A stretch of 64,000 nt of DNA, from positions 1 through 64,000 of the forward strand of contig JAQGDQ010000197.1 of the NCBI GenBank assembly GCA_030141605.1, written 5' to 3'. The notes beneath the pieces were generated by a model, which saw only the letters and a program-made list of their open reading frames with translations, had not been told where the DNA came from and made no database searches. The position numbers were made by a program, and so were the translations under genes. Source of the DNA: Tubiluchus corallicola. Its lineage: Eukaryota; Animalia; Priapulida. How positions within the stretch are numbered: the first letter of the stretch is position 1; every line of letters begins with the position of its first letter. This document shows positions 1 to 64,000 of the stretch, in pieces.

Positions 1-2313
1 CGTACTTCAGGGCCTTGTCCCTGCACCTGGCCCTAAGCGAGTAGATGTTTCCTGCTGCCGAGATGGTCGGATCGATAACGTACGTATGACCACCTTTGGT
101 CGCCAGGATGTCGGGGTGGTACCTTGTTCTGTTGATCTTGAACCAAGGTTCCCTGACGACCGTAAAGCCCTGCCCCTTCAAGGCTTCGGCGAGCACCTCG
201 CACAGTGCATTGTGCCTTCGTGATATGGCATTGTTTACTGTTATGCACTGTTGAAGTACGTGAACCTGACTCTCTGCATGTCTCCCGCACCTGCGACATC
301 TCCTGATTGCATTGGGTTGTCCTCTCGTGGTGTTAACTCTAACTGGTAGAGAGTTGGTGATCATCTTGAGAACCAAGATATAATCACCCCCGCTCAGGAG
401 TGTGCTGCTACGTAGGTAATGGGTACTCAGTGGGTCAGCAGACACGGCTGCAAAACCCTTCCCATGCACTTTACCGTTGAATGCCGATAGATGTCTGCGA
501 TCGTTATCCCTTTTTGCACGATTTATGTCTTTTGCGTTACTGTAGGCTTCGAGGCTCGCCACCCTCTTAGCCCACGCAAGCTCCCTATTCCACACTGGAG
601 CAGATGCACTCATGTTCACCAGTGGATCTGGTGAGGCCTACAATCGGCTGAGCATCTTGACTTTCATCAAAGGAACATCCTTTTCAAGACAAGAAAATCC
701 CAGCCCTCCCTTCTTCATTGGCATGTAGAAGAATGCATTTGGGACATCCGTCGCCATATGAAGTATACGTTTTAGGCTTGATCTTATAAGCCTGTCTGCT
801 CCCTTGAGGCCATTCATATGAACCTCACATATACGGAAGTGGTATGTCAGACGCGGAATCACATATTGTCTGATCATATTTCCTTTTGTTGAGGTTTGAG
901 TGGTGCCCCTTCCACTCTTATAAGCCATGCTTTAAGGGACTTGGTGTCCATGGTGGGTCGTCCCTTAGCAGTCATAGGAATTCCCAGGTATTTGTATGCA
1001 TCACTGACTCCCAGCATTGGAATAGGAGTCTGGCTGATCTCCCATGTGGGTTCTATTAGCACTTTCATAGCCTTTCGCCGGTATGCCTTGACTAGTCTCA
1101 TGGCTTTGCATTTGTTGGCGTTTAAAACCATGCCTCGTTTCGTGAAGAAGCCATTGGCTGTCTCCAACAAAACTCCCATGCCATGTTTTGAGCCTGACAT
1201 TAGGACTAGGTCGTCGGCAAAACCAACTATAGCCACTTGGTGCTCGTCGATCCCATAGCCAAATCGAGAACCGACTTTCGAGATCAGTTCGTCGATTACC
1301 AGGTTGAAAAGCAGGGGTGATAGCGGGCATCCCTGCTTAACACCTGACGTGATGCTAATACGGCGGGTATTTGCTTCCTGTATCGATATCCGTGTAGCAG
1401 CACCCGTATACATATCCCCAATGATTTGCTGAACCTGCTCTGGAAGGCCGAACCTTCGCATTGCCCTCACGATCGAGGTGTGAGGAACCGTGTCGAACGC
1501 CTTTGCTAAGTCGAGGAATGCGATGTTTAATTCCCTATGACTTGCTCGGGCATGCAGAATCACGGTGTTTAGGAGAGTCAGGTTTTCTGAACAGCCGTCT
1601 CTTGGTTGGAAGGCTCTCTGGAGTGGGTTGAGCTTGACCGTTGCCTGGATTCTGGTGGTTAGAATCTTGGCATACCACCTGAGCAATAGGGATCCGATTG
1701 TGATAGGCCGCCAGTTACTGACGTCCTGCAAGCCCTCAGCAGACTTGGGGAGGAGGGTGGTACGGCATTCCTTCAGGCTGTTTGGGACCTTCTTTAGGAA
1801 TTGCCATACCTTGAAGACAAGGGTTATCGCACCCTTGCTTACCCTCTGGAGGGCTTGCATCGTGACCCCCCTATCCGGACCGGGCGACGAATTGGACTTC
1901 ATGGCTTTGAATGTTTTTGCCACTTCCTCTTGTGCTATGGGAGCACAGAGGCTGTCTGGATCTTCACACGGTTTGAAGTCCCCGATGGGTTCGTCGTCCG
2001 GTAGGGAAGGTTTCTCGAATCTCTGGATGTACGTTTGCTCTATGCAGTCAATGGGAGGATACTTGACTTCCAGGGGTGCATCATCGAGTACGACGTTCGC
2101 AAGCTTGCGTCTGTCTCTTTGATACAGTCTCTGGTACGTCTTATACCTTTCCCTCCTGCGTTTTTGGCGGTTAGCGGGTCGATCGGGAGCTCTCCTAACA
2201 GGACGAGGTCTGGCTGGTTGTGGACGGGCGTCCACCGGGAACCATGCCTCACTCAGTGCCTGAAATAGGTCATCTCCTGCGCAGGATGTTACCACTCGAG
2301 TTCTTACATCCAA
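1..2313 (-). mobile_element. R2-like non-LTR retrotransposon (RT + CCHC + restriction-like endonuclease); 5'-truncated and disrupted, 3' end outside the window
   Basis: ORF 874-2313 has RT motifs (WRPITI, LDLAKAFDTV, GVKQGCPLSP, FADD) preceded by an R2-type RRRERY..YQRLY..DRRKLA region. There is a frameshift near 880 and a stop at 638-640. Manual translation of 1-360 gives CRRC..H..C, RHN, HPDIL..DPTI and K..KY, typical of RLE-clade C-termini. Confidence 0.88.
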
Positions 2314-3179
2314 ACGTGTGAAAGGTTTATACCTAGAGGAAATCCGACTACTCTATGAGTAGCCGGTGGATACCGTACCTTTACGGTATCGAAAAGGCGA
2401 GTTTTGTTGGGTCTGGAGAAATCCAGTTCCCACGGAATTGACGGATGCCGTATCTTTACGGAAGAATTTGGAATTTGGCAAGTTTGACTCGAGTCAAAAG
2501 GCAACACACAGGTGAACAGATCTGACGCCTGTGAAATCTGACAAAATAAAATAAAATAAAATAAAATATATAGACCCCGGGTTGCCACAATGGCAACAAG
2601 AAACCTTGTGCTACGTTTCATGATCACAGTGTGGCCACCAATTTTGTTCACTTTTTATATTAATAAAGTAAACAAGGAAGAGTGGAGAGGTTCATAAGTT
2701 ATTTATGCTTAACCTCTATCCTTCGACGGTAACGGCAATATATCATTTTTTATTTTGTCTCGCTTCACAGACAAGTGATCAGTTTCATTACCGTTTGGAC
2801 AAATAATTGTTTTCCAGTAAGTAAACGGGCTAGCGAGCTATGTAGCCTACATAGTTTCTCTGTTTAAAGCATTAGATACTTAGTATAACACTATGCTGAT
2901 ATTAATGGAGCTAATAATAATGATTATTGTAAAAAATACATTTGTAAATTGTCAAGGACTATTCATCATTATTAATAATAATTAATATTAATAATAGTTG
3001 CTTTTTTTCTAAACGAATTTAGTTTTGTTTTATTATGTCATAATTCGCCAGAAATCGCCAGTGCCCCATGTACGACACTGCTTTTCCACTAATTTAGCAC
3101 AAGCGCTTTAGCAGAAGTGTCCTACTTCGGTTAATGGCGTACTCCGCGCCTTATTATTTTTGATTTCCGATGCAGGTGA

Positions 3180-5410
3180 AAAAATAACTGAGGAAAATAT
3201 AATTTCCCAAGAAATAATTAAGAAGTGAGGATCGCTTTTTCAGTTAAAAACGCATGCTCAGATACTAAGTAAAGAGATGGATAATAAGGACATGCCATTG
3301 AAAGATGTCGAACTTATGTACATGATCAGCGATGAAGAATTAGACAGAGCACTTATAAGTATAAAAAGTGGTAAAGCATATGGAGATGATGATGTAGCTG
3401 GAGAGTTATTAATTGGTCTTAAAAGTAAAGCAAAAGAAATGTTAAAAAAAGAGCTCAACTCTGTCATTTTGACAAGAAGTATACCAGTATCATGGAAAAC
3501 AGGAACAATTTCTCTCATTCATAAAAAGGAAGAAAAAGAAAAGATCGAAAATTATAGGCCTATAGCTATGATTTCAGTGGTCGGGAAATTGTTATCATAT
3601 ATTTTAAAAACTAGAGCAGTAAAGGAACTAGAATTAAGAAATGTGGTTGCCGAAGAACAGAATGGATTTAGGATTGGCAGAAGTTTGGAGGATAACCTAT
3701 GCATATTGACTCTTTTGAGAGAAATAGCTTCTGTACAGGAACGAAGCCTTTGGGTGGTGATGTTGGACCTAGAAAAAGCCTATGATCGTGTCGACCAACA
3801 AAAATTGTGGCAAGTATTGACACATTTAGGTGCAGAGCAATCCTTTCTCGAATTTTAGAAATCATGGTACCATGGTTTTAATGTTAGATTTGTTTGGAGA
3901 AGTATCAAAACAGATAACGTAACAGTAACGTCAGGTATAAAACAGGGTGATCCTTTGTCCTCTGTATTTTTCTCATTGTATATTAATAAAATGTTAAAAG
4001 AAATAAGTAGATCAAAAAGAGGATACAAATTAGATGAAAATATAATAGTGAGCATATTAGCTTTTGCCGATGACACCGCGTTAATTACAGAATTTGAAGC
4101 GGATATGGTAGTGTTATTGAAGATTGCGGATGATCTTGGAAAAGAGTTTGGCATGAAATTTAGTGCGACCAAGTGTGCATCAATACTTCTTAGTGGAGCT
4201 AATGCTAATGCAGTCTTTAAGATAGGTGACATACCTATACATGCAACAGAAAGAGAAAAATACCTATAATAAGGGTAATTATAAGAGCCATAGAAGATGA
4301 ACATAGCTGGAAAGAAAGAATACCAGATATCAGAAGAACCATAGGTGCCATAAAATTTGCGGCAATGCAATCAGAAGCAAGATTAGAAATAGGAAGAACA
4401 GGCTGGAAAGCAACTGTAGTCCCTAAAATAATGTTTGCTTGTGTGGGCAGAATATACAGCCAAAAGGAAGTTGATTGGTATAACAGCATTCAAGAAGAAT
4501 TTGTAAGATGGCTCTGGAAAGCAAAAGGATGCAGTGGTGCTGCTATTAGAGGTGAGGCGGGTTTTTCATCCTTTGAAGAACGGGAAGCAAAGGTGCCACT
4601 AAAATTTTTTAAAAGAATTATATTTATGAGTGATAATCGGTTACTGAAAAAAGTAGTAATATGGGTAGTGACACACAGAATTTGATCGAAATGGCTGCAA
4701 AGAATCAGACATTTGGGGGACAAATTTGGGCTTCCGGTATTTGGCAATATTATGGCATTAGGGGAATTAAATGAGGTAGGTTTGAATAAAATTTATGATA
4801 AACATTTGGGTGAAAAAGCATGGGATGTGCATATAGAGAAAATTATAGCTGAAACAGGATTAAAAATGTGGAATGAAAAATTAAGTAAATGTTCGACAGT
4901 AGAAAGGTATAGAGATTGCAAAAGTTCTATATCATTTGAACACTGGATGAATGATACATGGGGTGCAGAATTGCTTGTCAAAGCTAGGGTTGGCGCATTA
5001 GAAGTATTGGGAAATCCCTTGTATGCTTAGAAAGTAGGTTACTGCATAGAAAAAAGACTTTGTAAATGTGGTAAAGATATTGAAACTGCAGAACATATAA
5101 TATTAAGTTGTGAATTTTACACAGAGATGAGAAACAAGGTCCCTTGGCAAGGAGTAACTGATGAAGAGTGCTTGAGATGGTTGTTATTTGGAGAGGGAAA
5201 AATTTATGCAGTCTGCCTACTGAAGGACATAATGGTTAAAAGAAGAAGCATAGTGAATCATTAGAGCAAGCATATGTGTGCGCCTTAGCATTTTCGAGTA
5301 GTAATCATATTATTTTAAAAAGCCTAGTAGTACAATATACATTGCTACTCGCCCTGATATAAAAGGGATTTAGGCACCGGATGGATGAAAAGACATCGGA
5401 AACAAAAAAA
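3180..5410 (+). mobile_element. Degenerate non-LTR retrotransposon (LINE ORF2: RT and C-terminal zinc knuckle; RTEX-like, clade uncertain)
   Basis: Consecutive ORF pieces 3277-3858, 3955-4269, 4365-4685 and 4713-5030 carry YRPIAM, LDLEKAYDRV, GIKQGDPLS and FADD. CKC..H..C lies at about 5061-5111. Several premature stops; A-rich end near 5400-5410. Confidence 0.85.
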
Positions 5411-6185
5411 TCCATCTTTCACCTTTAAAATTACAGCGTCCCATCTCTGTTTGAAAACAATTTTACATTGTGCTAAACACTCGCCGTCAAGTATACTTTC
5501 ATCCATTGGGAAAAACAGTTTCCCTTAATTTTTACTTCCAATGTATACTTCAGGCAAAATTTTTACTTCAATTGTCCTTCCCGGCATTCGCATTTCCGCT
5601 TACGGCAAATCTTTGAATTAAAGTTTGCTTAGTTCGTTATCATGTCAGGTCTTATTTATTGCTCAGTAAAACCGGACTGAATATTGGTGTCAAAATGACG
5701 TGGGATGTCTTAGATAGAGGTAGCACGTTCTTTGACGTACAGTTTTACTTTCTGCCATTTGATCGACATTATTACAGGATGGTTGAGTTTGATAACTTAC
5801 TTTTACTAATCAACTTCCCTAATCACTAATCAATCACCTCTCAGACAAATTAATCATAATAATAATATTGCTACATTGCATCATTACTGTTTTATGCACT
5901 GTGTTTTTCTTTCTGTAAAAACGTGATAAATAAAAATACTTATACTTATGGCTGTCATGACAACATCCACTTATTTCTAACTGAATCAACAGTTCCTAAC
6001 CAGATGACCATGGCACAAGGGCAGCCTTTTTTAGTTGGCCATGGAACCAAATAAAAAATCCTTGTTTTCATAGGAAGGACGTCTCTGATTAGATAATTTG
6101 GAAAGAGAAGCCAAAATAGCCAATCTGGGACGAGGGTTAGGAAATAAAGTTAATGCTTGATGCATACTAATAAGAAATGCAGACG

Positions 6186-6406
6186 TGTCAGGGTCACGGG
6201 TCACAGAAACATCAAACAAACGTTTAACGGCATAATTAAACCTGTTTATTAACCCTAACATTAAAATTGGAATCAAAAGAGCTGAAACTACTATCCTAAA
6301 ACGTGGTCCCGACATTAGACAAAGACATTTCCAATTAGTGGCGCACCAAGCTTTCAATGCGCAATGACAAGCACACATTTGCTTAATAACAGGGCTGGCC
6401 CTGACA
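6186..6406 (-). repeat. 3' LTR (221 bp) of the Gypsy element
   Basis: Terminal inverted repeats TGTCAGGGTCA / TGGCCCTGACA. 6347-6406 is identical to 10698-10757. Confidence 0.88.
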
Positions 6407-9400
6407 TTCGGCCATGCTCCAGTCATGTGACCTCACATGATGTACAGTTCAGTTCAGGAATCACTAGGCTAACATCAATGTTAACATAATTTAGCATAGC
6501 ATAACTAACATTCAAACTGGCAGAATGCAATACAAACAGCGAACAAACTTTCAAAATTGAAATCTAAGAACAACTAGAATCAGAAGTGTGCAATACAAGT
6601 TATATGTACCAAAATCAAACAAAAATTTTCAAAAGTCATGAATGAAACAAGCCATTCTGTCAAACTAAAGCTAAAGAATAATCTGTGAGTCTTTTTGGCA
6701 ACCTCCGACTTCTACGAGGCCTTAAATTAAAAACATGTCCATCAAAATCATCATCTGGACTTTCAGCACTGCAGCTACTGACATCAGAATTAATACATTC
6801 ATTATCATGGTCATCACTACTAAAATTAGCATTATTAGCATCTTCTATCATATTCACATCATCTTCAGACTGATTTGGGTCATAACAGGGATATCCATGC
6901 AAAAGAGCATAAGTGTCATCATCATCATAATCAGAATCATAACTATCACAATTAATACAAGATTTGGATTTACCGGTTTCACGGATATTAAGATTTAACT
7001 TCTTCAAGTTACCACCATGCACCCACAAAGAATTATGAGCACGAGGTAGTTGTATACAGTAATCAGGAGGTTTCCATTTTATCACCTTATAGGGGCCCAA
7101 ATAATGCTCCACAAGTTTCCTATTTGGTCCAGATCTACCTCTAAAATTTATCATTGCAACATTGTCACCCTCTTTAGTGCAACCTAGAGGTGTTACACTA
7201 GTCACTGAAGCATTTTGGTACTTTTCAATATTTGACATAACATTTTATATACTCTGACAAATTCATAAGCTAAAGTGTTTGCATATTCTGAATAATCAGG
7301 GACTTCAAGAAGGTCTTCACAATTTAACTCACTAACAAGAGGATGCCTAGCCTCCTTTCCAAACACAAGTTTATATGGAGTCACTTGAGTAGTGCTATGG
7401 ACACTAGTACTATAGGCAAAGGCAATCATTTGTAAATACTTGTCCCAATCACGACAGTTACTTTTCACATACTGCGTTAATGCTTCACAAAGAGTCAAAT
7501 TAAACTGTTCACATTGCCGATTGCAACAAGCATGGTACACTGAAGTCCTCAATTTTTGTATACCTAACTTATCATTGATTTGCTTCACCAAATCAGATTG
7601 AAAATTTGCACCTTGATCAGTCAACAAAGTTTTAGGCACTCCATAATGACATATAAAATCAACAATACATTTAGCAAGAGATTCAGCACTCTGATTACGA
7701 ATAGGATACAATTCTACAAATTTAGAGAACAAGTCAGTAACAACTAAAACATACTTATAGCCACTACTACTTAAAGGCAAAGTCAAGATATCAGCAGATA
7801 TCTGTTCAAACTTATCACCTAGTACTTTAATAGTTCCGCGAGCTTCACGTTGTGGTCTGGCTTCACGCTCCACTAAAGCACATCCATGACAATTTCTGAT
7901 GAACGTACAAACACTATTGGTTAAACCATACCAATAATACAATGGCGTAATTTGGCCTATCGTTTTTCTTACACCAAAGTGAGCAGATAATACATGATCA
8001 TGAGCAAGAGAAATAACACGATCTCTAAGCACTGGTGGCACAAGTTTCTGTGGCGAAGCATACCCACTTGATTGTCTTATAATTTCACCATTCACTAAAG
8101 ACAACTTATCTTTTTCACGAAGATAATATCTCAGTTCATCTGAGTCAGGCTGGTCAGACATGTGCTTCACACCTTGCACCTCATCACGAAGCGAGGCGAA
8201 CACAAGATAATTAGTCACAGCTTCCGCAATTGACTGGCACTCAGTCACATCTTTAGTCGTACACACGCGACTCAGTGCGTCTGCATGAGGAATCATTTTT
8301 CCAGGTTTATGGCGTACCTCAAAGTCATATTGATTCAGCCATAGTAACCACCTAGCAAGTCGGTCAGGAAGGTCTTTCTGGCGCTTCAACCACGAAAGAG
8401 CCTGATGATCTGTCACAGCAATGAAAGGTTTCCCAAGCAAATAATGATGAAATTTATCTATTCCATTTTTCAAAGCAAGGAGCTCAAGCTCCGTAGTTGA
8501 ATACTTCTGCTGGCACGGAGAATATTTTCCAGAAGCATAAGAGATAACATACTCTTCTTTACCAGATCCTTGGGACAAAACAGCTCCCCATCCTGTTTTG
8601 CAGGCATCAGTCGTCAAGATGAACATTCTGTCGGGATTAGGATGTCCAAGAATAGGCTCACTCATCAATCTTCTCTTTAATTCATCGAAGGCATGTTGGC
8701 ATTCAATACTCCACAAGAATGGCGCATCTTTGCGAGTCAGATCAGTAAGCGGCTTTGCAATCACAGCAAAGTCCTTCACAAAATGACGAAAATAAGAGCA
8801 AAATCCATGAAATTGACGTACTTTATGAACATTTACAGGGACTGGCCAGTTTTTAATAGCAAGCACTTTGTCTTCAGTAGGTTGGATACCCTTTCTACTG
8901 ACATGATGACCAAGGAAATCCACTTCTTCACATGCAAATTTACACTTGTCCATACCAAGTTTCAAATTATACTGTTGAAATCTCTGTAATACAGCACGTA
9001 AATCATCAACATGTTGGTCAAAAGTTGGGCTTACAATTAAGCAATCATCAATATAGATCAAAGCAGTTGTACCTAGCCCTTGCAAGATGCGGTACATCAT
9101 ACGTTGAAAGATGATATATTAGGCATATATTAAATTCCAGGCATATTAGATAGACCAAACGGACAGACATTAAATTCATAAAGCCCATCTTCAACTACAA
9201 ATGCAGATTTTTCTCTTGAAGATTTTTCCAAGGGCAACTGGAAATATCCAGACTTTTGGTCAATTAACGTAACAATCAATTAATTAACAATCAATGTAAA
9301 CCAGCCAGCATTGCCAGCACTACACTTTGCAAGCAATTCATCCATCCGGGGTAAAGGATGACTGTCCTTCTTCATTACATTATTCAACTTAATGTAATTC

Positions 9401-10697
9401 ACGCAAAATCTATATTCATTATTCTTTTTACGAACAAGAATAATTGGACTTGCCCACGGTGACTGTGATTCAGAAATTATGCCGCTTTCAAGCATGGTGT
9501 CAATCTGATTTTGCACTTCAGCACTAAGGTGCACAGGACATCTGTAAGGCTTCTGTTTTATAGGCGGTCCAGCCGTTTCTATCACATGTTCACACTGAGA
9601 CACATGCCCCAATTCACCATGGACAGAGAACACATCAGAAAATTCATTGAACAACAACTTTTCCATCACGGCACGTTTGGAATCATCAAGGTGATCAAGA
9701 TTTATACCAGATTTCAATTTCTGGTGATGCTTTGAGTCATTCATACTTGCAAGCTTTGCACATGGTGCATCTAGCACATCAACAATTTCTACAGTTTCCA
9801 ATGATCCTAAACAAGCTCCATCTTTTACTTTGACAGGATCATCTTTCACATTGCACATTCGAACAGGCATAACATCTGCACTTGCCATACATCCTCGAGC
9901 AATGAAAAGACCACTGTCCCTCCATGAATTTTCAGGGTTCAACATATATGCTTCATCACTAGACATAGTATGCCTTGTCACAAATGGCTGAGTCACAGAA
10001 GCCGGAATCACAGCTTCACTATGAGGTTCAACAAAAACTGTTTCTCGGCAAAAAACTGTTGGCGAGTCCATGGCAACCACTTTTGAAAACATTTTCACTA
10101 AACCAGTAGCATGGTTCACCTCGCATTTAGATTTTTGTAGAAAGTCTCTACCCAAAATTACAGAGTCAGTGATACTGCCTATCATGCAGTTCAAGGTCAA
10201 AGATTGATCAATACTTGGCAAATGAAAATCAATTACAACATCACCATAGTCATGTAATTTCAAACTTCTATGTGCAGTAGCTAAATGTGAGTCACTCACC
10301 GTAGCTTTGACATTATCACATATGAGATCAGCTTTCTTCGCCATGTCAACGCTAATTACGGTACATTCACTACCAGAATCAATAATTGCTGGACATTTAA
10401 CACCATTGACCAACAACTCAACAACCAAACAACCCACACCAAGACGTCGATTTATAGTACCTGATGTTTTCACACCTGAGCGCGTTGATTGATTGTCACA
10501 ACTCTTATTGCAGTTTTTAGTAATATGGCCAAGGAAATGACACTTGTGGCACTGTATCTTACAGTTCTCGGCAGTGTGCCCGACAAGGGTACATGAAGAA
10601 CATCGCTTTGCAAACTTGGATCGACCACCATGAGCATTAGGCTTGGCACGAACACTAACCTCACCTTTCACTGTGGCACAGTCTCTCGCCAAGGATA

Positions 10698-10757
10698 CAA
10701 GCTTTCAATGCGCAATGACAAGCACACATTTGCTTAATAACAGGGCTGGCCCTGACA
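10698..10757 (-). repeat. 60-bp remnant of the 5' LTR
   Basis: Exact 60-bp direct repeat of 6347-6406, followed by the TSD and joined almost directly to the gag zinc-knuckle region. Confidence 0.88.
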
Positions 10758-12369
10758 GACGTACAAAAATTATTAATTTTTGTTATACAGAATGTAGTAT
10801 TTGTTGCAGAAGATAAGGATTAATGCTAGTAATGCTAGCTTGGGTGATCAATTAGACTGTCTCACACCGCAATATAGGTACTAGGTGGATTTATGATATT
10901 TTTTATTATGATGACGATGAGCAGAGAACAATACAGTGACACAAAAATAATGTCAAAGGTCACATGAGAGAACATAATGCAATAGGAAAGGAAAAAAGAT
11001 GGGTAGCCAAAGAAAGAAATCAAATAATTAAAAAGTACAAATCATGGGCTTAATGAAATGCTGATATTTGCTCATCATAAGATTTAGATGATATTAAACG
11101 AATAAATAATTAAAAAAACATCTCTGCATTAATATCCAGAAAAACGAGATTCTCAATGGTAAATGGTTTAGTTTATTATGTGTTTCTAAGGAAATAAACA
11201 GATAGGTGTCTTTAATGACTGCTTTTGTGTTCTTTGGGAGCAGTGGCTATGTAAGAAGCTATATTATAAGTATTAAGCATCATAGTGGAAAATTACAGAT
11301 CCTTCTGGTCCCTGCAGAATGTAAATTATGGTGGCTATGGGCAATGACTACAAACTGGGCCTCAATGCGTAACTTGCATGACTACATTATTTTTCTCTTT
11401 CATGAACTGACAGCTGATTCGAAATTTGAACGACATGCAGTACTGCAATGCTTGCATCTATGACTTTTTCCAGGAATTTATGTTCTGTAAGCTGGTCATT
11501 GTGTTCGCAAAGAACGCTTTCTCATGTCAAGAATGGAACCTTATTATGCAATGTAGCACCACTCGAACATATAATTTGATGCCAAGTTCCCTGATCTGCT
11601 TGTCACATGCCAAATATCTACAAAATTTTAGTTGTGCGAGGTATTTAATTAGTCTTTCTTTAAAATATTCAAACATGTGATTAGCTGTACAAGCTAGGGA
11701 AACGGATAATAGTGGCTGTCTGCTAATCACATATTTAATTTAATTCAATTCAAGTTTGTTTGTACAAATACAGTGAGGTAGGTGTCATGGAAAAAGCTAA
11801 GTTATTACGAGTATTACACCGACAAAATATAGAAAAATTAAAATACATATACCTAAAATTATCGAATAAAAAACTGTTTAAAGAACTATGAAGACCTGCA
11901 AAAAATTAATAAAACTAATTAAATTACATAGTCACAACAGTTAAACATGATCAGAAGATAAATTAATTACATAATCAGTAATCACAACTGTTAAATATGA
12001 TCACATACAAGTTAATTATATAATCACAACAGTTACCCTAATCTTAACAAAGTGTGCGTAGAGAAGACCATCAAACACCAAAGCTCAAAAATAGTTTCCC
12101 TTTTCGTAGCAAGGCGCAGCCTATATTTATTTAAAAATAAATAAACCAGTTTAGCACTAACATTATGGAATAAAACACTTTATTTTCTACTTGTAGCTTG
12201 TTATTAAATATATCGATTTTTCCACTATTTTGTTACTTTAGTAATTTTATTTTTAAGCGCATTAACATATTACGTGAAGTAGGTGTTCTTAGGTCACACG
12301 ACTACTGAATTCAGATTTGTGTGTTTTTTTCGGCATATTTTACTGTTTTGCAAAGATGGATTTTTCGTA

Positions 12370-15300
12370 ATGAGTGAGTCAAGGAATGCCCAGAGGTCTG
12401 AGCAAAGCGAAACAGAATTTAAGGGTTGGCTGTACAAGTGGACAAATTATTTAAAGGGTTATCAGAAACGATGGTTCGTGTTAAGCAGTGGTAATGGACT
12501 GTTGTCTTATTACAGGTAACTTAATCTAGATTTTTATTGCATTAATAAAATTGGATATGGCCTCACAAGAGGTTTAAATCCAAATTCGCTGTTTTGCGAG
12601 TTTAGTGCATAGTGATAGTTGATAATTGATTTTTGTATGGAAAAAATGTGTGAAAAGTCAAGTAAATGGTCAATGATTTTATTTAAGATTAATAAAATTA
12701 GGGGCGACGGATACAAGCTTTAGAAAAACGGTGAACCCGGCAAAAAAGCTGCTGGGGCAGCAGATTAAAAACAGCAATTAAGGCAGCAGAGGATTTTTGA
12801 GAAATAGGGACTCGAAGAATGATGACCTTCAGTTTAAAAAAAATACATGGCAAGTAATATGACGAAGAAGAGAAACTATAAAGAACTAACACTGAACGCA
12901 AAAAATGGTCAAATTAAACAAACTCATGTATACAAATACTTGTGAGATTGATTTAATAGCAAAAACAATTATCAGCTTCTGTTTGAAAAAGAAAAGAGAA
13001 GCTGAAATTTATGATCTCAGAAGTAATGAATACTAGTTGCGAATCTAAAGTTGGAACTCAGGGCTAGATTAATGTATAGACAAACTAAGCATGTACTTAG
13101 GGCACCAAGCTGGCAAAAAATAAATTGAAAGCAGATAAATTTTTAATAAAGTATGTTAAAGACCATAAACGTTTTTCACAGTTCAAAATGTGAGGTAGAG
13201 GGCTACAGGAGAATAAAGCATCGTGGCTAGGTTGTTTTTCATATCATTACATAGCATCATATCAACTACCTGATATGTATTAGCAATGTATTGATATTTT
13301 TGCTGTTCATCTATATGAACAATATTACTAATCATGTCACGCTATATCGAGGAATGGGTGGTGAAAAGCCTCCAAAATGGCCCCTTTTGCCCGCAAAATT
13401 TATACCTCTTATTTCTAGACATCTGGAACAGGCCAGGCTGGTGCTGGTAATGGTTGGATATGGTGGGTGTAGCAGACATATTTCCCATTTTTACTGCACC
13501 TGATGGGACTTTAGGAAGGAGATCTATAGCTCTTTGGAAAAGGGAGCTACATGATGATATTAAGCACATTATGAATAAATATGAAATATACCAATATCAA
13601 TATGATACAGTGAATATAAATGCAATAACCAAATATTAATCAAAGGAGAAAAATGAAATTCATTTATTTATAGAAAAAGAAATTAAACTTAAAATTGAAA
13701 CAATGACAAAATTAAGATTCTTAAAAACCAAAAGCTTTCAAAGACAAATGTATGTTTAAAAATGCAGGTTAGATGAAATGAAAGATATTATTTCAATCAG
13801 GCGTAACATGATAGATGTTAAAGCGAATTGTAAAAAAGCTGTATAAAATGGATCTGAAATGTTCTTTATGCCATATAGCAGCGGCTACTACTAACTAAAC
13901 ATCTTCTTGAATGTAAAGCTGTGTATGTCGACAAATTGGCCTATCAGCGCAAAATGTTCATTTCGGCTTCACTGATGAAAGCCATGATATCCTGAGATGA
14001 TTTGATGATACCAAAATAACTGTTAGTTTTGGTTTGGACTTTTAATCAAATGATTGCTTGCTCTGCTAGCAGTTAAGTGGCTGCCTGAAATTTATATCAT
14101 CTTCTGTGAGCCTGCAACTCATAATATGAGGAGCTGATTCACCACTTGTTTTGTTGTGCTACCGAATCAACTGCAAAGCAACTTACATGGCATGCAGAGA
14201 TATCTTTGTTTAAAACTCCAGTTATTTCAGCACATTGTTTTTACAATAAAAGTCATTAAAGCAGGACTTCCCCTCCCCTTATCAGTAATTGAAAACAATC
14301 ACTAAATGTTCTAATGCTTATATTCATTTGATGTGTTCTAACTGCTATTCTGAAAGGGGCCCACCCCCGAAATCTGCCACTGGTAATTTACAATGATGTT
14401 GTCATAAAGCTTTGTTGCGTTTCTATAAAGGACTTTCAACAGTATTGTGATCCTGCATATACAACTTGAATTGTTTTCACCTTAACTCACTATTCTGACT
14501 ACCCCACCATTGTAAATGTTCAATAGGAGACTTGGCAGCTTCTTGGGAAGAACCCGTGATGAGGTTATGCAATACATTTCTTAAGGATTGTCAAGTTACT
14601 TGTGGTAGGTGCACATCCATAGAGGGCTACTGTACAAATAAAAAACTGTAAAATGTAAGAATAATCGTAATATATGCTAGCTTTTTCAAAGTTTCACCTG
14701 TCGTATATTTTTCATTTAACTACGATAAAAATAATGCTATAAACCATTACTAGTTTTATCCAGAATTTATGCTATTAGGCACTGTTTGCATTTGCTACAC
14801 GAATAATTACCCTTATTAATCATCACCCGAGCCTGATAGTTCAACCTGGTTCCAATGTGAAAATGTGGTACCTAGGCTGACATTGCTAATTTGTTGATAA
14901 AGCATGAAATTGAGTAATTAAGAAGTCTGGCAGATAAAAACTCAGTCCAATTGCCTTGTGTGCTTTGCAAACCAGCTATCAATTAACTACAAAAAAACCA
15001 AATTTATGATAATCAACAATAAGCAAATTAACAATGCTAATAATCCAAAATTTCATATTATAATAAACAAACACAAAATTGAAGAAACAGACAACATCAA
15101 ATACTTGGGCCTACTCATTGATAATAAATTAACATGGGAACCACATATAAAACACATAACATACAAATTAAGTCGAATTACTGGAATAATTTTAAAAGTA
15201 AGGCACTACGTTGACCAATATATTCTGAAACTTCTATATAATTCGTTAGTTTTCCCTTATTTACAATATCCCATCTTAGCATGGGGTACAGCTTTTGCAT

Positions 15301-18300
15301 CAACTCAAAAATTAATACAGACACAACAAAACAAAATAGTAAAATTAATAACTTTTGCTCGCAAATATGATCATGCTACACCATCGTTCGTAAAATTAAA
15401 AATTTTAAAAGTAAGAGATATTTACAATCTTGAGTTGTTCAAATTTATGTATAAATTCAATGCTGGTTTATTACCCGAACTTTTTAGAGAATATTTCACT
15501 AATGTTTCTGATATACATTCCTACTCCACAAGAGCTGCTTCTAATGAACAGTATTTTGTGGAGAGATTTTTTACCCGACATGGTTTCAATAGCTTAAAAT
15601 CACGAGGAGTTAAATTATGGAACTCGTTGCCAAAAGATACCTTTGGCGGTAGCTTATTTTCTGCTTCCAAAAAATACACAAAATTCTTACTAAATGAATA
15701 TACCTGTAATACATAACTTGTAAGACTAATAAGCAAGCTATCAAGTGTGTTTTTTTCTTCTCATCTCCTAAGTAATTGTTGCTCTTTCTTATACTTACTT
15801 TTTCTCTTAAATTTTCTATATTACACTTTTTTTTGATACTTATTTTATCTCTCCATACAGTCAAAATCCCCTGTCAATAAGGCCCCTATATGAAAATATA
15901 TATAATAATCATAATTACTTGTATTGTTTTGTTTAGATTTTGGTGTCATCTAACTTTATTATTTTTTGTTTTCACTTATACTGTTTTCATTTATACTTTG
16001 TTTTCATTTATACTGTTTATTATTATTATTTTTTTTCCTATTTGATTTTGTTATCCGCAGTCTCACCATTTACTTTTAATATACTAATTTAATTATTAGA
16101 CAGGGCAGGAGACTAGATGACCCTATGGTCCTTCCCTGCCCTGCTCCACTACTATAATTAAGTAATAACTAAAAAAACTTGTCATGTCAAACAAATGGAG
16201 AAAATAAATGTTCTATGTCTATGTGTGGTAAAACATTAATTTTCATGACTCATAGCATGTGTGTTCAGGCCCTCAGCTTGTAATAACTGAATACTTGTTG
16301 TTAAGATAACAGTGCAGTTAGTTGAAATGCACCAGTGGTTGTTTTTATTTGTGAATGTAAATGATTACAGTTTGTGCATTGCCACTGAATCTTTACAGTC
16401 GGGTGTACATGACGATGTAAGAAAAAAGGTAGGCCCACCCTGAGTCAGATTTTTGCTACCTGTGCTAACACTTATGTTAGGTAGGCTACTGCAGACAATC
16501 ACTTATAATTTTCTAAATGATTCAACTATAGCCGTACAGCATTTATTTTAGTAAAAGTGAATGAGCCTTTTCACAGTTTCGCTATCTGCATGTGCAGTTG
16601 CTGTAGGTCAAAGGTTAGGTGAACCTCAGCAACGTGTCTTAAGTACTAGCCACATGACATGTGGGTAAAGCAAAGCTGTCTACCACATCAATTCAGTAAC
16701 TTCAGTTATTTTATGTGGACTTTACCTAATTATGCATTAGTCTGTGTGATGTATAGTGAGTGATCTTGCAAGATCTTGCTTTGGAACAAGAAAAAAATGT
16801 ACTAGGTAAGGTTCTAGCTAGCTGTTAACACTGTTACTATTACAATAGCATGGGCTAAAGTTACTGACAACAATAAGCCTCTAATTTTTTAAAGATTCAT
16901 AGCTTGCTTGCTTATTTGTTCTTCTTTTTCTATCAATGTGTATATTGCCAACTCAAACTATTAAATTTCTCATTGAGAAACTAGTTTAGTTGCTGCTGCT
17001 GTAGTGGTGAAAGTATTCCTGAATGGTACTAAAAAACTAATAAAGTAATTAAAAACTTAAATTATACTATGATAATTTTTTTTCAAAAATAAAACAGAAT
17101 TCTCACATGTCATTGGTATAATTTTTAATTTTTTGAAGTTTCTTAAAACTTCACTGGGGAACTTTTCAGAGGTATCCAGATCTCCTACCTGCTATTTCGG
17201 TAGAATCTCTTGGATTAACACTCAAAAATTGGCAGTGTACTTTATACATGAAACTCTGTGAAATGTGTTGCCATGTCAACAACTGCAGCACTATCGTAAG
17301 AGGTGCTTTCACAAACAATAGCACACAAGGTTCAAGAGAATGCTGATTTAATTTGTAAGAAATATAAAATACATAAAAAGTTGCAAAGCAATTGTCTGAC
17401 TATAGGTTACCAAAATTGTTGGCATCTTACATGTAACATATTTTTTGCAGCAAGGCAAGACTCTTAGGGTTTCCAGTAATGTCCAGAAATTCGTTTATTA
17501 ACATTAACTTCTCTGATTGCGTTATATCTGTCATCCTCAGTGCACATTCAAAAGCGCTCAATGAAAAGTTACAAACCAAGTAGAAGCAGATATCGTGGAC
17601 ACCAGAAAGACACTGTTTTGGCTGTCCAATGCAATGTCTAGCTCGTTTCCAAATTGAGCACTTTTTTGCATTTAGTGAGGTCTTTAGCTGGAACTTTATT
17701 ATTTCAGAACTCATGCTGAAGTGGCACATACGTGTCGGGGAACTATCTCTCTTCAAGGTGCATTCATCCACACGGAAGATTCAAACAATTTTACTGTTTC
17801 AAATGGAGGATCAAGAACATTTCATCTAAAAGTAGGGTTTTTATTGCTTTATTATTTATAAAAGCATATATGTTTCTGAACTTAATTAATGGCTTGTACA
17901 TTTACTATTTAGAGACAAGTAAATTTACATGCACGTGCTGTAAATGCTTCTCTGTTGGCAACTTCTACTTAAGTACTGCTATCATATTTTGATTTATTTT
18001 TTAGGTTTATTATGCATTATTTCAATGCGTAAGGCACCATACATAAATTTCAATGTGATCACGAATTACGTATTTAGTTTTTTGTCCAGTGAGTCTCAGT
18101 CTATGTGCATTGCAACAACTATAGGGTTACAACTAATATTGAATATTTCAGGTAGATTACACATCTTGTTAGTGATCACAGTTTCAGCCAGAGAGCAAAT
18201 TCTGTAAACAAACATGGCTGCACACACAGGAAAACAGCGATCTTTTAAATTAAAAAATATGCTTTAATGTGATTGAAACTTTCAGCTATGTATGAAAATT

Positions 18301-21300
18301 TGGAGAACATGTAAAGTTCGATTGGTTCGATTCGTTGAATAACCTGGCAAAATAAACATATAGAGCCAGTTAAGGTCGTATATTTTTTCCTTGAAAAGTA
18401 CCCGTATACGTGTGTTACTAAATTTACTGTCTTCAACTTAAACATAAAATTACCATGTACCCGTGTACCCCCAAGTTATTCATAGCTAGTGTTTGTCATT
18501 CTCTATGCAGGATCTAGGATCTTTTTCTTTGAGTGCGCAAAAGCTCCAATTTGTTCGATACCCAATCACTGCTTCAAAGCTTTAATTTGTAACTGAAAAC
18601 TGAATTCAATTGTCATTTTTGGCTTGATACAATAAATTCTACTTGGGCAACTTTACAAATTAAGCAAATAGAGTAGGTCTTTCAAAAACATTTTTAAAAG
18701 GTCAGCAGATTATCAGAATGATAAACAGTTTAACAGTTTATTCTTTATAAGCTTTCACCATAATGAAATAGTATCAATGGTGTTTTATAAAATAATGCTT
18801 TGTAATAATAATAGCACATAAATCATTAGTACAGAATCACCTAAAATCTAAAAAAATCACTTTAAATTATGATAGAAATAAAAAAATCATCAATAAAAAC
18901 TAAATCATCGCACTAATAAAACGTCTTAAACTGTAATAATTAAAATGATAGACCCATATTTTTAGATACCACTTCAGTTACCAAATAGACCTATTGTATT
19001 AATTTATACAAATGCTTACTGAAACAGGTGAGTCTTTACAAACAAATTTTGCACACCTTTCGTAAGATAGAGACTGCCAGTAGGTCTTGAGGTGCATGAA
19101 ACATGCGATGATTTTGTGTGTTTGTTTGTTTGATTTTATTCTGTTATTATTATCGAGCGAAAACATTGTTTAGGCCGCATCTGAGGTGGAGAGGCAAAAA
19201 TGGGTGACTGCTATTGAGCTTGCCAAAGCGAAAGCAATTCGCAAGATGGAAGAAGGTTAGTTGTGTAAGCAGGTGTCTGCATTCTGCAAGATATTGATCT
19301 TGTATTATTTATAACCATAATTTGATTTTCTTGTCTGGATAATGGTCTAATGTTCGTTACGTGTACATGCATTATAGAAATCCTAACTTAAAAATCCACT
19401 TTTAAGACAAGTTAATGCATCTGTGGCTTCAGTACACTTGACACCTATTATGTGTGTGGCTAAGGCAATTTAGCTGAGTAATCACAGTGTCTGCTTAATG
19501 ACCAAAGTTAAGCAGTGGTGAACCTAATTAGTAATTTGAAAAATTTTCTAGGTAGTTTATTTTATGTTAATTTTTCATTTGCCTTACCATTTATTGTGTT
19601 GTGGAAGAATGTATATCAGCTTGAACATGGTTAAGATGCCTCTGCTGATTTAGTACCTCATCTTAGATTATGCAATCTTATGAGGTACAGTAGTTAGTGT
19701 TCACTTGTGCCACAATAATTATTATAGTAACTAGGTCTTGTTGTGAAATGCTGCTGGAACTGTTTCTGGAGGGCAACTTGCAGAATGTCAAACTGCATGA
19801 AAAAATGTCACTGATGATAATTCCTCTTTTGTTAATAATCCTACATTTCATGCTTAATTTCTTGCAAAGATGTGAGGCATTTTTAACCAATCTCAGATTG
19901 AATCCTTATTGAAATCCCCAGATCATGAACAAATTCCATGCTAGTGTTGTTTAATATGCCTTTGATACAAACAACTCATTCAAACTGATATAGTCCAGAT
20001 CTAAGTAGGATTATAAAATTTGTGCAAAATTCTGATATATTCACTTTTGTATCTTATTTTGCTGAGGACAAAAATAAATTTATTTTATTTTAGCTGATGA
20101 AGAAGTGGTTCAACCAGAACAACCAGATAAGAATGAATTGCAGAATACTCTACGTTTGCTCAACACTAAATTAGAAGAACTTAACACTTGTAATGATTTA
20201 ATAACTAAACATGGTAAGCATTCATGCATCTTCTTATACTACTTACTTCTGGGGTTCCCACTTGTGGCTGAGCAAAGATTACACTGTATGTAGTATGTAG
20301 GTTTGGAAACTGGAAAACTTATTAACTGTGCACAAATATCCTATGTTTTGACAGGGAGTCAAAAAGTCTTCCCAAGTAAAATACGTGACTAAATTAATAA
20401 GTTAATTATTTCAGAAGCTAGCCATAAGAGTAGATCTATAATAATATGTTGGAGTATTGGAAAGGCTGAAATTTCCAGAAAACAGCGTGAAATATTGAGG
20501 GTTGTTTTCCAGAATCACTGAAGGGCCTATGAAATACCAAGGACTGTTCTCCTGATTATCTTTCATAATGAGTTAGGATAATACCATCAACCAGCCTTAA
20601 AATCCATAGAAGTGAATTATTGATTATTTGATTTTCACTAGGTGCAACACTACAGAGGTCACTTGCTGAGTTGGAAAATTTGTCGACAACATCTCCGCAA
20701 GAACTTCCACAAAGATTCAAAACTGCCAATGAACGAGCGACGTTGTTTCGAATTACGACAAATGCAATGATCAATGTGCGTACATTCTTTCAAATTTTAT
20801 TTTTTGCTGTAACTGTGATTAATAAGTTACAATAACTTTGTTACCTTAGTGCATGTATCATGCTAAGCTAGCTGATTGACGTCAAACATATTGATCTATC
20901 GCTTCGCCTCCGCTGTGACATAAGCATGCTCAGCGGTATCCGGGAGAACAGTTCACGCTGGACAACAACTGTCCAAACTAAGCGAACACGAAATTAACAC
21001 TTCAAATAATGTAGAGACGAAGTTTCAAAGCACTTCAAAATACAGAGACACAAGTATAATAAAGAAACTAAGCCGGTTAGCCTTGCTTTACAATAAATGA
21101 GCAACAAAAATATTAAGTCTTTCTTGCCTTTAAACATACGAACATCAAGCCTCCAATGTATTTTTCTATATTAATTGATCATGTGCTCGTCTGCAAGATT
21201 TGTTAAGTTTTTGTATTTCTCCGCGTGTCAGGCTATGGAAATGGAATAAATTTGACTGTTCCATTCCATAGACGACCCTTATATTGAATGCCCGAGTCAC

Positions 21301-24300
21301 ATAAATCCCATTGGCATCTTTTAATTATGATTATAACCAAAAAAATAGCGTAAAATTAACTAATATTACATTGATGTATGATATAAGTTTTGACAACATT
21401 TGAATTAATTTTGACAGTGAAGATCTCATTGAGGTTTATAAAAACTGGCCAGAAAAAAAACCATTTTGTTTTGTCCTTATTTAAAGTTAATCAAATACTT
21501 GTTTTTGTCTAACTTGCAAAGTCATAAACTAAACTAAACTGCGTATTTTCTTGATTGGAAAATGGTTTAATCAACAACTCATAGACATAAGCTTGTGCAT
21601 TTCTTCCTATAAACGAAACTAGACTATATATTTCCATCAATTCACTTGCAATTTCAGTTGACAATATAGTAAAATCTAGAACCAAGCCAATATTTCTCCC
21701 GCTAGCTAATGAAAAGTTGAGCATTTTTCATAACAGTGTTAGACAGAGCTATGGCTAAATGTCCCGAACGTACCTACTTTAATTAAGCTCTGCAGGGGTG
21801 TGTGAAATAACTTGCACGCTGACTGGGCAGTCAACGAAAATGATTAACATTATATTAGATATCAATTGCAAAAACTTCCATGCATTTGGCTTTCGTTCTA
21901 AGCATTACAGTGGCTCAGTGAACATCTGTGGTTGTTTGAAGAAGAGCTTATAAATTTCAAAATCAGCTCAATAAATGATCTGATCAAATTATTGTAATTA
22001 AAATATAACTTGTAAGTTTGGGAAGTATAGAGTATAATTTTATGTAGGTCTGCTTGAAACAATGGTAGAAATTAGAAAATATTTTCATTTGTAGCAACTG
22101 TATTTATCAATTTTCAGTCCGGCAGTCAGCAGCACAGTTGGTAGAATGATAGCTGTGGTCCGGTGAAACAGGAACTGAACTCATTATCAAGAGTAACTTT
22201 CGAGATTATACAGTGAACTGGTCGAGATGTCTTGACTATGGTCAGTTGTGTACACTCTCCCATAATGATAGAAATGGCCAGTGTGAGCCCAATTGAGTCC
22301 AGTTTACTGTCCAGTTTCTGCTTTACTGAACTGTTGTAGACTTGCCATTGTCACTCAGACACAACAAAATTACAAAGTAACACAAACAAGAAATGATGAA
22401 GACAAAACCGTATCACCACTTGTTGGTTGGCTGAAATTAAGATTCTGGTATTTTATGAGCATTTTTATTTAAGATAAATTTTTAAAACTGCAGAATATGT
22501 AAAATAACTTGTTTTTGCTGTTTTATTTTCAGGCTTGTTCAGATTATGTGAAGCTGACGCAACAGCAGGGTCATCGCTGGGTAAGAGCTCTACAGTATGA
22601 ACACGAGCAAAGACTTCAGCTGGAGGAAATGGTTGAACAACTGGCTAGACAGCATAGTAGTCTAGAAAATGCTGCTAGGCAACTAGCACCTGAACCCTTG
22701 AAAGCTAAAACAAGTACAGGCGGTATGATTTGCTACCACCCAATTTTTGCTTTGAAGGTCTTTCCGATGTCCTCAACAAAGTCCAGAAGTTGTAATTTGC
22801 AAATTTACTTACAATTACTGTAAGTAGTTATAAGTTTGCATTTTTGAAGCCAAGCAAGCCTTTTCACAGTTTTGTTGTGCGCACGCACAGTTGCTGCAAG
22901 TCAAAGGTTAAATGCACCAGAGCAACGCATCTTAATTACAACCATCACGTGATGTGGGTAAAGCAAAACCATCTGCGATGTCTGGTTCACTTAACCTTTG
23001 ACCTTTTCACGATCATCATCTATAATAACGGTTTATGCCTTCCTTGGTGACGTCGAGTTCGATCAAACACAAGTAATTTTACTCATTTTTACCTAAACTG
23101 TATAAAAAAAGGAAAAATATTGTATTTTCTTGGCAATCAAAAACAGAAATACTGTGAAAAATAGCGACTGCCTTTCTCATGTTTTTGCTGGACTATGCGT
23201 GAAATATTAATTTTTGCATTTGGTTGTTTGCTTGCAGCTCATTTGACTCCAGAAAGCGATGAAGACGAATTCCACGATGCAGTGGAAACAAATGAAGTAG
23301 ATTTTGAGGTCGAAATACCCGTGAAGACACATAGGTGTGTAAACCATATAAACATTGTTTATAAGGCCTATATAACCCCAACAGACATTGAAGTTTTTAT
23401 TAACGCATTATTATGATTACACATAAAATTGATGGTTATTTTTCATGAAAGAAACTTATAATTAAATAACTTACCTTTTTGCTCACGAATTTCGAACACG
23501 TGCATTGTCGTAAGGATCACCATGTTTCATGTCTTTGGCGCGAGTAAGCGAGAATGACGTACATTGTTCTTCAGAATGCGTCTTTGGTTACCAATGTTTG
23601 TTTATTGATCTTTGATGACCTCATAATGTCATTTACGTCTCTCAACAAAAAACTGCAGTTTTTCAAATTTAATACTGCTAATAGTGAAGTGATAAAAAAT
23701 CAAAGGAAACAAGTTTTACAGTAAGTTTAAATAAAATAAATCAAATATTTGTAATGAGAATAGGATTTTAGGTTGTAAAAGCTTATATTATGGTGAGGAT
23801 TTAGTTTTACTTTAATAATAATAATTTATTTTTTATAATTTGTAATTATGTCCACGAGTATCGCTGTAATGGGATGTTTAAGCAACTCAGCTGAATCGAT
23901 CAAGGCTGAATGAGTTCTAGCACTTTTGGTGACAATGACTGAATCCTAGCTGATACAGTGCATTTAAGATTTGATGTATAGTTTTTTAGTTAAATTTGGT
24001 TCGAGAAGATTGCATTGAAAAGCACTGGTAAATTCTTTTATGGCTTTCCAAGTTTTATCTTGTAAATTTGCACTTATTTACAGTCAACCACACATATAAC
24101 AAAAAACAGAATAACATAATAAATCTTTGTGACAAGCAGAACAAAGCATTGCAGTATTTGCTCTAGAGTAATTAAATTATAATTGTATGTTTACCTGTAC
24201 GTAATCAAGTTGTACTATGTTTAGGAGAACAGCCAGTGGCATAAGTATAGCATCCATGGGTTCTGAAGGTGCATGCTATGATGAAGAAGATCAAATGTCT

Positions 24301-27300
24301 AATGGCGAATATGGTGAGATGTATCGCAAGAAATCCGTCACTGCCAGTGTTGTAGCTACAAAGAGCAAGTCTAGCAAAGACAAGATACACGTATAAAATT
24401 CCCTCTAAATTTATTTCTATTTAAGCAGAAACTTGTTTATATTATCATTTTAATATCGCTTTAACAAGTCATGTAGCTTTAGCATTGTCAAGAATTCATT
24501 TTATAATGTGAATTCACTTGATATGAGATGAACTTTTGAGTTTGAATCATAGATTTAAATGCCACACGTCGGCGAAAGATTGAACAATACATTGCGAGTG
24601 TGTTTGCGTACTGCTGTTTTTGCCTAACAAATGAACGCAGTTTTTACCTAAGTACATCTTACCCGTTGTTTGTCTTACAGCAGACTGTTGATTTTGTATA
24701 ACAAAATGGCACCCATTGTTGGCAATTTGTACAAGTCTAGCAGTTTCTTTGCTCCTGTGCAGCATGTCATTCTATGACCTGAAAGCACAATTTGTGCAAT
24801 GTGTGGTGTACATTTATTTATTTTATATCACGTTTATTTCAGGTTATGACAAGTACCATAGAACAGTAAATAAAAAGATTTCATTAAAATCATTATCTAA
24901 AAATGTTGCAAGACAAATAAAAATAAATATTTGCACAAAGAACAGAGGATTAGTAAGTTAAATATTTTAAAAAATTGTTAGTAAGTGTGTATTCCCAAGG
25001 GGCAAAAATTTTCGAAGTTAAAATGACATCAGTATTCAGAATAAAAATGTGTATGACTATGTTGTTTGAATTTAGAACGCGCTGACGAAGACTAAAGTAA
25101 CTTCTATTTATTATATACTAGTTATTCTAGCACATTACTTTCTGTGCTTTTTCCCTTCACAATGACAATGAATTATTGCTTAATTTAGTCAGATGAGGTA
25201 CAAGATTTGCATCGAAAACGCTGTCATTCGGAACAATTATTCCAGCACCGGCAAGCGCCATTTATCCGATGCACTAGTGCTCCGGGCACACCAGTGCATC
25301 CTTCGACTACTAGGAGACGTCGAACTGGGATTAAAGACCGTCCAAATCACAGTCTGAACCTGTGGAGTATCATGAAGAATTGCATCGGCAAAGAACTCTC
25401 AAAAATTCCCATGCCGGTAAGTGCGAATATACCTGCCTGATCTTTTATTTCTTTACTCGGTTGAGTTACTGTAACTTGATGTCTACTGCCTAGTGATGTC
25501 AACCATGTATTGACTTATCTAGAATTTCTAAGGTTTAAACTTGTAAGTCTGAAAATGTTCACTTAATGTTCACTCAATTAAATAATTGGCTGTAAATATG
25601 TTGTATTAAGTAACCACAAAATTTTATATGAAATTCTCATAACATTTTTACATGAAAAACGTGTGTATTGAACTCGCCTCATAAGTGTCAAAGGTGTGTG
25701 TGCAAACTAAATAATCTAAATTTTAAATGCGCTTGATCATCCTAATCACAACACAAAATTAAATTTGGAATTGAAAGAACATTTTAACTACTACTTGTTT
25801 TTTTAATTGATTTTGAAACTTCATTTGAGAGAAACTATAATGCAGTATTTATTTTTACCATGTTGCAGGGTGAGCTATGGTTTACTCATCTCACAATTTT
25901 GCCCATTCTGTTTCATTTGAATTGCCCATTTTTCAAACCATAAAAATCCAATTGTGGACTTTAGAAACTAATTCTATTCTTATATATCTAATGAGCAAGT
26001 TGATACCTCTGTGCACATGTATAATGAAAGAAATAGCTGGAAATAGCTTTTGTTTTTACATATGCAAATTCTTTCCTTTGGTTTTTTCACTGATTATTCA
26101 CGAAAATGTAGCATAAAAAAACTTGCAGTGTATTATTGTATTCCTGTAGGTTAATTTTAGTGAACCGCTTTCAATGCTGCAGCGATTGACAGAAGATTTT
26201 GAATACGCTTACCTACTAGATGGTGCTGCTCAATGTGATGATCCACATGAACAGATGGCGTATGTTGCAGCCTTCACTGTCTCATCATACTCAACGACAA
26301 CGAATAGAACTTACAAACCATTTAATCCATTATTAGGCGAAACTTACGAATGTGATAGACGTGATGATTTAGGCTGGCGTGCCTTTTCTGAACAGGTAAC
26401 GTTGTTTTTGTTGCTTGGTGTATTGCAATTGCACAGAATTGTGGGATTGATGATAATGCATGGCTAATTTGGTGAGAAACTAAGGGGAAATTCAAGTTAC
26501 ACTGTTATGGTTATTTGAATGACAGTAAGGTGTATTGCATGTAACATTAATCTACATGTCTTGGGATGACTTATGCTTGATTATACAGTAGGCGCTGCTT
26601 AATAGACTTACATTGGGTTGGAAGTGGTTTAACCAAATTATGCGATTGATATTATTAGCCAAAGGGTGTAGTATTACTAGTACAGAAGTTTGAGTCATTA
26701 TCACTCTTCAACTTAGTATGCACTGTAAAGGCTGTGAGAGCTTTAAATGTCAAGTCTTTATGCTTATGCTCTATATTTCAAAATTAATTCTGTGCTCTTA
26801 ATTGTTCTATGATCGTCTGCAATTTCGAAGAAAATGCATCTATGGCATAGCAATAACAGTTAATTGATTAAACCTTCTATGAGAAGCTGCAAGAGCTTAA
26901 AAAAGAAACTGCTATAGGCATGTGATTAAAAGTTTAGCTTCCATAAATTCTTGGGCAAGAAGGTTACTTGCATGGGATGAGCGGGTGACAGGTTCAAACC
27001 ATGTATTAGTGCATGATAAACGACCTGCTTACATACAAAATGGTACATAATATAATTGTTTCTACGTATGGTATAGTGTACAAAAGTGAAGTAACGGTGA
27101 AATAAAAGTAGTAAAAGCTCGGTCATACAAAAGTGTTTTATTTTAAGTACGTTAAGTGAAAATATTGAGGGAATTGTTTAGAATTATTTGATACAATTGT
27201 ATCAGTTTTATATACACCTGAATAGAAGCGGCACGTTCCAGACGTTTTAAGTCATTTCGGCGATTGATTCTGTTAACTGTGAGTCTAATAAATGGTGTCT

Positions 27301-30300
27301 ACTGTATTTCCTTTACCATGACGCATGTATTAAAATTCAATTCAGTCCACCCTTTATTTCAGCATTAATTATAAGTAACCTGTATTGTCTAACATGCATG
27401 GTATGGCCAAAAAGACCTGTGATATAATACTAAAATAAATTTTCTGCTTAGTTTTTTTTGAGCACTGCTTGTTCTGTTTAGTGTAAAATAGTAAAATAAT
27501 TTTACTAGTAACATACTAATTTGTACTAATATTTCTATTATTTTTATTTGCATGAAATGACTAACTGTGGACTAAAACCTGCCTGTTGCAAGCTTTGGTT
27601 GCCTGATATCTCCACACTGGGGATACTTTTGGTTTGGTACATTTAATTTATTAAAGCATGCTGTAATAACATGGTTACTGTTTAGTGTATTTGCCTGCTC
27701 AGTTCTAGTACTAACAAAGTAATATTAATTTCCTGCCACCTGTTTCTGATATTTTGACATATGTTGTTGATGCTGGTGGTATCAGAAGAATCTGAAACTA
27801 ACACAATTAAAAACTGTTCTATTTCTTAGATACGGCTGTGTTTATTTTCTAAAGTTGTTAAGCTAAAGTGACTCGGTACTATTCTAATATTCTTAACCCT
27901 CGGCAGCCGCAAATGGTTACTAATACACCCCGAACGTCTATATTGAGTTACAACTTTGTACCTTTGTACCATGAAGACATCACTACCTTTTTTCTTAGAA
28001 TCGTGTTTAAGTGGTTATCGGTCTACTATAAGGTGTCGTTTGACTTCTTGCATGTCATCCGCTTTGGTTGTAATATTGATTACAACTCAGTAAGGTGAGA
28101 TTTCACTCAAGCCCTGACATTGCTGTCATGTCGTATTTCTCTATTAACTGATATAGGCAAAAATGAAAAGTAAACAAATGGGAAATATTTTATTGTGCAT
28201 GTTAGCTGGCTTTAAAATGTACTGTTATTGTGAAAAAAATATCGTATGTTAGGCCATTAAGACTAAATTAAGTGATGTGACATACTTACTAATTAAAAAC
28301 ATGCCTTCTGACAATTTTCTTACAATTTTTAATGTGCAACCTTAATGCAGGTTTTGCTAATACAGCAAAGTAATCAAAGGTATGAAGTAGGTTTATTGAC
28401 CAACTGAACTAATATAGTAACATTTCTTCTATATTTATGCATGGAGAGAAATAATTCCATTGCTAGTATTCGCATGACTGTAGAACATTTGTAGGGGCTG
28501 AGAGTTAAGTATGTTATTTGCTGTTAATCTAAAGCACTTGTTTTTTCTTAAAGACCATCATTTCATGGCGTGGAATTCATTTTTCTTTTTGTGCAAAACG
28601 CTGCCAAAACAGGTTTGCTAACGTGTGTACATCAAACTAAACATGTGTAGGAAAATTTATTTTTTGTATTTTTTAACTCTTTATCTAAGAATTGATTTGC
28701 GACACAAAATTAATACATTGAAGGTACCGTTTTAACAATTCAAACCATTCTGTTTAAGCTGTTGTACAACACTTTTAATTATAAAGGATTTTTTGAACGA
28801 TCTTTTAACTTTGCTGAACATACTTTACCATTGGGTTTATTTACACGAGGGTGCCTCAGCCAGTTGAAAATGAATTATCTATGTATGAAGTAAATTATGA
28901 ACATATTTTAGGGAATTATTTTATAAAATATTATTGTGTTTTGTTGCTGTGTAAGCTTGAGTTTACTATGTACTGACGTTTTTCATAGAACAGCGTTAAT
29001 AAGTGTTATCTCAGAGTAAAAAAATTGTTAACAAAGTGGTTTTAAGTCGCTGATTAAAATCGGTCAATTTACCAAGTGATTTTGCTGTCAAACAGTTAGT
29101 TTCAGTTTATTTTACTGTGTGTTAAGGTCAGCCATCATCCTCCTGCAGCTGCAATGTACACTGAAGGAAGAGAGTGGATTTGTTACCAGGAGTTTACCAT
29201 GTCCAGCAAATTTCGTGGGAAATATCTCAACATTATCCCTTTGGGTGTAGCCCATTTAGAATTTCCTAGTTCAGGCAATCACTACACCTGGCGAAAGGTA
29301 TTGTAGAATGCTGTTTAATGCATCCTATTCAGCCTGTGCATAGAACTATGTTTCATTATTGTTTAGCAGGCGTCATGTCAACCAATCAGGCAACAAAGTG
29401 TACTGCAACAGGTAGGTTTTAGAGTTCAAAGACGTGCATTGTTGATGTTAATCTTTTAGGGCTCAAACTTGCTTTGCAAGCCTGTAACATGCTCTGCTTT
29501 TCGCATGGTATGCATTTCTCTAGGTATCGCATCACCCACCGGCTGCGGCACAGTTTGCCGAGGGACCCGGTTGGGTGATGAGTAAGGATTTCTGTGTAAA
29601 GAGCAAATTTCGTGGAAAGTATTTACAGGTTATGCCAATTGGGTTAAATCAACTTGAATTTACAAAGTCTGGACATGTATATACATGGAAAAAGGTAAAT
29701 TGGCAAGAGATGAGAAATCTTGAATGTTATGTGAGTTGTTTTATACAGCATGTTTGTTTTTTGTTGTTGTTGTTGTTATTGTGTTTTTCGATAAGATAGT
29801 TTGCTTTAGCTATTTAGCTGTTTGTACCAAGTAGTGAATTTTCTTAGTGAATTTTTTGTGTGATGTGAGTGCCGTATTAAGACAGTGGTTGGCATACTTT
29901 TTTATGCACTGCATAATTTTACATGATTTAAAAAGATCCACAGAGCAAATTCAGTAAAAACTGTTGTTGTGTCGGTTTGTGTAACATTTTATTCTTGTAC
30001 TGAATAAAACATTAGTGTTTCTATAAAGCTACATATATTGTGAACAGTGTTTAACAATTTACTATATATTATGGCTTATATATTTCATTAATTGATATGC
30101 AAACTCGTTTCAATAATTTGTTGCAAGAAACTAAAAGAAATTTGTTGAAACTGAAATCGAATGTAATTAGTATTATAAAAGTGACGTCGGACAATAATAC
30201 GGATTTTGCACCCCTTTTTTATTACTTTCCTTGTATTTTACATGGTTACTGTTTTAGGAGGTAAGTATTTATTGCACGTTTTTCTTTGCATGCTTCTTTT

Positions 30301-33300
30301 CTTACTGTTCTGCAGTCTGTCTGCTTTCAGTTTTAGTGAATCTAGTTTTTATTAAAATTGTTGCATTTTGTTTAAAGATAAAGTTTAGATTATAAAGTTG
30401 TGCAATTCATTCAAAAAATATTGGTCATGATTGCTTTAATTTGTTGTCACTTTGATGTTATACTTTGTCTTCATGTAATCTGTTGAAAGATTGCAATTGG
30501 TATGCCAGATGAAGGTGACTGAATAAATAGAACAATGCCTTTGCTTAAGTGGATGCTGGTAATTATTTTCACCTTAAGAATTCAATTTCTTCATCTCCAA
30601 TCTGTTTGGAAATTTTTCTGTTAGACAAAGGTTATTTGAGCCATCGCAGTTTCATCAAATCAAACATTTATGTAATTTGTATTGCTTTTTTAGCAGATGT
30701 GACTGTTAGAGCTTGCAACGTTAGTGATAGTCATTGGTATCATTGGACAGTAACTTGTACACATTTTAGTTTTGTGTAGAAAGTATTTCTTATGTTTTAG
30801 ACATAAATGTATTTGTGTGATAAGTTTATGGACCTTTTGAGCCTCATGAAAAACGATGTAAGTCTGTTTAACGTAAAGTATTTCAGATGAAAGTGAAGCT
30901 TGTAATTTTTTACAATTCAATTCAATACATTTATTTGTTTACCTATGGTTATGTCAAGCTATTTGCCACAAATTTCATTTTTAACTAATTTTTTTACATT
31001 GCACCTTTTGTAAATTTTCTACACAACATTTTTAATACTTGCGTGATTTTCATGATATTTGTTGCTGTGTAGGTGATGACAACAGTTCACAACATCATTG
31101 TTGGAAAATTGTGGATAGATCAATCAGGAGAGATGGACATTGTCAATCACAAGACAAAAGATGTTTGTCGGCTAAAATATTATGCTTATAGTTATTTTTC
31201 TCGTGAAGCACCGCGAAAGGTATTTCATCTTAGTTTTATATAGTCACTTTAACAAAAATTATGAAGTTATATTTATAAAAAGCAATTTTTGTTTTATAAA
31301 ATATCACAATTTAGGCATTGGTCACTTGGGCAATTATCACACGCAATTAGTACATGCGGTAATTGATAAGAAATAATGGTACTATTGCATGTTGAAGATG
31401 AGTAAGTGTTGAGGTTGAGTATAATACTAGTAAGTTCTGAATGCACAGTTCCATAAGAACAAACTAGCTATGAGTAGATAGTATGGAACTTATTTGCTGC
31501 ACAGCATTTATTTCTTATCAAAGCCTCTTTTTATTGAGCATGTTGGTAAGTTCATAGATACATCTTCACTATAATAAACTTTATTGTATTATATTATCAA
31601 ATTTATTAATGTGGTTCTGAAGAATTTCATTAATTTTGATTGTTACGCTCTCTAGGTTACGGGTGTTGTGACAGATGCAGCTGGTGGTGTACGATGGGTG
31701 TTATCCGGTCATTGGGATGATAAGATTGAAGGTGCTAGAGTCATTGAAAAAGCTGATAACAGTAGCAGCTTTACGTCTAAGCAGAGTAGTAAGCCCTTGT
31801 TAGAAACGTATGCACCAGTTTTACTATGGAAGCGACGTGTGCCTCCGTAAGTCATAATTTTGTTATTAGCGCTTTTCTGTCATTTTCTGGTGTTTCAAAC
31901 AATTTTTGGTCATTTTTGCCTCTCTGTTACTCTCGTAATCAACGTGGCATTGGTTAGATGGTTAGAATTAGTCATGATATACAGAGTGACTGACAGCCTA
32001 ATTCTAATATCTTCTATGTGAAATTTTATTTCTTAATTGGCCTAACTTTCTATGGGATTGTGTTAGGAGATGCTCTAGGAGTAATCTGATTAGTTATAGC
32101 AGATGATAATTCTGAATTTACTGGTTCATTTCTTTTTTGTACACAGACCTGATAACTCGCGATTCTATAACTTCACTCAGTTGACAGTTCAGCTGAATGA
32201 ACCAGAGGAAGGTGTAGCACCCACGGATTCACGAAAGCGACCAGATCAGCGAGCTATGGAGGAAGGTGATTGGGATGCTGCTAATGACGTATGCACTTTT
32301 ATCCTCTTTTACTCTAGTGCATATTTTGTGAAGTATTTGACTCAGTTTCATTCAAATGTCAGCGTGTAAATTTGTCTAGATGACAGTTTTAGTGGTTATT
32401 AATTGCATATTGTTTGATTCTATGTTGGCCTGTTTTGATAACATTGCGTAAAGTACAAATTAACACTTTGTTTAGGGGATTTAATTTTTTACGTTAACTC
32501 AGAGACCTTGTTTTTGGTAAATTTCTTTAGAGGCACTAGATGCTAGTGTAGTAACTGTACTCCTTAGAAAATGTATTACACAAGAGCAGGTCCTCCATTG
32601 GTAAATGATTTGATATTATAGCTAGGCAATGTGAATATCTAATATCTAGTAAAAAGCCTCTAGGTTATGTTGAAAATGTATGAGCAGTTAAACAGTATGT
32701 AACAAAATGATAGTATTTGCAATGAAGTTGTATTACAATTTTACAGTTGAAAGTGAAGCTGGAGGAGAAACAGAGACGTAAGAGGCGTGAGAGAGAACAG
32801 GAAACTGAGAATGCAGCTGCCCAGGGTATGTACACGTGTCCTGTGTCCTGTACCTGTACACGTGTCCTGTTTTCTACTTGTGAATGTATTGGCGAAACTG
32901 TCTAGCTTTTTGCCCCTAATTTTTCCATCTTAGTACTAACTAGTTGCATGCAGAAACGTAAGAGTTAATCTCTAGATTGTTCGCTAGCAAACTATGGTAC
33001 TAGCATTTCAAGTACTTTGTGAGGGATAAAATTTTAATAGTTTTTCTCCGGTCCTTTTGCAAGTTTTTTGCACCTTGAATTTAAAGATATTCATCGCTGC
33101 AGTTGCTGAATGTAGCTTTATCATTAATTTGATGCTTTCAGTTACAGTCGTGTATAATTTGCAGGACGGCCTTTTAAGCCTTACGAGCCGGTGTGGTTTC
33201 GAAAAGAACGTAACCCTTTGACAGGAAGTTTAATACATATGTACAAAGGGAACTATTGGGAATGTAAAGAGGTGCAAGACTGGAGCATGTGTCCAAAGTT

Positions 33301-33340
33301 ATTTACTCTCGAGGAGGCGGGACAATCAGCATCTCCATAG
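12370..33340 (+). CDS. OSBP: Oxysterol-binding protein (OSBP/ORP4 subfamily): PH domain, coiled coil, FFAT-like motif, ORD; 812 aa with one copy of exon 11
   Basis: Manually spliced GT-AG exons with consistent phases: 12370-12515, 17708-17831, 19174-19255, 20094-20213, 20642-20775, 22533-22722, 23238-23334, 24225-24390, 25189-25416, 26150-26395, [29127-29297 or 29524-29694], 31073-31219, 31656-31846, 32147-32288, 32747-32825, 33165-33340 (2439 nt). Motifs: [74 protein letters not shown]. Confidence 0.96.
13520..13925 (+). mobile_element. Highly degraded LINE ORF2 C-terminal fragment in OSBP intron 1
   Basis: Broken frames read ..[28 protein letters not shown], resembling a LINE C-terminal zinc knuckle. 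Many disruptions. Confidence 0.4.
14945..16225 (+). mobile_element. 5'-truncated CR1/L2-group (Crack-like) LINE with 3' UTR, in OSBP intron 1
   Basis: ORF 14958-15716 has [41 protein letters not shown] and HSYSTR. The 3' UTR has a stem-loop CAGGGCAGG(16101-16109)/CCTGCCCTG(16135-16143), AATAAA near 16203 and a short (CTATGT)-like tail. Confidence 0.85.
22161..22329. repeat. Degenerate MITE-like inverted repeat
   Basis: CGGTGAAACAGGAACTGAAC versus the reverse complement of GTCCAGTTTCTGCTTTACTG (about 15/20). Confidence 0.4.
22857..23007. repeat. Palindromic MITE-like dispersed repeat (second, partial copy at about 16564-16680)
   Basis: AGCCTTTTCACAGTTT...GTCAAAGGTTA...ATGTGGGTAAAGCAAA is shared by both loci. 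Internal inverted repeat GTCAAAGGTTAA..CCAGA / TCTGG..TTAACCTTTGAC. Confidence 0.6.
27572..27711 (+). promoter_or_regulatory. Upstream intronic element complementary to the 11a/11b intron (candidate selector)
   Basis: 27572-27590 pairs 19/19 (one G-U) with 29404-29422. 27598-27607 pairs 10/10 with 29385-29394. Further colinear blocks are 27692-27699/29365-29372 and 27701-27707/29341-29347. Confidence 0.75.
29127..29297 (+). CDS. OSBP: OSBP exon 11a (candidate mutually exclusive exon)
   Basis: AG|GTC...AAG|GT, 171 nt, phase 0/0. Translates as [57 protein letters not shown]. Confidence 0.93.
29336..29491 (+). promoter_or_regulatory. Inter-exon intronic element (candidate docking site for competing RNA duplexes)
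   Basis: Complementary to 27572-27711 upstream and, in shorter colinear blocks, to 30241-30335 downstream. Confidence 0.65.
29524..29694 (+). CDS. OSBP: OSBP exon 11b (candidate mutually exclusive exon)
   Basis: TAG|GTA...AAG|GTAAAT, 171 nt, phase 0/0. Translates as [57 protein letters not shown]. Confidence 0.9.
30241..30335 (+). promoter_or_regulatory. Downstream intronic element (candidate competing selector; contains a candidate 3-nt microexon at 30258-30260)
   Basis: Shares ACATGGTTACTGTTT(T)AG and TGYCTGCT..CAGTTYTAGT with the upstream element. Nested complementarity to 29341-29491. TTTTAG|GAG|GTAAGT. Confidence 0.5.
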
Positions 33341-36300
33341 AAACAAAGACTGAGATACTTGAGAATGATGTGATCATGTCTGTATGACAGCTAATGAAAT
33401 CTGTTTCCATTGTAGATGAACCTGCATCAAATTAAGCAAAATGCAGAGATAAAATGGAATAGAAAATAAACAGTATAACAGTTGAAACAGACGGATATAT
33501 TAAACCACTTGTGTGTACTGTGTACGTGCAGTTTCTTTAAAAAAATAGTGCAAATATATAAATTTATTAGCCTTTGTGAGCAAGGCTTTGGTATTTTTTT
33601 CTTTGACAAGTGCAGCATAATTTTTGAACTAGAAGTTCAAGTGCATGAGATTCTTCATTAGATCAGATTACTAATGAAAACAACTATTTTCGTTTCTATT
33701 ACCAAAAATTACTTTCCTTCAAACTAAAGCTTTGAATCATTTTAGTCTTGACACCAGTACTGTACTGCCCTGAAAATAGCATGAAATATTTAAACTAAAT
33801 TATTATGTCAAGTCCTATTATTATAGAAAGTGATCTGTAATTTTTCTTTTGAAAGCAATTTTTGTAGCAAGATGTTAGTTCTAAGCATTGGAATGCATGA
33901 GTAAGATAAATGTGTAAAAAGATCTGAGTTTCTGTGTACAGTTTGCTCGCCTGTGATCAATTCCTATTTATTTCATCTGTAGAATACACTCTTGAGTTTG
34001 TGTATAAGTGGAAGATGCTTTCACTTTATTCCTTAATCTGGCTTCCATGCCTTGCTCACTCATTTTCTTCACATGTGCCAAGTTTTTACGTATTATTGAT
34101 AGCACATACTTTATTGCTGTGGATTATATATAAAGTAATACATGTTGTGTCTTGCTGGGCAAGATATATTATATTGTTGGAAATGTTATCAGCTAGTATT
34201 ACAACGTACATGCAATGGGCTATTTGAATTTTACAAAGATGTATAGCGGCCATCAGTGGCCAAGTGCAGAGCTTGTTTGTTCATAAATACATAGTGTGGC
34301 CCATCCCTTTATTAACAAGATGTTCATGACAAGTTTTCATCCTTGACTGATCTGTTGTAATGGCTTTATTTTTGAGGGTAGATTTTCTGTAATTTGTCAT
34401 AATAACAATTATTTCCAGCAATAGTTTCGAGTGATCTTTTCTTTAATATCTGTGTTAAATAAATAACCGTAATTATTATAGCAAGTTTTAGCATTGCAGT
34501 TTTCAACATTCATGATAGAGGAGTGCAGACGATCAACCCAATTCCTGTAACTTACAATTACTAATTAGTTTGTTCTCTTTGATTAACTACTGGAAAAAGT
34601 GTATGTTACTAATTTAAGCACTGTATGTTACTGATTGCTGCCGTGAAGTTGATAATACACGCATGTGATGCTACTTTGCTTCGTTAATAATGTAAAGTTA
34701 TTGTTGTTAATATTGAGAGGGAAATAATGTTGTTTTTCTATTCACTATTTCTGTGTTATGTAATTTGTACTGCAGTTAAGGGCTATTTTTTATATTCACT
34801 CAGATGTAACCGTGGTTATCTCACTTCTAAAGTGTCAATTGTGTATGATGTAAATGAATTACACAAATAGTAAACTGAAGTGGTACAACTTTTCTTTATT
34901 ATCTAATACATGCGATATGCTTATAAAAGTTGCAGAAATATGAGGAAATGAAAAAGAAAGAAAATTCCACTCTTTGAAGAATGAGAAACAATTTGTTACT
35001 CATGTCTTTCTTTGCCTGTCAAATTAAGTGAAGTTACATTTTGGAATTTTTCCAAAAGCTATTCAATTATGTTAACTTTTGACATCAGCACAATGCAAGT
35101 ACAGTATCAGTTGAAATGTTTAGATTGAATTCCATGTCAAGTTAAACAGGAGTACTTAATACTGTCATCTGTCGAGGCAAGTTTGGTGCACTTTGAATGG
35201 AGTTTTGATTAAATTTAAGTTTCGGTTCTAGGCTGACTGTGTGTCACTATGATTAAAGGAAAAACTAATCCTCAATCAGCATTTGTTGTATTGAAATTAC
35301 CATGTAATATACGCGCATAAAGTGCAAAAGATCATTCTTATGTCAAATGGACATCGCTGTGGTTGTATTTTTAAAAAATGACACATGGTGGACAGCACAA
35401 AAGCACTCGCAACAAGACTTCTGTAGTTCACTTAGAAATTACACTATTCTGGTGTGGTGTTTTACTGTTCTGCATGCAGTTCTGTGAGATATAATAGGTG
35501 CCAGGCGGGTTAATTAGTTCATAGAGTTCAGTTATAAGTTGTTAAAATAATTACTCAGTTCTTTTTTCAGGGTTAATTCCAGGTTATTGTACTACCATCA
35601 GTAAATGTTTTTGAGTACAGTGGGCAACAACATTTATCAAAAAGTAAAAAATAGAATTCATAATAGATTTTACGTTTTGGATTGTTTATAGTCGATAACA
35701 GTAACTGCAGCTGCAAGAGAAGTTTGCTGAAGCACCTGGCAGGATACGTGTTTATATGACATTGTAACTGAATGACGCCATTTTTCGTTCAAAATGTGAT
35801 GCTGAAGCGTGAAGTAATCGCGTTTTTAAACAGATTTTATTAATTATATAAGGCGCTTATCACAATTCTATTGCCGAAACTGTCTAACATTTTTCTCAAA
35901 TATTAGAATAAGCTGAACTTCCCGAGAGACTTGGCTTTTCCTTTAAAGTTTACTGCTATTTCAAGATAAGATTGATTCACTCAGCACCTATTAGACACAA
36001 GAACTCAAACCTGCCATAAAACAACAATTTGAAATGGTTTTAAAGATCTGTGTCAAAATATAACAATTATTATTTTCATAATCATGCAAGACAATAAATA
36101 TCAATTAAGAGTCAAGAATCCTCAGTTTATCACATCAAAATTGATAATAGAAAGTCATTAGTGTTGCTATTAGCAGCATGAATTTCGTGAAGTTGATACA
36201 CAAAAAAACTATGACAACAGACGAGTTTATACCGTATTAACACTTAAAATCAGAATAAGGTTCTGTAATTGAACACATAGGAATTTCACATATTGCTATA

Positions 36301-37856
36301 AAGCCAATGTTTCTAATTTTTTTAATGTTAACTTAGTACACAAATTTAATAGAAACAATTAACAAGTTAATCTTTATTGTAACCTAACAAAAATTAAAAT
36401 TGTTTAATAAATAAAACAAATAAAAATTTATGCAGCTCTTAAAATATTCAATTATTGAAACAAAATCAAAATGCAATAATGCCTTAATCTAAAGTTTACT
36501 CAGATTAATTGCAACTTAACAAAATAACACTACCAGTACGTTAACAAGAGAGGATGAAATATTCATCATTAACAAAGTAAAATTTGAGCAACAATAATTA
36601 CTGAAATAATAATAGTTATAATAAGAATAAAGCATACACGAATGAACTACTTTTCACACGCATTAAAAATACCCTGTCAAACTAAAAAAGGGTAAACAAT
36701 TTCTCACATAATTATAGAGTCTAGCATTAAGTATAAGAATATCATACACATAACATAAAGATCTGATAAAAGGTTTAGTTAAGCTGACATACAAGTAGTC
36801 AAAATTAAATGAGAAAGTATTCTATGAGCATTAAAAACAGAGTGCTATATTGCTCAAGCCTGCACGCAAGCTCCAATACCGATGTCAGTAGATTTAGAAT
36901 AATTTACTGAACACATTTAAGGCACAGAAAATTGTTGCTGCTTTTATAGTTATGTTTAAGTAAATATAGTTGGATCATTGATTGTTACAAGTTTGCTAAC
37001 CGAAATAATGAAAGATAATTTATTAGTAAATTATGTTGCCTTCTCGGGCCGTTTTTCGGAAGAAGACAGACATCCACTTGCACAGATAGTCCCACCCTGC
37101 TAAAATTTCTACTATGAAAAACTGACTGAAGAATATGACTTTTACTTGTATGCATATTATGAAACAACAAATAAAACTTGAGCAAATACTACATGGTTTA
37201 AAAAGCTTCATATCAATATAACTCTAACCTTTCAACACATGACATAAACTGCTACAGTTGCCATATGTAAACTGACTAGAAATGAAGTTGCTATGGCCAA
37301 TGGCAGATATAACAAATTAATGAGATTTTAAAATTTATCTTCATCCTTTTAAACTAAAGTTAACAAAGACCGATACTATGAAATTTAAGCACATTTCTAT
37401 AAAGGTCTTTTAGAGGCAGCTCTCACAGAAGTGTTAATTTTTAAAATACCACTCCTAACAATGTGCATAAATGAGGTAAAGTTAAGCTTCACCCTTCAAG
37501 AGTGACATTTTAGCTACTTTAGTGCATAATGTCCTCTGTAATAACAACAATTTTCGTAGCCCAAATTATGATGCATAGTCATACATGCAAAATAGTACTT
37601 AAAGCTCATCTTCTTTACACAATTACTGTCTGCTTGGTTTTGTTTTGATTTTAAGCCCAAATTGTGACATCCTCCTTGAAAAAAATCATGCTAACCTGAT
37701 TGTAGCTATATAAAATACTAATAATTGTTATTTGTAAAATTCTTATAATAAGGATTACAAAGATAAACTTTACCAATGATTTGCATTTTAAAACCAAGTT
37801 TGCAAAAAGGTGCAAGTGTTTGTAAAATATTTAAAATGCTAATAATTAATATGATG

Positions 37857-40800
37857 CTATAATTCATCGTGATCCACGGAGGTGTCAGCATCTAAGAACC
37901 AGTCCTCATAAACCTGATATGGATCAACCATCCAGTGTTTGTGGAATGAAACTGGAAGCTGGTGACTTAGGTAATCTGCAGCATAATCATCTGGTCTTGC
38001 CTGAAAGCAAAACAAGTTTGAAAACTGAGACTGAACTTAGCAGAAATATTTATGCTACAACAAACAAAGAAAAACAAAACACATAGTGTACAATACTTAC
38101 ATATTTTTTGGCAATTTTCTATTACAATAATCATTAATTGTGAAATTTGCACAGATGTAGCAGAGGATAGCAACTTTTAACGGCATGTTCAGATTAAAGG
38201 AGTTTTCTCGCCAAGAAAACTTGCAGTAGGTTGTCGTGTAACACACAAGCACATTCAGAACAGAGTACATCAACTCACAGCAAGTTTTGAACATGTTTGC
38301 AAGCTACTTGGTAGTTTACTTGGCAAGAAAACTGCTAGTCTGAATGCATCCTAAAAATGCCTACTCCACATTGGATTTACCCAAAACTGCTAGTCTGAAT
38401 GCATCCTAAAAATGCCTACTCTACATTGGATTTACCCAAAACTGCTAGTCTGAATGCATCCTAAAAATGCCTACTCTACATTGGATTTACCCAAAACTGC
38501 TAGCCTGAATGCATCCTAAAATACCTACTCTACATTGGATTTAACCAAAACTGCAAGTCTGAATGCGTCCTAAAAATGCCTACTCTACATTGGATTTGCC
38601 CAAAACTGCTAGTCTGAATGCATCATAAAAATGCCTACTCCACATTGGATTTACCCAAAGCTGCTAGTCTGAATGCATCCTAAAAATGCCTACTCTACAT
38701 TGGATTTACCCAAAACTGCAAGTCTGAATGCATCCTAAAAATGCCTACTCTACATTGGATTTACCCAAAACTGCTAGTCTGAATGCATCCTAAAAATGCC
38801 TACTCTACATTGTATTTACCCAAAACTGCTAGTCTGAATGCATCCTAAAAATGCCTACTCTACATTGGATTTACCCATCAATGGCATATGAAATTAAGTC
38901 CCTGGTCATCTTACCTAACAAATGATGCAAAGCCATCGTGGTAGACCAGAAGCTTGTTTTTTTTGCTTCTTGATAAATATTTTGTGCCATCAAATTATGG
39001 GAGATTGCAACTCATTACTACAGCAATCACAGAAAACGGGACCTGGCAATTAACGCCAAAGTAAGCAGCATCATAAGAATGCAACTGATGAGGCACCTAA
39101 TAATACAACTGCATATCTACTGAGATCAATGAATATGCGTAGATGACGTGACAGTTTACCGATGTTAAGTATCAAATATTGGTAGTCATCAATGTCTTTA
39201 TAAAATACCAAAAAAGAGAAACATTTTAATGAACTTAGTCACAAAAAAGTTATTTTTTCAATAGCTGGACTCTACACATACAGTCATGCAAGACAAAAAT
39301 TAAGATAAGTGTCACTGAGCAGATGGTACTGACAAGTGAATAAAGATTTTTAAAAAATGGCCACCAAATAATAACTGCAATAGTATAAAATGCTGCTTTA
39401 CTGATGCTGTGTCATACTTCAAACCAAGCAAGTGACTTTGTCAAGACTCAGAATGACTCGGACATATTCACTGTACCCAAAGTAAATTTAATCAGTAGTG
39501 GCAAATATATTTTACGTCAACACTTTTGCCATGCTGTTTAACAATTTTTCCACTAAGCTAACCGAATATTAGATGTACAATTGTATGCACAATGCCATAA
39601 AAAAATTCCATATATTACAAAAGCTCATTCACCTGGTGGAAATAAGGGCTATGTGTAACAGGTATGGACAGTGATTTCAAGCACATGCCAATCGTCATAT
39701 CATCGGGAGTGTCCGGAGTTGGACATCCACATCGACCACTGTCCAGCATTCTCCTAACTGCTTCCATGCTAAACACCATACTGAAAATACATAACTTGCA
39801 CATGTCTAAGCTTTCAAGTTATAATGTAACTCATACAAAGTAAAAACCAATAGTTCGTTTTTGCTCTGAATTAGTGTGATATCTTTCTTGATATTTTTCA
39901 GAATTTTAAAATCAGTCACTTGCCAAACAGTAGGGCAACGAAGTGTTATATTATAATATTTATTGACTATCTGACACATTACAATTATACAATTCATTAC
40001 AAATATAATGCAATACATTACAAGTGGAACAAAAAAACTATACAGGCACAATCTTTGCTTATATATCAGCAAAGAGCTGCAAATGGCAACTACAAGTTTT
40101 AATGCACAGAAATTCTCGGTCATTACTATTACTAACAATAAATTGAAAAAAGCTCCATCGAGACCTAAAGCAAATGCCAAGTATCTGTGAGGTCACTTTG
40201 GATAACCAACAAATTTAAGTTTATTACAAATGAAATGTACAATTACTGAACATACAAAGCTATGAAACATGTTGTTAGGTAATGTCTTTGGTAGTCTCAT
40301 CTCTATTTGATTAATAACTAAAATTAAACAAAACGAATTAATTTTACACATGAAAGAGCCAGTCTCTAGGAATGAATATGGTGTTTGTTAAGAGCAGATG
40401 ATCGTTTCAACAACAACTGTCATTGTCAATGTTAGGAATCAAGCCAAAGCAGAAAAATATTTATGACACAACAATAAACCTATACAAATAATTAATACAC
40501 TAATGATTTGGTTTGGCTTGTTGTAGTGCCATAAATGTATTAACAATTTGGATTGATTTCTAGCATTGATAATGACAGTTGACGTCGAAGTGATCGTCTA
40601 TCTTAATAAACACCATGTTTATTAATTTTAATTAGTGATTATCGAAATGTATTAAGTATCCAAAAGTAATTGGTATTTTTTATGAAAACCGGCAGTAAAT
40701 TACCTGCTGCCACCAGTGAGGTAGTCATAACCAAATCCTGCTGTAGCTCCATATGCATAGCGTTCTCCTAATGCTACTGGTTCATGAGAATTATAACAAG

Positions 40801-43800
40801 GCAACAGCCTATGCAATCTACTAACACTGAAAAATAAAAAGCATTTGCTACATCACACCTTTCAGTATAGTCTAAAAGTAATAAATTTTGCTGCAAGATA
40901 TAGGATAATGCTGTATAAGTTAAGTTAGCAAATCGGACTACAGATTGGCTATGCCAGAAACATTGCAGAAATGAATTGAAATCATTACCTCAGAATTGTA
41001 TCATCATCAGCTATCACCAACCAGTCCTTACTGTTAATATGAGGTTTGCTTAAGGCACGATGTAATATGGCAAAAGTTTTAGCACAATGACCTGAAATAA
41101 TGTCATACGTATTAACAAAAAACCTTCATATAAACATGGCAATAGGTACTAAGCAGCACTTTAATGGAATACATCTACAATTAAAGATTTTTGAAATCAA
41201 ACTTATCTGAAAGAAATGTGAAAAAGGCAGGATTAAATGTGGATTTGAATCAGGGACCTTTAGGTTGCCATACCAATGACCACTAGGCTATTTAGTCCTA
41301 ATGATTATGACAGATACAGATGCTAATTCAATCCTCATAGCTTGCCATCCATTTGAAGATTTCCAAAGGTTTTTTATCATACACAAGAGTAATTACTAGT
41401 CAATTCGATTTTTGGTGACTCCCTTGCAAATAACTCTAAAGAGCCTTTTATTTTGCCGTGTTCTAACTATTGTTCTCCTGCATGTAATACAAAAATGCCA
41501 ATTACTTAATGTGAGGCAAACACTATAGAGAACAATTGCACACGCATGTGAAGCGAGCGTGTAACCCTATGTTTCACATTCCAGACTAATTTGTAATTAA
41601 TTTCAAGCCTCAAATGATCTGTGGGCAATTAATTATTTAATTAATAATAAACAACTAATTAATGAAAAATTTTCAAGATTATTACTAATGACTGAATAAG
41701 CGCTGTCTGAAATTTATTATACTTTACCAGCACTATTAGTTTTTGTTTTAAAGCTGCATCATTGGGGAGTATTTGAGGATATGTGGCATTTGGGCATGGC
41801 TATATAAGCCTTAATTTTTTCACATTACTTTACTGAATTTTTAATGACTCAATATTTTTTCAAGAATCATTGCTTCACTAAATTAAACGTGTGCATTAAT
41901 TTTTCATACATAGCAACTAAAACCACTCACATGACTTTGCACTCTGGTTTCCCATGTTAATTCAGTATTAATTGTCGCAGAAGAAGACACCGCGAGTTTA
42001 CATTAGCATTTTATTACAATGCAACAGCATTTTGTTTGAAAAATATCTAATGCATTACAAAAACAGTAAATAACAGAAAAGTTTGTCACAAAAAACTATT
42101 CACACCAAAATTTGGTGTCAGCACAATTTAACCAGCATTATATAATATATCACATTACTATGTTTATTGTCTTGCCCCGTATTTGAAGGCATCGTTGAAA
42201 TAAAGTTTTATCTACTGCAAAAGATGGAAAGCAATATTATACCTCTCTCTGTATTATTAACTCCTAGGTAAATAGTAGGTATATTATCATCTTGTACTTC
42301 ACTATAGATTTCAATGTGCTTTGCATGTTGTCCCCAAGTATTTTTCATCACAGGAACTGAAACAATAGGATGAAAATGAAACACTTTATCCTATACTGAT
42401 GAAAAAGAATTCCAGGAATAGCAATAAGTGAGACACTGTTACATAGTACTATACACTGTATGGATGAGGACATTTTTTTACTGATTTACATGAACTTTCT
42501 GTCTCATTAACACAGTAATATAGATTATAACTGATTCCGGTTTAAATTATTTAGATGTTCTGTCACAATGGTAAAACAAAAGCCTGTTGTGTTGTTTTGA
42601 TCTGCTCTGCTATAGGTTTTGCGTCTATAGCTATGTTATCTGCTCTGCCTCACTATCACGATTTGCTGTAAGTATGCTCACTGGCACAGAAAATCTAGTT
42701 GCGATAAAGATAATAAAAAATACATAACAAAACCTGATTAAGAAGTGGTAATCTACAATTATGTCATTATGATTTAGCAAAATTATAATAAGAATAGAGA
42801 TGATACCTCTGTCTTTATGAAACTTTTCGCAAGTCTTTACTGCAAAGAAAACACTGTCTTGTGATACTGGTTGACCCTGAAAATAAGTTACATGTTCAAA
42901 AACCAAAAAAGATTTTTCTAACAGAATGATGACATATAGCACATTTTTCGTATTGATACTATAACCCATAAGGAACCTGAGTTTCACAGAAAAATGATAA
43001 AAAAAAACACAATTCTACATTTCGTGAAAGATAAGTAAAATAGGCAAGAAAGGAAACACAGAAGGAAAGAGAAACAAATCAGATATTTTTCAAAGTTGTG
43101 TTGTATTATACAAAATTGTTATAACTCTTCTCGTAATTTTGCATTTTTGCAACAAAAAAGAAGCTACTATTTAAGAAGTCACCAATTTCATAATAGTAAA
43201 AAAGGTTGAAATGCTCATTCTTTATTTTTTCAGAAGCTTTTGCCTCTCACAGACTTCATAAGCTGTATAAGGATATAATAGTAAAACTACAGGTGAAACA
43301 AAGTGAAGGTATATAGTGCACTGAGTGCACTCCCTCAGAAAACAACTAACTGGATTATTTTCTTCGGAAAATAACAAAAAAAGCTTCAAGCATAGCCTGT
43401 GTATTGCATAGATAATTTGTGAGTTTTCAGGCTATATGAGGCTGTGAAAATGCATCTGCCACTCCCTGTAACGATGAACCACTAGAAATTTTGATGATGA
43501 TCTTCGAATGACCGCCGCACTCGCTCATGATCTGGGATCTCACTGTGATATTTGACATACGTCATCATCCAATTTCATGGTTGGTCGACTGCGCACATAT
43601 ATGTGCATTGCACATCTTCATACAGTCTAATCATATGTTACCTCCTCCACAAATGCTTAGGGAATGTGTTAAAACATTTATCACCTCTTAGTACCAGTTT
43701 ACATCATAACTATGAAATATTACTAACACCTACTGTAAATTGTTTTAGCTATCAGAAACATTTTTTATTATTTTTTTCACTACTAATTCTAGTGGCCTAA

Positions 43801-46800
43801 TATAAGCTTGCTTCCCAAGTCTCTAGTGCCGAATTTATCAATATTTTGGTGTGAAAACCACAATTTGATTTTAAGAATGTACTTGTGATGTAAAAATTTG
43901 TTTATCTTGTAAAATAAATTAATTGAATTGACTAAATGTATGCTCTTTCACATATTCCATAACTATGCCAAATTTCATGTAAAAGTTAAAAATTGACCGA
44001 ATCAACTGCACTGCATTGAATTCAACTTTAGTTGATTGCAGCAATAACAACAACAGCAACAGCAACAGCAACAACAACAACGACAACAACACAGACACCG
44101 ACAACAACAGCAACATGACAACAAGAGGTACATACGCATGCCGGAAACTTGGCCGGATAGTAAGTGGCGCATGAATCAAGCAACTCCTGATCGCTCGCAC
44201 ACAGCTCTGGAATTCCTGTTAAGCGAGTTCCTTTGCCATCATTGTAAATAAACATTGCTAACTAAAAAGTAAAGAATTGCTATAAGGAAATCTACAGTGA
44301 TGGCTTCAAAGTTATTTACAATATATATGACAAGCCAAAAAAGCCAAGGGAAAATAAATAACAAGTCTTGCATGTATGCTTCGCGCGATTGGCTCATGAG
44401 TTTGACAACTGCTCTGAGTGACTGCATTTTCCATACTAATTTTGGCTCTTTATGGCATATAGGAATGTAGGTAAGGCACTGCTGTTTGTTCAGTGGCTCA
44501 TCTTAAATGCATAGCCTTGGAAATTAGCCAGCCTCAGGTCTCTTGAGAAATATTGTCATTAGGTTACTAGTACTGAAAGTCAGATTCTGGATTGCAGTGC
44601 TGGAGCTGTGTAAAAAAAATATAAAGTTAAAAAGCTCAATGGTGCTACATTGAACTGACAAACCAGTTTTACTCTGGGGCAGAAAGTTTCCTTGTACAAA
44701 AAGAATGGCAAAGAGGCTCAATGGCAAGATAATATCAAGTCCAGAAAAAAGTGGAAACTTTAGGTGTAACCTTTTTTTGTTTGTAGGTTCAGGGAGCAAC
44801 AATTACCTAAGATCACCTTCAGAGAACAAAGAAATCATCAAATCAGTTACAGTGAATTTTGTTGCCCCAAATCTACATGTATCATGACATGGTAACTGTC
44901 TGATTTGTTTTTGCATAAGAACAAGATATTAAAAATCTCTTCTCTCTTTTCATAGGATGGCATCAAGAATAATCTTATCTATGCGCAAAGCAAAATCTTG
45001 TTATGAGTCAAGCACCAGGGGATGAATTTATCACAATCTGTCAGAATTTAATTAAAATTTAGAATGAAGTCTACATCAGCAAACATAATTTATGCAAATG
45101 TGCAACAAATAATTCCATTAAACAACTCACAAAATTTTTATTTTATTTGCATAATGCACATAATATTTTAGAGTGTGTTTGACTAAAATAATAAGCTAGA
45201 GAAAGTGAAATAAGAAATGAATTTTATTAAACAGTGTCTGAAGAGAATCAAGCAAAAGAAGTAACAAACAAAAAAAGGCTACAACAGAAAAATGAGAAAT
45301 TTGTTTTTTCGTCATTTCTTATGAAGCAAAATTTTAAAGACTTTTTAGCATAATCTGCAACTGTTTTGGATAATTATATCTTCAAATCAAATCAACATGT
45401 AAAAGAATACAATTTATAAACAACGTGGATAGGAAGGAGTGGCGACAAACATACGCTATCGAATCAGCCACTCCGCATCGGATTATGTATGTATAGTGGG
45501 TAGTGCCAGACAGTCTACAACTTAATGTAAAAAAGAATAACAAATTAACAAATTATGAGTCAAACAAATAATTAAATGATGATTCAACAAAGCAAAAAAA
45601 CTAACATGCTAAATAATTTAACCAACTAAACAAAAGATACAGTAAATAGATTTGTGAACATAAACTTGGTAAATTGAAGTGATTCACTTCAGCATCACAT
45701 CATTTATAAATCGATCAAATATTGAGCAACCACTTATAAATTTTTGAATAATATTCTGCCCACAGTATAAAAAGCAAAATCGAGAAAACATAAACTGTAA
45801 AAAATTACCTCATGTTTCACGTCTATCGTGAAATCTGCTCTTTTGTTTCCCATTTCCACCCATCGTTTAGACAAGCTGCAAAACTAGCAATGTTAGTATA
45901 ATAAAAATAACAATAAGTACCTAAAAATAAAAATACGAAATCTCTAAAAGTATGACTCTTGAATATTTTGAAACTGTCTGAAATATAATATAATGTTGTG
46001 AATGGTTTATTACTGTCTGAGTTTGATATTAATTCTGCACTGATTCAATATCCATGCTAATCTTGGCCATTTACCTTGAATACCCAAACACAGCACCTAT
46101 GCTGGTTCAGTGGCTCATCTTACAAAATGCCCATGACAGTAAGGTCAGATTCCAGTCATGCCACAAATAATGCATGGAGAAAAGCCTGGTGACAAATGCT
46201 GCATAACTATGTGTCGGGTGCCAAATTGTCAAAAATGTTAAATGACGTCAATATTAACTCCTAAGTGTAGATGGAGTTTAACGGAATTATTTAATTACGT
46301 TATTAACAAATGCCTTTTCATAATGATATCTTTAGCAAAATAAAAAATGACCAGAAAAAATATTCTAGATAAAGAAGCAAATACATAAATTAGTATCACT
46401 TTGGCACTGAACTCTATGCAGAGAAACCACTTAAGCCCTGAAATTTGGTTGTGCACGATAAATGCAAATCACAAAATGGTTTTTTGTTGTAATCGATCGG
46501 GTAGCAATGCAGAATTTTTTTATTCCCGCATCACACAAACTTCTATTACACCAAAACATGTGATTTTACAAAGGAAAGTGTGATAGGATGATGGTAGTAC
46601 ACCAAACCATCACCATGATAATAATAATTAGTAATTTATTGAATATTTTAATGCACTTTACATGATGAACAAACATATCTTACATGTAAAAGATCATCAA
46701 AATTACTAAAAAAATTAATTTATATAAAATATATAAGACCATGGCATATTAATTGATTAAAAGTAGACTGAATATGACAAAAAAAGGAAAATAATAAAAA

Positions 46801-49800
46801 CACGGAAAATTTAATAAGATAATAAAGGCAATGCCAGAAAACATACACAATCGTAGAAAATGTAAGACTATCTCAACTACAGAAGGCTTCATTAAAATAG
46901 CAAGTTTTCAGACTTTTTTTAAAGCTACAAAAATGTGGAAAAACTGCAAACTCGTATTCAACAAAGACACATTCAACCAATGAAGACGATTAAAATGTCA
47001 ATGTGATCAATACAAGACACTGGTCAGTAATGCATCAAGTTGCAACATTGCCTCACTTCTATAATGTGACCGTTAAAATTGTGGATATGTTTACATAGGA
47101 AATCAATACAAATCAGCAGTTGACAATCTCGGCAGCTGGACAGTTCACTTAGTATCAATACATTATGCAATAATACCACCATTTACTTGACTTGTTTCCT
47201 CAATTTACAGTCACTAATATACAAATGCAATGAAAGGGTTGAATCTGGGCGAGCAAACTCATTCACAATAGCTGCCAGTCTGAATGACTTGATAAATGAT
47301 AAAAGAATTACAGAAAGTGACATGGGAAAATCTATGGTACAAAGAGTTTGATAAAGAATCAAACTTGAAAGTGTATGGAAACAAACTGTTCAGTCCTGAC
47401 ATTTATAAATGGATTTGCTGCACACAAATCATTGTTAAAGTCTTTAGGAGCTCACACTGGAAAAAATACAAGAAAAATAAAGAATGGCGACAGAAACTGC
47501 ATATTAACCAGTAATGTACAGTTCAAAAACAGATGTCTAAAAATGTAAAACACCCAAACTTGTAAACAAAAATGAAATAACGTTCCCAAATTAGCTGGCA
47601 ACTAACGATATGATTAATTAGTTAATGAAATTGAAATAAACCTTAATGTAAAAAATGTATAATACAATTATGAAATCATAATAAACAATTACAATCTGAA
47701 ACAAGAAAAGATATATCTCTATGGTGTTTATGTAGACCACTAAAGGATAAAATCAGGATCAGTTGCACATGCAGTCACATTCCAGACATGTTTACTGAAA
47801 TGTTAATAACTTTTTTCTTTAACACAATGCTAAGAGATGTCAAGAAATGGTAGACTTGCTAGATTTAAAAGTCAGCAAAAGTAGATTACCACTTTTTATG
47901 CTGTGAATTCTAGGTTCAAAGAAGTTCATGAAGAAATAAGTTATTATACCATGCCTTTGAATGGCAATCATTCTCCATCCATTAATGGCCATCAGACATG
48001 TGAATGGTGATAGTACCTTATGTTAAAATATGTTCAAAATTAAATGCACTTTCTTAGGATTATCTCTGATTTATTAATTAGTTATAACAGTGATTGCCAG
48101 AATTTTTATAAACCATTGTGCTCTATCTCACCCATTGTGGATAAAGTAATGAGTTGGAAAAAAGAGACACTGAAAAATTGTGGTCTAGTCGAGAATATCA
48201 CTGATTAAATTAACTCCTTTGGTTTCTTCTGCATAAGGGTTTACTTAGTTACTCTACAGAATTTACTCAGAATCACTTCTTGACACACAGCACATAATAA
48301 CATTTGAAAGAAGTACCTCAAACCAGCAACTCGTTTTCTTAATAACATGTTCTCACAGTAGCCATCAAAAATTTAATTTTCAAGCAAAAGTAGTTTCTTA
48401 TATCACACTGCACAGTAAAAATTAAAATATTTTAGTTCAATCATTAACAGCTTTTTCAATAGCAATACTTACTGCACTGACATTTAAAAATGATTTGCTT
48501 GGATGTATTTTAACATATCTTTATTAGCAAATTTCAAGACAGCCTTTGCAATATAATTTTTATGAAAAAATGTTATATGTAAACAAGAATGAACAGTTGA
48601 AATGTTCCTGTATCTCAGTTTCTCCCACAGGAATAGCATGTAATATTTATCTGTTTAATATAATATGATATGATGTGATGTGATGCGATGCGATGCGATG
48701 TGATGAGATGCAATGCAATACAATACAATACAATATAATTTAATTTAATAAATAATATATCTATGCATAACAAGTCATGTTGAATTGCGTGAACTGCTTC
48801 AACAAATAAAATGTAATACAATCATATACACAACTCCACTAGGTATCAATAGTCACATTCGTAAAAGAAAACTAGATGCGATTTCCTAGATGTGATACTC
48901 TAATTTAGATTAAAACTTTGCAAAGACGTTTTTTTTGGAAAAAATCCCTTTCGTAAAATGTCAATACCAAAAAAAGTTTGGCCAAATTAAATATAGAATA
49001 TGATTGCTAATGGACTATTTCAGAAAGAAATGTAAAACAGAATAAAAATTAGAAAGTATAAAATATGAAAATGTGATAATGATATAACAAAAATCATGTT
49101 TGGATCATAATCTCTCGATTTACATTATTGAGAAAAATCACATTTATTTATGAATTCGTTTACCAGAGGATTATCATTGGTGAAGCCCTCCATCACAGTG
49201 CCTCAAAATGAAGCCACCGCTATCTCTCGATAGATGCAGTATTTGTTTGCTTTCCGCCACTTATCCCGTCCAAGAGATTTCCTCAGTTTGGACACTAGAA
49301 GCCATTAGGACATCTGACTGGACAGCCGAGTCCATTAACAAATCACTGGTGAAACTCAATTCCATGCTCTGCACTTGTTCCAAATGTACACTGAAGTTTG
49401 AAGTGCAGATGTTCGGTACATCACAAAACCACCACTAAGTACATTTCCATCAGCATGTTATTAATGATCATCACAAAGTTTGTGGCTCACTATTATTTAA
49501 TTATTTTATTTATTTATTTTATTCACACCCAATAGTAAAATAATAAAAACAATAAATATAAAACATGTTTGCAAAAAGCATACAAATACAATATTAACAA
49601 GAGTGTTGTTAAGACACAAAGAGATGAACTACTTATATGTGTCTATTATGAACAAGAAATTTATGCAAATCATCTCATTAGTTCATTAATTAATTATGAA
49701 TGTGATTGCCATAATTTCTATAAACCATTGCAATTTATTTTACCAATTATTACCCATTGTGTGCATCTCATTACCCAGTAATAAACAGCAATAGTTTATA

Positions 49801-52800
49801 AAAATTCTGGCAATCACAGTCATAATTAATTAATAATATTGTTAGTTGCCAGCTAATTTGGGAAAGTATTTTTTAGTTATATCCCATTAGTTTGTCAAAG
49901 TTATATGGCTAGAGAAATGTTATAGTTTTTCTAAGTGCACGAACATTACAAAATTTATAAATTTTTTATCAATATGCATGCGAAATTCAGAGGTTTTCTT
50001 CTATATTGCATTTACACATATTATGAATGCTGGGTCTCTTAAGTTAATCATTGTACCACAGAAAACACTGATTTCAGACAGTTGAATGTTAACATTTTTC
50101 AGCAAGCCAAAACGTAAATTTCACGGTCAAATATGAAAGGGATTTGCATTAAAAAAATGTAGTTTTAAATGTTCAATTTGTTGTCTGTTTTTGAAAACTA
50201 AGCTTTCTGGCCATGAAAGCCATTCTGTTACATAACACAAATAAAATTCAGCAAAATAAATTGCACACGTTTACATTATTATTTTGTTTGTAGTTTATAG
50301 TTGTCTATTATGACCGACAAAACTTTCGTGACGTCAAGAGCCACGAATCCATAATGTATGGAAGCTCGTAAACAATCAACCAAGCGTCTGCAAGCCTGAA
50401 GATAATAAAATGAACCATTTCATCAAAGCATCTTCAACTTAAACAGAAAATATATGAGGGGAGAACACAAAGCAAAATGGGCTGTCCTGTCGTAAAGTGA
50501 CGCCTAATTTGCCGTATCGTCACACAAATCTATATAAAATAACCAGCATATTTCCCAATTTACTGGACAGCTAAAAGACTGTCATAACTTAGGCAGAATG
50601 TTACAACTTGTTTCACAAGAGTCAGTTTGTACTATACTAAATTTTTAAGACTATGAAATTATTCTTCGCTTGAACAACCAGTTTTAACTAACTAGATGGT
50701 ACACACACAGTGCTTCGCTATAATAGTAAATAACACTGCTTTTGTGAGTTTAGGTTACAGTGAGACTAAAGCTGCGGAAATGAATGTTAAGAATTAATAA
50801 ATATGCTACCGAAAAATGCTATTATATGCTAAAATGGACGTATGCAAGAGAATGTGAAAAGAAAAACAGTAAATATTTAATTTTTGTTCAGAAAAGGATG
50901 ACAAAAGGATTTTTATTTAGCCCAGTGGAGAATAATCTCTGCAAGGAGTAATGTAAGGTGACTGGCTTTAAAACAAGGACAATAAGAAGTAAATCACCTG
51001 CTGTTCACATAATCTTAATGGGTTAAATTAATTAATGGACTGACAGTGAACTGGTCCTCAGGGGCATAGCCAGGTTCTAAAGTTAGGAGGAGCAAGCATG
51101 TAAAAAAGGTGCCATTGATATATACCAAACAATTTCTAACGCATTGATTATTCAGTTTAATCTCGTGTTTAAACTCAAAACATGAGGAAGGCACAGTTTT
51201 AAAGGAAGTCCATAATTGTTATTTCGTGTTTAAAAATAAAACATAATGAAAAGTTTTATAGCTCATAAATCTCAAAACATAATAAAAACGTGTATTGTTT
51301 AAATTTTAAACCCATAATGCAAACAAAATGAATGAGTTTTGGTGCTGTTGAAAAGGCGCCAATTTTGAAAAATGTGCCCGGCAGAGTGGTTGCTCCTCTT
51401 GCCAGGGCCTATTTCAAGGGGGGGAAGTGAGGATACTTCCCGGGGCTTCACCCTCCAGGAGGGCCTCGCGCCAAGGTAATATTTTTTTGCTTTATGTGAA
51501 CATATTGCCTCTTCTCTCCCTCTCTCTCTCTTGCTGAACGTGCACCGTTTGCCAGTATTGACAAGTATTAAGGACTGGTCTTGAGAATAAAGCAGTTTTT
51601 CTTTCAATTGTTCTTTCCTTTAACAACTGTATAATTTCATATTTTCTCTTCGAAAATGCTTCTCCGGCATTCTAGCAGTTCAAAAATTTTCTGGGCGCCA
51701 AGCATGGTAGCGCCTGCCCTGCGGCACTTACCCCCCCCCCCCCCCCGATGGGGCCGCACGCGCCCCCACTTCCCCGGGCCTCGCCTAGGCTGAAATAGGC
51801 CCTGCCTCTTGCTCCCTTATTAGTTATGCCATTCCTAGTCCTGAACAAGTCTAAAAACCTGTTCATAGTCAGAACACCCTAGGAACACTAAAAGTTAGTC
51901 TATTAAATATTTTTCCAGATTGCCCACACAGTGTGTATTCTTGATAATATTGCCCATAATAGGTAACTATCCCTTTTGCTTAATGTGATAATAATAATAA
52001 TAATAACCTTTTATCCACAGAAAAATTTTGTTAGGACAATTCAAGACACAAACTTTGGTGCAAATTTTTGAAAGAGAAAGGAACAGAGGTTAACGCAAAA
52101 TCAATTAAATTGCAGAAATAATATAAATGATATTATTAAAAAATATGATAATTTCTAAATTAAATACTAAAAAAGTGAGATACCTTTTAAGCAAAGAAGA
52201 ACTGATCAGAAAACCAGCAGCTGGATCCGGATACTCAAAACTTGAGGGATGTTCATGAAAAGCAAAGTGATGTATTATGGTAGGTTCCCTATCCCGTAAG
52301 CTTCTTCCCAAGAATAATCTCTTGAAAATGAAAATGATAATTTTGACATACATTTGCATTCTTTAACTACTTTACTTTACATTTGTACGGCTTATCAATA
52401 TTAGCCCAAAATTAACAAATAAACAAATCAGAAAAAACAGAGGACTGGATAGAATTTAATGGTATGACAGTTGTACCTTATTAGCATTGTATCGCGTCAA
52501 AAGTTGCAATAATCCTGCTAAATTCACACGAGTTTCTTCTTCACAGAAAAACACATAAGATGAATTTTTCATAAATGTCTTGCTAAGATTAGATAAAATT
52601 GGTAATATGGTCCAACTCCCTGTTTGTGGCCATTGTTCATGTAGAAACAATATATGAGGGGAAACCTAAAATGAAAAATGTAATTATTAATAAGGAATTG
52701 GTCTAATTAGAAAAAGTGAATACAAAAGTACAAATTATTTTAGTATCATAAAAATTAGTGATTAATAGAGCGGCAGAAATTTAAGGACGATGATTCAAAA

Positions 52801-55800
52801 ACAAAAAGAAAGTAGGAGTAAACTTGGAAATGCAAATACAGCAACTGCAAGCCAAATGAAATTTAGGAATTAAATTTGGATTTGAATGTAGTTTGAGATA
52901 TGTGGACTTGCTCTGCCTCTGTGTTCTGGTTCCCACATACAAAGAAAAGAGCTAGCGGGCATGGTCATGTTAGCAGAGTATAACAAAAGGACCCAAGACG
53001 TGTATAGATTCTGTTTACATTACAAAATTAACACAGATTAATCCGGGTGTTGGCTATGCAGAACTTCTGAGTACACATTTGGAAGGTAGTTCAGATCTTA
53101 CAACGTTTTTTTGAAAACAATAGACCTTCTTGTGAAACCAAAGTCCGGATCCTTTCAACTTTAGTTGAACCTGTGTTTCTGTATAATGCTGAGCTAGGGA
53201 CAATAAAAGTTAAACAGCAGAAGAATTGATGCTTTTCAAAGACGTCTCCATCGAAAATTACTAGGAATTAAATGGCCTGACAGAATATCCAATGATAATC
53301 TGTATGATGTGGTGAAAAAGAATCGTTGGAGTAAACAAATACAAGTAAGAAGATTGCATTGGACTGGGCATGCACGAAGATTACCTCAAGAGTTTCCTCT
53401 TCCAATAGCATTACGTAAAGCGCTTGAAATGACAAAAAAGCCGAGAGGGATTCAGCTACTGACGTATATAGATATACTGCAAAAAATTTAACAAATACAA
53501 CTATAGATTTGAAGATTGATGCATTGTGGGCAGTGGCAGTGGAAAGGAATGCGTGGCACCAACAGGTGGGATGTGCCACGTTTTAGAATGTAGCAGCAGA
53601 ACGTAGACGACGACCGGAGGTAGTAACGGAAACACCACTAGGTGTAGCTGTCATAGCTATTTACATTAGATACAGATTAAAAAGTCTACTACGGGAAGAG
53701 TATTTTCTGTCTAGTGTAAGACGGGATTTAAGATTGAAGGTATAAGCTATTTGATATTTCTAAAACAAAAGAAGATATAGAGACATAAGGACCCAACCAG
53801 ACAAGCTGAGACAGGCTTTATCTTGCAGCAATGGATAGTACATTTTTTATTTAGAAAAATAGATGGTAGTTCTCTATTACTAAGTAGTAACTGGAGGAAA
53901 ACTCATCTGCTTGGGATCATGAACAGTACAGCTTCACTACCAAGATGCTCACAAATCATATACCCAGGTGCATACAGTGGATATTGATAAGGTATCACCT
54001 TTGGTACCAGTGGTCAGTTTTTACTTTTTACTATAAGTTTCTCATGTTTGATGGTGCTAGCATAGGCAGGATGGCAATTTAGATATTAAAATCGAAATAT
54101 GCAAAATTTAACAAGTACAATTATAAAAATATTCTACTTTTAAATTTTAGATTTTTAGTTCACAAATAAACAAATAAACGTATTGATTTTGTGTAGAAAC
54201 GTTTCGATGTAAAAAATTCTTGGTAAATAGATATTAGAAATTGAAACATTCTACTAACATTATGTTTGCTTTTGATTATGGCACTAAAATTAGTACAGGA
54301 AATAAATCTGAAATTCTTTTGCATGGTTCTTTGTACTTTTCTTGCTTCTTTACATCGAAAACTATTTTTGCTATATCATTACCCTAATAAATTTCTGCAA
54401 CCATACAGCCATGCAGTCCCACCACGCTTTGTTTCACTTTATTAAATTACATCACATGATTTTCTTTTGACAAATCAATATAACATTCAAATTCTGCTTG
54501 CCAAGCAAACTCAAGAAGACGTGCATGTAAGGCTTACCCTTTCTACAATCTAATGCTCAGCTGATTTATGATAGGATTATAGGTGTATGATCATTACCAA
54601 CCTGACATTAAAATTTAATTTACTGCAGGCATGAGGATTAAAGGCTTCAAGCATCATAATTACTGGCAATAAATTGGGTCTGGTACTTGCAGACAATGTT
54701 TCACTGACAGATTGTCAAGCAATTTATTAATTAAAATTGCAAGTAATGATTATCTTATGCAGGAGCAGTTCATGTACTTGAACATGTGCAGGTAGTAACG
54801 CGTATTTATAAATTATTCTCCCGCAAAATAAAATATCACATTAATATTTGGTATAAGACCCACTACAGGGCATGTTAAACTCGAATAATGAGAGGCTTTG
54901 GTGTCACCTACATAATTTAATAGGCCTGTTGTCATTGTTTCTTGTAGCATATGGATTTTGTATCAGTCACTATTTCAAAGGTAATTTCTTTGTTCATTTC
55001 CTTAATTCATAAGGGAAAGAGTGAGAAAGACTGTGGATAAAAAGAGTGGAAAAGAGGGAGGGAGAGACGAAACAGATAGGGAAAAGAGGGAAAGTGAGAA
55101 AGAGAAAGTGAGAGAGAGACAAACAGAGCATTTGTAACTATCATACTTGGACTTTATAAGTTTACCCTCATTTTACTTTATTTTGCATAATTTTTCAAGT
55201 GGCGGAAGAGAGCTGCATAAACTGACTTTGATTAGTGCTATGAGCCTCAGTTATAAGGTGGGACAACCACGTTTGCACCAAACTCATTTGAATTCAAGAT
55301 ATCGATATTCTGGTCACGAGCAGAATATATCCAAGAATTTTCTGAAGCTTGACTTACAATCCACGGATAAACATTCAAATCCAACAAAAGCAAGGCGACA
55401 AGAGACGACGCAGCGAAGTGAAGAGACGACGCAGCGAAGAGAAGACTGAAAATTCATGGGAAACCATCAAAGACATTTTAACCAGTGCTATACCTGGGAG
55501 AGTTATTTATGTATAGGCGAAATAACGTTGCACACTTTTCTAGCCGTTAGGTACGCAAATTATTAAATCAAAAGTTGGAGCCAAATTATATTAGTCATTA
55601 TTGTTTACAGGAAACTTGTCTGGAATTTTACAATAATCTTTTTTTAATAAAAAAGCAGTCACACCACTGTTTTCTATTCAGTTGAAAAGTATTGAACGAT
55701 TTATTAAAGAGTTTGTCCATAGGTCAAACTAACTATGGGTGAAAGGTAGCACAATAGATTTTAACCTTTTATGGTAATCATGTTTGTATACAATTATGCT

Positions 55801-57698
55801 TTTGCCACTGACGCACTATCAAGCGTGACCAAGGAACTTTTAACGATACAATTTTTAGACAAAGCATTAATTGGTTGTAAATAAGTATAACAGTGCTTTG
55901 ATAATTGTGAAACAAGGCTGCAAGTTAGCTCCATCTCTTTTCGGACTTTTCGCTGCAGTCCTTTTGCAGGTAGCCTTCGGCAGACTTGGCTCGACGAAGA
56001 GCATTCATGTTCGATTCAGATATGATGGAGACATTTTTGACCTACGTCGACTCAAAGCAAGGACGAAGACACGAATGATGTTCCCGCGTGAAGCGCAATA
56101 TGCCGATGACATAGCTATCTTCTCTGACAACCCGGAAGACCTTCAGGATCTCATCGACATTTACAATGAAACTGCAAAGAGAATTGGACTGCGCATTAAC
56201 AAAAGGAAGACTGAGACAATGAGTGTCGGCTCTAGCGACAGTGTCAATTTTACCATTGACGGAGAACAGCTTGGAAGTGTGCAACGGTTCAAATATCTCG
56301 GAAGTTACATCTGCTCAGATACTCGATTGGATACTGAGCTTCATGCAAGAATTAATGCTGCAGCCAGCTCTTTCGGCCGTATGAGGAAACGTGTCTTCGA
56401 TAACCATGACCTTACCATCGCCACTAAACTGCAGGTGTACAAGCAATGCATCATTCCGCAGCTTACCTATGGTCAGGAAACGTGGACGCTCTATCAAGAT
56501 CAGGTCAGGTCTCTTCGTGCAGTTCAGCAGAGACATCTGCGTCACATCCTTCGCATTCGCTGGGACGACTATGTGCCAAACGAAGACGTGCTGGCTCGTG
56601 CCAAGATGGAAGATATCGAGGTTACGCTTACTAAGGCTCAACTTCGGTGGTTTGGGCATGTGGTCAGAATGAACGATAAGAGACCGACAAAGGCCCTTCT
56701 TCATGGAGAACTAACCAGTGGCTCTCGCAGTGTTGGTCGTCCTCTCCTTCGCTTCAAGGACAAGGTGAAGTTCTCTCTGAGGAAAGGTGGAATGTTGGAC
56801 AAGCTGCCTTTCGCAGTTCACGACCGTCCTGCATGGAGATCCCTAGTCAACAACTGTGCCGAAAAACTCGATGAAGAAAGACGGATGCTTGGATATGCAA
56901 GAAGGTTCAAGTCGTGGATAAGAGATGGTTTCATGGACATCTGACTCGCACTGATTTAGCCGTATCGGCTTCGACGTTGTACTACTACTGATAATGGCCA
57001 CAACCCTGCCTGCTTCTTTATCTGTTTATTCGGTTGTTTATTTATTTCTTTATTTATTTATTTTACGAGATTTGTTTGAGATTTTGGGTACATTGAGACG
57101 ACAGCAGTTCAACAACTACAAAAGCGGTGGTTTTGTGAAACTGCCGCGTGTGTTCACTTTCACGGGTTTGCAAACTTTTCTATCTCCATCGTGTCACACT
57201 GTAATGAAAGCAAACTGAAACAAAATTGAAGTTATTCTCAAGAGCCTGAGTAAAACGGATCTGCCAGTTTTACATTAAGTTCAACGGCTATTTAGGGAAA
57301 TTATTGCAGACGCGCCCCACACACTCCAAGAAGTAACGTCACCTATAGTCAAACTCTTGTAAGTAACCGAACTAATAAGATCAGGCAGAAACAACTGGAA
57401 TTGCATCAAGAGACAAATTTCATTAGTTTGCTCCGCGGTCTTGACTACAAAGAGGCGGCTTTTCAGATGTTTCACCAAATTAGATAACAAATATAGCTGC
57501 GTGCGAAGAATGTGTAACCAAATTGGGCAGAGCCAAAACAATTCATGGAAGAAGCGTTGAAGTCGAAACAAGTTAATGCTATCATGTAAAAAAAAGACTA
57601 ATGAAAGACAGCAATAAGAAAGAAAACGAGAGAGGCTTGAAGGAAAGACTAGAAGACAAAGATATAGTGAGTGGTAGCCACGGAGATATATATAACAC

Positions 57699-57769
<71 letters not shown>

Positions 57770-57854
57770 AGGGAGAGGGAGAGAGAGAGGGGGAGAGAGA
57801 GAGGGAGAGAGAGAGGGGGGAGGGAGAGGGAGAGGGAGAGGGAAAGAGAGAGGG

Positions 57855-57885
<31 letters not shown>

Positions 57886-60800
57886 GTGAAGAAAACTAAA
57901 TGTTTTTGTTTTGAACTAACAGATCTGACATCGCTTAACAGCACACGTTTTCGAACCCACACCCAGTCGGGTTTTGCCAGTATACGACGACAGTAACCGT
58001 TTTAAAAGAAAAAAGAAAAATCTCTTTATCTCAGACATACACATATGTAACACCAGTCACCATTGCCATCATCGTCACTGTCATTATTATCAACATCGAT
58101 AATGTCGGGCTAAAACAAGTAATTAGTAAACGAAGTAAGTGAAAAAGGCACCATATCTTTGTAAAAATGAAAATTTTTATGTTTAATAAGTGATATTATG
58201 TATGGGCAGAATAAGGTTTAGATTTTAGAAGAGCCCGAAGACAAAGGTATCAAGGTATCAAGGTATAATCACGTTCATATCCGCACGCTTTATCTAACCA
58301 TGCTAACAACTGCTTGAGATTTTAGTTAAATTTGGAATGACAAACAAATGGTTTATTTAGTTCCTCAACAGCTCTTACTCAGTTACTTCCATAGGCCCAT
58401 GCGTGGTCAAAACTGGACAATGGAGAGTTTAAAACCATAATCTTTTCCTTAAAATTCGGTGCGCATCTTTCCCGAAGTTTTACAGGCAGAATAGCCGATT
58501 ATCTTGAAAAGACAGAATAAGTCATTCAATAAAAGCTGATCCACAGGAGAGAATGATCAAATAAAAATAAAAAACGAAAAACTGTAAACGGGTATAAAAA
58601 TTTTCATTCGTTAAATAGTACCGCAATGAAAGGTCATGTGAAGCATTGGCGAAACCCATTGTTCTGTTCACATTCTGACACTTTCGAAGTTTCCCTTTTT
58701 TAGATTCCCCTCTGCTCTTAATCTAAACATGACAGATACAATTTTGATTCTTTGCGCAAAGATTACGGAATTACCATTGGCAGTGCAGACAACAAAAATG
58801 TAATTATGGCGTAAGATGTTTGGGACAACAAGGCAAGCCGACACACGAACACTGACAAACTAAATCATGTTAGATATCTACGTGAATACTATCAGTTTCA
58901 ATCACTTCAGGTTCTGTAACCTGTGAACTTGTGAACAGTTTGCATTTTGTTGTCATCATCATCATCGTCGTCATCGTCATCATCATTAGCATCATCATCA
59001 TCATCATCATCACCGCCACAATCATTATAATGTTCATCAACAGTGATCTTGCCATCCTTCGTTGCAGATGTCGACGTTGTCATCATCGTCACTGTCATCA
59101 TTATCAACATCGACACAATGTCGAGTTAAATCATGTAATTAGTGAATGAATAGCTTGATTAACTACGGTACTGTCAACTAATCTGCTAAGTCAATAATTA
59201 AATTAAAACATATAATGCCGTTTACTCACATCACCCAATTCTTCCACTTGTTTATCAAGATGCTGCTTAAATGCAACAGCTCTCTTTACATGGTATGAAT
59301 TTGGTTGACTAAGAAGCACGAAAACAACATCAGACGATCCTGGAAAAACAAGTAAATTAAACACACTGACGATTTCACAGCAAAAACAAGTTGCTTAAAG
59401 TGACCAATACAGAAGCGATTTGGGAGTCGTATTAAATGACGACAAATTATAATGACACATTTTTTGTCAAAAGATAATTTATGTACATCGAATGACTTAC
59501 GGTACAGATTATAGACATTTCAGTTATTCATACGATATAATTTTTAGTAAGAATATGTTGCAAAATATACTTGCCCAGTGGCACAAAAAGGTGGCATATT
59601 CACGAAGTATTTCTTGGAATGAAAAAGTTTGTATCACATATTGTATTTTATTTTTGTAGTTTATTAGTTTGTAGTTTTCCTGCCGAAATAGTACATAATT
59701 AACATTAAGACTCTTTTTAAAAACTTAAGTCAATCTTAAGTGATTAACTCGTGCTAAATTATTTCGTGGGATTGCAAGAGTACGAGGCCTTAATATGTCA
59801 GATAAGAGTGCTGTGTACAATCTGTGGTACTTCTTATGCAATGAGCCAATACCATTCCCGTTGTGCACTTTCATAAGCGGTTCGCTGAATTTTATCTAAG
59901 TATTTTAGGATGGAAAGATAGCATAGCATATTGCTAAAAATTTAACCTTAGCAGTAAAGTATCACGCCTTTAGTTTTTTTGTACAGATGTGATCTAAGGT
60001 TCATAAGTGATTTTATCATTCTGTATAAATATTTAGTAAATTACATTTCAGTACATCTATGCTATGGCTATACCACGTGCGCAATATGAATTCTAAAATA
60101 GATAACCAAACCATGGCAACATAAGCGATTAAAAGCAGCAACGCTTAACGCATCTAAGCTTTTATCGAATTAATTTAAAGCTTGGCGGTTTTCAGCGTCA
60201 CGAATTCTATTCTGCTTGTCTGTTATAATTGCTTTCTCCGCCCTACCATTAAATTCATTATTTGGCAGCTAAAAGAAGCCACTTCCATGCGAGTTATGCG
60301 ATGCTTGCTTCTTCAACCACAATCAAGCAACCGGCAAAATTGTGATGCAATCGAGGCAACCACCCACGTACATCTAGACGCTTAGAGCATTACAATATAA
60401 ATTATGATATACGGAAATAAACCACATGATTAAGATGCGTTAAATGAACCCGTACAAAGCCTTAATGGGACATTTATTTTAGGTGTCTGAATCTGAGGAC
60501 ACTTTGCTTGAACTTGAACTCTCCTTTCTGCAGCCGCCATTTGAATGAGATGTATGAAAGACAAATTGGCAAGATATTTCAATGCAACACTTTTGTGTCA
60601 ATACGAAAAACATTCGATTCTTGCTAATGACGCTGTGATTTCATTTGGCCGGTTATTTGAAATGTGATTGTTGACAGTGCAAATACAAGAGCACACAGCT
60701 TGTAAAGCGACTCGCCTCAATGCATTGTGCCATTTAATATCGATGTTCAGCAGTCGTCTGGTAATTATGGAACAGCGAAAAGCAGAAGAAATGCCATATT

Positions 60801-62387
60801 GTTGTGGCACTTGATAGGCAATGCTGCTGTACAAAGGAAGTGCAAAGAATGCGCCTGCCCAGTTTCCGGTATGACACAGGAAGTGACGAAAAAAGGGTTA
60901 ATAGACAGCAGAGAACATCCCCTAATGGCAAAATGAATGACGAAGCCAAAGACCAAAGTTCCGCTAAAATTATCCGTTTGGTGCTATTCACTGTCACCGC
61001 CAGAGTACAGCCGAAAAAATGCACAACGCGTCTGTATGACTGTCTGTCCATTCGTCTGTCGTTGTGACTGTCGCAGCAACTACATTCAGTGATATGTCTC
61101 TAATGTTGAACGATTAACTATCAAATTAGCTGTCCAATCCGGTTTTCCATATCCGCCTTTCAAATTAATTTTTAGCACTTACATAAATATTAGGGCACTT
61201 GCAAACAGACATTTATAGCACTCACCTAAAATCACACATTTGCGCACGAAATCTATCTCCTACTTCGTACTATAAGTTACGAAGTTTTGAAGCCCAACGC
61301 CTTACACTCTCCGGACTGGTAGGTCTTTGGTCTTGAACCTACACTCAAGGTCATCAAACAACCCACTAAAACGTCTACTTTCTCCTATTATAAGTAATTC
61401 AAATTACTCAATTCTTTATTGTTTTTAAGCTGCAAGAAACCCGTAATTTTGAGCTGATACCCTATCTATAACCCCAACACATGACCAATCCAATGTAGCT
61501 TTATTTAAATTTGCTTACCATCAACCACATCCTTTTTTCATAGAAAATAATGATCATCATGTTTTCATAATTTGTAAAAAAACGCAGAACCAATATGGGT
61601 GATCTTATAATTCAGTCCAACAACAAAGTCTAGCAAAATCAATTGCGAATTCTAACTACCACTTTTTACCTTAGAAATCCCGACTTTCTTAACTTTCCTC
61701 AACGTGTCATTAATCTGTTGTAGACATTGAGGCATTACTATTTATTCCACTCACTCCTACCTGCAGTTAACACCATAAGTTATTCTACACCTAAAGCTAG
61801 ATTTAGTTGACGTTGTTGAATATCTTTATTCATCTTAGCCATCCAAGTTGTTTTTGGTTTGCCAGATGGTTTTTTGCAACATTTTAAGGCTTCCTTTAAG
61901 GTGACTCAAAAATGGCTATTGTCGGTGAACTTTTTCCGAGGAATGTCTATACTTAACATTTGTTGGAGAATTCTACTTTTCGGAGATCTACTTTACTACT
62001 AGAATAGGAGTAAACTCCTATTCTAGTTTGTTCGCAATGTTTGTTACATAAATCATAATCCTAAGTGCATAAAAAAAGGGTTTCTGACTCTGCATAATTT
62101 TTTAGATAGTCTTTCTCATAGGACTAAAAACAGAGGTGTCCAATTTTTCGTCTGACTGGGCATCACGAAAATTAATAGCTCCGCAAAGCTTCAAGCTGAA
62201 AAGGATTACCCCGCTGAGAAGATTATATGAAGCCATATCTACATAAATTAAACTTTGCGTCACAGTTAATTTAATCAAAAATGCATTTGAATGACTGCAA
62301 CATAACTTTATCTTAGAGGGAGAGAAACAAAGAGAGAGAGAGAGAGATAGAGAGAGAGGGGGGAGGGAGGGAGGGAGGGAGGGAGGA

Positions 62388-62461
<74 letters not shown>

Positions 62462-63380
62462 TGTAAGAGAGACAGAGAAAGATGTAATGTAGAATGGTTT
62501 TGCAACATTCTTCTGTGTTTTATTTACCATTATTTTTCATAGTTCAGTTTCATGGATACAGGTTCTTTTTTAGCTTTCGTCATAAAACTAGCATCCCTTT
62601 TGATGCAAACAAAAATGTTTATGTAAAATTATGTGACCTTTCTGGATAAATCTGTAAGTACGTTGTTATACATTGAGTTTGCCATAATTGCAAGAAACTT
62701 AAAAGCTTACTACACTAAAATAATAAAAGCAGAGTCCAGCAATAAGCACATTTTGATAATCCACTTTCTTCTGTCAGGTGCTATGAGGATTCGACCATAG
62801 TGACGCAAAGGCAGTTAAAAGCTGTCTGCTGAGAGAATTCAGTCTACACTGGTGTCAAACAAGAATGAATACATAGCTATAGGGTATATGGCTTTATGTT
62901 TAGCTTCTTATCTTCTGTTTATTGGAAAAACTTGAATATAGCAAATACATCTAGTAGCGCTAGTGGTCTTTCCACACAGTGAAACTTAGTGGACAAATTT
63001 AAGCAGTGTTAGCACTCTACAAGTGTCAACTCAATATAATATTTATTGTAATACCAAATACGTGTGATAAAACTGGTAAATAACCCTCCATATCTATAAA
63101 TGTTTTTTATGAAAGAAAGAGTTTACAATTCCAATACACAATTTAAATACCCCGACCCTATCCCTAACCCTAACAGTAACCTTAATCCTAATTCGATTTA
63201 CGAACTAAATTCTTGTGCGTGGAATTGTAAACTTTAGCCTTCGTGAATATAAATTAAATTTTTTTGTACAATTAGCAAAGCAAAATAAACAACTCCTATT
63301 AAAAAGAAATAAGGTAATTAAACACTTACCTAATCTACGTTGTGAACTTCTACTGCAGGGAAAAAGTGATACCAAGAATA
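37857..63380 (-). CDS. B3GLCT: Beta-1,3-glucosyltransferase (GT31, fringe-like; TSR O-fucose elongation); 12 exons in the window, first (start-codon) exon not found
   Basis: Phase-consistent GT-AG exons, 5' to 3': 63380-63330, 59339-59230, 52665-52477, 52320-52184, 45875-45809, 44261-44136, 42876-42807, 42356-42243, 41091-40989, 40826-40704, 39780-39633, 38000-37857. Motifs: [83 protein letters not shown]-terminal HDEL*. Confidence 0.93.
38181..38351. mobile_element. MITE with about 40-bp imperfect TIRs and flanking TAA (PIF/Harbinger-like)
   Basis: 38181-38221 is an imperfect reverse complement of 38313-38351. TAA lies at 38178-38180 and 38352-38354. Confidence 0.55.
38328..38876. repeat. 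Minisatellite, 10 copies of a 55-bp unit, in the last B3GLCT intron
   Basis: Unit AAAACTGCTAGTCTGAATGCATCCTAAAAATGCCTACTCTACATTGGATTTACCC starts at 38328, 38383, 38438, 38493, 38547, 38602, 38657, 38712, 38767 and 38822. Few mismatches per copy. Confidence 0.97.
41240..41290 (-). mobile_element. Degenerate tRNA-derived SINE head
   Basis: The minus strand reads TAGCCTAGTGG (A-box-like) ... GATTCAAATCC (B-box-like) at tRNA-like spacing. No intact cloverleaf. Confidence 0.35.
44040..44123. repeat. Imperfect (CAA/CAG)n microsatellite
   Basis: Visible trinucleotide array next to the B3GLCT donor site at 44135. Confidence 0.85.
48661..48737. repeat. Pentanucleotide microsatellite (TGATG/CGATG grading into CAATA)
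   Basis: Visible array. Confidence 0.85.
49684..49866. repeat. Palindromic MITE-like repeat; related segments at about 47581-47625 and 48070-48140
   Basis: GTGATTGCCA..TATAAACCATTG / CAATAGTTTATAAAAATTCTGGCAATCAC inverted within the element. GTTAGTTGCCAGCTAATTTGGGAA is the reverse complement of TTCCCAAATTAGCTGGCAACTAAC at about 47583. Confidence 0.6.
51059..51834. mobile_element. Older hAT-type MITE hosting a nested insertion
   Basis: Ends CAGGGGCATAGCCAG / TAGTTATGCCATTC (degenerate TIRs). The 8-bp flanks CTGGTCCT (51051-51058) and CTAGTCCT (51835-51842) differ at one base. Confidence 0.55.
51403..51804. mobile_element. Young hAT-type MITE (402 bp)
   Basis: Perfect 14-bp TIRs CAGGGCCTATTTCA / TGAAATAGGCCCTG and a perfect 8-bp TSD CCTCTTGC (51395-51402, 51805-51812). 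Confidence 0.9.
53080..53600 (+). mobile_element. Degraded RTE-clade LINE 3' fragment
   Basis: Broken frames read ..[44 protein letters not shown]. Confidence 0.7.
55906..56988 (+). mobile_element. 5'-truncated RTE (BovB-like) LINE, young insertion antisense to B3GLCT
   Basis: Uninterrupted frame from VKQGC through YADD, FKYLGS and LRWFGHV to the stop at 56944. Short 3' UTR with a (TAC)3 tail. 7-bp TSD TGATAAT at 55899-55905 and 56989-56995. Confidence 0.92.
57699..57886. repeat. (GA)n/GGGA purine microsatellite
   Basis: Visible array; explains the spurious ER/SL-repeat ORFs. Confidence 0.95.
58950..59150. repeat. (CAT)n-rich repeat; 59081-59150 is duplicated at about 58068-58140
   Basis: Visible array. 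CATCATCGTCACTGTCATYATTATCAACATCGA..AATGTCG..GTAATTAGT is shared by both loci. Confidence 0.8.
62330..62480. repeat. (GA)n/GGGA purine microsatellite
   Basis: Visible array. Confidence 0.95.
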
Positions 63381-64000
63381 CTGCAAAAAATGAAAAGTAA
63401 ATAAATAAATTATTTTTGCTGTACCCAAATGATCGACAAAGTCATAAGCATATTGCCAATTTAACAGGATACAAATTATTCCATTTTCCTTGCTGCAGCA
63501 GTTTTCGCACATATTCTAACATACATCAATGAGCTTTTCCCATTTCTCACAGAATGTGTCAGAATAACAGAAATATTGTTCTTCAGGTCCCTTCTCTTCA
63601 GTCTGTTTTTCTCATTCTTCCATCTGTCTATTAATTTTCATCTGCTTCGCTTTATCAAACTAATATTCTCTAACGACTCCCAGAGTACGCCCAATCAATT
63701 ACAACCCCCAATAAACCCACCAACAAAATAACAGCGAGAATAAAATCTTTACAACCCTGGTTGTGGCGGATCCATACAATAAATGTCCACCAATCTCAAC
63801 CACCCAGTCAAACAGCGCAGAAATGGTTGGCAGCAAAGACAGATCATTCTAATTACAATTAATGAATTTAGTTTTATCTGTAAATCAGTTTTATTTGTGT
63901 ACTGAAATAGCCAGTTTCTCATCACTATTGAACACTGGCATTGTCTAGAATTGCTTATAGAAGGCAGGCGTGCTATCATCAAACTCTTAGCTAATAAACG

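What the first reader, a model, noticed from the sequence alone, without database searches (positions are those of the whole stretch)
29127..29694. Tandemly duplicated, probably mutually exclusive exons swap part of the OSBP lipid-binding domain
Seen: two adjacent 171-nt phase-0 exons, each with an open frame and canonical splice sites, separated by 226 nt. They are 32/57 (56%) identical in protein. The SHHPP signature, SKFRGKYL and YTW.K are retained despite heavy synonymous divergence, while the segment between differs radically ([17 protein letters not shown] vs [17 protein letters not shown]). Known: the EQVSHHPP histidines bind the PI4P head group, and the following strands build the ORD barrel that carries sterol or PI4P acyl chains. 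Inference: both exons are under selection, and including both would duplicate barrel strands. One gene therefore likely makes two lipid exchangers with the same PH/FFAT targeting and PI4P site but different pocket lining, possibly different cargo or drug (OSW-1/itraconazole) sensitivity. I do not know of this arrangement being described for OSBP, but cannot check the literature.
Basis: partly seen in the sequence, partly recalled or inferred. Interest (0 to 1): 0.88.

Follow-up and report, generated by a model that had tools for sequence, protein, structure and literature searches.

The report
Swappable duplicated exon in lipid exchanger
An invertebrate gene for the sterol/PI4P exchanger OSBP carries two intact, old copies of an exon that builds part of the lipid-holding barrel; they are likely spliced one at a time, probably steered by a long-range RNA duplex, and moths and oysters have alternative copies of the same segment, likely evolved separately.

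Summary
Observation confirmed: two 171-nt phase-0 exons (A 29127-29297, B 29524-29694), 32/57 identical, in a complete 16-exon OSBP gene whose closest exon hit is priapulid. Synonymous sites are saturated (pS 0.77, pN 0.33), so both copies are under purifying selection. A is the conserved form; B diverged.

Two new results. (1) A 34-bp duplex (27572-27607 with 29385-29422; -52 kcal/mol against -30.7 ± 1.5 in 35 shuffles) brackets exon A and would loop it out. (2) The same segment has alternative forms in RefSeq X1/X2 isoforms of Spodoptera frugiperda and five oysters, and double copies in two more moth gene models. Oysters duplicated a shorter exon, and Spodoptera B shares an insertion with moth A, favouring separate origins; tree tests do not reject one origin.

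Not shown: splicing in this animal and any difference in cargo. The PI4P histidines and the tunnel Pro and Lys are kept in both copies, and the inhibitor-tolerance site lies outside the exon, so the drug idea is weak. No paper found. New member of a known kind.

The parts
12370..33340 (+). OSBP gene (PH, coiled coil, FFAT-like acidic motif, ORD); 16 coding exons per isoform, 812 aa
26150..26395 (+). Constant exon 10, ends in the EQ of the EQVSHHPP signature, phase 0
27572..27607 (+). R1: intronic arm (candidate docking site), complementary to R2, single copy in the window
29127..29297 (+). Exon 11A, conserved copy (88% identical to Priapulus XP_014662043)
29385..29422 (+). R2: arm in the intron between the copies (candidate selector); pairing with R1 (34 bp, 2 G-U) would loop out exon 11A
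29524..29694 (+). Exon 11B, diverged copy, open frame and intact splice sites
31073..31219 (+). Constant exon 12, phase 0

Best explanation
This OSBP gene holds two intact, long-diverged copies of the exon encoding the PI4P-binding HHPP hairpin and the next barrel strands; they are likely spliced one at a time, with a predicted 34-bp intron duplex that would loop out copy A to select copy B, likely giving two exchangers that keep PI4P binding but differ in the barrel wall. Shown: the two exons, their selection signature, the complementarity, and the position of the segment in the fold. Inferred: A is the default form when the duplex does not form. B is a regulated form, fine-tuning sterol preference or exchange rate rather than switching cargo class. 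How B is skipped when A is used is unknown: no second significant pairing was found. The alternative copies in moths and oysters likely arose independently (about 0.7).
For: Selection: pS 0.77 against pN 0.33, Fisher p=2e-6. B changes 9 of 35 conserved columns against 16 of 22 variable ones, p=0.0008. Duplex: -52.0 kcal/mol against a mean of -30.7 (sd 1.5, best -34.0) in 35 dinucleotide shuffles; top-ranked of 3 inverted repeats in the 21-kb gene; arms not repeated in the window. Homologues: S. frugiperda X1/X2 differ at 32 positions, all within 496-551. M. gigas, C. virginica and S. cucullata X1/X2 differ at 15-19 positions, all within 485-524. O. edulis and C. angulata also have both forms. 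An unnamed Logan record (P0127; 768 aa on a 3,293-nt contig) has the oyster B form joined to both flanks. Structure: the moth B isoform folds as an ORD (segment pLDDT blocks 67-95; Foldseek 7V62 E=7e-44). In a model with both copies, the second copy has pLDDT under 50. Independent origins: oyster B ends at column 40 whereas window and moth exons run to column 57/58; Spodoptera B shares the extra residue before column-17 Trp with moth A and caddisfly.
Against: No junction evidence from this animal. The duplex was not tested for conservation or covariation, and no partner that would exclude B beat the shuffles (best -31.0 against a shuffle mean of -29.2). Including both or neither stays in frame. 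AU tests reject neither one origin of all B copies (p=0.13) nor window B with moth B (p=0.42). They also do not reject window B with priapulids (p=0.575) or oyster A with oyster B (p=0.27); 57 columns only. B keeps the common Gln at column 35 where A, both Priapulus genes and Gordionus have Asn, which hints at an old duplication. Which residues face the pocket was inferred from strand alternation, not from coordinates. The double-copy fold used a gene model with an extra mispredicted insert and an alignment mostly empty over the second copy.
Confidence: 0.72

Rival explanations
1. The exons are mutually exclusive, but the R1:R2 complementarity is incidental (for example the ends of an old transposon), and exclusion rests on splice-site competition, protein regulators or a distant branch point.
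For: No second selector upstream of A (best -23) and no significant downstream pairing. A TTAAT branch-point-like motif lies at 29315, 18 nt after the A donor.
Against: Both arms are single-copy in the window, and the immediate flanks show no target-site duplication. The arms bracket exactly exon A. Twelve AG dinucleotides lie between that motif and the B acceptor, unlike a distant-branch-point intron (PMC7969005 passages).
Confidence: 0.12
2. One ancient duplication, in an ecdysozoan or protostome ancestor, was kept in this lineage, moths and perhaps oysters and lost elsewhere. This concerns the origin only and is compatible with mutual exclusivity.
For: AU tests do not reject joint B clades (p=0.13, 0.42). 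Window and moth exons have the same boundaries. B keeps common states at columns 10, 16 and 35.
Against: The oyster unit is a different, shorter exon. Spodoptera B shares the moth/caddisfly insertion. The free tree puts moth B in a starred, mostly arthropod group (95/90) apart from window B. 23 of 30 clusters read show no alternative form.
Confidence: 0.25
3. B is a rarely used or decaying copy under relaxed selection, with no distinct function.
For: Long branch (1.23 against 0.06 for A). B changes near-invariant columns such as Q21K and H43Q. Its expression here was not observed.
Against: Open frame, intact splice sites and pN far below pS after synonymous saturation. Changes avoid conserved columns.
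Confidence: 0.1
4. Both exons are included together, or the pair is an assembly artefact.
For: A+B is in frame. Some automatic gene models join both copies (P0014, P0131, P0230).
Against: 57% DNA identity rules out a collapsed haplotype. In a double-copy model the second copy does not enter the barrel. RefSeq isoforms of S. frugiperda carry one copy each.
Confidence: 0.06

Closest known systems
Tandem duplicated exon substitutions / homologous mutually exclusive exons (PMC9741552, passages read)
   Same: Adjacent homologous exons of equal length and phase swapping a segment of one domain; recurrent in orthologous genes across phyla.
   Different: Cases in the passages read are mostly ion channels and transporters, and the paper states that the ten calcium-channel events affect different exons. 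Here the same segment recurs in three lineages. OSBP is not mentioned in its main text or its one held supplement.
Docking-site/selector and bidirectional RNA pairing (Dscam exon 6, srp, 14-3-3zeta; PMC6071210, passages read)
   Same: An upstream-intron element complementary to an element upstream of the second exon would loop out the first exon.
   Different: Only one significant pairing was found; no competing selector and no crossing second duplex. Conservation is untested.
Human OSBP/ORP4 subfamily ORD (PDB 7V62)
   Same: Domain order, EQVSHHPP signature, K577-equivalent; best sequence and fold match.
   Different: No such exon pair was found for human OSBP: the supplement hits I viewed for the human catalogue were OSBPL9 and OSBPL5 candidates with unrelated peptides (PMC5740500).
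RefSeq OSBP isoforms X1/X2 of Spodoptera frugiperda (XP_035448246/7) and oysters (XP_011442354/XP_011442434, XP_022340468/9, XP_062568739/40, XP_048743919/20)
   Same: Alternative forms of the segment starting at VSHHPP; conserved first form, diverged second form.
   Different: The oyster unit covers only about 40 codons. The B sequences are not alike across lineages (43-53% identity to window B). They are automatic annotations, and I found no paper on them.

Membership tests
OSBP/ORP4 subfamily | PH domain, FFAT-like motif and ORD with EQVSHHPP | tested here: met
   Pfam PH and Oxysterol_BP hits; acidic EFHDAVE motif in the model (FFAT label recalled); best PDB hit 7V62.
OSBP/ORP4 subfamily | Sterol/PI4P exchange activity | not testable with these tools
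   Needs a lipid-transfer assay.
Homologous mutually exclusive exons | Adjacent homologous exons of equal length and phase with intact splice sites | tested here: met
Homologous mutually exclusive exons | Both copies under purifying selection | tested here: met
   pS 0.77, pN 0.33, p=2e-6; pairwise A against B only, no orthologous B available.
Homologous mutually exclusive exons | Transcripts include one copy and only one | tested here: inconclusive
   Not observed in this animal. Met by annotation in moth and oyster homologues.
Docking-site/selector RNA pairing | Strong complementarity between a flanking intron and the intron between the copies | tested here: met
   34 bp, -52 against -30.7 ± 1.5 kcal/mol in 35 shuffles.
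Docking-site/selector RNA pairing | Competing second selector or crossing second duplex | tested here: not met
   Best alternatives -23 to -31 kcal/mol, at the level of the shuffles. It works like half of such a system; membership is not claimed.
Docking-site/selector RNA pairing | Conservation and covariation of the arms across species | not testable with these tools
   No related genome was available.
Steric-hindrance or decay-enforced exclusivity | Branch point within about 50 nt of the upstream donor with no AG downstream, or frameshift on co-inclusion | tested here: not met
   Co-inclusion is in frame; the 226-nt intron holds 15 AGs including the acceptor. Branch points were not mapped.

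The most novel reading that the evidence does not exclude
The HHPP exon of OSBP is a hotspot that was duplicated independently at least three times (this priapulid-like animal, moths, oysters). Each time the second copy replaced the near-invariant Met at column 25 of one barrel strand, mostly with Val or Ile as in human OSBP, so that one gene makes a second, RNA-structure-switched exchanger tuned to different sterols in animals that take sterols from food.
Probability: 0.3. Interest if true: 0.8.

Novelty: new member of a known kind. Interest (0 to 1): 0.62.

Why it matters
If true, a core lipid exchanger can diversify its binding barrel by splicing instead of gene duplication, and the same solution was reached repeatedly. 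The natural A/B pairs differ in one segment on an otherwise identical protein, so they are a clean test of what sets sterol preference and exchange rate in ORDs. The moth and oyster pairs make this testable in animals with ample RNA data. The duplex is an unusually clear candidate RNA switch in a little-studied phylum.

Tried and rejected
Own genome: none held.

Sequencing runs: no RNA holder listed. X1 behaved like DNA and covered only part of exon B, without differences. X2, a possible RNA run of a relative, bridged 25415>26150 and ran 19 unshown letters past 26397; nothing of it lay on either copy. This is no evidence either way.

Second RNA pairing that would exclude B: candidates 29331-29372 with 29870-29913 (-31.0) and 29473-29515 with 30677-30719 (-29.8) are at shuffle level. 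The local fold of the intron between the copies is not unusual (z=-1.15), nor is that of R1 (z=0.02).

Decay-enforced exclusivity: rejected, all combinations are in frame.

Drug-sensitivity idea: the tolerance site M446 and the docking contacts D453 and T491 map outside the exon.

Tree: 57 columns, bootstrap not settled, four AU tests all non-significant. The barnacle cluster's low identity is a one-residue indel between species, not an alternative form.

Representative search: all 150 listed hits had one stretch, so no further double-copy lineage appeared.

Literature: one search gave 1 paper (listing only, on RBFOX2/Scarb1), one search gave 0, one search gave 1 (listing only, unrelated), one search gave 0, one search gave 0. 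Earlier findings of the scan: none.

Full report
Observation. Exons A (29127-29297) and B (29524-29694) are each 171 nt, open, flanked by AG and GT, and 226 nt apart. They share 32/57 residues and 98/171 bases, with 35, 44 and 19 of 57 matches at codon positions 1 to 3. Both match Pfam Oxysterol_BP positions 103-159, between the flanking exons. A 16-exon GT-AG model spans 12370-33340 and gives 812 aa with A or B, 869 aa with both and 755 aa with neither. Only this exon has a second copy in the window. The best single-copy hit of A is Priapulus OSBP at 88%, and exon breaks match the Priapulus models, so the animal is probably a priapulid or kin (inference).

Selection. Nei-Gojobori pS is 0.77 (saturated) and pN 0.33, Fisher p=2e-6. 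Neutral simulation reproduced an open frame with 32 or more identities in 0 of 20,000 draws, and 1 of 20,000 at half the divergence. As reference I used 85 distinct segments from 105 of 119 proteins; 14 were dropped for indels, a double copy or a known B form. A is 38-50/57 identical to them and B 27-36/57. B changes 9 of 35 conserved columns and 16 of 22 variable ones, p=0.0008. So B is an old, fast-evolving but constrained copy. It has no close relative in the database (best 63%).

The same segment varies elsewhere. Spodoptera frugiperda RefSeq X1 and X2 differ at 32 positions, all within 496-551. X1/X2 pairs of Magallana gigas, Crassostrea virginica and Saccostrea cucullata differ at 15, 17 and 19 positions, all within the first 39 residues of the segment. 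Ostrea edulis and Crassostrea angulata also show both forms. Gene models of S. exigua, S. frugiperda and Choristoneura fumiferana hold both copies in tandem. An unnamed Logan record encodes a full 768-aa oyster protein with the B form on a 3,293-nt contig, so it is spliced. That RefSeq isoform models rest on RNA data is recalled, not checked. Of 30 clusters read (at most 15 members listed each), 7 belong to these moths and oysters and 23 show no alternative form. Three of the 23 have a single member, and annotation can miss rare exons.

One origin or several. Read-through ORFs of oyster B break off after column 40. Many unnamed vertebrate-like and lophotrochozoan-like ORFs break at the same place, while caddisfly-like and moth-like ones break after column 58, as the window does after 57. 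The oyster duplicate is therefore a different unit. Spodoptera B shares an extra residue with moth A and caddisfly. The tree of 50 rows and 57 columns places moth B, oyster B and window B apart, with moth B in a starred mostly arthropod group that also holds Octopus and Dimorphilus. Against this, AU tests reject nothing: all B together p=0.13, window B with moth B p=0.42, window B with priapulids p=0.575, oyster A with B p=0.27. I put independent origins at about 0.7.

RNA duplex. A repeat search of the two introns found arms at 27572-27590 and 29404-29422. They extend to 34 pairs (2 G-U) between 27572-27607 and 29385-29422. The best 50-nt duplex is -52.0 kcal/mol, against a mean of -30.7 (sd 1.5, best -34.0) for 35 dinucleotide shuffles of the intron between the copies. 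It ranks first of 3 inverted repeats in the gene, and neither arm recurs in the window. Pairing would place exon A in a loop, as in the docking-site/selector model (PMC6071210, passages). No second selector or crossing duplex beat the shuffles, so the step that skips B is unexplained. Decay cannot enforce exclusivity. A distant branch point fits poorly with 15 AGs in the intron (PMC7969005, passages).

Protein. An AlphaFold model of the moth B isoform puts the exon on the HHPP hairpin and the following strands (501-508, 513-524, 528-540, 546-550), and its best match is 7V62, human OSBP ORD with cholesterol. In a model with both copies the first folds into the barrel and the second has pLDDT under 50; this is weak, as that gene model has an extra insert. 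The signature histidines bind the PI4P head group (PMC7385082 and PMC8049286, passages). By counting along the PDB alignments, the exon spans human OSBP 520-577. Its column-38 proline is ORP1 P688, whose mutation lowers sterol binding (PMC6381110, passages). Its last residue is K577, a predicted 25-hydroxycholesterol contact (PMC11830314, passages). All are identical in A and B. M446, which confers inhibitor tolerance (PMC9786093, passages), and F440, D453 and T491 lie outside the exon. What differs is mainly columns 18-26 and 35-43.

Shared changes. Columns 20, 24 and 25 change in all three B lineages among 24 conserved columns, which happened in 1,909 of 100,000 random draws (post hoc, columns treated as equal, one moth used). 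Column 25 is Met in 83 of 85 references, Val in window and Spodoptera B, Ile in four oyster B, apparently Leu in Choristoneura B, Ile in human OSBP and Trp in ORP3, which binds no sterol (PMC8049286, section 15). That column 25 faces the pocket is inferred from strand alternation only.

Prior art. Recurrent tandem exon duplication is known (PMC9741552 and PMC3342872, passages); neither mentions OSBP in the main text. The one held supplement of the first has no hit. The human catalogue's supplements gave 17 hits in 3 files; those I viewed were OSBPL9 and OSBPL5 with unrelated peptides, and 10 of 12 in file 4 were not viewed (PMC5740500). A 2024 family review has no occurrence of splicing, isoform or exon (PMC11359446, term search). 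Searches found no description. The library lacks most subscription journals, and insect or mollusc exon catalogues in supplements I could not see may list it.

Verdict. A real, selected exon pair, likely mutually exclusive (about 0.8), with a strong candidate RNA switch and a recurrent counterpart in moths and oysters. The functional difference is untested. New member of a known kind; interest 0.62.

Noticed in passing
window 24225-24228: Tandem acceptor: exon 8 can start at 24225 or 24228, both giving open full-length models that differ by one residue.
   Followed up: no
P0015 and P0017 (Priapulus proteins): Priapulus has two OSBP genes on different contigs. The second gene's exon shares four residues with window B where A differs (columns 10, 19, 48, 51), so it might descend from a B-like copy; the tree groups it with A.
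   Followed up: partly
window 17729-17830, minus strand: A stretch of the Priapulus model XP_014670942 matches the antisense translation of the PH-domain exon, suggesting a local inversion or misannotation in that record.
   Followed up: no
window 37860-39818, minus strand: Exons of a Fringe-like glycosyltransferase gene converging on OSBP (Pfam PF02434 hit for 39618-39818).
   Followed up: no
window 877-2352 (-), 3229-4266 (+), 55871-56941 (+), 9283-10704 (-): Retroelement remnants: three reverse-transcriptase frames and one frame with an aspartyl-protease-like match below the curated cutoff.
   Followed up: no
window 16580-16860 and 22940-23020: High-depth repeat pieces inside OSBP introns, including a 21-nt inverted match 16605-16625 with 22984-23004.
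   Followed up: no
P0230 (Choristoneura) and P0132 (Spodoptera): Moth B copies are far more diverged than window B and alter the KFRGKYL stretch; some oyster and moth B forms also replace the Ser before HHPP with Gly or Cys.
   Followed up: partly

Follow-up and report, generated by a model that had tools for sequence, protein, structure and literature searches.

Proof that structure drives the exclusive choice between duplicated exons exists for a handful of insect genes and for human ATE1. According to the accessible part of the ATE1 report, an element between exons 7a and 7b (R3) is complementary both to an element before 7a (R1) and to one before 7b (R4); breaking R1R3 raises the use of 7a, breaking R3R4 raises the use of 7b, breaking R3 leads to double inclusion, and a triple change restores the wild type (PMC7797038). 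The same text describes the homologue of exon 7b as absent from invertebrates (PMC7797038). In exon 4 of Drosophila serpent, as far as the consulted sections of that study go, it takes no more than the upstream stem to bring about inclusion of the second exon (PMC4691838). The mechanism class is therefore already established, and the oxysterol-binding protein (OSBP) locus described here would add a variant layout to it. We found a duplicated exon pair spanned in part by a long-range intronic RNA duplex, one arm of which (S) appears to have a second partner over the acceptor of the downstream copy. This duplex quite probably affects exon choice in some way, and its comparison with the systems above is taken up at the end.

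An OSBP exon present in two tandem copies

The plus strand of the 64,000-nt window, by which we mean the whole stretch of DNA analyzed, carries an OSBP gene with exons from ~12.4 to 33.3 kb. The features considered here are collected in Table 1, in which the exon numbers (10, 11a, 11b and 12) are those of the original prediction for this DNA. All four exons score above the Pfam cut-off for PF01237, and by the presence of both the ORD domain and the EQVSHHPP motif the gene is assigned to the OSBP/ORD lipid-transfer family. The EQVSHHPP motif straddles the junction of exons 10 and 11, so that the exon 11 segment opens with its second half. Its tandem histidines, which bind the PI4P head group (PMC8264513), are present in both 11a and 11b. 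In the structure of human OSBP, exon 11a corresponds by alignment to residues 117-174 of chain 7v62_A. In a 35-row tree built from the C-terminal region, the protein is sister to a Priapulus caudatus OSBP with a support of 99/91, and the two are 80% identical over 334 columns; judged from this single gene, the animal is likely a priapulid worm or closely related to one.

Table 1. Coordinates of exons, pairing elements and neighboring features in the window
Feature	Position	Strand	Remarks
Exon 10, upstream constitutive	26150..26395	+	PF01237 21-102; AG/GT ends; ends directly 5' of the HHPP motif
High-copy repeat block between exon 10 and U	26448..27317 (approximate, depth bins)		X2 depth 7,950-21,295 vs 184
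ACTAAY/TGCATG cluster beside U	27515..27716	+	ACTAAY 27515, 27525, 27560, 27710; TGCATG 27549
Upstream arm U, core	27572..27607	+	helix 1 27572-27590, helix 2 27592-27607; putative analogue of ATE1 R1
Upstream arm U, remainder	27608..27711	+	predicted small hairpin and three short blocks extending the duplex; not above chance
Exon 11a, consensus-like copy, 57 codons	29127..29297	+	PF01237 103-159; 88% identical to Priapulus OSBP
Switch element S	29336..29427	+	part of the intron (226 nt) between 11a and 11b; two complementary partners, U and the 11b acceptor half; putative analogue of ATE1 R3
Acceptor half of the inter-exon intron	29459..29523	+	candidate branch point 29482-29488, pyrimidine tract, AG; putative analogue of ATE1 R4
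Exon 11b, derived copy, 57 codons	29524..29694	+	PF01237 103-159; 56% amino-acid identity to 11a; open frame
Exon 12, downstream constitutive	31073..31219	+	PF01237 161-204

Exons 11a and 11b are 171 nt each and in phase 0, have their own AG/GT splice ends and both preserve the frame; they are separated by an intron of 226 nt, the flanking introns are GT-AG, and by their Pfam matches the two exons are tandem copies of one segment. Their nucleotide identity is 57%, 32 of the 57 residues are kept, and 13 of these 32 common residues are encoded by identical codons. Such divergence points to an old duplication, and each copy has the look of a coding exon. Since the copies are old, the near-perfect complementarity in the surrounding introns would have to be either maintained or recent. 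Exon 11b departs at positions 21, 22, 24, 25, 42 and 43 from residues that are kept in 82-99% of 88 homologous segments. Of 175 proteins retrieved, none gives 11b a better score than 11a, and an 11b-like protein was not found in three homologue searches.

Two copies of the same segment are present in two gene models among the 120 proteins of the first search, those of Spodoptera exigua and Magallana gigas. In Spodoptera frugiperda the segment in its entirety is the sole difference between RefSeq isoforms X1 and X2, and in Magallana gigas the isoforms differ solely in its first 39 residues; one-or-other use of the copies in these moth and oyster homologues is a matter of annotation. The second copies of these isoforms are as divergent as 11b. 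Among 80 metagenome loci, many of which are transcripts or short contigs, no second tandem copy was seen. Since the ends of the duplicated unit differ among worm, moth and oyster, a spacing change near the first tryptophan is common to both moth copies, and the three derived copies do not cluster (in a weak 57-column tree with 3 well-supported branches of 18), the three duplications likely had independent origins. Convergent tandem-exon duplication in orthologous genes is well documented (PMC9741552), and the recurrence in OSBP would therefore be a new case of a known pattern. A literature search that covered few subscription papers returned no relevant paper on OSBP with mutually exclusive or duplicated exons, and OSBP was absent from the searched portion of a supplement on human tandem-exon substitutions (PMC8373072). 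The duplication of this exon in three phyla points to candidate isoforms of a central sterol/PI4P exchanger.

The inter-exon element S and its pairing partners

The original prediction held that an arm in the intron upstream of 11a (U) pairs with S and loops out 11a. Most of its helices were recovered exactly: in helix 1, 27572-27590 pairs with 29404-29422 at 19 of 19 positions with one G-U, and helix 2, composed of 27593-27596/29395-29398 (4/4) and 27598-27607/29385-29394 (10/10), amounts to 14 bp with a bulge. Two of the inner blocks, 27692-27699/29365-29372 (8/8, one G-U) and 27701-27707/29341-29347 (7/7), pair as described, and the local hairpin at 27607-27625 is part of the predicted fold with a mean pair probability of 0.89. 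The remaining block, placed at 27629-27642/29375-29384, does not form as a straight helix, although 6 bp at 27629-27634/29380-29385 are seen in the fold.

When the whole upstream intron was compared with the inter-exon intron, the stacking energy of helix 1 (-35.4 kcal/mol) was reached by none of 1000 shuffles; by length alone, 19 bp were reached in 18 of 1000. Helix 1 ranks fourth among 540 comparable window tiles, the three above it belonging to a repeat cluster at 47.5-49.9 kb, and helix 2, tested without helix 1, was matched by 0/300 shuffles. When 1594 sense tiles of the window were compared as partners of the inter-exon core, the one at 27561 came first (-62.1; next -43.1; mean -23.1, sd 6.1), and for the upstream arm the best of 2552 window tiles is the one at 29351 (-59.4; next -53.4). 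The arms are thus mutual best partners across the whole window. The comparison with shuffled duplexes that had been proposed along with the prediction came out in its favor by net gain (-33.2; 0/60 shuffles), but 3 of 60 shuffles reached its raw duplex energy. The three inner blocks, counted as part of the duplex in the prediction, are jointly at chance level (44/300 by net gain, 80/300 by duplex energy). The duplex is real, but the part of it that exceeds chance is confined to the two main helices, one of 19 bp and one of 14 bp that contains a bulge. Rfam covariance models gave no match at E <= 1 in 26396-31072.

Folded without U, S is predicted to pair in eight collinear blocks with 29459-29515, within the acceptor half of its own intron. 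The energy of this pairing is -45.8 kcal/mol vs -32.9 +/- 4.2 kcal/mol in shuffles, 7 of 1000 of which reach it, and the fraction of the acceptor half paired to S is 0.70 vs 0.19 +/- 0.13 with S shuffled (0/150). In the same geometry at the nine acceptors of the gene, z is -3.2 for 11b (1/300) and between -1.3 and +1.2 for the other eight, for a pairing that was found post hoc and with control windows set from the 11b case. The stretches of S used by both partners are 29341-51, 29365-71, 29386-93 and 29404-19. In the presence of U, S is predicted to change partner, with pair probabilities of 0.86-0.98 for helices 1 and 2, and the predicted accessibility increases from 0.28 to 0.62 for the branch point, whose position was judged by eye, and from 0.18 to 0.37 for the pyrimidine tract. 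U and the 11b acceptor half match at 20 of 25 columns, a level that, in a set of 2553 tiles, is shared by those ranking from 9 to at least 14. The 226-nt intron as a whole folds no better than its shuffles (z -0.77, 38/200); the value for 29380-29500 is likewise -0.77, and only the trimmed stretch 29400-29482 reaches a z of -2.54 (5/200). Under local folding the accessibility of the 11b acceptor is 0.29, which is not the lowest of the gene's nine (0.27-0.60).

For exon 11a, no pairing that masks the acceptor was found (143/150 shuffles do as well), and U, which ends 1.4 kb before the exon start at 29127, does not overlap this acceptor. Silencing of 11a must therefore come from looping alone. 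Several other arrangements were tried and rejected. A selector before 11a was sought as a partner of U in 27740-29126, where 26 of 40 shuffles were as good. A docking site downstream of 11b was sought as well, the best perfect helix being of 11 bp (-18.1), with 29/40 shuffles for the S core and 6/40 for the acceptor half. Pairing of the 5' half of the inter-exon intron with the downstream intron went from 0/40 to 29/200 on re-testing with both sides shuffled. No copy resembling S was found before 11a (134/200). A further candidate, less favored but not rejected, is a pairing of U with 30706-30720 or 30741-30755 that would enclose both exons in the loop; 2/60 shuffles did as well in one test and 10/150 in another, and in a joint fold it loses to U-S.

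A putative two-state switch and its alternatives

The two partners of S suggest an either-or RNA switch that would admit one exon only, a reading to which we give about an even chance. In the first predicted state, U-S pairing would enclose 11a in a 1.8-kb loop and free the branch point and pyrimidine tract of 11b, and exon 10 would join 11b. Looping would shorten the distance from exon 10 to 11b from 3.13 kb to about 1.28 kb; the earlier statement that exon 10 is brought close to 11b was overstated, as ~1.18 kb and 0.10 kb remain outside the duplex, although ~870 nt of this is high-copy repeat. In the second predicted state, S would fold onto the acceptor half of its own intron, hide the 11b acceptor and leave 11a to be used. 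Once exon 10 had been joined to 11a, U would be lost with the lariat, which would fix the second state and prevent inclusion of 11a and 11b together. As a device for exclusivity, the duplex originally proposed thus fits the 11b state, while the 11a state would need the second partner of S over the 11b acceptor.

The core of the prediction, two frame-preserving duplicated exons of which 11a is spanned by a significant single-copy duplex, was borne out. So was its argument that neither nonsense-mediated decay (NMD) nor a short intron explains exclusivity, and a U12/spliceosome mismatch does not explain it either. The frame is kept in both exons, the introns are GT-AG, and between the 11a donor and the candidate branch point there are ~185 nt, against a steric limit of roughly 50-60 nt.

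The predicted energies are -120.2 kcal/mol for the U-S state and -94.1 kcal/mol for the local state; after subtraction of ~3.7 for the larger loop, a rough cost, the first state is ahead by ~22. The predicted energetics therefore favor 11b by a wide margin, though 11a is the consensus-like copy, and the use of 11a would need folding kinetics or proteins covering U. Kinetics might suffice in that the local partner would be transcribed just 30-100 nt after S. Alternatively, candidate proteins on the ACTAAY/TGCATG motifs flanking U might cover this arm.

It is conceivable, though unlikely, that the loop-out works in one direction only, such that U-S promotes 11b by hiding 11a, the 11a state follows from splice-site strength or splicing proteins, and the pairing of S with the acceptor half is incidental. 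The U-S duplex is statistically far stronger than the local pairing, and in the consulted text on serpent an upstream stem alone suffices for inclusion of the second exon (PMC4691838). However, the S-acceptor complementarity, with its eight collinear blocks, is reached by few shuffles (7/1000) and is unique among the nine acceptors, and a single duplex would leave double inclusion of 11a and 11b unaccounted for.

More doubtful still is an absence of function, in which case the complementarity would be a short inverted duplication or a decayed mobile-element remnant in the DNA and the exons would be chosen by other means. Several repeats have inserted into the intron, and stronger DNA inverted repeats exist elsewhere in the window. 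Mismatches compatible with G-U pairing on the sense strand had been put forward as a sign of selection on RNA; this argument proved weak, with 4 G-U among 61 pairs and energies of -90.3 (sense) vs -77.0 kcal/mol (antisense) in a region whose composition is already skewed to G and T. The slight bias and the chance-level inner blocks speak for a DNA accident. Against such an origin stands the copy number of the arms. In run X2 the depth is 183.9 over 27492-28013 and 28536-30275, while neighboring stretches range from hundreds to >20,000, and further high-copy repeats are seen at 28188-28535 and 30450-30623. With repeat status judged from contig depth at 80% likeness, both arms are at single-contig depth, which rules out membership in a high-copy family at >=80% identity, the possibility that would have undone the original prediction. 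Moreover, the arm within the short intron of 226 nt between the exons has another partner, which covers a splice site, and the other arm is flanked by the densest ACTAAY/TGCATG cluster of the window (joint-highest count).

Matches in further sequencing runs cover parts of the locus. In a second sample (X4), one contig agrees with 27378-27727, the upstream arm included, at every position (0 differences) and with 29386-29671 at all but one (1 difference). In a relative (X5), single contigs match 27663-27760 with 16 differences in 98 letters (depth 3.6) and 28705-28791 with 15 differences in 87 letters, which gives a hint of conservation. A spliced X5 contig on exons 13-16 shows 51 differences in 588 letters; no X5 piece falls on 11a and none is listed on 11b or 12, and X6 covers 33255-33340 only. 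Among the matches listed in 26100-31300 for runs X1-X4 there is no splice joint. These observations bear neither way on splicing.

The ACTAAY/TGCATG cluster adjoins the outer end of helix 1; its count of five within 250 nt is equalled but nowhere exceeded in the window, whichever strand is taken. We take ACTAAY to be candidate STAR/QKI sites and TGCATG a candidate RBFOX site; ACTAAY also resembles the branch-point consensus. The duplex might accordingly be an RNA bridge whose main role is to carry this cluster to ~100 nt from the 11b acceptor, just downstream of 11a, with the bound proteins choosing the exon. Distal Rbfox sites are delivered in this manner in ENAH and KIF21A, as described in the available part of that work (PMC6027157). 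As the principal function this is distinctly improbable, since the motifs are few and candidate sites, ACTAAY could be read as branch points, and the S-acceptor pairing would be left unaccounted for. As a regulatory layer on top of the two-state switch, such a bridge would be compatible with it.

That 11b is silent and never enters the mRNA, with the structures merely suppressing it, agrees with its changes at widely conserved residues and with the lack of any retrieved protein that scores better for 11b, yet is hardly credible given the open frame, the intact AG/GT ends, the equal length, the 32 of 57 residues kept while third positions drifted, the equally divergent second copies annotated as isoforms in moth and oyster, and a long duplex that would promote 11b, not suppress it.

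The two-state switch can be extended to a wider reading, which we offer tentatively and hold to be more doubtful than the switch itself. In at least three protostome phyla, represented by this worm, the moths and the oysters, separate duplications would have affected the OSBP exon with the lipid-binding motif, the derived copy each time altering the conserved segment after the tandem histidines; in the worm, a self-locking RNA switch would make the choice, and splicing proteins on the distant arm would set the lipid-transfer variant of a tissue.

Comparison with known systems

With the usual members of the OSBP/ORD family (Pfam PF01237) the locus differs in that the segment is present twice in tandem. 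Its long-range pairing resembles that of Dscam1 exon 6, 14-3-3zeta, Mhc and MRP1, in which, according to the consulted part of the report, an intronic duplex loops out the upstream variant exon of a tandem cluster (PMC6071210). The original prediction had drawn its analogy from the docking-selector pairings of Dscam, 14-3-3 and Mhc, and this analogy fails, there being no second selector between U and 11a (26/40 shuffles as good). In clusters of the Dscam1 type, again as far as that text describes them, there is one docking site and a selector for each exon, whereas here the shared element would be the inter-exon S (PMC6071210).

The proximity of a long-range duplex to candidate splicing-factor motifs is reminiscent of the Rbfox RNA bridges in ENAH and KIF21A. 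Unlike the OSBP pair, the exons in those two genes are described in the accessible text as cassette exons, not duplicated pairs, and the motifs here are candidates only (PMC6027157).

Another parallel is offered by serpent, in which, in the part of the study available, a stem between the upstream intron and an inter-exon element likewise spans the first exon, to the advantage of the second (PMC4691838). The second stem described there, from the inter-exon region to the downstream intron, has no counterpart that beats chance at the OSBP locus.

The closest parallel is ATE1. In both genes the exons are duplicated and the elements follow in the same order, S corresponding to R3, U to R1 and 29459-29515 to R4; in ATE1 the two partners of the shared element resemble each other, as they may do here. 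The genes are unrelated, and the ATE1 structures were proven by compensatory mutation, whereas the OSBP locus is predicted from sequence alone. A downstream pairing like R2-R5 is not seen here (29/200). In the consulted sections on ATE1, R1 overlaps the splice site of 7a; U, at 1.4-1.55 kb before 11a, would have to rely on looping instead. If the two-state switch holds true, the ATE1 layout would have an independent counterpart in a distant animal, implying that the design recurs, and an upstream partner could act from 1.5 kb without covering a splice site, through a loop. The locus is compact, with two exons and three elements within about 2 kb, and can thus be tested directly in a minigene. 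Taken together, these likenesses and differences suggest that the OSBP locus is likely an ATE1-like arrangement with a serpent-like loop-out arm.

Possible additional pairings of the upstream arm

The core (27572-27607) of the upstream arm, which lies in the OSBP intron between exons 10 and 11a, has a possible alternative partner in the intron after exon 11b: 27584-27598 matches 30706-30720 as a 15-bp helix; 2 of 60 shuffles did as well. If formed, this helix would loop out 11a and 11b together.

Another part of the upstream arm, 27669-27683, recurs as an exact 15-base repeat at 30240-30254, directly before the possible microexon listed in the table. Three matches to this pattern were found at no more than two mismatches against 0.44 expected, for a pattern that was picked after the fact. 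The segment 30741-30758 is complementary to each of the two copies (-21.8 kcal/mol for 27669-27683 and -16.8 kcal/mol for 30240-30254), and the best partner was equalled by 10 of 150 shuffles. The two copies and 30741-30758 perhaps make up a second, weaker module.

The splice signals at 30258-30260 point to a possible microexon, and such signals could arise by chance. An extra glutamate at this position was visible in none of the 120 homologues listed.

Intron composition and repeats in the window

Without the high-copy insertion at 26448-27317, the distance from exon 10 to the upstream arm would be about 300 nt. The single-copy intron stretch 28705-28791 is matched by one contig of a related animal, with 15 differences in 87 positions, and may represent a further conserved element before 11a.

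Elsewhere in the window, inverted and direct repeats of 48-55 bases (79-92% identity) cluster at 47575-49872 and resemble remnants of a miniature inverted-repeat element.

Repeats and the candidate microexon in the window
Feature	Position	Strand	Details
High-copy repeat insertions	26448-27317, 28188-28535, 30450-30623		introns flanking the 11a/11b pair; from contig depth
Possible 3-nt microexon	30258-30260	+	single glutamate codon flanked by an AG acceptor and a consensus donor; in the intron that separates 11b from exon 12
55-base tandem array	38273-38960		
99-base inverted repeat	40396-40599		6-base loop
Exact 60-base direct repeat	6347-6406 and 10698-10757		4.35 kb apart

The exon 11 segment in other animals

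Priapulus caudatus has two OSBP-like proteins (P0002 and P0004) on separate scaffolds, and in a short exon tree 11b joins the second of them with support of 97/95, on a long branch. Among the metagenome loci L022-L076, an intron splits the exon 11 segment, of which 11a and 11b are tandem copies, near codon 20, 40 or 50, depending on the animal. These varied intron positions fit the differing duplicated units of moth, oyster and the window.
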